Below, piece by piece: positions 1-64,000 of a stretch of DNA of 64,000 nucleotides; position 1 is the stretch's first letter, and each line of letters opens with the position of its first letter. The notes under the pieces are model-generated. The model made no database searches. It saw only the letters and a program-made list of their open reading frames with translations, and was not told the origin of the DNA. A program made the position numbers and the translations under genes. Source of the stretch: Heterodontus francisci (lineage: Eukaryota); NCBI RefSeq assembly GCF_036365525.1, contig NC_090372.1:17013630-17077629 (forward strand), written 5' to 3'.

Positions 1-75
1 AGACTCGTAATTCACATGTGACTTATGAGTTGCCCACATGTAAACACACTAAAACATATAATAAAACTCACTTAC

Positions 76-176
76 CTCTCAAATTTAGAGTTCACATCAA
101 AATGTTCTATTTTCAACACGAGGTTTAGATTGGCTCCATCAGTAACACTGTGTTTTGTTGAAGTATAGATGCTCAG
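76..176 (-). CDS. CLPTM1L: CLPTM1-like lipid scramblase, coding exon 2
   Basis: Translates LSIYTSTKHSVTDGANLNLVLKIEHFDVNSKFER, similar to human LSVYTTTRSHLGAENNIDLVLNVEDFDVESKFER. AG acceptor at 178-177 and GTAAGT donor at 75-70; 101 nt, phase 0 continuing from the exon at 5069. The gene runs off the left edge. Confidence 0.93.
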
Positions 177-1729
177 CTAAAATGCAAATTCGAAACAGTA
201 AGCAAACTTTAAAAACATCATATATACTATTCTTTCAAGGCTGTGTTCCTGAAAGAAACATTTAATAAAATGTCAATGTTAACATCAGTCACACAAGCAA
301 TGCTAACAAAAAGGCACATCAAGCAGCATTTGGGAGTACAAACAATGAACACAACACAAAGTGCCAGAAAACTGAAAATGACAGTGTTTAAAAAAATGTC
401 TCAACTATTAGTAGCAGAATCAATAACACTTTAATCCTACTGCTAACAATCTGATATACAGCCTCAACTTTTCCCCATTTAGTGATGCATATCACTGGAA
501 ACTAACATATGCTGCTAGAGCGAGTTGAACCGCAAGTTCAAACACGTCACAACGACTTCCCAAAGCATCGATCAGAAGCTGGGTATGCACATACAAGTAG
601 GTCATATTATTGTTTCCAGGGCGTTCTCTAGCACTTCCTAGAACTTAGCTCAGAGTAGGAACAGAAAGGGCCTAAGAGGAAGTCACATCCATCATTTGGG
701 CAGCTTTGGGAAGAATCTATAAGGAGGCTAACCTCTGATTAAAAACAGCACATTCCAGAGATGATTTGCTCAGGTTGCAGCTGTACCAGTATGCCCAACT
801 ACAGCTGGACAATTATTGCAGGAAGCAAATGGCACCATGACAGGCGCACTGTCACTCTAGCTGCTCTGAAGGATTAGGAGTAAAAGTTGTGTGTGGCAGC
901 GGTGGAGGTGGGGAAGATATCCAACTTGTCTCTAAATCCTGGCAATTCAACCCTAAAAGGCCAGGCAACTTAGTCCTAGCTGCAATTATATTTATTATTT
1001 GCTGGTCTGTGATGATTGAGTTTTGTGGTTCTGGAAGCTTGGAAAGAATTGTCTTTAGCATTGTTGGTTGGAAAGAGCTGTTTTCAGTGATGCTGTTTGG
1101 ACCACTCCTGATTTAGCAGAATCAGGTGACTGTTTCCCAGCATAATGCCATAGCTGACCTCAACATAATTTAACACATTTCAAAGCTGATCTTTAATAAG
1201 GCAATGAAAAATAAAGCTGCCGCTCAATGTTTGAGCTAAGGTGTAATTATTTAAAGAGCACAGGAACTCCTCAAGCGCTATTAAAAACAAGCCCAAACAA
1301 TTAAAAGATTTCAGTTTCTCCCCTTGGAGTTTTAAAAATCAACTTTGTAATGTGTGTCAAACTATTTCAAGGTCAGCTACAACATTGTGCTGGAAAACAA
1401 TCACACAGTATCCACATACTAACCTGGCAGCAGCCAATTTTAACCCAGTTAGGTTAACACTACATCATCTGAGGGCTCCTGTCTGCCAATTTAAAAAAAA
1501 ACTTGAATTTATGTAGCACCCTTCACGACCACTGGACACATCAAAGTGCTTTACAGCCAATGAAGTGCTTTTTGAAGTGTAGTCACTGTTGCAATGCAGG
1601 AATCCTGATTCAAAATTGGAAGGTAGCGGATACATCAAAAGTACTGGGAAAATAAGTGGCTGCATAATTCACAAATGCTAGAGAAAGCCAAGTTACACAG
1701 GCCACAGCCAGTAGTTTACAGGCTGAACA

Positions 1730-2120
1730 AGGGCTCAGTTGGTAGCACACTCACCTCTGGGTCAAAGGGTGGTGGGTTAAAGTCCCACTCCAGAGACTTG
1801 AGCCCACATATCTAGGTTGACAGTCCAGTATAATGAGGGAGTGCTGCAATGACTGAGATACCATCTTCGCAACGAGACCCCACTTGCTCTCTCAGATGGA
1901 TATAAAAGATCCTTCAGTATTATTTAGAAGAGCAGAGTACTATCCCCAGTGTCCTGCCCAATATTTATCCCTCAATCACCAAAAAAACAGATTATCTGAT
2001 TATCACGTTGTTCTTTGTAGGAGCTTGCTGGGTGCAAATTCCCTGCATTACAACAGTGACTATTCTTCAAAAGTGCTTTGGGACATCGAGGTTGTGAAAA
2101 GTGATATATAAATGCAAGTG
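1730..2120 (+). mobile_element. tRNA-headed Deu/SacSINE1-like SINE, near full length
   Basis: A box GGCTCAGTTGG, B-box-like GGTTAAAGTCC and L2-like tail TATATAAATGCAAG. Related copies at ~1500-1600, 33440-33610, 44115-44510, 47715-48125, 53100-53170 and 55700-55910. Confidence 0.7.
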
Positions 2121-2549
2121 TTTCTTTCTTGGTTTCTAATGTGTTATCCACACACTATATAAATCATTAAGACAAAATTAATTTGACAATTTCTGCTCAG
2201 GTGACCAGCAAGAGATTAGCAGCAGACTGCATGATAGCTGGAGTGCATGGAAGGCGGGCTGGGAGTGGGCGGGTGGTCTACGACAACCTGATACTTTCAC
2301 TGGAGAGAAGGAACTGTTGGGAACTTATACCCAGTCCGAGAAATAAAAAGGCAGCTATCAACCCACCAAATATTACTCTTTCAGAAAACAGGTTCCACAA
2401 AAAAGAAAATGTCACAATATCATTAAATATATTTCAGGCTTTAAAAGACACATACAGAGAATGCTAATTTACTATCAGCTGCCACTACTGTTGAAGAAAC
2501 ATTTACATATATATTGCATGGTGGTTCCAAGGCAGCCAGATCTACTTTA

Positions 2550-3780
2550 ACAACATAAGAACAGGAATGGAACCTTCAGTCCTTCAATTTAGATCATGAC
2601 TGATCTGATTTCAACTTCATTTACTCACCTTTTCTCCATATCGAGTATTGTTGAAAAGAGAGAGATTTTGTCGAAGCCATTCGTCTTGCCATTAGGACAA
2701 TTCACAAGAATACCAACGTAAGGGCAAAAAAAAATTTATAGTTTATGAGAAGAGAGTGATTGATTGGAAAGTGGGCACTGATTGGTCAAGGTGTTACCAT
2801 GGAGAATGCACCAGTTGTTTTCCCTTACATTGGTATTCTTGTGAATTGTCCTGATGAGTGCAAGATGAAAGGTTTCAACAAAATGTCTCCATTTTCAGCT
2901 ATACTCGTTCTGTTCTACCAAATGACTATTTTCTCCATATCCTGATACCCTTGCCTAACAAAAAGCTATCAATCCAAGTCTTGAAAATCTCAATTGAACC
3001 AACATCCACAGCTCTTTTGGGGAGTGTGTTCTGGATTTCTATTACTGATTGTATGAAAATTGCTTCAGAACTTCACTCCTATATTGCCTATTTCTAATCT
3101 TAAAATTCTATGCTAAGTATTTCCAGCACTTTATGTTTTTATTTCAGATTTCCAGCATCTGCAGTATTTTGCTTTTATTAAAATTCTATTATTGCGGATT
3201 CCTGCAGCAGAGGAAGTAGCTTCTATCTGATCAATCCATCCCTTTATTATTTTAAACACCTCAATTAGATCAACCCTCAACTGTCTAAACGTAAGGAAAC
3301 ACAAGACACATTTGTGCAACCTGTCCACATAACTTAACCCTTTGAGATCTGATAGATCTCTGGTGAATGTACACTGTATCCTCTCCAAGACTAATATTTC
3401 TGAGATGCGATGCCCAAAACTGAAGACAGTACTCCAGATGGGTTCTGACCAACACACTGTACAACTGAAGCACAACTTCCTCACTTTCCTATTCCAACTT
3501 CCAGGAGATAAAAGCCAACATTCCATTAGCTTTTGATTACTTTTTTTTAAACCTATGTTCCTCCACAGTTCAGTCTTTTACCGTTAAGAAAATATAATTT
3601 ATTTCAGATCCAAAGTAGATGACCTCACATTGAACTCCATCTGCCATAGTTTAGGCCTTTCAGTTATGTCCCTTTGTGACTTCCTGCTCCCACCTACACA
3701 ACTTACTCTGCCTAACAATCTCATCTGTAAATTTGAATATACAACTCCCTATCCCTTCATCCAAATTTATATATCTAGTT
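2550..3780 (-). mobile_element. Degraded CR1 LINE 3' fragment with nested insertions
   Basis: LYSVLVRTHLEYCLQFW and DLIEVFKIIKG motifs in different frames; interrupted by Penelope-type elements at ~2650-2900 and 3117-3180. Confidence 0.75.
2648..2900. mobile_element. Penelope-derived foldback element with hammerhead-like arms
   Basis: ~80 bp inverted arms (GGACAATTCACAAGAATACCAA / TTGGTATTCTTGTGAATTGTCC); the right arm contains CTGATGA...GAAA. Confidence 0.65.
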
Positions 3781-5068
3781 ACATATGAGGTCCCGTTACA
3801 AATCCCTGGGGAACATGACCAGTCACGTTCCACTATTCAAAGAAAGCTCCCTTTAGCCCTACTGTTTCTTACCACCACTATCCCATGTCACATGGTTACT
3901 TACCTCCAATTTTCAGCTCTCATTTTTGATAATCTTGTGTCTGGAACTTTCAAGAAGTCTTCTGAAAGCCCGGATCGACCAACCTTAAGCACTCCCCCTA
4001 TCCATCATACTAATGATCTCCTCAAAAAATTCAGTTAGAAAACTAAAACAAGTGTGCATACACAACCAGGCATGTGCAGCTATTTTAAAATCACAAGATA
4101 GTGCTCATTTGACAATCTTTTCAATGACTATGGCAAATACAAACTATGGAGCAATTTCTGGTGAAACCCCCATCCTACTGCATCATGAAAACAAATTCCA
4201 AATGCAGAGAACTGTCACAACGTGTTTTTGTATCAGTAACTTATCCCTACAAATACTGACACTTTGACTTACTCCTGAGGCTATTGGTCCTAGTTTCCTA
4301 AAGAGTGCCAGCTACCCAAAGAAAATGAGGGCCAGCAATTACAAAAAAAATTTACTAGTACTCCGCAACAGAAACAACTTGCTCGGAAGTCAGTGGGTAC
4401 AAAAATAAATGCAAGTATACAATGAGAGAAATCTGGTGACTTCAGGGATCTGCTGGAAGACATTAATTTGACATCCTGTGGTTATTTGAGTAATTTGCCA
4501 TGAATAAGACCTCCACTAACAAATTGTTAAAGTACAAAGGATGGTATCCCTGTCACTAGATGCAGTCCACATCACCAAATAGGTGATTTTCAGCTCCACT
4601 TGAGGCACGCGGGCAAAAATATGACTGCTAGTCATGTTTTCACCCTCCCTAAAGATCATTTTATCAATCACAGCATGGTTCAGACTTTGCCTGACCTTTG
4701 AGGAAACTACCAGCTGTAGCAAAACAACTGTATGTGCAGAGCAATTTTAAAATGAACCTGGCTGCCCTCCAGAACCTAAATGGAGTTGTTACAACAAACA
4801 GGAGCGACTGTGAATGCAAGCATAACATTACTGAGTATAACAGTGAAAGTGCCCACTGCTAAAGTTGGTGCATTCCATTAATATTGCAGAATTAATGAAA
4901 TATCCAACCAACAGCCACAGTAAACTTATTTTTAAAAACTTTTAAGCCACGTCATGTTGATATCCTGATCTAAAAGATACAATTCAGAAGTATCAACCGA
5001 GCTGACACTTGACACGTTGAACATTGGACAAGAATCAACTGTAGTGTGCAAAAACCAAAAGCACTGAC

Positions 5069-5239
5069 CTGAATTCTAGGGTTAACAGCTAGGTAAGGCT
5101 TGATACAGTTCTTGCTCTTGGGGTTAGTGCAGGGCTTGGTGTAAACTATGCCATACATCACCCAACAAGTGTGCAACACATAGGCAATAAATACCCCGAC
5201 AATCAGGGTGGTGAAAGAGGTTGTCTTCAACCCAAACAT
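5069..5239 (-). CDS. CLPTM1L: CLPTM1-like lipid scramblase, first coding exon (57 codons)
   Basis: MFGLKTTSFTTLIVGVFIAYVLHTCWVMYGIVYTKPC...NCIKPYLAVNPRIQ matches the CLPTM1L N-terminus (SSFTSLVVGVFVVYVVHTCWVMYGIVYTRPC). GTCAGT donor at 5068. A T-rich acceptor at 5279-5278 suggests the exon begins at 5277. Confidence 0.95.
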
Positions 5240-5439
5240 AGTGGGAACAGTTCAGACGTACAAGAACCGCAACATGTCTGAATTAAACATTAAAAAATTC
5301 ACAGTTGATGGTTAAACCACGCTAGAGCTCTATCCCCTCGCAATGGAAGCACAGCCGCACTCAATCAGGGTCAAAGCCCAAACACCCACAACCTCCCTCC
5401 TTCTGCCTCCATTGCTGCCTCCACCGGCAACTACTCCCT

Positions 5440-5560
5440 CAGCCAAATCCGCCTGGATATGACGTCACGACGCCCACCGCCGGAAGTAGAATCCCAGCGC
5501 GCGGCCGCCCGGACCGTTACATTCAAATTTGGCGCGCGGGAGCTGGCTTCCGCAGAGGAT
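5440..5560 (-). promoter_or_regulatory. CpG-rich housekeeping-type promoter of CLPTM1L
   Basis: Full CRE TGACGTCA at 5460-5467, ETS/GABP site CCGGAAGT at 5480-5487, and dense CpG (GCGCGGCCGCCCGG, GGCGCGCGGG) in otherwise CpG-poor DNA, ~220 bp upstream of the ATG. Confidence 0.75.
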
Positions 5561-5574
5561 TTTGGTCTTTGCAG

Positions 5575-8470
5575 TTCATCTCCCCTTCCTCCACTACCAT
5601 CTCCCCATCCTCCCTTCCCATCTCCCCCCACTCCCATCCTCCCTTCCCACCACTCCCATCCTCCCTTCCCATCTCCCCCCACTCCCATCCTCCCTTCCCA
5701 CCACTCCCATCCTCCCTTCCCACCTCCCCCATCCTCCCTTCCCACCTCCCCCCACTACCAACTCCCCACCTCCCCCCACTACCATCTCCCCACCTCCCCC
5801 CACTACCATCTCCCCACCTCCCCCCACTACCATCTCCCCACCTCCCCCCACTACCATCTCCCCACCTCCCCCCACTACCATCTCCCCATCCTCCCTTCCC
5901 ACCTCCCCCCACTACCATCCTCCCATCCTCCCTTCCCACCTCCCCCCACTACCATCCCCCCTTCCTCCCTTCCCACCTCCCCCCTTCCTCCCTCCCCACC
6001 TCCCCCCACTACCATCTCCCCACCTCCCCCCACTACCATCTCCCCATCCTCCCTTCCCACCTCCCCCCCTCCCCCCACTACCATCCTCCCTTCCCACCTC
6101 CCCCCACTACCATCCCCCCTTCCTCCCTTCCCACCTCCCCCCTTCCTCCCTTCCCACCTCCCCCCACTACCATCTCCCCACCTCCCCCCACTACCATCTC
6201 CCCACCTCCCCCCACTACCATCTCCCCATCCTCCCTTCCCATCTCCCCCCACTCCCATCTCCCCATCCTCCCTTCCCACCTCCCCCCACTCCCATCCTCC
6301 CTTCCCACCACTCCCATCCTCCCTTCCCACCACTCCCATCCTCCCTTCCCACCTCCCCCCACTACCATCTCCCCATCCTCCCTTCCCACCTCCCCCCACT
6401 ACCATCCTCCCTTCCCACCTCCCCCCACTACCATCCCTCCTTCCTCCCTTCCCACCTCCCCCCTTCCTCCCTTCCCACCTCCCCCCACTACCATCTCCCC
6501 ACCTCCCCCCACTACCATCTCCCCACCCTCCCCCCACTACCATCTCCCCACCCTCCCTCCCCACCTCCCCCCACTACCATCTCCCCACCTCCCCCCACTA
6601 CCATCTCCCCACCTCCCCCCACTACCATCTCCCCACCTCCCCCCACTACCATCTCCCCACCCTCCCTCCCCACCTCCCCCCACTACCATCCTCCCTTCCC
6701 ATCTCCCCACCCTCCCTCCCCACCTCCCCCCACTACCATCCTCCCTTCCCACCTCCCCCCACTACCATCTCCCCATCCTCCCTTCCCACCTCCCCCCACT
6801 ACCATCCCCCCATCCTCCCTTCCCACCTCCCCCCACTACCATCCTCCCTTCCCACCTCCCCCCACTACCATCCTCCCTTCCCACCTCCCCCCACTACCAT
6901 CACCCCACCTCCCCCCACTACCATCTCCCCACCTCCCCCCACTACCATCTCCCCACCCTCCCTCCCTCCACTACCATCTCCCCACCCTCCCTCCCTCCCT
7001 CCACTACCATCTCCCCACCCTCCCTCCCTCCCTCCACTACCATCTCCCCACCCTCCCTCCCTCCCTCCACTACCATCTCCCCACCCTCCCTCCCTCCCCC
7101 CACTACCATCTCCCCACCCTCCCTCCCCCCACTACCATCTCCCCACCCTCCCTCCCCCCACTACCATCTCCCCACCCCCACTCCCCCCACCACCATCTCC
7201 CCACCCTCCCTCCCCCCACTACCATCTCCCCACCCCCCCTCCCCCCACTACCATCTCCCCACCCCCACTCCCCCCACTACCATCTCCCCACCCTCCCTCC
7301 CCCCACTACCATCTCCCCACCCCCCCTCCCCCCACTACCATCTCCCCACCCCCACTCCCCCCACTACCATCTCCCCACCCCCACTACCATCTCCCCATCC
7401 TCCCTTCCCACCTCCCCCCCACTACCATCTCCCCATCCTCCCTTCCCACCTCCCCCCCACTACCATCTCCCCTTCCTCCCTTCCCACCTCCCCCCCACTA
7501 CCATCTCCCCATCCTCCCTTCCCACCTCCCCCCCACTACCATCTCCCCATCCTCCCTTCCCACCTCCCCCCCACTACCATCTCCCCATCCTCCCTTCCCA
7601 CCTCCCCATCCTCCCTTCCCACCTCCCCCCACTACCATCTCCCCATCCTCCCTTCCCACCTCCCCCCCACTACCATCTCCCCATCCTCCCTTCCCACCTC
7701 CCCCCACTACCATCTCCCCATCCTCCCTTCCCACCTCCCCCCCACTACCATCTCCCCATCCTCCCTTCCCATCTCCCCATCCTCTCTTCCCACCTCCCCC
7801 CCACTACCATCTCCCCATCCTCCCTTCCCACCTCCCCCCCACTACCATCTCCCCATCCCCCCTTCCCACTACCATCCCCCCTTCCCACTACCATCCCCCC
7901 TTCCCACTACCATCCTCCCTTCCCACCTCCCCCCACTACCATTTCCCCTTCCTCCCTTCCCACCTCCCCCCACTATCATCTCCCCTTCCTCCCTTCCCGC
8001 CTCCCCCCCCACTACCATCTCCCCTCCCTACCTCCCCCCCCACTACCATCTCCCCTCCCTCCCTACCTCCCCCCCCCACTACCATCTCCCCTCCCTACCC
8101 ACCTCCCCTTCCTCACTTCCCACCTCCCCTTCCTCACTTCCCACCTCCCCTTCCTCACTTCCCACCTCCCTCCACTACCATCTCTCCTCCCTCCCCATCT
8201 CCCCCCACTCCCACCTCCCCTCCTCCCCCCACTCCCACCTCCCCTCCTCCCCACTGCCATCTCCCCTCACCACTGCTACCTCCCAACCCCCACCTCTGTC
8301 TGCCAGCTCCCCTCTTGCCCACCCCCAACTCTCCTCCCCCATTGCCACCTTCCTTCCCTACCCTCCCCCTCTTACCTTCTCCTATGCTCACCTCCCCAAC
8401 CGCCATTTCTCCAACCCCAACTCTTCACCGCACTGTCACCTCCCTGCAACACCTCCCTTCCCCCTTTTTG
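5575..8470. repeat. C-rich compound minisatellite (core CCCCACCTCCCCCCACTACCATCT with ~21-37 bp variants)
   Basis: About 2.9 kb of tandem units, almost G-free on the + strand, degenerating towards ~8200-8470. Confidence 0.97.
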
Positions 8471-8865
8471 TCCCCATTCTTTTTCCCATATTCTCTAAGT
8501 TTTATTTTGCATTTATTTTACATTCTAAACTTAAGCTGTATTCCTAACTTTGCAGTTCCCATTGTGTAGCAGCTGGGGCCCACAGTACAAACTGGGTTCC
8601 ACTGGCTGCAAACTATTTCCAGAGGCTGGTCTTTAGCCACTGGCAAGGTGGAACATTGAAGTCAGGTCCAATGTATGATGCATGACCTTTTAGAAATAAT
8701 TTCGGGAGCTCTAAGTTCATGAAGAGGCTTTAGGAAGCTGTTTACACTGAAACAGTTATTGCATTGGTGACAACATGAAGGGTAACTTTCTAAGGTATAC
8801 AGTGACGTATGCTTTTAATCAGAGGTTAGAACACAATCTTTAAGACAATACTTTCCACCGAATTA

Positions 8866-8885
8866 TTTATTGTTACACATAAAAA
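8866..8885 (-). terminator. Distal poly(A) signal with adjacent CPE-like TTTTTAT
   Basis: AATAAA at 8871-8866, TTTTTAT at 8885-8879; ends ~3.2 kb of AT-rich sequence with no recognisable repeats that resembles a 3' UTR. Confidence 0.5.
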
Positions 8886-11800
8886 TCAACTGGTTACAAT
8901 TCTTATCAAAAAGGGTTTAATATAACCAGTCATTGTTCTGAACATTCATTTGTGAAGTACAAAAGCTTTAGTACTGAATTAAAGTAAAAATGCCATTTGC
9001 AATTAGGTAACATTCTTCACACAACTGTAGAAGTTTCCAAGGATACAACAATATTGATGACCAGAAGTTAACAAACATGCATATGGTAACTTGCCAATTT
9101 CTGAACTTACAGAAAACAAGAACATAGAACAGCTGGAAGCTCAAAACAACAAACCAGTCTGTTCTCCAAGATTAACAGTATTTGATTAATTTGTATTTGC
9201 AGATTGTTGATTGGATAACCTGTATTGTAAAATGATCCATAGCTTGCAGCTTCATTTAGAGTTTTAAGAACTTTGAAATTGCATGTGACTTATGCACGGA
9301 GGCAAATAATCACTACACTTGCCAATAATAGGTACAGGAGCAACTTTTACATCAATACACCTTCCTTAATAGAAAAGTGAAACATATATAATCTGAATCA
9401 AATGATATCACAGAATAAAACAGTACATTATCATTGTTTATTGCTTTAATTTGAAGTTCTACACCCAACAAAAAAAAAATCAGGAAACATCACCTAAAAG
9501 AAATAAAAATGACTAAAACAGAACACATTTCAATATATTAAGGCAAGCTGCTACATGAATATCTACTAATGATATTACATCACTGCCATTCTTTCTCTTG
9601 TAATTCTTTCTCATCACTGTACTAATGCAGCACTTCTGAAACAAAAGCTGTAATGGACCAATTATCTACACATCTCGATTTTTCCTATCAATATGTCATA
9701 CTGACTGAGTCAATTTTAAATTTCAAAACCGTATCAGTAATTTTACATCACACTGGATTATTGTTGCATCTCCGAAAATAAAAGAAAACTTATAAAACTA
9801 GAACCTCAAGATCAAAAAAAAACTTTCTAACTTATTGATAACAATTCCAATTCACTGTCATTCAGCCATCAGAAAAACAAAATGGCATACATATACTGCA
9901 GAACAGTGCACAACAGAAACAACAGCTCCCCATAAATACAATTTAGGAGAGTAAAATTTAGCTCCCACTCAAACCAGAGCTTACAAATACTACATCATAT
10001 ATGTATTTCTAAAATAATTCAAACATTGCACCTGCAGCTAGCTAAGGAATACTGGTAAACAAGACAAAGTTTTTACCCCAAATTTCCACTCTAGCAAAAT
10101 GTAGCCTAAAACTAAAGTTATTCCCAATGCATTTTAGACCTGGTGCCTATGCAAATACATTCACTCCATTAACAATTACTTTTCGCCTACCATGGAATAT
10201 GTAAAGAAGCTAACTTTCGACAGGCAATTTTTCCTCTAACAGAACTTATTTTTTAAAAACGTGCAAGCAGCACTATTTGAAAGTTAGTGTTAACGAATAC
10301 ACAACCAAAGCTTTGCCAAATAGTTTAAAGAAATGTATTTCTGTCTTGACACAACGAGACTTTGAGTAGAACATTTTGCTTGTTTTACTTTGTGAAAAAA
10401 AATCCTACAGTTGTCTTGATGCTTACTTATATCTCTTTGCTCAGTATCCAATCTTTCTCTCGTACCACTTCGTACACAGTCACCAGAACAAGTGAAAAGC
10501 TTTGTACGCTCTCCTAGTTTGTGTAGACAATGGTATTTATGACTGAGTCAGATATGGTTTCCCCTCCATTTACAAAACTTTTGCACTGGGAATATTGCAA
10601 ACGCTATTTTAGTAAAAAAGAAAATTAGCCCTTAATCTTTGAAAGCATCAAATGATCAAATATTAAATAGGTCAATTTAGGTATGCATATTCAAAAATAG
10701 GTTATCAGCCTCAAGCGTACTGGACGCTACAGCATTTTAGGCTTCCACCTCTGTTCTATAATACCTGTTGGGTTTCATTTCTCAACTTGCCTGCACAGCT
10801 GTTTCAGCACGAGGAAAATTATTAAATCTCAAAATATCACAGGAAAATGAATAGATAAAAAGAACAAAATAATTATTTTCTGACTTACACTTTTGTCTGC
10901 TTAAAAAGCTATTAGTATAAGTTCTTCATTGAAAAATATATGTCACAAACATTGTTCCTATCCTTTCACTTAAATTATTGTTCAAAGAGCAAGTACTAAT
11001 TGTATTCTAAAACAAATAGGCTTGCAGAAACTTTATGACAGCAAGTGTCCTAAATTGCCATGTGCACTTGACACTGGTTAATGACTTGTACCTCTGTTGC
11101 TCAGTCCAATTTTCTCACACTTTAAGACATAATATTTTTTGCAAGTGTCCCCCCCTACATCAGTATTTACCACTTGAATAGAAATACTCTGCAAAATAAA
11201 TCAGCAAACAGGCAAAAAGGATGCTAATCGTGACTCTTGAAGCAGTTTTTTAAAAAAAAGAGTACCAACAATAGCAGCAGTTTAGTTTCATACAGCTATC
11301 AAAATATCACAAATATGTTAAGACTCAGGTTTGTCAAACTTAAGTGACAATCATTCTGGCCAAAGCACTGGCATACTTCTATGTGAAAACGCAGACTTAA
11401 ATAATCAAAATGTTATCCCTTTTCAACTATCTAGTGTGCTGTATATAATATAAACATTATTAGTTTGGTCAAAAATAAAGGTTAGAGCACTGTAATGCAA
11501 AGCTTCCATTCTGAAAGGATGTATCTGTGCTCAACATCTAGAGCAAAATGGGTGCCAAACTAAATAGTTCTGTTCCTAGCAACCTTGTAGTGACTGGGGA
11601 ATAAGTCTTTCCTTTACTGGAAAATAATGCAATGATAATTCTGACATGCAACCAACACACAGGATTAGACACTATCTCATACTTTGATCAGGAACTTCCT
11701 AATAACTACTCCCATTCTTGTGCTGTAATTTTGTCAAGAGGTCAGTGGAACTCGTGTACATGCAGGAACATTATTTCTGCGACACTTCCGATGATGTTAT

Positions 11801-11982
11801 GTCGCACAGCATGAACAGTTACAAGAAAAGTCCCTGCTTCTGAGATTCATTATTTTATGATATTTTCTAATCGTACATTAAAACTAAAATTCCCCATTTC
11901 TTAACTGCTATTTTTGTTAAAAACAAGATTGATGCTGTAATTTAAGATTCCACAGAAGTTAAATAAAAAAAAACTGTGCATA

Positions 11983-11988
11983 TTTATT
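11983..11988 (-). terminator. Proximal poly(A) signal of the uncharacterised gene
   Basis: AATAAA ~40 nt after the stop, followed by a U-rich tract (11973-11961). Confidence 0.45.
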
Positions 11989-12029
11989 CCAGCTTTTGTT
12001 CATTTTTATCTTTAAAAATTCCCAAGTTA

Positions 12030-14064
12030 TCAATCCAATATGTCTGCCAGATCTTTATTCTCCACCACACTGATGGATTCAACCAGATTTTCACCTACTG
12101 TTGACACATTAGAATCCACCACCTCAAGAAAACTCACAGGTTCATATTTCTCCGAGGGCACGATCGAAGTTAGAGGACTACTAACATTCTGCATTACTGG
12201 ACTCTCTTCGTCATGTCCTTTGTGTGTATCCTTAGCAGCCTCCATTGCGTTATCCACAGGATTCTCCTGGTTGTCCCTTTCAATTGTTTCCATTAGGGAT
12301 TTTTGCTGATCAGCGTGCTTAAGGATGTTTGAATGAACTTCTCCAGAGGTAGAGTGTAATTCTACCGTGTGTGCTTTCTCTCCAATCACACCCACTGTAG
12401 TAATGCATACAGCACCTTTCTCCAAAATTTTAAAGATGTTACCTACCTCAGATGATGTGCTGCTCTGGACACAAGTAATGCAGCCCAGCAAAGTCTGACA
12501 TTTCTTGCCAGGCTCATCAATGTCCTTTTTTCCAACATCTATATTTTCCTCTTCAGTCTTCTGAAACTGTGACGAGCCCTCTTGCTTAGAATCCTTTCCC
12601 TCAAAACATTCAGCCTCCCAGTCTTCATGTATCGATCTGTTCTCATTTTTAGCATGTTGAAGTACAGTCAATTTTTCTTCAAGGCCCCCTGATTTTGATT
12701 GCGATATATCATATTCTGCATCCCAATCTTCTCCAGATGCAATTCTTTTTCCAGCAAAGATTGACGTCTTCTCTTTATCTGCAGATTCAATCATTTTGGA
12801 CCTATAATTCTCTCCCAAATGTTCATATTCCTCATGATGTGCAGAGCCAGTTTGTTCTCTTCTTTGCTGCCAGCTGCCTTCTGCATTCCCTGACCGGCGC
12901 ATTTGTTTGGGAGCTGAAAATGAATCTTGACTAGAAGACCAGGAGTTTTCTTCTTCACTTCTTTTCCTACTTCTGAAGTCTGACCCAAATGATCTTTCTC
13001 TGCCAAAACCACTCCTTTTATAACGATCTCCTCCACCTCCCCTCCTATAATTGCCACTTGAATCATCATTAAACCTGCCTGTGGACCTACCAAAACTCCT
13101 GTCTTGCCATTCACAATCATCATTCTGCCTACTTTTCCAGTTCCCAGAGGTTCCTTGAAGTGAAGTACTTCTGTATTCATTTCTTGTGAAAGAACTCCTT
13201 GCCTGATTAAAACCATTATTGCGCCTTTCGGTGTAAGAAGCTTCATCAAAGGGTTGCATTGGTCTGTAAGTATCATCCCATTTCTTTGTACCTGTGGAGA
13301 GTGAAGAGTTCATTTGTTCCCATCTTCGGTCTGAACGAGGTGCCATTTCTCTATTAGCATTATGCTGATCAGTATAGCTATAATTCTGACTTTGCCCTGA
13401 GTTCACTGGACCAGGCTGATAACCTGTATGAATACTGGTTTGATTGGGATAAATTGCATTTGTGGAATTATGTTGCTGGGTCAGGCATATAGGTACTGAA
13501 TGACAGTCAGCTACATTAGGAGGTCCCCCATGACAGGGGCAGGAGGTCAGAGGGATATGGCTATAAGGACTGGTGCTCGTGTTTCTATATGCAGATATAC
13601 CACATTGGTTGGCAAAGCATGGCACCTGGGGCATTACATTATAAGGGCTCATAACAGCATGATTTAGCAAATAGGCAAGAGCATCCAAACGCATGGGTAC
13701 AGTGATAGAAGATAAACTCCCAGTTGTCTGAAGAGCTTTTCCTAATACTGAAGGCTGTAAATCCAATTGATTGGATCCTGCAGGGCTTTGGCTGACTGAT
13801 GCATGGTTTTTGACTCGATCAGAGCTCTGCACAGCCGTATGACTTGTGACAGAGGATATTGGTTTTCTGGTGGTAGAACTCAACTCCCTGCTCTTCTTTT
13901 GACGTTCTTCTTTCTTGCAAAGGTCCACCACAGCAATTTTGTGACTCAACGTTGATTTTGAGGAGACGGTTGTCCCAACGTATGCACTACTCGTAACTTC
14001 CCTAGATTTTGCACTCAATTCTGTCATCATTTCACCTTGTACATCTTGAATGGAAGCAGATGGA
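12030..14064 (-). CDS. Uncharacterised, largely disordered protein, large terminal exon 2
   Basis: 2035-nt non-repetitive open frame. Strong acceptor TTTTTTAATTTTCAG at 14066-14065; the frame is open 34 nt upstream of the ORF-track ATG and needs a phase-2 upstream exon. Stop at 12030-12032. Confidence 0.85.
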
Positions 14065-14587
14065 CTGAAAATTAAAAAAAAAATTAAGTTACCATTTCAA
14101 TATTACATTAGGCAATATTTGGAATTCATCAACCCTATTCAGAACAGAAACAGAATTTCATTACCTGAAGGAATATGGTAACATTTCTTACAACTTACAT
14201 GAAATATGGTTCATTTGTTGGAAATCAGTTGCACTATCCATACACTTAAAATTTTGTGTGAGCACGTAAAAAAAAACCAAAAAAAATTTCAGAGACAAAC
14301 CATACCATATTCTGGGTTACCTACTATTATTTTACTTCTGGATACTAGATTCAAAGCCAGCCAGACTGACGGCATAAAACTCTAATCACTCGAATAAGCA
14401 AAAACCTATATAAAATGAGTTTGGAGAATTTTTACCCAATTTAAAAGCAATGGCAGTCTGCAGAAAAAAATCCCAATGAAGTACAATTTGGGATAATATT
14501 CTTCAAAGGATGTCTGATGCAAGAAATGCTAAAAATCATATCAACGCAGCAGGAAATGTCCTTCCAAGATTGGAATTAAGACACAAG

Positions 14588-15306
14588 GGGCTGAATTTTA
14601 CCGGCCCCTCGACCCGCGACGTCGAAGAGGGCCACCGCACATTACCGGTGGCGGGGGGACTTCGGTGCGGACCTCCTGCTGCATGGTGGTGGGCCCTTCA
14701 TCAGAATTTGCAAATAAACATTTGCCACCCCACACCAACATTATGGCCACCGTTCATACTTCAAGCGCCTTCGGAATTCCGAGGCAGGAACCTGGTGGGG
14801 GAGGGGGGAGGAATAAAATTTCAGGGCGGGAGGGGTGGGGCAGTGGGAAAATCACTTTTTATTGGATGTGGGGATGGTGGGAAGGGGTTGAAGGGCAAAG
14901 GTTAGAAGGTTGGTGGGGGGGAGGTTCGGGTCAGGAAAAAGGCATGTGTTGGTCATTTCGGCCATTGAAATGACCATTGGGGAGGTTGGTGAACGGCCAT
15001 CCACATCTTCATTATTTTTTTATAAAAATTGAAGAATGCTGCCCCTTTAAAAATTAAAAGTAATTCTAAGGGCTTAAAGCCCTTTAAAAATGGCAGTGGC
15101 GCCTGCGCGATGGCGCCGGATGCGTTGCCGGGGACGCAGCGGACCGCCCCCTGCATGTCATCAGGGCCAGCCTCTCTGCACCCTCAATTTCAATGAGACC
15201 CCGTGTGTAATATTGTGGGGGCTCCTCAGCGGCACTTCCGTGTCAGAAGGCCGCCAAGTTAAAAGTGCGCCGCCGCGAAGCACGACGCACGATTAAAGTT
15301 CAGCCC
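14588..15306. mobile_element. PIF/Harbinger-type MITE
   Basis: TIRs GGGCTGAATTTTA / TTAAAGTTCAGCCC; 3-bp TSD AAG on both sides. Confidence 0.85.
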
Positions 15307-15533
15307 AAGGTTTGATGGGTTCATACCTTGCGCTTATTCGCTTACGACTCTTACAGCAGTGAGAAGCTGACGACCTGCGATTGTGCTCAGATAAAGCAGA
15401 GCCAGACAATCTCCTGCAATTGCTTCTCTTCAGACCTGCACACCATTACCGCTAAAGTCCCCCAAGAATGATCCACTGAACCTCCTATTTCTCATCAACA
15501 TGCTGCACCCCTGCAATGCCATCCAAAGACATG

Positions 15534-16197
15534 GGGCAGAATTTTGTTCTGTCCTTGGAGGCGGGCAAACAAAACGGCAGTCGGCACCGTTCCTGACGTT
15601 GCCCAGGCCCACTGCCATGTTGTCTGGGGCAGGGAAGGCTGAGGACGGCCTTCCCACCCCAGGCCAATTGAGGCCTGACCACTTATGGGCCTCTTCCAAC
15701 CTTCCGCCTTCACCTCAAGGTAAAGCTTGCAGCCTCCTAGCAGGGTCGCGGTGCGGGATCCCTCCTTCGGGGGCAATCCAAGGCCCCCAGAGGGCCGCCG
15801 AGCAGCGATTGTGCCATCCTGGGAAGATGCATCCCCACCCTCACCAACCCCCACCCCATCGCCGAGACCTGCCTGAATGGTCCCAGCGACTTTGACCCCA
15901 CTCACCTTTCCCAGGGTCCCGGACATCGTCAATGCTGCAGATCATCCTGCAGTACCGGCAGTCGCCAGTGCTCCCAGTGGCACTGCTGGTACGACAAAGC
16001 TGCCAGCCTTCCGAATGGCCATCAGCTCTGGAGGCAGGAGCTCATCCCTTAAAGGGACAGCATCCCCAACGGCGGGCAGTTAATTGCCTGCCCGCCTTCA
16101 AATGGCTTTGGGGCTCTGAATGAGGGCCGAGGCTGGGTCTCCCCCCAAACTTCTGGCCTGCCGCCCAGACCTCCGTTGCCATAGTAAAATGCAGCCC
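15534..16197. mobile_element. PIF/Harbinger-type MITE
   Basis: TIRs GGGCAGAATTTT / AAAATGCAGCCC; TSD ATG on both sides. Confidence 0.85.
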
Positions 16198-16525
16198 ATG
16201 ATGTCTCAGTCTTCTTGTTTGGCTCGCCCTCATGACACTGGCTGCTCCTTTCTCAGTGCTGCTTCCACTCAATGTTGCTGTTGCTGCTCCTGGCTCTGCA
16301 AACAATGGTGGTGTCCACCCCATTCCCCCCACCCCCTACCACATCTTACAACCCAATCTCCCGACTCCTAGCCCCCTTTGCTCCCCGAAACCTCTTCCCC
16401 AGTCTCCATCCCTTCCTGAGCCCACTTCTCTCCTAAGCCACATTCCCCAATCTCCATCCAAACCCTCCCCCAGATTTCAGAGGTTCCTTGAATGCTGAGA
16501 CACCTTCTGCAATTTCAGAGACTTC

Positions 16526-17366
16526 AGGCTGAATCTTCTGTGCCCACCGCCAATGTCGAAGGCAAGTTTATCAGTGCAAGGGGTGGAGGGGGAACAGTGT
16601 CAAAATAACATCATTGGCGTAGGGGATGGTGGGATGGGTTTGAGGTTAAAGTTTATGCAGTTTTGGGGGTGGGTGGGGGGAAAGTCACATAGGGGCAAAT
16701 TTTACAGACGCAGGGGTCATGGTGGGGGAGGCCAGAAAATGCCTCTAGGAGAGGCCCGGTAAGGACCTGAAAGCTGGGAAGGCCCAGCCCGATACTGCTG
16801 GTGGAGGCAAGGCCTTGTGGTGGCAACCCCCATTCGGTGATGGGAGTCGAATTTAAATATGTAAATATATGGGCGGGGGGGGGAAGTTAAGTTTTCAGAG
16901 AGGGAGGGGTAGCGGAGTGAAACATTTTTCATTGATCTAGGGGGTGGTGGGAAGGGGTCATAGTTTATAAACTTTGGGGAGGGTGGAAGGTCAGGATCAC
17001 AAGGTAAGTTTTTTTTGGAGGGGGAGAGGGAAAGTAATAAATTGCTTAGTCAATGGAGGGGTGGGAGAGGGGCTTGAAAGTTTTATTGCATTTTTTACTT
17101 TAAATTTATTACATATGTATCTTTAAAAATTTAGATGAAGTGAAAGGGCTTACACGCCCTTTAAACATGGCGCCAGCACCTGCACAGTGGCACCAGACGC
17201 TGTTGCTGGGGACGGAGCACCCGCCCGCTCCACATCATCAGGGACGGGCAGTCCTCCCTGGCCGTGTAATTGAGCCACCATGTATTATATCGTGGTGGCT
17301 CCTCGGAGTAAAGCCCGCACATCTGGGCAGCCATCTTAGAAGTGCACCACCGATAAAACGCTGCCC
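16526..17366. mobile_element. Degenerate PIF/Harbinger-type MITE
   Basis: Termini AGGCTGAATCTT / TAAAACGCTGCCC; internal similarity to 14588-15306 (CCCTTTAAA.ATGGCGCC); TSD not matched. Confidence 0.6.
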
Positions 17367-18471
17367 ATTGAGTTCATATAATTTTTTGGTTAAGCAGTTC
17401 TGAGCACGCCATTATATGAATATCAGACATGGAAATGGTATGGCAAAGATTCAGGAGACTAACACTGGAAATGAGAGACTAAAATTATGAAAAAGCTCCA
17501 GAACTGGAACAGAGAAAGCTGCGAACTTTTCAATCTTATGAAATGCTTTGAGGAGTAAACATGAAAAGAGTGTTTCCATTGGTTCAACACTTTAAAAAAA
17601 ACGTGAAAACAAAAATCCTTTTTCCCCTACACGGATCGTTGGGAACTGTTAATCACAAGTTGCTTTTCGGTCAGACTATAATATCATTTAAAATGGAATT
17701 GAGACAGTAAATACAAAAGTATTGAAAAGTAATACAAAAGAGTGGGAAAGGGCAGAGAAATGAGATTAGAGTAGATAGTTCTAATTGAAGAGATAGCACA
17801 ATCACAACGGTTCAACATGCTGTAATTTCCATGAACCCATGACAGTTCCATTTCCTTGGTGTAGGCTTCATCCAGGCTGGTTTGTTTGCAATAGAAAATA
17901 ACAAAGTCCTTTAAGATGCTTGCAAAAACCTATTGGAACTTTTATTTCGGGAGGACAGGACACAACACAATTTATCCAATTGTTTTCCCTGTGCACAACT
18001 GGTCTGTGCATCTGCGTTTTTTTTTCCATCCACAACTTATACTAAAAATCCAAATAGAAGAGAACTTAATTATTTTATGCCAGACTAATACTTCCCTCAT
18101 CCTTTCCTTTTTACCACTGCTTCAAGGATCCAACAGCTTAGCCTTCTTGCTATGATGCCCCACTTCTTGTTAAAGCACCTCTCTTCTCTCCACTCCCACC
18201 CCAACCAATTCCCAAACCCACCTAACTGTCCTTACAACAGATAATAGGCAAACAATTCCCCAGTTCACTTTATGTTTGAAGACTGAGCCAAAACATGGGG
18301 AAGGTGTGTCACGGGTTTACAGCTTCAGGCCATATTTCAGTACTGAATCACTTTTTTTCTTCCTCTTTCAGCCTCTTCTTGAAAAGCACAAGAACATTGA
18401 ACAAAAATGTCTTGTTTTCAATAACAAAAAATCTTTTGCACGTTTGTCAATGTTAACATTCTAGGTAAATC

Positions 18472-18581
18472 TGAAAAAAAAACACAGCAGTGCTGTGTAT
18501 CTATCCCATTGAAAAAAACACAGCAGTGCTGTGTATCTATCCCATTGAAAAAAACACAGCAGTGCTGTGTATCTATTCCAT
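18472..18581. repeat. Three ~36-bp tandem repeats, each with an internal palindrome
   Basis: Unit TGAAAAAAACACAGCAGTGCTGTGTATCTATCCCAT; ACACAGCA-G-TGCTGTGT is an 8-bp inverted repeat. Confidence 0.95.
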
Positions 18582-18903
18582 CCAACTTCTGCTTTGGGTA
18601 CAGTGCTACTCACTCTCACTGTATCTAAACACGAATGATTAAGTTCTTAACCTTCGTCACTTTTTCTGAAAATGCCATAAGCTTAAAATCAGCCAAGGGT
18701 TTTCCCAACAAACAATCCCGAGGGTGATTCAAGGGCAGACCTCTCCCCACATTATCAGCACCTCATCCACCCACTCCCCAACATGAGACACAACTTTTAA
18801 CTTAAAGATGCTTTTAGGGCCGAAGATTCGAAATTCCTCTCCTCTCCCCATTTTGCCGAATTTACTAGGGTCTAATCATTTTTCTTTTTCCAATAATTCT
18901 TAC

Positions 18904-18944
18904 CCCTCTTTAAAGTTTACAATCTCTCCTTCTTCTACTTCCAT
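18904..18944 (-). CDS. Uncharacterised protein, coding exon 1 (MEVEEGEIVNFKEG)
   Basis: Strong Kozak context gagaagATGG, in-frame TAA 30 nt upstream, donor GG|GTAAGA at 18903. Its 41 nt give phase 2, which fits the 14064 acceptor (GG+T = Gly) for a 691-aa product. Confidence 0.72.
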
Positions 18945-19085
18945 CTTCTCCCGCTTTTGGCTCTGCTTATCTTACTCACTTCACCACCTCACCTCCGTTT
19001 TGCCTTCCTCCACCCTCTCCTCAAAACTTGATGAGAAATACCGGGAGGTGTGGCACACGTCGTCGGGACAGAGGCAAAATCAGGT

Positions 19086-19124
19086 GAGAAAGAAGTCCCG
19101 CAGTATACTGTCCACACTTATATA
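19086..19124 (-). promoter_or_regulatory. TATA box and pyrimidine-rich initiator of the uncharacterised gene
   Basis: TATATAAG at 19124-19117, with CTTCTTTCTC starting 29 nt downstream (19095-19086) and a small CpG cluster at 19040-19100. Confidence 0.5.
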
Positions 19125-20041
19125 ATCAGCTACATCTCTTACAAATATTCAAACTTTTAAGAGGTCACAATTTCAGTGTTGACTCCAATTTGTTTGTGCC
19201 GACAAAGCTTACCTGTGCTGGAAAACAAATTAAATTGATATTGCTACAACATTTACTGCTTCTGTGTTGATCCGGTTCCACAATTTAGCCCCTCCACCAA
19301 ATAACTCTTACACCATTAGTTTCATAAGTCAATTTGTCCTCTCAGTCGACTGGATCTCAGACTTCCACAATATCTCACCTTCCTTCCATTACATCAACCT
19401 CGCCTCAAACCCTTTCTGATACCCAAGGGAATACTTTGACATCCATTCTGAAATTCCTGAATCTGTGCCCTGTTGTCTTGGTGCCCTGGTAGAGGTACAG
19501 ATTTACATCTATATCCCATTTCAGCATCTTGAATGCATGGATAAAGAGCCCACTCCAAGATGAGTCTTCTCAGCTCATGCACCATTAGTCTTTGAAGCAT
19601 TGGGATTTAACTTTTCAATTCCATTAGAATCCAAATGACAAGCGCTGGCACTAATAACATTCGTGTTTGATGTTGAATGGCATAGTGTTAGTATTTCTTT
19701 TTCATTCAACTCCTCAATTTAGCATGTTGACTGTCAACAGAATTAATAAAAGCTCAAAAATATTTTCGATGTGAAAACCAGTACAGCAAACTGCTGCCAA
19801 TGGGAGGGGGAAACTATGTGCACAGACCTGAATGCCTCATAGTTGGAAAGTGTGGAAGTCTATCTGATCAAGATGGCAACACGGGTTACAGCATTCTTTC
19901 GCATCAATGAGCTTGTATCTCCTGTAAGATGATTCACATATAGAGCTTGAACAAATGGGGAGCCAATACTTTCAATGAATTCTCAGTTTGACCCACTCAA
20001 TTGCCAAGAATACACATGAAAGGCATACTTCAGAAAATCAG

Positions 20042-20047
20042 TTTATT
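20042..20047 (-). terminator. Poly(A) signal for the distal MARVELD3-like isoform
   Basis: AATAAA ~1.3 kb after the stop, at the end of an AT-rich UTR-like tract. Confidence 0.45.
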
Positions 20048-21148
20048 TAAAAATACAATTTTCAAGACAGCCTTAAGAAAAGCAGATTTTATTTTAAGCC
20101 TCAAGTAAATAAAGATCATATGCAAAGCCAAATGTTTCACTGTACACCTGGGATATTAGGCTCCCACCTCATATACAACCAGAGCTTTTCACAAACATTT
20201 TGCATTTATCTCAATTTGTGAACTTGCTCTATCAAACAACACTAGGGTTCTTCCTTCTAGTAGCAAGCACATGCCTTACAGTAAATTCACTAAAGTAACG
20301 GATTAACATTATTTTTGCATAATATTTAAACTCTTGCAACATGACATGCTTCATCATTGCATGCATATTTTTGAATCTATTAAGTTAGGAACACACTGAA
20401 GATTGAGAGGACAATAAGAGTAAAACCTGAGCTGTTTAATACAAACTCAAATCCACGATGTGTTAATATACATGAATCTTGTACAGAATGAACACTGGAC
20501 TGCTTACAATTCCATTGCCATCAGACAATAATGGCCAGCAAATGTTCACAACTGAATCACATGACTGATAAACAACATTCAGACCTGATTTTACACATTT
20601 GCGTAGAGGAATATCAAAATTTCTACAGCATGTAATATTTTCAATATGTAGCAAAATTTAGTATCTTCCAATTCATTTCCTTAGATATTAAACACGTGGT
20701 TACAGTCAAGTGATGAAAATGTAACTCTTAAAAAAATATGTTTTATGATTATAAACCTTCACCAGAGCTGTACAATTTAATTCTTAAAAACACATTTTTT
20801 CAGCATGTTATTAGAACAAATTTACATGATTTTTGTTTCCCCTTGCTAGCATACAGTTCCAATGGTCCTCGTTACCTTCCAGTATTTCAGCCAAGGTCAT
20901 TATGCACATCTGAGTTTTGACTTGTGCCAGCGGTCTGCTGAACCCAGGGATTATGATAACCAAGTATGGTTGTGTTCTCGCTTAACATCCATACATGCAC
21001 ACTTCCTGCAGACGGTACTGGATAGCTATCAGAAGTGGTAACCCGAACTGATTTTCCTCTTTCCTAAATGTAGGAATGGTGGACAACTTTAGTGCCCTTT
21101 CATTGCCCCAGCTGAAATCAGCTAATTTAGGACAAATCAGTAAAAATC

Positions 21149-21252
21149 AGAGCAAAATACTGCAGATGCTGGAAATCTGACATAAAAACAAGAAATGCTG
21201 GAAATACTCAGCAGGTCAGGTCATATCTGTGGAGGCATTTCTTGTTTTTATT
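21149..21252. mobile_element. Short Penelope-associated inverted-repeat element
   Basis: AGCAAAATACTGCAGATGCTGGAAATCTGA...AGCATTTCTTGTTTTTATT family. Other copies at 3117-3180, 25534-25650, 36290-36502, 52232-52340, 58099-58195 and 58397-58530. Confidence 0.65.
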
Positions 21253-21363
21253 TAGGACAAATCAGTGATTGGACATGGGCCCTTCCTGGTCTACATGGCT
21301 CAACTACTCATTAGCTAAACTTTGAGACACTGGGGAAACAAAATATATCTTAAGTTAGCTATT

Positions 21364-22055
21364 TTACACAAGGGTGGTCAGCTGTCGGTCAGTCTTATCC
21401 TCCTGATGATTTGTACGCTTTGTATATTCGTCTTCCTCAAAGTCATGTTGGACTGCATTGCTCTCATAAATATCTTTGGCAATTTTCTTCAGAGTTCTCA
21501 GTGTCAGGACACTCAAAACTGCACTTGCACAATACAAGCAAGCAGAAATTAAGCCAAACAAAGCTACAGCTGCATCTCCTCCCTGAACATCACAATTCAT
21601 AAAGGTGTAACCATGGCGGGCATATAAACGGTTTCTTAATCTACAGACTTCTGTGCTATTTACTGAAATTATAAGATGCAGGTAAAGTCCAACGCCCACT
21701 ATATACCCTACACAAGCAAGAATATTAAACACAAATTCAGCCATTATAAGTTTTGAGGAAAGACGGTGAAGAGGTTTACTACCACCCACCAAAAAGAGAA
21801 GAGTGAGAGAACCTATGGCAATGCTAAAAGTTACCCCTGTGTATACTCCAGGGCTTCTCATTTGGCTGTATTGCATATCAAGATCCCGCACCTGCTGCAG
21901 CTCAGTGCCTTGGAAAGGGCTATATGCCGAATCAATGCTAAAAGCTCCTGCCCCAAGTCCTCCCATAGACGTGTACCCAGATATTGCTGCTTGGGAAGCA
22001 GCTACGCAGATCAGGACCATGAGATTGGTTATAATCTCACTAAACTGCAAGATAC
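21364..22055 (-). CDS. MARVELD3-like: MARVELD3-like, distal alternative terminal exon (MARVEL domain; isoform ~358 aa)
   Basis: Four hydrophobic segments. YSPFQGTELQQVRDLDMQY, NSTEVCRLRNRLYARHG and NCDVQGGDAAVALF resemble the MARVELD3 isoform with YSPFEGTELEQVRQLDQQY / NSTDTCKTRERLYARKG. Acceptor TGTTCACAG at 22057-22056, phase 1. Confidence 0.9.
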
Positions 22056-22902
22056 CTGTGAACAAAACACAAACATTTTAAAACCTTGCAATCACATAAG
22101 AACTTTGCATTTTGTAAAGGTTAAACACTTGCCTCACATTTCACTGGTCATATGTGATATGATGAATCAGTGGCTCTTCATAATTAAATTATAGCATAAT
22201 TTGGAGTTTGTAGCCAGGATGAGAGCTAGCGTTAAGATTTGTGCCCGTTGTGGGCTACAACACATGCGGTCAGGGCCTGAATCCTGTCCCCACTGGAGAA
22301 GGGAAACTTTCATTCCAAATGCCCCAGCTGGATCACATTACCACCCCACTGGGACAAGAATTTGTTTTTATTCATTCGGGGGATGTGGGCGTCACTGGCT
22401 ATGCCAGCATTTATTGCCCATCGCTAATTGGCCTTGAGAAGGTGATGGTGAGCCACCTTCTTGAACTTGGGGATTAGCTTATGCCTGCATGGCCTGGTAA
22501 AGAAAAGTTTCTTTTAAAGGGTTTATTCAGCAATAACTATTATAGTCATTATTTAAATGTTGAATATAGTAAGGCTGCTTCACATGTCTGGAAGGTCATA
22601 AAATATAACAGGATAAATAGTCTTCTTGACCTGGCAGTGCATTTTGCTGACACTGATTACTAGTCGCCCTCAATTCTTGTCCTCGATGAGCACAAGAAAT
22701 ATGAATGAAAGGACACGAACAACAAAAAGCAAAACACAAAACGAGATCCAAATGCAGAAGTACAAAATAGTTAGTTTTTTAACAATATTATTTTAAAACT
22801 AATTTTGTTGTAATTTACTTAAAATGAGGGGGTTGGGGGGGAACAGAGAGAGTGAAGTGATTAATAGTTTTGCTTCTTCTCTGTCCTGACTGATTTTTTT
22901 TT

Positions 22903-24464
22903 TAGAACATTACAGCGCAGTACAGGCCCTTCGGCCCTCGATGTTGCGCCGACCTGTGAAACCATCTGACCTACACTATTCCATTTTCATCCATATGTCT
23001 ATCCAATGACCACTTAAATGCCCTTAAAGTTGGCGAGTCTACTACTGTTGCAGGCAGGGCGTTCCACGCCCCTACTACTCTCTGCGTAAAGAAACTACCT
23101 CTGACATCTGTCCTATATCTTTCACCCCTCAACTTAAAGCTATGTCCCCTCATGTTTGCCATCATCATCCGAGGAAAAAGACTCTCACTATCCACCCTAT
23201 CTAACCCTCTGATTATCTTGTATGTCTCTATTAAGTCACCTCTCCTCCTCCTTCTCTCTAACGAAAACAACCCCAAGTCCCTCAGCCTTTCCTCGTAAGA
23301 CCTTCCCTCCATACCAGGCAACATCCTAGTAAATCTCCTCTGCACCCTTTCCAAAGCTTCCACATCCTTCCTATAATGCGGTGACCAGAACTGCACGCAA
23401 TACTCAAGGTGCGGCCTCACCAGAGTTTTGTACAGCTGCATCATGACCTCGTGGCTCCGAAACTCGATCCCCCTACTAATAAAAGCTAACACACCATATG
23501 CCTTCTTAACAGCCCTATTAACCTGGGTAGCAACTTTCAGGGATTTATGTACCTGGACACCAAGATCTCTCTGCTCATCTACACTACCAAGAATCTTCCC
23601 ATTAGCCCAGTACTCTGCATTGCTGTTACTCCTTCCAAAGTGAATCACCTCACACTTCTCCGCATTAAACTCCATTTGCCATCTCTCAGCCCAGCTCTGC
23701 AGCCTATCTATGTCCCTCTGTACCCTACAACACCCTTCGACACTATCCACAACTCCACCGACCTTCGTGTCATCCGCAAATTTACTAACCCACCCTTCTA
23801 CACCCTCATCCAGGTCATTTATAAAAATGACAAACAGCAGTGGCCCCAAAACAGAACCTTGCGGTACACCACTAGTAACTAAACTCCAGGATGAACATTT
23901 GCCATCAACCACCACCCTCTGTCTTCTTTCAGCTAGCCAATTTCTGATCCAAAGCTCTAAATCACCTTCAACCCCATACTTCCATATTTTCTGCAATAGC
24001 CTACCGTTGGGAACCTTATCAAACGCCTTACTGAAATCCATATACACCACATCCACTGCTTTACCCTCATCCACCTGTTTGGTCACCTTCTCGAAAAACT
24101 CAATAAGGTTTGTGAGGCACGACCTACCTTTCACAAAACCGTGCTGACTATCGCAAATGAACTTATTCTTTTCAAGATGATTATAAATCCTATCTCTTAT
24201 AACCTTTTCCAACATTTTACCCACAACCGAAGTAAGGCTCACAGGTCTATAATTACCAGGGCTGTCTCTACTCCCCTTCTTGAACAAGGGGACAACACTT
24301 GCTATCCTCCAGTCTTCCGGCACTACTCCTGTCAACAATGACAACATAAAGATCAACAACAACAGCTCTGCAATCTCCTCCCTGGCTTCCCAGAGAATCC
24401 TAGGATAAATCCCATCTGGCCCAGGGGACTTATCTATTTTCACACTTTCCAAAATTGCTAACAA
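22903..24464 (-). mobile_element. Young 5'-truncated CR1 LINE with uninterrupted reverse transcriptase frame
   Basis: 497 codons without stop: KSPGPDG, NYRPVSLTS, QHGF, DFSKAFD, GVPQGSVLGP, FADD, RPHLEYCVQFW. Endonuclease domain absent; short 3' UTR and A-tract at ~22893-22903. Confidence 0.95.
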
Positions 24465-24745
24465 TTGATCACGCGGTCATGTTTAAAGATGCAACAATCT
24501 TCTTGGATGGGTGTGAAATTTTTTACAGCATGGTGGCACTGTAAAAATTGTGATCTGTACTGAACATAGCTCATTTCTTTAGTATTTCTTAACATTTATA
24601 TAAAAAGGTTTTGACGAATGCAAAGAAAACTAAGATATGTCCACTTTTTGATACACATGTGCTTTATTTATATGATTATATAGACATCAAGATCAAAGAG
24701 TTTGTCAACATTTGCCAATGAATTCTCCAAACTGGTTGACTAATT

Positions 24746-25196
24746 GGGCTGAATTTTACGTCCCCCCATAAAGAGCGGGAAGGTGGCAGGGGGTGGGGGG
24801 GCAGCGTAAAATGGAGCAGGAGGCTCGGGGGTGAAAAACGGCCCGCCTGCCCCAGGCCAATCAAGGCCGTTAAGTGGCCAGTTACCTTTTCCCGGGGCCG
24901 TCTTTCATCTTCCTTCCGATGGCTGGGTTGCAGTCCCAGCAGTGGCCACCGCTCCCAGTGGCGCTGCTGGGACAGAGAGCTGCCGGCCCGCTGATTGGCC
25001 GGCAGCTCCATTAGGCGGGACCTCCACTTCATTGAGGGACTTCCTGCCTCAATGAAGTGGAAGTCCCGCCTCAGACCAATTAAAGGCCTGGGAACCACAA
25101 AATGCAGTCCGGATCCCCAGGCCAGGCGGAGATGGGTCCGCCACCAACTTTTCAGTTGGTGGACGGCTCCCGTCTGCCGACGGTAAAATTCAGCCC
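24746..25196. mobile_element. PIF/Harbinger-type MITE
   Basis: Perfect 14-bp TIRs GGGCTGAATTTTAC / GTAAAATTCAGCCC; TSD ATT on both sides. Confidence 0.92.
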
Positions 25197-27489
25197 ATTA
25201 AGTGTCAAAATCGGTTGCTAAAATGATTAGCTTGTGTTTAAAAGGTTTGACAGATCCTTCAAGCCAGTGGCTAAACTGATTCACAAATTTAGTTTGATAA
25301 AAGTATTTATTGACAATAACTACAGTTTCAAAGCTCGTTGACTTAAATAAATTATGCTTGTAAAGAGGCTGGTTTAATAGCTGTCACTAAACTGAAAACT
25401 TGGTGACAAAAAAAGACCCATGTTATTAATTTCATTGTGACGTACCATGAATGCAAGGCACAGATGAGAGCAAAGGCAACACAAAAAGTGACAGATTTCT
25501 GCTTTAGAAAAAATGCTGTTAGCTGCTGATGCAAGAGCAAAATACTGCGGATGCTGGACAAGGTCATCGATCTGAAATGTTAACTTTGTTTCTCTCGCCA
25601 CAGATATGGCCTGACCTGCTGAATATTTCCAGCATTTTCTGTTTCCATTATCCACTGACCCTGCTCATGATCTGAAGAGTTACGAGTAAAAGCAAGCTGC
25701 AGATTGTCGAGCTGATGAATTCAGCATGGTTCTTTCAAGAAGTGCAGTGTTAAATTCTCACCACATTCAAGACATGCAGTGAAAAACAGCCTGCTATGTA
25801 TCTCCCATTTAACACAAGCACACACACACACAAACACTCTCTTTCAGTCTTGTGCCTTTAGCTTTTGCAGTGAGTGTTATATTTAAATTGCTAGAAAACA
25901 AAACTAGAATATTTTTCCACTTCATGGAATTAGAATTCTTCCCAATTCACATTCGTAAAACTCTGGAATTCAATCTCTCCATTTTAATACAGTTTTGTTG
26001 TGTTGGCAATGAAAAGTTTTGAAGAATTCAGTACCTGGTATGCACACTACAATCACTTCTACTCCCTAGCTCTTGCAAGACCTAAACTTTTAAGGAGACA
26101 ACAATGTAAATTCTTCACCAAATTTTACATAATAGATGTAATAAAGAACACTTATAAAAAGGAAAAAAACACAATTTATTTTCTTAAATGAAATACAGAA
26201 TGAAGCTAAAATACAAAAATCACCCAGAAGTAGTCAATTATTATTTAAGATTTATGTTCTCAAGTGTGAGCCTTAAAATAAGTTTCCCCAGTTACACTCA
26301 ACACGTTATCGCAAAAGTTTGCATTTCTGAAGCAAAACCAGTTTTCATCATAGGAAAATGTATGATATTTTAGTTTACATAACACAAACATTGGATTCTT
26401 TTTATCCCATTTGAAAAGTGCAGCAACATTTCTTCATTGTGTACAATAATGTAACATTTTTATAAAATTTTATTTGTACCAACACATTTCATAGCAGTAT
26501 GCATTGCTCTGTCTGCAACTCTGTACAAATTTTATAAAAAGTTAACCAAAACATTTGAGAGTAAGTAGTTAAGAGAGGTAATTTAGGAGTTGAGCTGAGT
26601 ATTTTGATACCAAAACACTACTCAAAAAAACCAGATGCCATGTAGTTTTCAGTATCACTGTGCAGAAAACTGTAAAGTCTTTTAAAAAAGATATAAATAC
26701 TCTAAAAATATACACCATAGTTATAATTTGCATATCCAAAAATCTTTCACAACTGTACTGCAACCTCATCCAACTATTACAATTCACAAAGATACTGCAT
26801 GCAACAGATTGGCTTCCGAAAACATCGAGCTTTGTTTGGAGTGAACAGATACAGATAGTTGCCCACGCTATCCCAGCACATTCACCTACGATGAAATTAC
26901 TGATAAATGAATCGCGGAGAAACTCGTGTTCTTATCTTGGCCACGACTGCCCGACTCTCGTTCACAGCTGTGTCTAAGCAGCCCTGGAGAGGGAGCACAT
27001 GGTGTCCGCCAGTACACTTGAGGTCACCTGTGACCTGTGGGCACTGGAAGGAGGGCTGTAGCGCCCAGACTGACCCAGCCAATAGCGTGATAATTTAATA
27101 AACTTTTTCTAGTTTTTGATATATTGATCAATTGGGATTCCTTTTGTCTGTGCCCCTTTAAAAAGAGAGCACATTTGTTATTTGTATTGTTATTGGTGAC
27201 AGTCAATCAGAAAAGTGGAGAAACTGGTACCAAGTGGTAAAAAACTCAATCTAACTGGCCAGATAAATGTACTCTTATTATGCTGCAGTTTGGGAGTAAA
27301 GTTATCAGAAATCGCTTATAAACCAAAGTGGATTACCTGCAAACTGGTCAGAACCAAATGAAACTAAACCTGCACACTGTATGGTTTCATGATGTTTTGG
27401 GAATGGATGAGTTTTTCGAATATTACTACTAAAAGTCAGTTTGGGTTCTGAATTGCTGCACAGTTAATTATGAAATTATAAAAGATTTA

Positions 27490-29660
27490 ATTGATTATAT
27501 ATAGTATTGTATAGTGCTGAAACAGGCCCAATGGGTCCAGGAGTGTTGGTGCTCCACACAAACCTCTTCCCCAACCTTCTTCATCTAACTCCATCATTTC
27601 CTATTCTTTCTTCCTCATTTGTTTATTCCCCTTAAATCCATCTATGCTATTCGTCTCAATTACTCTTTGTGGTAGCAAGTTCCACATTCTAATCATTCTC
27701 TGGGTAAAGATGTTTCTCCTGAATTCCCTATTGGATTTATCAATGACTATCTTATTTTCATGGCCCTGAGTTCTGGCCTCACCCACAACATCTTCCATAT
27801 ATTTATCCATTCAAACCTTTTCATAATCTTAAAGACCTCTAACAGTCTTCTCTTTTCTAGAGAAATGAGCTCCAACCTGTTCAATCTCACAGCTCTTTTC
27901 ATTCTAGTAAATCTTTTTTGCACCTTCTCCAGGACCTCGGTATCCTTTATATGAGATGGAGACCAGAACTGTTTGCAGCACTCCAAGTGTGGTCTCACCA
28001 AGGTTTTATATATGTTTAACATAACTTCTCTACTTTTCAATTTAATCCCTCTAGAATCCAACCTCAGTGCTTTCTTTGTTTTTTTATGGCCTTATTAACC
28101 TGGGTTGCGATTTTCAGTGATTTGTGTATCGGTACCCTAGATCCCTCTGTTCCTCTATCCCATTCAGAGACTTTATTATCCAAGCAATATGTAACCTTCT
28201 TATTCTTCCTAACAAAATGTACCCACCTCACACTTACCGATGTTGAAGCTCATTTGCCAATTACATGCCATTCTGCAAGTTTATTAACATCTTTCTGCAT
28301 TTTGTCACAGTTCTCCTCTGTATTAACTGCAAGCCCATATTTGGGGCTGAATTTTACTAGCCCTCCAATGTCGGGGGTCGTGGTTGAGGGGGTGGGTGGG
28401 GTGGGGGGGGTGGGGAGGCCTGGAAAATTCTTCTGGGAGAGGCCTGCCGTGACACCCGACACCAAGAAGGCCCCGCCGCATTTTACCGGCTGCAGCGAGG
28501 CCTCAGTGCACACCTGTTCGGAGTTCCGAGGTATGACACTGGTGGAGAGGGGTGGGGGGAGGAGTGAAATTATCATGCCGGGGGTGGGAAGCGGGGAAAA
28601 CACTTTGTATTGGCTGAGGGGATGGTGGGACGGGGTTGAAGGGCAAAGTTAACGAGGTTGGGGGGGGGGGGGTGTGTTCGGGTTGGGAATAAAGTTTATT
28701 TCGGTTCGATAAACACTGTGGGGTGGATGGGAAAGGGCCTCCAGCTTTTATTTAATTTTTTTTAAGGACAATGTCGAATAATTAAAAATTCAAATGTCTT
28801 CCAAAGGCTTAAAGCCCTTTAAAAATGGCGGCAGATGCCGTTGCCGGGGACGGAGCGGCTGCCCCCTCCATGTCATCGCGGCCGGAAATTTCGCGCGGGC
28901 GGGCCACTGAGATCAGAGTGCACCGCCGCGATTTGCAGCGCGCCAGTAAAATTTAGGCCTTCGTGTCATCTGCAAATTTTGAAATTGTGCTTTCTGAATC
29001 TAAATCGTTTATGTGAACAATGACGAGCAGTGATCCCAGCACCGATCCTTATTGAATTGATTCCTGGGATGGCAGGATTGGCATATGAGTAGAGATTGGG
29101 TCGACTAGGCCTATATTGACTAGAGTTTAGAAGAATGAGAAATGATCTCATAGAAACCTCTGAAATTGTAACAGGACTAGACAGGCTAGATGCAGGGAGG
29201 ATGTTCCCAATGCTGGGCAGTCTAGAACCAGGGGTCACAGTCTCAGGATACAGGGATTTAGAACCAAGATGAGGAGAACTTTCTTCACTCAGAGGGTGGT
29301 GAACCTGTGGAATTCTCTACCGCAAAAGGCAGTGGAGGCCAAGTCATTAAATATATTCAAGAAGGAGATAGATATATTTCTTAATGTCAAAGGGATCAAG
29401 GGATATGGGGAGAAAGTGGGAACAGGGTATTGAATTAGACAATCAGCCATGATCTTTATTGAATGGTGCAGCAGGCCCAAAGGGCCGAATGGCCTACTCC
29501 TGCTCCTATTTTCTATGTTTCTATGAATACCACACCTCACCCATTGCCGATCTGAGTAACTACCTTTAACCCCTACCCTCTGTTTTCTGTTTTGTAGCTT
29601 GCTATCAATTCTGCTACTTGTCTCCTGATTCCACATGCTCTGACCTTAGTCACGGGTCTA
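27490..29660 (-). mobile_element. Old CR1 LINE split by a MITE (28344-28959) and an opposite-strand CR1 3' end (~29050-29525)
   Basis: KSREVMLNIYKTLVRPHLECCKQFWSP motif; RT sequence (GTGTCATCTGCAAATTT, reverse of KFADDT) resumes right after the MITE. Confidence 0.8.
28344..28959. mobile_element. PIF/Harbinger-type MITE nested in CR1
   Basis: GGGCTGAATTTTACT / AGTAAAATTTAGGCC termini; flanks TTG/TTC; internally similar to 14588-15306. Confidence 0.8.
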
Positions 29661-30607
29661 TAATTATTGCATTTTGGAGCATCTCATTCAAGTACTGTAA
29701 AAATCCTTCAATATAACAGAGCTAATTTAATTCTCTCAAACACCTGAAATCCACAACAGATTCAGAACCTGTAAAGTAGATTGTAGTCAGCTTAATAATA
29801 CAAACACACGGACAAAAAGTGTTGGGGTGGGGGGTGTGGGGGGAGATTCGAAACATTAACCCAACATTGTAATGGTTTCATCTACAGGTTGTAAAAGCAC
29901 ATTAAAAAGATAAAATAAACTACACTACACATTAACCAGTTTGTTGCCAGGTCTGTCAAGGACAGGTTATCTTGTCTTTTAAAAACTCAATCCCTCGAGG
30001 CTAGGGAGGGAAAGGAGGGAAATAACATTCCTACTCTTGGTTTTGCTGGAGATACACCCATGGTTTGATCATTGTGCAAGGAGGGTTGTGTTGAACTGTG
30101 ATGCCTCTCCCAGTCCAGCAGTTTACTGAAGCTCATCACCTACATGAATAGTAGCTACTTCAGTAAGGCAACATTTGTAGAAATGTACTCCAGCAAGTGT
30201 CAACGACTGAAAAATACCAGGGAGAAAATTTCAGGGCTGCAATAAACATAAGTTTTAAAATACTACCCTGCTTTTCTCTTCTGCTAGTTGCATTTCCATC
30301 CTATCCTTCTTGACCAGGAGTGTAGACATTCCCAGTGACTATCATGGCACTCCCTCCATTTCATCACATGACCCACTCTAGTGTGTCAAAACTCACAATT
30401 TAAATACAAAGTCAAAACCACTTTGCCAGCAGACTGCCACTCAAAAAAGTCTTCGATAAAACAATAACTAAAATGCGGTTCTGGAGCTTCAACAACCTAG
30501 AATAAAACAAGTGGAAAACTGACCCATTAATATGTACATAGCATTTTACTGTGAGCTTCATGACATGAATTGTTTTCCACTGGCTCTACAGGATCATAAT
30601 ATTAACT

Positions 30608-30875
30608 TTATTTTTTATTTATTTAGAGATACAGCACTGAAACAGGCCCTTCGGCCCACCAAGTCTGTGCCGACCAACAACCACCCATTTATACTAACCC
30701 TACAGTAATCCCATATGCCCTAACACCTACCTACACTAGGGGCAATTTTTTTATAACAGCCAATTTACCTATCACCTGCAAGTCTTTGGCGGTGGGAGGA
30801 AACCGGAGCACCCGGCGAAAACCCACGCAGACACAGGGAGAACTTGCAAACTCCGCACAGACAGTACCCAGAATT
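30608..30875 (-). mobile_element. HE1-like V-SINE, 5'-truncated
   Basis: V-domain GGAGTTTGCAAGTTCTCCCTGTGTCTGCGTGGGTTT...CCGGTTTCCTCCC and (TAAA)n tail; matches the copy at 55999. Confidence 0.85.
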
Positions 30876-32908
30876 AAAATATATGTAACAGAATGATAAC
30901 ACTCTAGACAGACACAAACATGCAGTTCTGAGTGAACTGTGGACTTGAGAAATGCTGTCAATTGGCTAATAAAGTAATACATCTGTAAACCAGTTTCAAT
31001 TCGCAAATAAAAGGCGCTGCAAGAATGAGAATAAAGCCTTCAGGTTTCACTCCCATGCAGCATAAAATAGAACTTATAAAGTCTACTTCTGGTAATTCAT
31101 CCTTCACTCCCTTCCCCCTTCACTGCACCACCCCCCCCCCCCCCCCCCCCCCAGCCTTACAGAACTATACACCTTTCTCAAAATCTCTAAGATCTCTGAC
31201 ATTCCCCAGTAATCCAGCTGAGAAGCTGGGTGACCACTTGCCTAATTTTCCTTCTGAACTTCCCCAAAAATTGAAAATTAGCTCCTTGCAGAATGGAGGA
31301 GTAAACCTGCATCCTATCACTATATAATTACACTTCATTGCCTCCCAACAATCTTTTTATGTTTCCCTTTAGTGCATTTCCTTCATTATTGGACTTCCCT
31401 TTTTAGTTTTCCCAAAATTTTCACTTGGAATTAATGGCTGAAATTTTTATTGATTCAGTAACATACCCAGCATTGCTAGGCTGATACTAAACAGAGTCCT
31501 CCCCACACCAATTGAAGTTACATAGAGAAATCACATGGTGTTACAACTGTAAGAAAATCACCACTAACAATGAAACTATAAACAACGATATCAAATATTT
31601 GCATTAGAGCAACAGTAAATTACCAAAACACCTTCCTTTGCTTAAATGTGCAGCAAAACCCTACAATGAACAGACAATAATATTTTTCAGAGAACAAAAG
31701 AACAGATACAAATAGAATATTTCCATATACTTTTTGACCCAAGATTATTATTTTTTCACCTACACTTCACACTGCCAAATAAAACTACAGAATGTAAACA
31801 GAATAGCTGGCATCAACTTTAAAGTAGTAATCTGTCTCAAGATTTTTATAATATTGTTAACTGATTCACAGTTTGTTCTTGTGGTTAACCTATACAGAAG
31901 TCGCGCCTGAATTATCGTCTTGTAGTTCACTGCTATACACACACCTGTAAAAATGCCACGGATCCATTTTCTCTTCCAGCCCATTCCTTCTTATTGAATA
32001 AGCCTTTTATAAGAGGCTTTCTTATCTTCCAGTCTCAAAGGGTCAATGCCCAAAAGTTCACTCACCCTTATTATTTTCAATTGATATGATAGCATTGTTT
32101 ATAATCCATTATAATGTATTCTCATTTTATTTTTTAATATGTCTATATCACTGCTCTTGTGATAAAGTTCCTGCGACTATTTGTTGAAAGTTTCAATGTA
32201 ACAAAACAATTTGAAATTGCTCGGGATATAAAGTGAAATATCAGAACTCATCAAGACATGATGGTTATAAAGAATTCCACCATATAATGCCATTGGAAAT
32301 TAAGCATTTTGTCCTGCAAGAAACTTGGCCTTTAAAAATAAATTTACCATCACACGATGAGTCAAGTTAAAGGGATGGTGTGATAATGGTGAAGTATAGT
32401 AAAATGAGAACACAATGACACGATCAATGTAGTATTTGTGTCAATTATATCCAGGGGCACAAATTCATTTTCTGTACTAAAAATCAGATATCGCACCTGT
32501 TGCCCTGAGGCATCTGGCAAAAGCAGTCTGCAGCAGAACTTCCATAGCAAGTTACTTCACATAATGAATTTTCCTGAGAATTTTCTATTTCAAACATTTG
32601 CAAAAGGATGGAGAGTCAAAACAAATTTCAATTTATATTTGAGAAGCTACAGAGTACCAGCGGTCAGGTTAATGTATCACTTCAGCGGGTTAATGATAGT
32701 TGGATCTATACGGATGGGGGGTAATTTCACAAGTCTGCATTCTGAGTCAGGAACCTCACTAGCGTACAATCTTATAAAATTACTCTGACAAAGCCACACA
32801 AAGACTGCATCGGTATTCTATCCAAATTGTTCACCTACCTCCTTTACAAATCCCAACTTCAAGGTGTATAAGCAGAAATGCACCTTTTACAAAATGTATA
32901 AAACTTAG

Positions 32909-32910
<2 letters not shown>

Positions 32911-32954
<44 letters not shown>
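32911..32954. repeat. (TA)n microsatellite
   Basis: About 22 uninterrupted TA units. Confidence 0.98.
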
Positions 32955-32955
<1 letters not shown>

Positions 32956-33749
32956 CTTCCCGTCTATAACTAATAGTTTATATATGAATTTGTTCAATTC
33001 ATCTCAATCATTTCAACAGCAAAAATTACAGTTATACAAGAGGCTACTGGCACATATGTAAGTAAACATTTTGAAACAGGGAAAATGTATCCAATGTATC
33101 CATAATCACAGCACTAACCTCTACTGAATCAACAGAATATGTCTAGTTATATTTAACTTGAGTGTTATGTCTTTCCATTATATCACTGCTGAGTAAGAGG
33201 TTGGCAATTTCACATGGATGTGGGGAATAAATAAATAGGGTCATTGGATAAATATATTCCTGCACCATCTTACCAACCTCTCAGTAGCTGTTTCAAGCAG
33301 TGTTTGTGGTCCCCTTGAAGCAAGTCATGATTAACCTCAATTTTTATTTCCAAACTGTCTGAAAGTGAGTGCGATATTATGATGGAGCTGCTTTGGAGCT
33401 GAAGTTCCATGTAAAAAATTGCTGAAGAAAGAAAACGAAAGTAAGACTTGCATTTATATAGTGCCTTTCATGACCACCAGACTTCTCAAAGCGCTTGACA
33501 AAGTACTTTTGAAGTGTAGTCTCTGTAGTAGGAAAAACAGCAGCCAATTTGCACCCAGCAAGCTCCCACAAACAGCAAGATGATAATGACCAGATAATCT
33601 GTTTTTGCAACTCAGAGGTGAGCATGCTATCAACGGAGCTACGGCTGACACATAAACACATATTAATTAAAACATATCTAAGGCACCCGGAGTTAATGAT
33701 TCCAGTTATAGGCATCAATCAGGAAGATGAAGTCATCAACAATTTAAAG

Positions 33750-34341
33750 CAGGGTGTCAAACACATGGCCCACGGTGAGTGGGGAACAAAGTGATGGGAA
33801 ACTGAGGATTTTTCCTGGGGAGCTGCAGGCCCTGATTTTACATCACAAGCTGCAATACATAGAGGAGTTGGAGAAGAGCTGAATACAGGCTGGCAGCAGA
33901 CTCTGTCGTACTGTGAGGAGCGCTCCTCCTCCTCCATGCTCCACAAAAAGGGGAAATAACTAAGAATATACCCTAGCATTTCTTCAGTGGCCCGTTGGAA
34001 GGCCGCTGTAGAACTGTAAAGTTTAGTTGGAGCATGCACAGCGTACGCTGCACCTGATCTGCCGTGTATTTTGCACAAGGGTCCTCTAACAGGCAAGAGA
34101 CCTTTCATTGCGTATTTACATTGATCCAACGCTGTTTTCAGGCAGTTGCTGGTTCATTTAATATGACACAAGCAGATTAAATGCAGGACCTCACACCTAG
34201 AAATTAGTATACGTTGAATTCATTTTACGCTCAAAAGACAGGAAAACGCATACTAATTTTTAAGTTCGGTTGATTGTGGACAATGACAAGTGCCAGGATG
34301 TCAGACCAGGCCAACCATGTTAACTGAGTTTGACACCCCTG
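33750..34341. mobile_element. hAT (Charlie-like) non-autonomous DNA transposon
   Basis: TIRs CAGGGTGTCAAAC / GTTTGACACCCCTG; 8-bp flanks ATTTAAAG / ATTTAGAT (6/8 match). Confidence 0.75.
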
Positions 34342-34896
34342 ATTTAGATAAAAGGACACCAAATAAAAATAACTGATGGTAAATCATCTTTAAATCAGCC
34401 TACAGCCGGTGTTCATGAAATGACAAGAAAACCATTATGATTACAGGAGATTTTCTTCCCTTCTCCCTCATTAGCCTTACATATCTACTCATAACTTAGC
34501 TTGTCCTGCCAGTTAATGCACTTCAACTGTACAGAAATAACAGTTCTCTTTTTCATTAAAGTCAAAATTAAACCAGTAGGTGCAGCCCAAGGGCCCAAAT
34601 GAAAGCATTATTTAAGAATTAGGTAGCAACTGCAGTCTCCCAGGCAGGAACTTAACTGATCTGCAGCTTCTGAATGCACAAAGATTATACCTTTCCATAT
34701 TCCCATCCAGAATTTATTCCACAAAATTAGCGTCATGAGGTTACAGTATTCTCTAACCCCAAGATTGAAGGAGTTGGCAGTTCTTGCTTCAAACTGGCTG
34801 TAGGTTGGTAAAGAAACTGAAAGCTAATATGAGGCAAATATATCTTGCTGTTTGTGTTATTAAGACATCGCCTGAATTTTGAACAGCTACTCAAGT

Positions 34897-35594
34897 TTAT
34901 ATGTACGAAAGGTCAGATTTCATTGGCACCATCTCAGGGGATGTAGCATGTTCCTGCACTGTAGAAATCCCCGGAGATTTTGTATATTCTGGTCGTGTTG
35001 CTTGTATCTCTCGGTAAGCCAAAACTCCAAGCACTACACTGGCAATGTAAACAATTATCAGCATCATGGCAAAGATAGAAACTGCAACTTCTGTGCCTAA
35101 TATGGCACATTTCACTGAGCTGTAGCCATGTCGATTGTAGAGCGACTCCCTCTGCTTGCACACATCAGTGGCATTAGTTTTATGAATGAAGTGAAGGTAC
35201 AAAGCCACTCCTATGATGTAGGCCACAGCTGCAAGAGCCTTTGCTACACATTCCATAATCAGGAAGTTTGAGAATTTACTGTTCTGCATGGAGGATCTGT
35301 TGTGCTGCATTACCCATCCGACAACAAGAAAGGCCACAGCAAAAGCAAACAGAAGAACACTAAGCCCTACTGCACAGTACACGGTGACCGACTTCTTGTT
35401 GTTGTACCATACGTCTAGTTCACCGACCTGCTGTATTTCGTGATTTAGAAATCCACTGTTGGCATAACCCATGTTGTAATAATAGGTACTCCCGAAGCCT
35501 CCAACACTAGCGAAGCCTGCAGAGGCACTTTGGGTTGCTGCAGCACAGATCAGCACCACCAGGTTGAGAATGATTTCAAACATCTGCAACAATC
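34897..35594 (-). CDS. MARVELD3-like: MARVELD3-like, proximal alternative terminal exon (MARVEL domain; isoform ~360 aa)
   Basis: GLLQMFEIILNLVVLIC, YYYNMGYANSGF and VCKQRESLYNRHGYSSVKC resemble the other MARVELD3 isoform (QMLEVLLNLLILAC, YYYQFGGAYSGF, VCKERQALYQSKGYSGFGC). Acceptor TTGCAG at 35596-35595, phase 1; AATAAA at 34718-34713. Confidence 0.9.
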
Positions 35595-36984
35595 CTGCAA
35601 CAACCAGATTGAGGAAGCTGTTAATGGGAAAATACAGCACACTCAGTCCAACACCTCACCAGAACAGACCAATAGAGGATACAGGAACGATGGTGGAGAC
35701 AGAAACTCTCAATTCTTTTAAAAGGTACCTGGACATGCACCTGAGGTGCTGTAACCAGCAAGGCTGTGGATCAGGTGCTGGAAGGTGGGATTAGATTGGG
35801 CAGCTAGTTTTTTCAGCTGGCACAGACACGATGGGCTGAATGGCCTCCTTCTGTGCCGTAATTTTTCTATGGTTCTATAATGGAGGACCACTGAGTGTGT
35901 AAGAGAGTCAGTCCATAACTAGGCTGTATTATACAGATAAGGAAGAATTTCAATAGAAGTACTAGAATACACAGTAGTTAGAAATTACTACAAAGATTAG
36001 ATGCTCATTGTGCTTTTAATAGATAAACCTACGGTTCAAGCAATAATGTTATAGCGTAGATGTCACACAGCATTTAAAATGCATGCTTTTCGTGTATGTA
36101 TGTTGTATTTTTGATATTCTAACATGATACTAATGAAATCTGATATTTTGATTGCCTTTATCGCGTACATTGGTACCTTTTAAGTTCAATTGAACAAAGC
36201 AAGATATAGTTTACCTGACCTACAGGTTCATTTATCTGTTCATTCATTGGGGTATAATTCCGTTCAGGACTGGGAGACATTGTAACAAAAAAAACTGCAC
36301 ATGCTGGAAATCCAAAACAAGAACTGAAAAATGCTGGAGACACACAGCAGGTCAGGCAGTCTCCATGGACAGAACAGACCAGTAAATATTTCAGCATGGA
36401 CCTTTCACAAAAACTGTCTTGACAAATGGTACTCTATCCCAAACCATTAACAGATCTTTTCTTCCCTGCCTGACCCGCTGATTGTTTCTAGCATTTTCAG
36501 TTCTAAAAACTGTATACATTGGTATATTCAAATCCAGATCATGAACATAGTTCAGGTTAGACTGGAAAAACGCAAAGTATTGCTATTTTGGAACTGCAGT
36601 TTTCATTCCTAGACAGCTCTTGCTGCTTTGCTATTACTGTGCAGGTCCATGGCAGCTTCTAATCTGCCTTGTCCCTTCAGCTCCTATTGCACTGCAACAA
36701 ACGTTAACAGGCTTCCCACCCGCCAGTGCTTAAAGAGAGCTCAAAGTTTGACGGCTTTAATTAATGTGGCTTCCGCTATAAAATCAGTGTAAACTACAAC
36801 TGGCACAAATATGCTGACCAAGTCATCTCCTTCCCTGATAGGACCCCATTCAGCGGGTATGAATCTACTTCTGTTGACCATTATCTCTCTTACCAGAACT
36901 AGTAGGCCTTTATGCAAAATACAGCACATCATCTTATTCATTATTGTGGTATCTGTCTTCAATATGATTAATATTATTACTACT

Positions 36985-37400
36985 TTCCTATGACGGGAAA
37001 GGTGATAATGGGATGTCTAGTTTGGCTATCCATTCCATGGCCTCATGAGATGCAGAGTTGAGGAATGAGGTGCTTCCTGCAACAAATCTTTCTGGACGGG
37101 CTGATGGAATGTGTTCCATGGTCTGGGACTCAGGGTCACAACTGCACTTCATGTCATCCCTTATTTTCCACTTGTGGAGGAGGTGGCTGTATCGCCCATG
37201 CCCTGTGTGGATTTGGTTGAGCACTGTCCACTGTCTTAGAGAGCAGTCGAAGCCAGGGACCTCTGTTGGGTCAGTGATGAGGTGGTGGTTCTTTACACTG
37301 CCTGCGTCCCAACTTGATTAATGAGCTGGTGTTCCCAAGGACTTCGGGATACAATGGTCATAAGTGGTGTTGCAATATTGCAGCCAGACCTTGAAACAGC
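36985..37400 (-). mobile_element. 3' fragment of an Ingi/Vingi- or RTE-X-like non-LTR retrotransposon
   Basis: WTVLNQIHTGHGRYSHLLHKWKIRDDMKCSCDPESQTMEHI resembles the C-terminal LNR.RTGHGR...KW...C.CG..QT..HI...CP motif. Confidence 0.6.
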
Positions 37401-38005
37401 TTGGTCTTTCCATGGAGAGGAAGCAGGGAAATACACTGAAGTTACAACACGGAGACAAATCATTCAGCCCAATCAGTGTCAGCATTTACTCTTCATACAG
37501 GAGGATCTAACTTCAGGATTTATTTACACCACTTCTTCACTCAAAGCAATGACCTTACAGGGTAGTTCAGCTTAGCAGCTGAACATCAATCATGCTCCTG
37601 ACTACCGATAACACACAAATGCTCAGAGAGTATGAACAAAACAGAAGCTTTCAGTACGCCTCATGCAGTAATTGTGGTTCTAGCCATACATACATTATTT
37701 GAGTCTTACTCTCTCCAACAGCAAGTTTCCATATTTAGGTGAATGAACTCAAGCCTTGATGTCACTTCATGAGTGTATTTTGGTTATCTAGCTTAATCTT
37801 CAAAAAACTAATGTTGTGTGAAATATTGCTAGGAGTGATTTGCAAAACAGAAAAACTTTTCATTTGTTTTACAGACAATACAACTAAAAATTGGTCATAC
37901 TCTGCACAATTAGTAACTTAAGTTGTGCCCATGAGCTTCCTCACATAATACTGCAATAGGTTATGCCAGTATAATACTTAACAATGAATCAATTATATTG
38001 CCTAT

Positions 38006-38564
38006 TGTGGGAACAGAATTTTGGGGAACAGAACTTGGGGACATTTAAAGTGAACTAATCAATTAAGTATAGCCTACTAACAAAATAACTTTAGAGCTTC
38101 AGCAGACAGCTTATCAGAAATTAATAGTAGCCTATTCAGTGCTGCAGGGACAACTTATCAGTAGAAGCAGACTAACAAGCAGAAACTAACAGGACAGCTG
38201 CAGACTGCTTAATAGTAGCCTATTGTATAACAATCAGCCTAACGGTCCAAGGAGATAGGGGGATGAGAAACTGCTAGAGGAGAAGGTGACAAGGCAGTAC
38301 CCCAATCAGGCCCTGACACCAAGAAACTGCAGAGTTTGTAAACCAATTGGGAACATGAAGGGGGTGTCACTGATTTGTATGAAGAACTATAAGAAAGGCT
38401 TGATTTCCCTACGCAAGTAGGAAGGGTGAGGAGGAGAGGTGTTATGTTCGTTTTGCTGATCTGATGATGTAACCACTAAGTACTACAATAAAGTTTCTTA
38501 AAGCTATAGTCGGACTTCGTCTCTCTTTGTGCAATTAATGAAATCCTACAACTGAGATCCAACA
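38006..38564 (+). mobile_element. Solo LTR
   Basis: TG...CA ends (TGTGGGA / TCCAACA), perfect 5-bp TSD CCTAT at 38001-38005 and 38565-38569, CCAAT at ~38302 and ~38343, TATAAGAA at 38388, AATAAA at 38487. Confidence 0.88.
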
Positions 38565-40848
38565 CCTATCGTATTTGAGCACACAGCACTCAGATAACAG
38601 TAATTATCAGCATGGAAATATACAAGAATGAGCATGAGGTTCTTTTATAGTTTTCACGATTTAATATGACTGCAAACTCATATCCAAATTTTTTAAAATA
38701 TTATCTGCTGCAGTTCTTGTAATTTCACAATTGATTACTTATTTTAAGTATTTGAAAATTAAGGATTCAGATTGGAAAAAAAACTATGTAAACCTATCCT
38801 CCTCCAGCAGGTGAGCAACAATGGTGATGGAATTCTGCACTACTACATGAGGTTAACCTGCAGCAGGTAAAAGCAAAGGATGAAAAAGTAATTCAAACAG
38901 GAGCAGAAACACCTCTTCCACCACCACACAGTGGCACATAATCCATTTATGTTACCAGGCGACTGGAACAAAGCTGTGATTTGTATAAGTACAACAAACT
39001 TCATCGCTTAAACGTCACTGCATCCTGCATACCAAACTGAAAAGAAATTCTCACCAAAGTATAAAGAAACACAAAGCTACCTTTTCAGATTTACAGTCTG
39101 AAGAGGTTTGAAAGAACTTTAGCCTAGATTGAAATACAGGGAATCTAAATAAGCTTATTGCAGACAATCTTAGGTGGATTTAGAAGGTGGGCAGCCAATT
39201 GTAAGATTGCTCGGCACTCAGATAAACGATCAAGTAGTGATACTCGAGTAACACACAGTACTGGTTAAATAGTACTAAGTAGTCTTGTTTTGTTTCTCAA
39301 ATTACTTAAATGTTGCTGCAGTACGGTTGACCACCTGCCTTTCAGCTCTGAGTAAGTACAACAGATATCCTGTGGTTGTTAAATAGAAGGCTGGTACATC
39401 TGGATGTTTTGCTGATAGCGTGGAGACAGCCTGCACAATGTTGAGCAATGAAAGCACATTCCATTAGGTGTCTGGAAAGTGACTAGGGTAATACCACTAG
39501 TGCTGGAATATGGATCTAATATAATCCGTTGCATTACAAGCACCTAGTTACAGGACAGACATAGGACATTTAGTCTCTAGTTAATCCTTCCCTCTTAACT
39601 GAAATCCCCAAACTCTAGAAAATTAGATCTCTATTCAGTTTGGAAAATAGGAAAGCCTTGACTTGCAATAACTAACTAACTTAGATAGTCCATCAAAGGT
39701 TCCAGCATAACCCTATCCCAAATTACAGGCCTTTCAACAGCATATCTGCCACAATTCCTGGAGGAGCAGGTGGCAGCCCCCATGAGAATTTGTTATTCTT
39801 TCAAAATTCATAATTTATTCAAGTGGTTAAAAATAAATCTGAATTTTCAGATAAATCTTGTTTTACCTGGAAATAAAAAGTACTTCAAGTCCGAACGCAC
39901 CTACTATTTATCGATACATGGCATGGACAGAGAAAACAGATCACAACATCACATTCATATGCTGTAACGTCATAGCTGTTATATTGCTATAGGTTCAATA
40001 GTTGAAACTTGCAACGCAGGTTTCAATGTAATGACGACTGAAAACCCAGCACACATCGTTGCAAAAGTGCTGCCATGGGTGTGGCTTAATAACTCTTACC
40101 TGAAACTACGCTGGCTAAAACTGGTTTGGTTACTGTAGTTTCTTAAGGACAGATATGGAAATAGTCCAATAGAAACTTCAAAGTCAATTACTGTGCAACA
40201 AAATTCTCTTTGTTTATGTGCAGTTTATTTGTACTATGTTACAGAATCACAGAATTGTTACAGCACATAAAGAGGCCATTCAGCCCATCGTGTCTGCACT
40301 GGCTCTCCGAATGATCAGTTCACTCCGTTCCATTCCCCCACCTTCTCCCGGTAACCCTGCACATTCCTCCTTTACATAGAAGATATTATTCTCTTTTGAA
40401 CGCTTCAATTGAACCTGCCTCCACCACGCTCTCAGGCAGTGAGTTTCATGGGTTTCCATGTCATACTTGCCTTGTCATACAGTAAAAGAAACCATTTAAA
40501 CTTGTCCTAAATCTGAATGGCACCACAACCACAATAATGATGTATTACAGGATATACAATTTATCAATAGGATAAAGTAGATCTTTCTGTAAACTACTAG
40601 AAAATAAGACATATTGCCATGTCATGTTGTAGGATTTTTTTGACCATTTCATGATGGAAAGAGCTTGATGTATACTAAAATGTTACTATATTAAATTTTA
40701 CTTGCAAAGGGTTACATTCTCTAGCAAGAGAGTTAATTGATGCGTAATGCGCAATGGTCATTCCCCTCTTCCTCTCGATAATTTCGGCTAGATATGTCAA
40801 GATGATCTTACTCATTTTGAAAGCAACAGCAGTGAGGAGCTCAGTATG

Positions 40849-41150
40849 CTAGAGGAGCAACAGCTCATCTTTCAATTATGTACCTCACAGCCTTCTGGAC
40901 TCAACGTTGAATTCAACAATTTCAGATGATAACCCCCTGCCTCTGATTTTTCGGATGGTGGCTGATGACGATTCCACTATTCCCATTTACACCTCCCCCA
41001 GACCCATCTTTTTTTTCTTTACTTGTTCCCATTACCATCTCCTTTTGCCTTGGACCATCATCCCATTTCTCCTGCCTTCCACCTTAACATGGACCTTCCC
41101 TTTTGTTCTTTTCTCCCTGCAGACTATTTCCAGCATCTTCTTTGTATATT
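40849..41150 (+). mobile_element. Penelope-like element 3' fragment (end of GIY-YIG endonuclease plus UTR)
   Basis: Translates LEEQQLIFQLCTSQPSGLNVEFNNFR*, like the Penelope ORF C-terminus (E..LIF.LGTL.P.GLN). Confidence 0.7.
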
Positions 41151-41489
41151 AATTTGCTGGGGACTGCTGCAAGCAACCCAGGAGATAACAGGGAAGTAGA
41201 ATTTGTGGTTCATGTCTGTGGATTATCTCTTTACCAGGCCAATAACTGAGCCTTCAATGTGTATATGCATGTAACCTGGGAGGTGTAGTTCCTCACTTGC
41301 TTCTACACTTTGGGGATGGTAAGTCTCTGAGAGCACATAACTACAACTCCCAGAATGCTCTGTCCATCCTGCCGTCCAAACATGACAGCTTGAGAGAAGC
41401 TGAAGGTTGAAAGCAATGATCGGTGGGTTGTGTGTCACTCAGGGGCTGTTAGTCGCTTGATGCTCATACAGAACATCAATATTTTTAAA

Positions 41490-42860
41490 ATTCATTTTAT
41501 GGGATGTGGGCATCGCTGGCCAGTCCAGCATTTATTGCCCATCCCTAATTGCCCTTGAGAAGGTGGTGGTGAGCTGCCTTCTTGAATCACTGCAGTCCAT
41601 GTGGGGTAGGTACACCCACAGTGCTGTTAGGAAGGGAGTTCCAGGATTTTGACCCAGCAACAGTGAAGGAATGGTGATATAGTTCCAAGCCAGGATGGTG
41701 TTTGGCTTGGAGGGGACCTTGCAGGTGGTGGTGTTGTTCCCACGTACCTGGCCCCTTCTTCTAGAGGTCGTAGAGGTCGCAGATTTGGAAAGTGCTGCCT
41801 GAGTAGCCTTGGTGCATTGCTGCAGTGCATATTGTAGATGGTACACACTGCTGTCACTGTGCTTCGGTGGTGGAAGGAGTGAATGTTTGTGGACAGGGTG
41901 CCAATCAAGTGGGCTGCTTTGTCCTGGTTGCTGTAGAGCTTCTTGAGTGTTGTTGGAGCTGCACCAAGCCAGGCTAGTGGAGAGTATTCCATCACACTCC
42001 TGACATGTGCCTTGTTGATGGTGGATAGGTTTTCGGGAGTCAGGAGGTGAGTTACTCGCTACAGGATTCCTAGCCTCTGGCCTGCTCTTGTAGCCATGGT
42101 ATTTATATGGCTACTCCAGTTCAGTTTCTGGTCAATGGTAACCCCCAGGATGTTGATAGTGGGGGATTCAGCGATGGTAATCCCATTGAATTTCAAGGGG
42201 AGATGGTTACATTCTCTCTTGTTGGGAGATGGTCATTGCCTGGCACTTGTGTGACGCAAATGTTACTTGCCACTTATCAACCCATGCCTGGATATTGTCC
42301 AGGTCTTGCTGCATTTCTACACGGACTGCTTCAGTATTTGAGGAGTTGCAAATGGTGCTGAACATTGTGCAATCATCAGCGAACATCCCCACTTCTGACC
42401 TTATGATTGAAGGATGGTCATTGATGAAGCAGCTGAAGATGGTTGGGCCTAAGACACTACCCTGAGGAACTCCTGCAGTGATGTCCTGGAGCTCAGATGA
42501 TTGACCGCCAACAACCACAACCATCTTCCTTTGTACTAGGTATAACTCCAACCAGCGGAGAGTTTTCTCCCTGATTCCCAGCGACTCCAGTTTTGCTAGG
42601 GCTCCTTGATGCCACATTCGGTCAAATTATGTCTTGATGTCAAGGGCAGTCACTCTCACCTCACCTCTTGAGTTCAGCTCTTTTGTCCATGTTTGAACCA
42701 AGGCTGTCATGAGGTCAGGAGCTGAGTGTCCCTGGCGGAACCCAAACTGAGTGTCACTGAGCAGGTTATTGCTAAGCAAGTGCTGCTTGATAGCACTGTC
42801 AATGACACCTTCCATCACTTTACTGACGATTGAGAGTAGACTGATGGGGCTGTTATTTGG
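41490..42860 (-). mobile_element. CR1/L2-group LINE (second family), decayed 3' half
   Basis: PISLLSIVSKVMEG, QFGFR, GVPQGSVLGP, MFADD and MEYSPLAW across frameshifts. Same family at 58975-59827 (+) and 22365-22470. Confidence 0.88.
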
Positions 42861-43154
42861 ATTTGTCCTGTTTGAAGTACGGCAAATCAAATCTTCCCCA
42901 CTGAATGACGCTTAGCGAGAACAAAAAAAAAATAGACCCACAGTAGTTTAGCAGCATGGTTTTAAAAATATGCTGAAAATTACAGTAACTTATGAAATGA
43001 TTTTAATCTACTTTCTTACCAAACTCCTCAGCGTTCTCTCCCCAAATTCAAAACCTGTCTCTTCAACCATACCAGGGGTCATCCTTCCTTACTCTGCTAC
43101 TCCTATTACTGACTTGCTCTGTTAGTGCTCCAAGAATTCCTAATCCAAACACAA

Positions 43155-43790
43155 GAGCACAAGAAATAGGAGCAGGGGTAGACCATATGGCCCATTAAGC
43201 CCATTCTGCCATTCAAAACGATCATGGCTGATCTTAGGTTTCAACTCCACTTTCCTGCCCGCTTCCATATCCCTTGATTCCGAGAGACCAAAAATCTGTC
43301 CATCCCAGCCTTAAATGTATTCAACAATGGAGCATCCACAACCCTTTGGGGAAGAGAATGCCAAAGATTCACAATCTTGTGAGTGAAGTAATTTCTCCTC
43401 ATGATCAGCCCCTTATCCTGAGACTGTTACCCCGTGTTTTAGATTCCCCGACCAGCAGAAATAATCTCTCAGTGTCTACCCAATCCAGCCTCTTTAGAAT
43501 CTTAGAAGTTTCAATGAGATCACCTCTCATTCTTCTAAACACCAGAGAATACGGGCCCCATTTACTTAGCCTCTCATCACAGGACAACCCTCTCATCCCA
43601 GGGACCAATCTAGTAAATCTTCGCTGCACTGCCTCCAATGCAAGTATATCCTTTCTTAAATGTGGAGTCCAAAACGACACACAGTATTCCAGATGTGGTC
43701 TCACCAAAACCCTGTACAATTGTAGCAATACTTCCTTATTCCTGTATTCCAATCCCCTTGCAATAAAGGCCAACATGACATTTGCCATTC
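43155..43790 (-). mobile_element. CR1 LINE 3' fragment
   Basis: VLLQLYRVLVRPHLEYCVSFWTPHLRKDILALEAVQRRFTRLVPG motif plus 3' UTR. Confidence 0.9.
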
Positions 43791-45824
43791 GCTCTAACTT
43801 TTGAAGCCTAAAAATAGTTTTGGAAATCTTCTTTGGCTGCTTCAGCCCCTTTTAAATCACTGGCCACATCTTTTTGAAAAACTGAGCTGCAGGGTCCCTC
43901 TTATTAGCCCATCTGCTTGGCAAGTTGTTCCAAACTAGGCAAATGACTTGGTCCTTTCCAGTAGCAGGGGTGGGAGGAGGGGCGGGAGGGGTCAATAATG
44001 AGAACATAGTTGACAGAAGAACAGGACGGTACATTAGGAAAATAAGAGTGAGTTATCATCATCTGGAAAGCACTGTCGAATGGGGTGGTGGAAGCAGATT
44101 CTAGAATTAAAGAAAGAAAAACTTGCATTTATATAGTGCCTTTCACAACCAGTGGACATTCCAAAGCACTTTACAGCCAATCAAGTATTTGTGAAGTCAC
44201 TGTTGTAATGTAGGAAACATGGCAGCCAACTTGCACACAGCAAGCTCCCACGAACAGCAATGTGACAATGACCAAATAATCTGTTTATTTGTGATGTTGC
44301 TTGAGGGCTAAGTATTAGCCAGGACACCAGGGAGAACTCCCCTGCTCTTCTTCGAAATAGTGCCATGGGATTTTTACGTCCACCCGAGAGGGCAGACAGG
44401 GCCTCGGTTTAACTTCTCAACCAAAAGATAGCACCTCCGACAGTGCAGCACTACCTCAGCACTAGAGTGACAGCCTTGACTTTTGCGAGCAAGTCCTGGA
44501 GTGGGACTCCACGGTTCTCTATTCTGATATTCTGTCACAACTTTCAAAGGGGAATCGGACATATGCTTGAAAAGGAACATTTTGCAGGGCAATGAGGAAA
44601 GAGCAGGGGAGTGGGTCTAATTGCACTAATCTTTCAAAGAATCATCACAGGCACAATGGACTGAATCATCTCCTTCTGTGCTAGAAGATTCTATCTGGCA
44701 CCAGAGAGGCAATAGAGCATTTGAGATTTGTGGCTATAGCTGCAAATAAAAGGCCGTCTAGCTCTCGAATAATTGTATCTCTACCAGTTACCTATTCTCC
44801 TCCTTCTTTTTGTCTCCCTGCGTAACCATTTGCTCAACAGTACCATGGTGTTGCTTAGTATAACCCTGCCCCTCTATCTCCAATCAGACTCTTAAGAACT
44901 TGCACAGTTTCAGGTGCACAGGAATTTCCTGTTCCCCTCTGCTTTTCGTTCCTGCCCTACAATTGGTCGCCCATTTCTCTTGCTTCAGACTTTTCTCTGC
45001 CTGTAGAGTGACCCCCGCCACCCCCGCCCCCCCACCCCCCCCACCTTTGCTGGGGTGTGTGTTCCACGAACCTTCTGTATGGTGTAGAGTGAAACCAGGA
45101 AAGCCCACGTCATGCATGCCACAAAAACAGGGGGTTTTTTTCTGCAACTGCAGTTGCCATTTTCCTAAAGCTCACATCTATAATTTTGAAAGGTAAGTAG
45201 GTCAGTTTTCTTTGGTGTGTGGGTGGGAAGACTGAAAAAGATGGCTAATTTACCTGATAGTACTTCTAACTCGTAGTGATGCCGTCTACAAATTCCTGGC
45301 CCATGATTTGTCAAATCATTGCGTGTGCAAATTAGCAAATCTGAGTATTAGCGTTCATCCAGTTATAAATGCATCTGTCCTCTCCCACCTCATTTTTAAT
45401 AAAAACTGCCACTGAATGATGATACAAAATGTTGCAGAGCTCAAAGAACACCAGGTTCTTTCAACATCCTACACATAATATAAAGCCAAATCAGTGTGCA
45501 AAACATGTTTATAACCCACCACAGCCACAGACAGAGAGGATAGTAATATGGACAGGGGAAGGAAGAGGAGGTTAAAGAGACTTCAACAAGCAATGAGAAA
45601 ACATACGTTATTGAAGAACACTGGGCATGTGATATCACAGGTATAAAATTACCCTCCATTTGAATATAGCGTTATTCTCAAAGTTTATGCTTACCTAGAT
45701 TCACCTGTATCGCTCATCAAAATATTGCAATATGGATAACAATCCTTTTGTTTTGTCAGAATATGTGGATCTGAACATGAAATCCGATAGGATCATGGCA
45801 TTGCAAACACCCACATACTCAATC

Positions 45825-46340
45825 TCTCTTGGCATTTCTTCGCGGACGAAGATTTTGGGAAGGTTGTACTCATTGGTTGCAGGCCCGCTGGTGGCTAGTT
45901 AGGCCTATCCGTGACCAGCAGATTCTCCCACACCGGGTACAAGTGAAGGTATAGTCACTGCTGGGGGCAATTGGATCTATCTATCTCCTTTTCTCTTTCA
46001 TGCTGGTTCTTCGCTCAGTCTCAGAGGTGTCCCTAGCCCTCCTCACTTAGCAGCTCCAGGCATCATGAGCTATGGCCTGTACTTCCCACTGGCGATGGTC
46101 AATCTGGCACACAGAGAGGGACTTCTTCAGGATGTCCTTGAAACATTTGCATGGAGCCCCTCTGTTCCTTTTACCCTTGGTCAGCTCTCCATACAACACC
46201 ATCTTGGGCAGGCGACTGTCGTCTATCCGGGCAACGTGACCCGCCTAACGCAGTTGGCTTTGCAGGAGGATGGCCTCGATGCTGGTGATATTGGCTGCTT
46301 CCAGGACTTCAATGTTTGTGATGCGATCCTACCAGCTAAT
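45825..46340 (-). mobile_element. RTE-clade LINE 3' fragment
   Basis: Minus strand shows decayed LRWAGHVARM...PKMVLYGEL..GKR..G.P.K.FKD-type coding sequence and an RTE-like 3' end. Confidence 0.65.
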
Positions 46341-46344
46341 GGTA

Positions 46345-46412
46345 ATATATTATAATATATAATATAATATATATTATAATATATAATATAATATATATTA
46401 TAATATATTATA
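46345..46412. repeat. AT-only short tandem repeat
   Basis: (ATATA/ATTATA) units with a ~22-bp higher-order period. Confidence 0.9.
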
Positions 46413-46633
46413 ATGCCACATGCTAATACATTATGAAATGTAGCTGAATATTTAACTGACAGGAAATATTATTGTCAGCAAACCAGTGTCACAGTAAACT
46501 GAGCATTGGCAAGCTGTGCTACATCAAATTTATCGCCTCTTTCCTTAGTCAAAAAAACATTTTGCGTATGAATGTGAAAATGATATAGCAAGATGCATTC
46601 TTTTTAAGTTAAGGTCAGTAATGCTATACGTAC

Positions 46634-46815
46634 CTCTTCTTGAGCACAAATATGAGCACTTTGACCCAAAGGATTCTTTTGGGGAAGTGTTACTTTGTGA
46701 GGCAGAGCTGTAATAAGGTGGTGATGAAGAAGATGGCCTGCTGTTCAGTGGAGATGGTGGCGATCTAGCACTTGGTGGTCTGGCGTAAGAGTTTTCTGGT
46801 GGATCATGCGGGGGT
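46634..46815 (-). CDS. MARVELD3-like: MARVELD3-like shared coding exon 2
   Basis: Pro/Ser-rich, ending SKCSYLCSRR|G like MARVELD3 KCKYLCTGR. Acceptor TTTCTGTAG, donor G|GTACGT; 182 nt, phase 2 in and phase 1 out, fitting both terminal exons. Confidence 0.88.
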
Positions 46816-48534
46816 CTACAGAAACAGAACATTTTTAACCCTCATCAAATTTTCATCAGTCTTAAAAGATTTGCAACAGGTTCAAAGTTGACAACTGGGC
46901 TTAGATCACCTTCTGTGCCTGCACTTTTGAACAGTCTAATTGCCCAACAGCCCAATTGAGCACGTCTTTCTGGATCACTGCATACAATACTGTAGAGTAC
47001 CAGTATTCCACTATAAATGTGTGCCATGTTGTTAGCTCATCATTTGTTTTTATAAAACCTCTTCAATAAATAGCTTGCTAGTGCTCAATCTTTCATCTGC
47101 ACTTTTTACTCACCCTACTTTCTCTTTAAAAAAAAATCAGATAGGGTGGGATAATCCATCCCCAGGGCATCTCCCATTTGGATTAGACTTGTCTGGCCCA
47201 ATACTAACACTAGCCCATCACAAATTAGATCACTGCCTTTTTTAACTACCTCACCCACATATTGTGGTGAGCATGTGCACAGGTCCTTATATTTCATTTT
47301 TAAAAGAAATTAGCCAAAACCCAGTTTTGAAACATTTGCTGTAGATTTTTGACGCTACCATGGAATCATTCTGATTGCACAACATTCTTTCCAAAAAGCC
47401 AACTAGGAAGGAGAAAGCAATTTTGATGAATGCACAGATGATCAACATACATTATAGTACAAAAAAAGCCATGGCTTGGATCACGTGTGAAATCTTCAAT
47501 TGCCAAGACTCATTTGTTTTAATAAATCAAAACATGTTCTACATACAGCTTTGACAATAGTTACTTTTATCGAATCATCCCTAAAGTTTGTCAACCAATG
47601 GTCAATTAAGTCCTCCAAACAGAAAAATACCGAAATCAGATATACTGCACGAGGATCTTGCCCCAATTAAGCTTTTGTCTAATAGAAACTCTAATGTTCC
47701 TCAAAGAAAAAAAAAGAACTTGCACAAATGCAGTAACTTTCACATCTTCTGAACATTTCAATTGGCTTCAGAAACAGTGGATTACTTTTGAAATATAGTT
47801 ACTGTCATATAAGCAAATATGACAACCAATTTGCACACAGTACGGTTTCACAAACAGCACATGAACAAATGATCAGACAATCTGTATTTGGTGGCGTTGG
47901 GTAGAGGCTTAAATCTTAGTCAAGACGCCAAACAAATTTTTTTATGTTCACCTGAACAGGCAAACAGATTTAACGCCTCATCAGAAAGATAGCCCCTAAG
48001 ACAATGCAGCACACCCTCAGACTGCACTGACAGATCAACCCCGGTTATGTGGTCATAACCATGCTGGGGCTGGTACCGATAACCATTTGACTCAGAGACA
48101 AGGGTTACTTTCTGAGTCCAGCTGACACCATACATATTATAATGCCCTAAACTCATCAGAAGCCACAGATTACCCCCTGTGAATTCACAATGTCACACAT
48201 TTAAATCCATGTCGAAAATCATATATACTATCATCTCCTACACATTGTATTTCTACTGAATTCTTTCATTCCAAAATATCTGCCTACAAACTGCACAGGA
48301 TTAGGGTAGAAAATGTGATATGCTGTTATGTACTAAACAAGGAAGTATTCTATAAAAAAAAAATGCGCAACTGCATTGAATCTGAATCCATTAGACTTAT
48401 CACTTCATCTGATCTGAAAAAGTAGCTTTGAATTCTCACACACTAAAACTTGTAGATTACTTAAATGTTATTTGGTTGTTATAATAGAGTATATTACATG
48501 ATGGGATGGAAAACAGTTGTAAAATAGAATATAC

Positions 48535-48737
48535 CTTTCACTAGAAGGGTATGATTGCCTAGAAGGATATGGTTTGCTTTGGTGAGACTCTCTGGGATCT
48601 CGGTGATCTTCTCTGCTACGCCTACCAGAATGATTACTCTCAGCATTTGAACGGTCTTGATGTCTTCTTTCTCGATGTGGTCTATTAGAGGGTCGACTTC
48701 TGTCAGAACTTCTTGGAATTTTATTTGCATCAGACAT
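48535..48737 (-). CDS. MARVELD3-like: MARVELD3-like first coding exon (Arg/Asp/Ser-rich N-terminus)
   Basis: MSDANKIPRSSDRSRPSNRPHRERRHQDR... is a charged N-terminus typical of MARVELD3. Donor AG|GTATAT at 48534, 203 nt (phase 2); acceptor TTTTCAG at 48777-48776 implies an upstream non-coding exon. Confidence 0.8.
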
Positions 48738-51004
48738 TTTGCAGCTTCATTTGTTCCCAGGTATACACATCAAATCTGAAAATTAAAGTACATTTATCAA
48801 AAATTATTTAAAAAGGACCAAACTTACTTTGGCATAAGATCCTAAAACGTATAATAATCGATACAGAAAGACGAGCAGAAAACTGTACTTGTGAAATTTG
48901 TTCCAAAAAACATTAATTGGTCCACATTCAGTAATACAACTGGAATATTTCCAGTAGATCCAAAAACATCTCCATATTCTACATATGGCAAAGGAACTTT
49001 TCACATTCTGCCATAAAAATATCCTTATTATCATTTTATTAATAAAATGTTTGCTTTTCACTCAATAGATCATTTGTCATGGTGACAAATTTAACACCTG
49101 CAATTTAAACATAAGATTGTAATCTGTACAGCAAACTCTATTCACAGAGTGGCAAACATATTACTGATAATACTATCAAGGAAAAGAAACAATATATATT
49201 GATAACTGTAGTTCTGCATTACAAGTAAACATGTTGGCTACACAATACAGATAGAGTACAACAAGAGAAAGAGGATTTCATTTTCAATAATCATACTAAT
49301 TAAATGAGTGGAACTTGAAATAATATTAGATACAGGTGGAATGTTAAAGAGCTTTACTACATGGTACTTGACTGATACTGGACTTCAATATGGCTAACCA
49401 CTCCGAAATGATTTTGAGAATGGAAAAAGGATGTTAATCCCCTCACTTCAGCGGAAATACATTCATCCGCTAAGCTGTGCTCTGGTGACTTCCCGACTGG
49501 AAATGTCAGATCTAAGACCATAAGGACATACGAAATAGGAGCAGGAGTAGACCATATAGCCCCTTGAGCCTGCTCCACCATTCTATATGATCATGGCTGA
49601 TTCTCTGCTTCAACTCCACTTATCACCAGATCCCTTGATTCTCTGAGACCAAAAAAATCTCCAAATGCTGTAGAAAAAGAGTTAAAGGCAAGATTCCTCC
49701 TGACTAAATTCAGGGAAAAGAACTTTTCAGTAAATCACTTTGGGGTAGACAGAGCACTTTGCCAAGTGGTTCACATTTAAAAAAACACTTGGTTATGCCC
49801 TTGAAGTACTGTAACCTACAGGGCTATAGCCCAAGAACTGGAAAGTGGCATTGGCTGGATAGTTCTTTTTCAGCCGACACAGACACGATGGGGCGAATGG
49901 TCTCCTTCAGTGCTGCAGATTTTCTGCAAAAGTAATGATTCCCTTTAAGTATCACAACATTCCTTTTAAAAGTTTCATTACAAATTTTGGCACCAGATAA
50001 GATTTTCCTTTTGAAAGTGCAATCAAGATTTGGTCTTCCTGAACTGTCACAAATGGTAATCTTTTAAGACTTTGCAAAGAATTATTACATTTGTGGGACT
50101 GCTGGAAATGTGAACACAGCAACTACTAGAATCTAGAATGCACTGTCGCTTTCAAATTAAATTAGGATTGTTAGGAACATAGGAAATAGGAGCAGGAATA
50201 GGCCATTCGGCCCCTCGTGCTTGCTCCACCATTCAACTAGATCATGGCTGATCTACCTCAACAACATTTTCCCACACTATCCCCATAATCCCTTGATGCC
50301 TTTACTGACTAGAAATCTATCGATCTCTGTCTTGAATATACTCAATGACTGAGTCTCCACAGCTCTCTGGGGTAGAGAATTCCAAAGATTCACCACCCTC
50401 TAGACTGGAGTTTAAGAGCCTGCTGCAAGTTAAAAGATGCTCAAAAAAAAAGCAACATCAAAACAATTAAATCCTTTCACAGAATACTTTTTTTGACTAG
50501 TGGCTATATTTTTCCGAGAATGAAAGAGATGAGGCAGGAGAAGCTGATTTGAAGAGGTGACTGGGCAATATCCTGGGCAATGCAACAACTGGCATGTTAT
50601 TTAACACAGCTTTTAACCCTCTGAAGATGCAGTCTTTCAATTTTACTCCTCTCCCAGAGCAATTCTCCCATTTCCTAGCAAAGCTCCTTTACCCAACTCA
50701 ACCCTAAAATGCCCATAGCATCTGGGGCTGAATCAAAAGCAAGGGAAGAAAGGTCTAGTCATTTCCAGTCGCCGACAAAAGCAGTTCCTCAGTGGAAAAG
50801 AAAATGCCAGGAATAGGAGCAGGCACAGATTCTGATGCAGTAGAGCTTGGGGCTTGATGAAGGTGAGGTGTTTGAAAAGGGCAGAGTTCTAGTCCCGGGC
50901 CGCTATCCCCCAATCCTGAGGCCAGACAAACAGGTAAAGACCGGGGGGGGGGGTATAATTAAAGACAGATCAGGCCCGACACACGGAAGAGGCGGTGGGC
51001 TCAC

Positions 51005-51480
51005 CTGCCGCTTCCAGGTGATCGCAGCCACTCGGCCCGTCCTCGCTGTGATGGGAGGTTCAGAAAACACTGAAACTCCCCAAAGCAAAATCACCCAACT
51101 TTTCACCCGGGTGGAAATCTCGAATGTATAAAGTGAAGCTAAAAGGAGGAAGAGACAAATAAGGGGGTGAAATAAGATAATCCAACCTGAGCTCAAGCCG
51201 GGATAAAGTTCACCCTTTTCAGATCAGCAGCGTCTGGTTTGCAAAGTGAAACCAGGAGAATTGCAGGTAAACAGGAGAGGGCGGAGGGGAACTGGTTCTT
51301 CAGGTTGTTGAAGATTGTTACAGCAGACGACTGGCGGAGTTTTTATAAAAGACACAATAAAAACCCAACTCTGATTAAAAGAAAAAGCAGCTCGCCGCCC
51401 GACAGCTCCGAATTCAACTCCAAAAGGAACCAAAAACTTTCAGTTTGCAGATTAATCATTAAACCAGCAAACAAACCCTC
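51005..51480 (-). promoter_or_regulatory. Probable promoter and non-coding first exon of the MARVELD3-like gene
   Basis: CpG-enriched unique region with donor CAG|GTGAGC at 51004, TATAAAAA at 51347-51340, GC box at 51279-51284, GRHL-like AACTGGTT at 51290-51297, and CAGGTG/CACCTG E-boxes at 51002 and 51015. Confidence 0.55.
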
Positions 51481-51702
51481 TCCCTCGCTGCTGCAGGAGG
51501 GAAGCCCGTCTCAAACTCTCTTTGTTCTCAAATCAGATTTGGGGAGTTTCTCAGCTACTCTCACTCTGCAGAGTGTGGGAGTATCAGGAGGGCGGCTATT
51601 GTATCATAGCTTGAGACTGCTTTATTTTTCCAAAAAGATTTGTGAACACTTCAAATATGCTATTTCACACATTGCAATATAGAGCTATTTGATTAAATCG
51701 CG

Positions 51703-52142
51703 CAATGGTTCACCAACGTTTATTGGTTGAAGGACCCCTTTTCAAATGGATTTGTAATCACCCCTCCCCCATCTAAATTATATTATATAATACTCATAAT
51801 ATGAAAGTGCTGCATGTAAAGAGTGTTTTAGTAATACTTTTAAGAAAACAGGTATTTACATACAGATATCAGTGCTTTTCATTACTCAGCCTCTCTATCC
51901 TTGGCAGGCATACAGAGGAAAACAGAATGCAGAGAGAGCAGGAGAATGGGGAGAGCCAAGGACAGGGAGAGGAGGAGTATGGAGGGAGAAGAATGCAAAG
52001 AGAGCAGGAGAGGGGAGGGGGAGCAGAGCACACTTCTGGCCACCATTCTTTCGTTTATTCGTGACCACAGCACTTTCACATTGTTTCACAGACCCCCTGG
52101 ATAGTCTGTATAGATCTGCAGACCCCAGTTTGAGAACTAGGG
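51703..52142. mobile_element. Degenerate hAT/MER5-like element
   Basis: Termini CAATGGTTCACCAAC / GTTTGAGAACTAGGG with subterminal GACCCC motifs; no clear TSD. Confidence 0.45.
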
Positions 52143-53171
52143 TGCCAGACTCCACTTATGAAGATTGCATCGACATTTACATTATATTAAACATTTCCTG
52201 ATATATACAGCCCAATGGTTTTACACTGGTATAAAAGCAAAATACTGCGGATGCTGGAAATCTGAAACGTTAACTCTGCTTCTCTTTCCACAGATGCTGC
52301 CAGACCTGCTGAGTGGTTCCAGCATTTCTTGTTTTTATTTGTTTTACACTGGTTCCAGCTCTCTGTCTACTATAGGGGGAGGGCTCTAGCTGAGGCCGTT
52401 TCCCATTATGCCCACTTTATTCAATCTTGGGATATGGGCATTGCTAGCAAGGCCAATGTTGAGTGCCCATTCAAGCAGAGATGGTTTGCCATTTCTGTTC
52501 ACTCATAAAGTGAGTTGCCCAAGTATCATTAACCCAAATTAAACAAATCTTCACTAAAATTCCCCAATTTTTAGAGGGGCACAATTAATAAAACCCAATT
52601 CAAAGGAAACTTAGCAAATGAATAAAAATGGTATTCAGAATGGTTTGTGACTTAGAGGTGGTGATGTGTCCCCATGCACCCTGTTGCCCTTGTTCTTCTA
52701 GGCAGTGGAGTTACTAGGGTTGTTTAGGACGGCTCTTTTAATTCAAACAATAAGGAAACACTTGCTCCAATGTCATTAAACCACAAACCAAATAAAAATG
52801 CTCCCTTTTGTTGAGAAAAATAGAAAACTGAATCATTTAAAGAAAAGAAACTTAGCAAAATAAATAATGTTACCACCCTTGTCTAGTATACACTCCATTC
52901 TCTGTAGTTTATTTAGGATGCATTTCTAGTTTATGTTGTGTTGTGCAATGTACAGGTTTTAGAGGCACAGTGGGGAAGTGGGAGATGTAATTGGACACCA
53001 CTCTCCAAGCTTGCTGCTCAGAGTGTGTAATTTGATCCAGTCAGTGGTAGTCAGGCTGGAGGCAAACTGGAGCAGCCTTCAAGAACTCCTTGACTGAACA
53101 ACAACAACTTATATTTATATAGCACCTTTAACATAATAAAATGTCCCACGGCGCTTCACAGGAGCATTATA

Positions 53172-53312
53172 AAACATTCCTCAAAATTCAGATAACGCAC
53201 ACAGCATCAACATTCCCCAAAGTTCAGACAATGCACAGCGCTAACACTCCCCAAGGTTCACACACTGGATGGCACTGACAGCCCCCAAGAGTTGGGACAA
53301 CATACAGTACTA
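53172..53312. repeat. Degenerate ~35-bp tandem repeat, about 4 copies
   Basis: Variants of AACATTCCCCAAAGTTCAGACAATGCACAGCGCT. Confidence 0.65.
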
Positions 53313-55143
53313 ATGATGCCTGTGGTAATGTGTGGTTGTAATTGTGGAGGTGAAAATCTGCACTAATGCTAATGCACAGATGGCCAAAGTGTTTATCGAG
53401 TCAGCTAACTGGAACAGGGCAATGCGGTTTCTTATATCTCTTATACATGAGGAGGGAACTAAGTGTGGTTATGCTGAATGCATTTTACTTGTCTCAGCTG
53501 TCACTGGCCAGTATGGGCACAATCCCCACAGGTCATACAGCACACTGAGTTGAGAAAATGTCAAGGCAGACCTGAGATTTTCTGCAACGTAGACCATATA
53601 TTGAACTGCCATCTCATGCCTCCAGGTATAATTATTCAAAGAGCCTTAACATGGCAGACAGACATGGGGCCAATGAATGCCAGTGTTGCCTTCGACTCCA
53701 CAGTTACAGATAATGTTTTATGTCTTTTCACATTTCGGGCAATAGCTCTTGGGAATTAGAGGCAACATGCTCTGCATGGTGCTACCTCTTTAGCCCTAGA
53801 GCTGCTCTTTCACCTGGGTTTATCTATTGTTCCTTCTCTTCCTCACTTAACAAAGAGAGATGAAAAGATAACTATGGATGAGCAAGCCCTTATCGCATGC
53901 CTTGAAGCAAGTGCTCATCCCTCTTTATGTGAAGAATGATATCACGGGGTATTCTTAAACTTGAATCTATAATTTCTTCTACACTGGGGATCTGCCCTGT
54001 GGCTTTTCTCTGCACTGGCCCCAGCACAGGAGTAGGTCCCTTGTGCCTCAGTGACCAACACTGCACACGATAGTCAAGGTGTGGTTTGAGCAGCAGACCA
54101 TTCACATTGATCACTACCTCCTCTGATGTAAAGGCTTGGACTCTCTGAATGGAAAATACCTGGTTTTGAGCTGTGCAGAGGTCTTCTGGCAAGTGAAATG
54201 GGACAGCGCCCCTTAACCGAATCTCTGCCTCAAAATTGGCCACCTCAATTTCTGCCACTATTTCCCTCACTTGATCCCACCGCGGTCCTGACTTAACTGC
54301 CAGCAGCGCGCCTACAGAAACCAAATAAAGGGACAGGGAGAGTGGGGTGGGCTGAAATGGTTCGGGTTAAATGCAAAGGACAGGAAAGCGATTTTGTTAC
54401 ATGGTTTTGGCTGGCAGTCAGGCCCACCATGGTGAAACTGCAGTTTCTGCACAGCCAAGTGTACTTTGTGAGACTTCCATCTATGGTAGCTGTAATTATT
54501 ACCACTGCAGAAATTAGAGCTCTTTGCCCTGCTCCTGATGTCTGGTGGCTGCATTCATCTCCTGGACTGCCACAGTCACCAGGGTATTCCTCACATTATG
54601 CCTCACTGAGCTGCAGGTTCTGCACTCCTCGGCTGAGATACCACTACAATTATACAACTAGATTCGTTAATCAGACAATTAATTGTAACAGCGCACAAAA
54701 AGCAGCTATTTCAGTCTTAGCCACAGATCCATTGCAAAGAAAAGCACAAAGACACCAAAGAACCTGAATTTAGCAGCACTGATTGATTTCAAGCAGTGAT
54801 TTTAGACAATAAGGCTTTGAGCTCCTGGAAGTTTGAACTTTGCTGGTGAGGAAGTGATGTCATTGGAGGGCCCGGCCTGGAAGTAATTCCATCAGAGGAC
54901 CTGAAAATCCACAGTAGTTTATATCATGGCTCTAATTCATTGTTTACATCAGCAAATTAAAACACAGAAAACTGCAATTTTCCAGTTTATTTAGAAGAAA
55001 TGCTTGTTTTTTTTTGCACACCTGTTAACTTCATAAAATAAGAATTTAACTAAACTTGCAGCTCTAGCTTACTATTTTATCAGAAAAATAAATTTTATTC
55101 ATAAACAAAGCAAAATATAAACAAATGGAGTCCGAAGTCTTTT

Positions 55144-55697
55144 GGACAGGATTTCATGGGCACCCTGGAGATGGGCTAGGAGGCGGGGGATCCCATAGAA
55201 TTGCGATGGGAGCCAGGGGTGGGGGTTGGGGGGAGGTGCAGAGGGCCCATTGCCTTCCCATTGCACAACAATTTAGTCGGGGGAAGAATAGACCGATAAT
55301 GGCCTTCCCGCCCAGAGGTGACTTCCATGTGGGCTTTCTGGGGTGAGGGAGGGTGGCCTTCTTCGTGGGCAATATGTGGTGCACAGACAGCCCCCACAAG
55401 CAAACAACCCACCTCCCTGAACCCCCCTCCTCCTGCACTCAACATCCACTCTCCCCCTACAATCGCCAAGGCCTGCCGCACTAGCCCCGGCGACCCCACC
55501 TCATTTACTTGGGGTCCCGGTCTCCAGCGTTGGGCCTAGTTCCTGGGCTTCCTGCAGTACCAGATGTGGCCACCGCTCCCAGTGTCATTGCCAATACCAT
55601 CGAGCTGCCGATACTATCGAGCTGCCGTCCCTCTGATTGGCCGGCAGCTCTTGGAGGCAGGATCGCCATCTTTAAAGGGACGGGGGGCTCCCACAAA
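55144..55697. mobile_element. Truncated Harbinger-type MITE
   Basis: Starts GGACAGGATTTC; shares the GCAGT.CCAG..GTGGCCACCGCTCCCAGTG...CTGATTGGCCGGCAGCTC core with 24746-25196 and 15534-16197. Confidence 0.6.
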
Positions 55698-55998
55698 CTG
55701 CAGTGAGAATGACCAGATAATCTATTTTTTTAGTGATGTTGGTTGAGGGACAAATATTGACCCAGGACTGCAGGGAGAGCCCCCTGCTCTTCTTTGAAAT
55801 AGCGCCATGGGATCTTTTACCTCCAGCTGAGAGAGGACTCAGGGCCAGAGTTCAATGTCTCATCTAAAAAAAGACACCTCCGACAGTGCAGCACTCCTTC
55901 ACTACTGCCCCTCCAACATAGCAGTGCACCTTCATAAGGTAGGTTGGTTGGCATCCTTCCATCTATGAAAGATGATGGACACGCAGCAAACAATCTAC

Positions 55999-56346
55999 AG
56001 TGGCGCAGTGGTTAGCACCACAGCCTCACAGCTCCAGCGACCCCGGTTCAATTCTGGGTACTGCCTGTGTGGAGTTTGCAAGTTCTCCCTGTGTCTGCGT
56101 GGGTTTCCTCCGGGTGCTCCGGTTTCCTCCCACATGCCAAAGACTTGCAGGTTGATAGGTAAATTGACCATTATAAATTGCCCCTAGTATAGGTAGGTGG
56201 TAGGGAAATATAGGGACAGGTGGGGATGTGGTAGGAATATGGAATTAGTGTAGGATTAGAATAAATGGGTGGTTGATGGTCGGCACAGACTCGGTGGGCC
56301 GAAGGGCCTGTTTCAGTGCTGTATTTCAAAACTAAACTAAACTAAA
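55999..56346 (+). mobile_element. HE1-like V-SINE, full length
   Basis: tRNA head (A box TGGCGCAGTGG, B box GGTTCAATTC), V-domain, CR1-like 3' end GGGCCGAAGGGCCTGTTTC and (AAACT)n tail. Confidence 0.9.
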
Positions 56347-56415
56347 TGGGGTGTCTTCTCTTGGTGCACCTTTGCTGATGGCTGTGAAGGCCAATCCTTG
56401 AGATGCAGTTTCTTC

Positions 56416-57020
56416 CAGAGTACAAGAGCAAGGAAGTTATGTTGAACTTATATAAGGCACTAGTTCGGCCTCATTTGGAGTATTGCATCCAATTCTGGGC
56501 ACCGCACTTCAGGAAAGATGTGAGGGCATTGGAGAGAGTACAGAAAAGATTCATGAAAATGGTTCCAGGGATGAGGAACTTCAGTTATGAAGATAGATTG
56601 AAAAGTTGGGACTGTTTTCCTTGGAGGAGAAAAGACTGAGAGGTGATCTGATAGAGGCATTCAAAATCATGAGGGGTCGGGACAGAGTAGACAGAGAAAA
56701 ACTGTTCCCACTCGGGAAAAGATCCAGAATGAGAGGGCACAGATTTAAAGTATTTGGTCAGAGAAGCAAACGCGACATGAGGAAAAACTTTTTCACGCAG
56801 CGAGTGATTAAGGTCTGGAATGCACTGCCTGAGAGTGTAGTGGAGGCAGTTTCAATCAAGGCATTCAAAAGGGAACAATATGAAAAGGAAGAATAAACAG
56901 GGTTATGGGGAGAAGGTGCGGGAATGGCATTAGGTGAATTGCTCTTTCGGAGAAACGGTGCAGACATGATGGGCTGAATGGCCTCCTTCTGCACTGTAAC
57001 AATTCTGTAATTCTGTGATT
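56416..57020 (+). mobile_element. CR1 LINE 3' fragment
   Basis: EYKSKEVMLNLYKALVRPHLEYCIQFWAP...FFTQRVIKVWNALP; (AATTCTGT)n tail. Confidence 0.9.
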
Positions 57021-58785
57021 GAAGTGCTGCACGTGAAGCTGCCAGGTGATGCTGTGAGTTGTTGTTTTTGACGTTGGTGCCTGTTGCCAAACTGCTGTAG
57101 CAACTGGTCGTCATGGTAGTGAACACCAATCCACAGGATGTGCCGCCATTTCCCTCTTTCACCAGCTAGTGAATCCCAGGTGCGATATTCGACATTTAGG
57201 GCCTCCGTGTGTCACGCTTGCAAGCGTTCTTGAAGCGGAGCTTTGGGCGCCCCACTGGTCGTCTGGCCCCAGCTACCAGGTCCTTGGGTATGCGGCTCTC
57301 TTCCATCCTGCAGACGTGACCGGTCCACTGAAGCCACCCCTGTTTGATTAGTGCCAACACACTTGGGAGCTCTACCTTTGAGAGGGCTGCCATATTTGTG
57401 ATTTTGTCCTGCCAGGATATACCCGTAATGCGCCACAGACAGAGAAGATGGAAATTATTGAGCTACTTTTCCTGGTAGCTGTAAGTCACCCATGTTTCAC
57501 AGCCATACAGCAAGGTGCTGAGAACACAGGCCTTAGAAACCATCAGCTTGGTCCTAAGGGTCAGCTTAGTGTTATCCCATGCGCATTTCACGAGTTGGCC
57601 AAAGGTGGTAGCTGTTTTCCATTTGCGTGTATCGAACTTTGCATCAAGGGACAGATTGTCTGTCACCGTGGACCCAAGGTAGCAGAATTTTCTAATCACT
57701 TCCAGTGGGGTGTTATTTAGTGTGTTTGGGCGGAGATGCAATACCTTGTTCCATGAACACGCTTTTCTTGACACTTATAGTCAAGGAGAACAAGTTATTG
57801 ATATGGGAGAGGCAATCCATGAGTCTTTGTAGCTGAGTTTCTGTGTAAGAGACTAGTGCAGCAGCATCCGCAGAGTTCTCTGATCAGAATGTGATGTGTT
57901 TTTGTCTTTGATTTCAGCCTTGATAGATTGTAGACCTAGCTGTCTGACCTAATGTGCAAGTAGACTCCTTCCGTATCTGTAGGGAAAAAAAAACACCTTC
58001 CTCTGTGGACACATTGTGTACTGGTGCCAATAGTAATGTCCCTAACACAACCCCAACTAAATCAGTATAGACTAGGAACCAAACCTGGGATCTTCCATAA
58101 TAAAAACAAGAAATGCTGGAACCACTCAGCAGGTCTGGCAACATCTGTGGAAAGAGAAGCAGAGTTAACGTTTCGGGTCAGTGACCCTTCTTCGGATCTT
58201 CAAGCTTAGGAAAGGTTCAACTACTCACTGGATATACTTACTGAACTCTGATGTTTATACGTGCCAGTCTCTTCTGGTAAGCAAGACAATAGCAGAGAAG
58301 CTATTCCTCACATCCAAGTTGGAAAGTGTTTTAGTGAATGCCCATTATAACAGATTAAGCAAAACCTAATGGTGATTTACCCGGTAGACAAAATCCTGTT
58401 CTGACGAAAGGTCATCAACCTGAAATGTGACTCTGTTTCTCTCTCCGCAGATGCTGCCAGACCTGCTGAGTATTTCTAGCACTTTCTGTTTTTATTTCAA
58501 ATTTCCAGCATCTGCAGTATTTTATCTTTGCATTAGGTAAAATCCTTGTCTGAATAAACACAATTGAAGTTGATGCTCCTTGACAGACACCAAGGCAGTC
58601 TGGTATTCTTCAAGGATTCTCCTTGCACCTGATTTAAGTTGAATAAAAACAGCAAATGCTTCATTTGTGAGCAAAATTGGAAGATACTCTGTCTTAATGT
58701 TTTCATTCCTGTCATTTGCCTACGAGTCAACTTTCAACCCTGACAAAAGTAAAATACTACAGGTGAACTAAAGGTTGACTTGTGT

Positions 58786-60265
58786 GGGCAGGATTTTCCT
58801 CGTGGGCTTCAGGACCCTACGCCAGGGTTAGAAACCCGCACTGTGGGGAAACGTTCACCAGGCTGCGGTTTTCCCAAATTGTCCAATTAGGAGCAAGAGA
58901 GTGGGCTTGCCATCTTTCAGGCTCTTGAAGTTGGAGGGCCAATAGGAGGCCCTCTAGCACTGAAGCAGCAGCAGGTTCAGATACTGAAGCAGTCTGTGTA
59001 GAAATGCAGCAAGACCTGGACAATATCCAGGCTTGGGCTGATAAGTGGCAAGTAACATTCGCGCCACACAAGTGCCAGGCAATGACCATCTCCAACAAGA
59101 GAGAATCTAACCATCTCCCCTTGAAATTCAACGGCATTACAATCGCTGAATCCCCACTATCAACATCCTAGGGGATACCATTGACCAGAAACTAAACTGG
59201 AGTAGCCATATAAATATTGCGGCTACAAGAGCAGGTCAGAAGCTAGGAATCCTCTGGAGAGTAACTCACCTCCTGACTCCCCAAAGCCTGTCCACCATCT
59301 ACAAGGCACAAGTCAGGAGTGTGATGGAATACTCTCCACTTGCCTGGATAGGTGCAGCTCCAACAACACTCAAGAAGCTCGACACCATCCAGGACAAAGC
59401 AGCCCGCTTGATTGTCACCCCATCCACAAACATTCACTCCCTCCACCACCGACACACAGTGACAGCAGTATGTACCATCTACAAGATGCACTGCAACAAC
59501 GCACGAAGGCTCCTTAGACAGCACCTTCCGAACCCGCGACCTCTACCAACTAGAAGGACAAGGGCAGTAGATTCATGGAAACACCACCACCTGCAAGTTC
59601 CCCTCCAAGCCACACACCATCCTGACTTGGAACTATATTGTCATTCCTTCACTGTTGCTGGGTCAAAATCCTGGAACTCCCTTCCAAACAGCACTGTGGG
59701 TGTCCCTACCCCACATGGACTGCAGCGGTTCAAGAAGACAGCTTACTACCTTCTCAAGGGCAATTAGGGATGGGCAATAAATGCTGGCCTAGCCAGCGAT
59801 GCCCACATCCCATGAATGAATAAAAAAGGCTGCCATTTCAGGTAAGTAAGAGAGAGGGTGCCTCTATTTTGAGTGCCCTCTCTCCAACTTGACAAAGTTT
59901 TAAATAAAAAAGAATCTACAGGGTGACTTGTGGCTGCAGCTGAAGCCAGGCAGGTGGGGAGGGCCTCAAAGCCTGCTTGGAACACTGGTCCCCCTGATCT
60001 GCTGCCAGGAGGCCGCCTCCAGATAGCTGGGCTGTTCCCTGACACCTCCAGGTGCCTGGTGGCTGACTGGAAAATTCTAGTCGGCTTCAGACAATAGGCC
60101 TTAACAGGCCATTAAACAGCTGTAATCGGCGACCTTCCTGCCCTGCTGATCCCCCTCCGCCCCACCCCCTCAAGGATGGTGCCGGGAAACCTGCACACCA
60201 GCTGGCGGTGTGAAATTCCATGCCACCTCCATACTCACCCCCATTGGGGCCTAAAACTCCAGCCC
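58786..60265. mobile_element. Harbinger-type MITE interrupted by a LINE (58975-59827)
   Basis: Termini GGGCAGGATTTTCC / TAAAACTCCAGCCC, flanks TGT/TTT; GC-rich MITE-like sequence on both sides of the LINE. Confidence 0.65.
58975..59827 (+). mobile_element. CR1/L2-group LINE 3' fragment
   Basis: YKAQVRSVMEYSPLAW motif; ends ATGAATGAATAAAAAA; highly similar to 41490-42340. Confidence 0.88.
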
Positions 60266-60899
60266 TTTGATATGAACAGATAGGACATTCCTGTTGAGAG
60301 ATTAAACCAAATTGTTTTCTGAAGGTTTTATTGAGACATGCCTCTCTATTTATGCAAATGTGCTAATTGCAAGTAATAATGGCGTGAATGAATTACATTC
60401 CACCAGAGGGCATAGCTGCACTAGTTTACAAAATTCTTACAGCCCAGTGCCATTATCTTCAACCTTGAATATCTCCACACTGCTCCAGCACACACACAAG
60501 GCCTTGATCTTACAGGCATTAAAATAATAACTGTCTAAACAACACAACTTTCTGTGTTGGCAAGATGCTGTACAGTATATAGCTTTGTTACAGATGCTGC
60601 CAGTTCTGCTGAGTATTTCCAGTGCTTTAAGTGAAGGAGGATGGGGATGAGCAAGTAGGACTTGGTGTGGGATAGAATTGGGCAGCGGAGTTTCAGAGGA
60701 GCTGAAGTTTACACACTATGGAAGGTGGGAAAGCACTGCAGTAATTAAGGCTAGAAGTGAGGGTTTCAGTGAACATTATGGAGGTGGAAGTAGCTGGAAT
60801 TGTTTTGACAAGAAGATAGTCTGAAACTGTGCTGCCTGCTTGGTATCGTCCTCCACATCCTCCTTGTTGGATGAGGAGTGGCATTTAGTCATGTTCTCT

Positions 60900-62513
60900 T
60901 GATGCAAGGCCTCCCCCTTTCACCGTGCAAGATTGTGCAGAGCACAGCAGACCACCACAATATACGCGAGACCCTCACTGGGGCCTACTGCAGGGCTCCA
61001 CAGGATCGATCCAGGCACTAGAATCTCATCCTCAGCAGCCCAATGGCCTGCTCGATGGTCGCTCAGGTGGAGCTGTGGTAGGTGTTGTACCTCTCCTCTG
61101 TTGCATTGCGAGGGTTCCTCACTGGCGTGAGTAGCCATGTCTTCATGGGTAGCCCTTGTCTCTGAGAATCCTTCTCTAAAGGCGAATGAGGGGGCCGGAA
61201 AAGCTATGACACCTTGGACTGCCCAAGTTTGTCGGCATCGTGGCTGCCGGAAGCAGGCACACACCTGCAGGAAATGCTTTTGGTGGTCGCAGATCGGTTG
61301 AACATTGATGGAATGAGAGCCCTTCCTGTTGATGAAGGTGACTGGATGCTGTGTGGGAGCCTTGATGGTGGCATGTGTACAATCTATCACACCTTGCACC
61401 TGGGGGAATCTATCAATGGCCCCGAAGCCCATGGCCTTCTCAGCCTGACTGTTAGGGTCGGTCTGGTACCGCACATAGTCGCCGTCTCCCTTGAACAGGG
61501 CATTGGACATCTCCTTGATGCAGTGGTGGGCTGCGGCCTGGGAGACCCCACACATGTCCTCAGTGGATCCCTGGAAAGAGCCGGAGATGTAAAAGTTGAA
61601 TGCCACAGTGATCTTCAGGCCACCAAAGCCCAGGGGTCGCAGCTCATCCTGCGGCATTGCAAATAAATCAGTGGCTGCTTCCCTGGAGAGTTGCAGTCTT
61701 CGCTGGCACTGTCGCTCGGACATTTGGAGGCAGCTGAGGCAAGTCCAGTACACTCTCTGGCGTGCATAGGCCCTTCTTGGCACGGCCATCTGCTGTGGCT
61801 CCCCCAGTCAATCTTCACCAGCTTGCCCAGTCGCCACCAGAAGCTGTCTCCCTCTGAGTCTCTGCTGCACAGTGTGGGGATCTGCAAAGATTGGGTGAAT
61901 GAGACCCATGCCAGCTGGTTGCACCCCCTCCCTTGCAGTCCCTCGACAAAGGACCTTGCCTTTGTAAATGTTCCCCTGCCCACTCCCCTCTGAACACAGG
62001 CTAATGCCCCTCAGCACCCACCCTTGCAGAGAACCCAGCACCCGAGATGAAGCCCACTCTTGTCTGGAGGGCTGCATCGCTTTTGGACAATGGCCGCTGC
62101 ACCCGCCACCCCCCCCCCCCCCCACTCCCCTTCCCGTATTCAATGCTCCACATGGCTGCCTTCCCGTGGCGTCAATGAGGCCTTGATGCTGCCACCTTTA
62201 AACGTCCGGGGATCTGAAGGAATGTGATCCCCGTGTGCCATTCACTAAATTGGAAACCCCTCCGATAAAATCCGAGTCAGGCCGATGCAAATACATGCTA
62301 AATACTTGTTCAGCAATTGTAATTGCAGTCCTGTCGCATCTTGGCAGCAACAACAACTCGGACCTTTCCCACCGCTGACAAAATCCAGAACTGGCATCAC
62401 GACATCGAGTTTCCGGATGAATGCATCCCTCATTTTTTGCCCCCCCCCCCCCCCCAATCCCCATCCCCCCATGTCTCCACTCCCGCTCCTAATGGCTGGA
62501 TAAAATTCAGCCC
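60900..62513 (-). mobile_element. Decayed PIF/Harbinger transposon with one intact TIR
   Basis: TIR GGGCTGAATTTTA at 62513-62501 (outer flank TAG) upstream of the transposase pseudogene; the other end is not recognisable. Confidence 0.8.
60920..61789 (-). pseudogene. Harbinger (HARBI1-like, DDE_Tnp_4) transposase pseudogene
   Basis: FYISGSFQ, GVSQ, FPQVQGVIDCTH, FINRKGSHSINVQ and CCALHNLA motifs; frameshift after VCACF leaves the (G)DKGYP motif (61160-61146) in another frame. Confidence 0.88.
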
Positions 62514-62529
62514 TAGAATTCCCTCCCTG

Positions 62530-62695
62530 AACCACACTGTCTTTCTCTTGTCTCTTTAAAATCCTCCTTAAATCTTTACCAAGGTCACTCTATCCTAATC
62601 TCTCCTTTGGGGCAGTGTTTTTCTCTGTGCCTCTGTAAGGCGTCTTGGGGTGTTTTCCCACATTAAAAACGGTGTGTAAATCCAAGTTTTGTTGC
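62530..62695 (+). mobile_element. L2 LINE 3' end remnant
   Basis: AAAATCCTCCTTAAA...CTGTAAGGCGTCTTGGG...TAAATCCAAGTTTTGTTG, an L2-type tail shared with the Deu-type SINE ends. Confidence 0.5.
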
Positions 62696-63199
62696 TTTCC
62701 CTAATTGTGCGGAGAAGGTAGTTGTGGGGCTTCATCTTGGAGCAATCGGTTTTGGAAATGAAATGGCTGGCTAAACCAGCTCAGAAAAGAATTAAAAGTT
62801 ACTGGCTGTACCCTTCCCTGACTCTCTCCCTCCCTACCTGGTACTGTTACACAGGTCACAAGAGGTTTCCTGTGCAAGATGCAACAGCTCCAGGCAGAGG
62901 GCGAGGCTGAGCCACGCACGGCGCTGATTTTCATCCGTAACCAGACAAGCCATTTGAAAATGCTGAGTGCCCCATATACAATGGGGACAGCTTGGGGATG
63001 CTCTGCCAACGCCACTGGGCGCCGGTTAACATCAGGAATGAGAAAGGTGGAGGAGACAGCAACTTGGACAGAGGAGAGCATCATTCACTCTAGTTGTGTG
63101 CACAGTTCAGCTCATACAGGGTTAAAGGAAGAACTTTGCAGAGAGTTGACCTTCCACCTGATCCCTCCCACATTACATATTGTCATGTGCTGTGGCCGC

Positions 63200-63540
63200 A
63201 ACTCCCTGTCAGCTGATTGGACTCAATAAAGCGGGGGAGGCAGGCAGCAGATGCACTGCTTGTCGTGCTGTCAGTCATCTGGTAGTGAGTATGCCTGCCG
63301 TCTGCCGGTACTGGTACTGCGCTAGCGCTTTGCTCTCTCTAATTACAGCAGTGTTATATGAGCCGGAGTACTGCGGGCAGCAGCCGCTGCGCTGCTATTC
63401 GGGTGGGTCTGCGGTTGCAGAAATACGTGGGTGTATTTACATAGCGGGGGTTAGCCATCCATTACAAAGACAGTTGTACTATTCTTTTCCCGTTTACGTC
63501 GCCATGCTAGTAAGCCTCTGTTTTGGAACGCTGTAGATGC
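63200..63540 (+). promoter_or_regulatory. Possible promoter/non-coding first exon of a divergent gene
   Basis: Inverted CCAAT (ATTGG, 63216-63220), GCGGGGGAGG box, GTGAGT donor at 63285 and a CpG-rich tract downstream. No coding exon identified in the window. Confidence 0.4.
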
Positions 63541-64000
63541 GAGAGTGAGGTGTGTCCAACAATTTAAGTTTGCTACTGTTCTCTTAAATTTGATACAATG
63601 TGAGTGTCATTCCTGGAACTGCATGCGTCAAAAGATCAATAAATTAAACTATTCAGAAATGTATTGCCAACAAGGATCACATGGGGTTTATTTATTACAG
63701 CTCTGTTTCTAGATTTTTTTTTTTGAGAAATAGAATTTGAATTCTGGTGGGATTTCTCTGGATTGTTAGTCCAGGAACCGAACCACTAACATAGCTACGA
63801 CAGTTTTAAAAAAAAAAACTTTACTGTATGAGGTTACTGGCCTAGTTATTTTTCTGACTGCTTCAAGGGGAGTCTCCTTTCCTCACTGGAGCGAGAAGGA
63901 GCCCTGTCTGGTTTTTCTTATTCATTCTATGCAGTGATCTGTCTACCTCCATCATCCATGATGATTGATTTAAAGAAAAAATCCTGAACACGTTTGACGC

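Follow-up and report, generated by a model that had tools for sequence, protein, structure and literature searches.

Within the window, a 64,000-nucleotide stretch of the Heterodontus francisci genome, a spliced gene with two coding exons lies on the (-) strand:

18904..18944, (-) strand: coding exon 1, 41 nt, with the ATG at 18944 and its end inside a Gly codon (phase 2)
14065..18903, (-) strand: intron, 4839 nt, GT..AG, phase 2, partly repetitive
12030..14064, (-) strand: coding exon 2, 2035 nt with the stop codon (TGA, 12032-12030)
11983..11988, (-) strand: AATAAA, a candidate polyadenylation signal seen in the sequence

In the sequence, GTAAGA directly follows exon 1 at the donor, and a T-rich tract and CAG form the acceptor just ahead of 14064. 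The spliced two-exon gene proposed in the initial annotation is upheld by the sequence, by shark homologues and by RefSeq models, and the proposed product length is also correct (14 + 677 = 691 aa). Orthologues in other sharks share 52-68% identity with the Heterodontus gene, and in RefSeq models the identical 14-residue start, joined at the identical position, recurs in both Chiloscyllium plagiosum and Scyliorhinus torazame (isoform X2). The Scyliorhinus X1 isoforms carry a 34-aa insert for which no clear match was found within the 64-kb window. Exon 2 is covered piecewise by low-depth contigs from runs that we guess to be RNA, with the tissue unstated. Among the contigs listed for 4 + 4 sequencing runs, none joins 18904 to 14064; at 80% likeness the exon-1 bin shows some depth, but this is gone at 94%. 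Many repeat-derived contigs from the sequencing runs fall within the intron at 14.3-17.4 kb.

Apart from one helix, disorder is predicted throughout the product. AlphaFold2 yields a single confident helix at residues 126-138 of the modelled 677 (pLDDT about 81), and 608 of the 677 residues have a pLDDT under 50. The stretches rich in Q/N/P/Y/C and in R/G/S, the helix segment at 13650-13697 and the acidic tail noted previously all lie where they had been placed. The earlier view that the protein has no folded domain also stands, but its helix is a recognisable family signature, that of Pfam PF17703. The features of the encoded protein are as follows:

18921..18935, (-) strand: EEGEI motif, which fits the ARS2 pattern [ED][ED]GE[ILV]; binding putative
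13608..13733, (-) strand: C19orf84 signature (PF17703 positions 46-90) with the predicted helix at 13650-13688 (Pfam, alignment, AlphaFold2)
13314..13643, (-) strand: Pro/Ser/Asn/Gln/Tyr/Cys-rich disordered stretch, from composition; amphibians and turtles have a similar stretch after the helix
12834..13313, (-) strand: basic Ser/Arg/Gly-rich disordered stretch with Trp/Phe (composition, alignment)
12960-12980, (-) strand: conserved RKR cluster in the basic stretch, a possible nuclear localisation signal
12711..12731, (-) strand: acidic-Trp motif 1, EDWDAEY, whose W and Y are invariant in alignment A2
12606..12626, (-) strand: acidic-Trp motif 2, EDWEAEC, from a motif scan
12033..12503, (-) strand: acidic C-terminal tail, poorly conserved (alignment, composition)

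The N-terminal disordered region of Vasa/DDX4 contains RG and FG dipeptides, and the shark protein resembles it in carrying such dipeptides within a disordered stretch. RG/FG/RS dipeptides are modestly enriched (16 observed versus 8.9 expected). Together with the disorder predicted by AlphaFold2, this enrichment is what an orphan, Vasa-like condensate protein without a mammalian counterpart would have in its favour. However, the Pfam search gave no match to the Vasa/DDX4 family or to any helicase family, and the shark protein has no DEAD-box helicase core and no detectable sequence relationship to Vasa/DDX4. Given also the reciprocal homology to C19orf84 described below, which refutes orphan status, this earlier reading is hardly credible, although the protein may still behave as a condensate former.

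PF17703 is the top Pfam family for the Heterodontus protein and for all three shark homologues examined, with scores of 22.4 bits for the whole protein and 27 bits for a 100-aa piece (E 4.5e-6). When the 6.0-Gb genome is searched with this family, the best match is the present locus (E 0.06). The curated cut-off of 40 bits is not reached by the Heterodontus protein, nor by any of the 10 tetrapod members that match PF17703 (19.1-32.6 bits). These include the NCBI-named Mauremys C19orf84 (32.1 bits), and the cut-off therefore misses accepted non-mammalian members.

A profile built from sharks only was used to search 1.84 billion (1.84e9) proteins at E<=1e-3. The 15 matches comprise four shark-type and 11 tetrapod proteins, including those from newt (1.7e-31), axolotl (931 aa; 7.4e-20), the caecilian LOC115081739 cluster (6.9e-17) and Mauremys ('C19orf84 homolog'; 9.1e-5). 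In the reverse direction, a profile of 11 tetrapod sequences reaches 194 bits with this ORF, and the highest score among 500 shuffles is 8.4; the result is partly circular because 9 of the 11 sequences were drawn from the shark-profile matches or their clusters. A profile of five NCBI-named turtle C19orf84 proteins gives 35.9 bits on the same ORF; the next-best ORF of the window scores 2.8 bits and the top shuffle 5.5. Sharks, amphibians and reptiles group as expected in a midpoint-rooted tree of 16 rows that has neither mammals nor an outgroup. A search of the Heterodontus genome gave no second copy, and the gene is single-copy.

By these sequence comparisons, the gene is a member of the C19orf84 family and likely an orthologue. 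The initial annotation, which knew of no mammalian counterpart and had named a match to a known gene as a refutation of its reading, must be revised: PF17703, the profile searches and the reverse profiles all lead to C19orf84. No mammalian sequence is present among the 15 shark-profile matches, and a search seeded with a turtle-like homologue returned 10 turtle-type proteins and no mammal, so the link to mammals runs via Pfam, the NCBI names of turtle proteins and the published axolotl call. Chimaera, ray, coelacanth, lungfish and ray-finned fish are likewise not named among the 15 matches, two of which are unnamed. None of 31 candidates from a word-based search proved to be a short relative of the helix region, a PDB search with the shark profile gave one chance match (E 2.3), and nothing was found in the ESM Atlas with the catshark protein as the query. 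The turtle protein retrieved C19orf84 clusters there at 0.83 and 0.81, which serve as a lead only.

C19ORF84 reportedly has a single conserved, central helix and is otherwise disordered, and the Heterodontus protein fits this layout according to AlphaFold2 and the alignment. Its likeness to mouse and human C19ORF84 (PF17703) consists of the helix signature at Pfam positions 46-90 and the disorder. In contrast, the shark protein has 691 aa versus the 200 positions of the Pfam model and adds long RG/S-rich and acidic regions as well as the N-terminal EEGEI. The chromosomal neighbours also differ, and function has been shown in mouse only.

The published axolotl C19ORF84 gene carries the label LOC115081739, with coding exons of 20 + 2776 nt joined in phase 2 (931 aa plus stop). 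We take XP_069460919 (931 aa) to be the published AMEX60DD015896, given their equal length and shared LOC115081739 label. A tiny phase-2 first exon followed by one large exon is common to shark (41 + 2035 nt) and axolotl, and the motifs of the two proteins line up in the same order over about 390 residues, with 31% identity over 433 aligned columns. Motif order is also shared with the newt, caecilian, frog, lizard and turtle homologues. However, shark and tetrapod proteins have only 21-26% identity (alignment A2), and the tetrapod homologues lack the N-terminal EEGEI, end in a different tail and occupy a different locus.

The shark gene adjoins CLPTM1L on C2, and the paralogue CLPTM1 is located on C40; human CLPTM1 is on chr19. 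C19orf84 itself is located on chr19 in human, chr20 in turtle and chr1p in axolotl. Judged from these chromosome assignments, the shark gene is not syntenic with human C19orf84 or the other tetrapod loci. Neighbours unlike those of human, turtle and axolotl, the low identity to tetrapod proteins and the low-depth contigs in runs of unstated tissue could point to a relocated or paralogous C19orf84-family gene with another job in sharks. We regard this as very unlikely, because only one copy was found, motif order and exon phase have been retained, and the candidate partners discussed below are all present. Moreover, the three tetrapod loci are themselves on differently numbered chromosomes, the level at which they were compared.

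Of the 13 columns that are invariant in alignment A2, 10 fall in the signature at 13608..13733, and 23 of 34 residues are identical to the Pelodiscus protein that is named piRNA-mediated silencing protein C19orf84 homolog. At least one acidic-Trp motif occurs in 17 of 17 rows (two copies in 11), where shuffles expect at most 0.03, the search pattern having been derived from those very 17 sequences. As judged from the alignment, the conserved core of the family consists of the helix plus the acidic-Trp motifs and does not include EEGEI.

EEGEI or EDGEI is found at the N-terminus in Heterodontus, two Scyliorhinus species and two Chiloscyllium species, with varying flanking residues. As had been suggested, EEGEI fits the published ARS2-binding pattern (PMC9402713), and it is conserved among sharks. 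Only 1 of 12 tetrapod rows has the motif, that of the newt, where it falls in the C-terminal part; ARS2 binding is therefore at most a lineage add-on. The shark protein resembles the ARS2 ligands Red1, ZFC3H1, ZC3H4, ZC3H18 and FLASH (ELM LIG_ARS2_EDGEI_1) in a match of five residues within its disordered N-terminus. It differs from them in having one motif copy, no zinc finger and no other homology, while ZFC3H1, ZC3H4, ZC3H6 and ZC3H18 each carry two or three EDGEI copies.

In PMC7618654 and PMC13757620, mouse C19ORF84 is described as an adaptor that links SPOCD1 to DNMT3L in piRNA-directed transposon methylation: it directly binds SPOCD1, and the SPOCD1-DNMT3L association needs it. The Heterodontus genome contains SPOCD1-like, DNMT3L-like, DNMT3A and DNMT3B-type genes, TEX15 and three PIWI-clade loci. 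The SPOCD1-like gene is a third gene with TFIIS-M and SPOC domains, distinct from the PHF3 and DIDO1 genes. It is located at C31:16.51-16.62 Mb and flanked by PTP4A and ADGRB, as in the human order PTP4A, SPOCD1, ADGRB; all three genes share one strand. Because its SPOC exon favours PHF3 (55.5) over SPOCD1 (44.3), the assignment rests on gene order. Scanning 400 kb with a simple pattern revealed no PHD exon near the gene, and a single-sequence fold of its last exon has a mean pLDDT of 36, a confidence too low for use.

The DNMT3L-like gene on C6 combines an ADD domain with a DNMT3-type C-terminal domain whose catalytic motifs are degenerate, and three of three exons tested score best on DNMT3L. 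The control DNMT3B-type gene on C16 retains the catalytic motifs; DNMT3A is on C3. The ADD exon of the DNMT3B-type gene also scores slightly better on DNMT3L (31.4 vs 29.2), so this exon alone is non-discriminating. The neighbours AIRE and PFKL were not found by a pattern scan of 200 kb around the C6 gene, and the PF00145 profile missed DNMT3 exons. By elimination, we tentatively take the PIWI-clade gene on C6 to be PIWIL4; a check against the PDB returned no PIWIL4 chain. Copies of SPOCD1 and DNMT3L are likely present in this genome.

The conserved helix of C19ORF84 is reportedly the contact for SPOCD1, and the signature segment of the shark protein is likely the SPOCD1-binding part. We consider it probable that this C19orf84 member, likely an orthologue, encodes a disordered adaptor of piRNA-directed transposon methylation. 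Its single helix would likely bind SPOCD1, and the protein would help to recruit the DNMT3L-DNMT3A/B methylation machinery to transposons selected by PIWIL4-piRNA in germ-cell nuclei. The acidic-Trp repeats might bind a second partner, and the basic stretch might carry the protein to the nucleus and to nascent RNA. The gene is likely a germline gene, and the whole pathway would presumably operate in shark germ cells. In addition, the protein may use EEGEI to contact ARS2 on nascent transposon transcripts.

In an alternative reading, the C19orf84 orthologue acts in an older kind of nuclear piRNA silencing that does not depend on methylation, engaging SPOCD1 by its helix and ARS2 and the cap-binding complex by EEGEI to send nascent transposon transcripts to termination or decay. 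In its favour, EEGEI/EDGEI is retained at shark N-termini despite varying flanks, the newt homologue has a matching motif elsewhere, the EDGEI pattern is a genuine ARS2 ligand (PMC9402713), and frogs keep homologues though DNMT3L is reported lost. We nevertheless judge it unlikely, because the motif is missing in 11 of 12 tetrapod rows, one S. torazame isoform begins downstream of it, its single copy compares with two or three in ZFC3H1, ZC3H4, ZC3H6 and ZC3H18, and the Heterodontus genome has a DNMT3L-like gene.

The methylation adaptor reading bears on the age of the pathway. In a 2025 survey (PMC7618676), the parts of piRNA-directed DNA methylation are first together in axolotl, where C19orf84 is also first seen; Spocd1 appears first in lobe-finned fish and Dnmt3l first in tetrapods, being absent from cartilaginous fish. 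Since one shark genome has C19orf84 together with likely SPOCD1 and DNMT3L, this defence is likely as old as the first jawed vertebrates. If a shark genome does have all three, both the germline defence and the DNMT3L cofactor would originate at the jawed-vertebrate root. This cofactor was later used for imprinting. The question of origin becomes testable in catsharks and bamboo sharks, and unannotated loci relevant to it are named here. The PMC7618676 table scores C19orf84 as absent from frog, newt and lizard, in all of which homologues were found here. Frogs are scored as without DNMT3L in the published survey; C19orf84 can therefore persist without the full reported pathway. Finally, the alignment from shark to turtle reveals which short motifs of C19ORF84 have persisted.

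The gene opens at a minus-strand ATG at position 18944 with a 41-nt exon that is followed directly by GTAAGA. The second exon begins after a T-rich acceptor ending before position 14064, and its reading frame remains open as far as a TGA at 12032-12030. The intervening intron is 4839 nt long and in phase 2. Exon 2 supplies 677 residues after the split codon, and the whole product is therefore 691 amino acids long. The two-exon structure proposed in the initial annotation is borne out in its coordinates and open frame. The closest proteins are LOC119965835 of Scyliorhinus canicula (68% identity) and LOC122564297 of Chiloscyllium plagiosum (61%), both labelled 'uncharacterized', and a further protein from a contig (52%). 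A matching 14-residue exon with the same join opens the C. plagiosum model and isoform X2 of S. torazame, while the remaining Scyliorhinus isoforms have a 34-residue insert or a later start. Direct RNA evidence for the gene is weak: low-depth contigs from runs guessed to be RNA overlie pieces of exon 2 and leave the unique intron bins uncovered, and none of the contigs listed spans the exon 1/exon 2 junction. Just within the intron, three near-copies of a unit of about 40 nt occupy positions 18474-18586.

The sole Pfam family found for the protein is PF17703, piRNA-mediated silencing protein C19orf84, at exon-2 residues 111-152 (E 1.2e-4; 22.4 bits against a cut-off of 40). The same family ranks first in all three shark homologues examined, reaching E 4.5e-6 for a 100-residue piece. 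When the model was run against the whole 6.0 Gb H. francisci genome, its best match was this locus (E 0.06), and the genome search found no second gene copy with the helix region. Because these scores are modest, a profile of the four shark-type sequences alone was searched against 1.84 billion protein representatives (E<=1e-3). It returned 15 proteins, namely four of shark type and 11 from tetrapods: a newt (1.7e-31), the axolotl (931 residues, 7.4e-20), two caecilians, three frogs, one lizard and three of turtle type. NCBI names one of them 'C19orf84 homolog', and 10 of the 11 match PF17703, all below its cut-off. A follow-up search added further turtle proteins so named, including a 'piRNA-mediated silencing protein C19orf84 homolog' that shares 23 identical residues with the shark protein across 34 positions around the helix. 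P0007, P0012, P0013/P0021, P0014 and P0017 are the homologues of a newt, of Xenopus laevis and two further frogs, and of an agamid lizard.

In the reverse direction, the shark ORF scored 35.9 bits on a profile built from five turtle proteins named by NCBI, whereas the runner-up among 1243 window frames reached 2.8 and the top shuffle 5.5. A profile of 11 tetrapod proteins gave 194 bits versus 8.4 for the top shuffle, a test that is partly circular because most of its rows derive from the shark search. A tree of 16 sequences, built without mammals and without an outgroup, places sharks, salamanders, caecilians, frogs and reptiles in separate groups, each of them strongly supported. Neither the shark-profile search nor the follow-up returned a mammalian sequence, and the shark-profile matches include no named protein from rays, chimaeras, coelacanth, lungfish or ray-finned fish. 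By sequence comparison, the shark gene is a member of the C19orf84 family, and this membership is far surer than its function. The Pfam and two-way profile searches overturn the earlier suggestion that the gene has no mammalian counterpart.

The exon layout agrees with that of axolotl C19ORF84, for which Dataset EV1 of PMC7618676 gives one coding exon of 20 nt and another of 2776 nt under the label LOC115081739. These lengths correspond to 931 residues plus a stop with a phase-2 intron, as in the 41 + 2035 nt arrangement of the shark. LOC115081739 also belongs to the cluster of one caecilian match from the shark-profile search.

AlphaFold2, run on a 13-row alignment, predicts a single helix at exon-2 residues 126-138 and assigns pLDDT <50 to 608 of 677 residues, in agreement with the disordered protein and helix-like segment first described. 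Ten of 13 invariant alignment columns lie within or just ahead of the helix, and a further two correspond to W and Y in an acidic-Trp motif. This motif is present in one or two copies in all 17 rows, the pattern having been derived from these same sequences. Between the two elements lie a Pro/Gln/Cys-rich stretch and then a basic Ser/Arg/Gly stretch with a conserved RKR cluster. The Vasa-like features once proposed gain no support from Pfam, which found no helicase domain. The N-terminal EEGEI does fit the ARS2-binding pattern taken from PMC9402713 and is conserved at that position in Scyliorhinus and Chiloscyllium, but only one of 12 tetrapod rows matches the pattern, and there elsewhere in the chain.

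In the fetal germ cells of mice, C19ORF84 is described as bound directly by SPOCD1 and as necessary for SPOCD1's association with DNMT3L, connecting MIWI2/PIWIL4-piRNA to de novo transposon methylation (PMC7618654, PMC13757620). By analogy, the shark protein probably plays the same role. The helix would hold SPOCD1, the acidic-Trp repeats would hold another partner, and the basic stretch would serve nuclear entry or RNA contact. We predict that the product is likely a SPOCD1-binding adaptor of piRNA-directed transposon silencing. The initial observation of the gene is confirmed, and its interpretation is supported in part.

Candidate partner genes were located on other contigs (C numbers; L numbers denote loci) of the H. 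francisci genome:

C31:16,512,244-16,615,535, minus strand: a third gene with TFIIS-M and SPOC domains, flanked by PTP4A and ADGRB (L022, L014, L046, L048)
C16:72,167,946-72,215,320, plus strand: DNMT3B-type gene, catalytic motifs intact (L052, L109-L113)
C6:114,750,514-114,778,214, minus strand: DNMT3L-like gene, open ADD and C-terminal exons, degenerate catalytic motifs (L067-L069)
C1:273.63 Mb: TEX15
C6:89.51-89.53 Mb, C23:3.97-3.98 Mb and C47:18.86 Mb: three PIWI-clade genes, of which that on C6 is assigned to PIWIL4 by elimination only

Three genes combine TFIIS-M and SPOC domains, and we take those on C3 and C16 to be PHF3 and DIDO1. Just upstream of the C31 gene lies PTP4A, and downstream of it lies an ADGRB gene; the three share one strand and follow the gene order seen around human SPOCD1. 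Its SPOC exon by itself scores higher for PHF3 than for SPOCD1. The C31 gene is likely SPOCD1. Of the three DNMT3 ADD loci, that on C3 is DNMT3A and that on C16 keeps every catalytic motif. The C6 gene has open ADD and C-terminal exons with proper splice sites, and each of the three exons tested has DNMT3L as its top-scoring model (43.2 vs 35.1, 48.2 vs 43.7 and 60.8 vs 54.0 bits). The C16 ADD exon likewise tilts slightly to DNMT3L, and so the degenerate motifs bear part of the C6 assignment.

The 2025 survey of these genes (PMC7618676) reports C19orf84 first in axolotl, Spocd1 from lobe-finned fish onward, and Dnmt3l as absent from cartilaginous fish; PMC12191198 describes Dnmt3l as lost in fish genomes. 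Elephant shark, the survey's sole cartilaginous fish, is scored 0 for C19orf84, Spocd1 and Dnmt3l, 1 for PIWIL4, TEX15 and SPIN1, and as lacking DNMT3B. The survey's table also scores newt, Xenopus and the lizard Anolis 0 for C19orf84. Frogs retain a homologue although they are scored without DNMT3L in the survey, and gene presence is therefore no proof of methylation. The literature searched, largely non-subscription papers, yielded no report of C19orf84, SPOCD1 or DNMT3L in sharks. If the partners are confirmed, the date of this system would shift greatly; the shark gene itself is new to the C19orf84 family.

Shark C19orf84 sits immediately upstream of CLPTM1L. The human, turtle and axolotl genes differ from it in location, and synteny is not conserved. 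The neighbouring features in the window are:

4973-5251, minus strand: likely first coding exon of CLPTM1L, which extends left beyond the window, directly downstream of C19orf84 on the same strand
21364-22077 and 34897-35655, minus strand: two MARVEL-domain-like coding exons (Pfam E 8.7e-7 and 5.1e-5, below cut-off), probably a tandem pair upstream of C19orf84
22971-24476 (minus strand), 41532-42626, 59150-59767 and 60920-61807: fragments resembling retroelement reverse transcriptase and an ORF resembling a transposase, named by their motifs

Between C19orf84 and CLPTM1L, a C-rich simple repeat of about 3 kb (~5500-8560) has a GC skew near -1 and yields long spurious Pro-rich ORFs.
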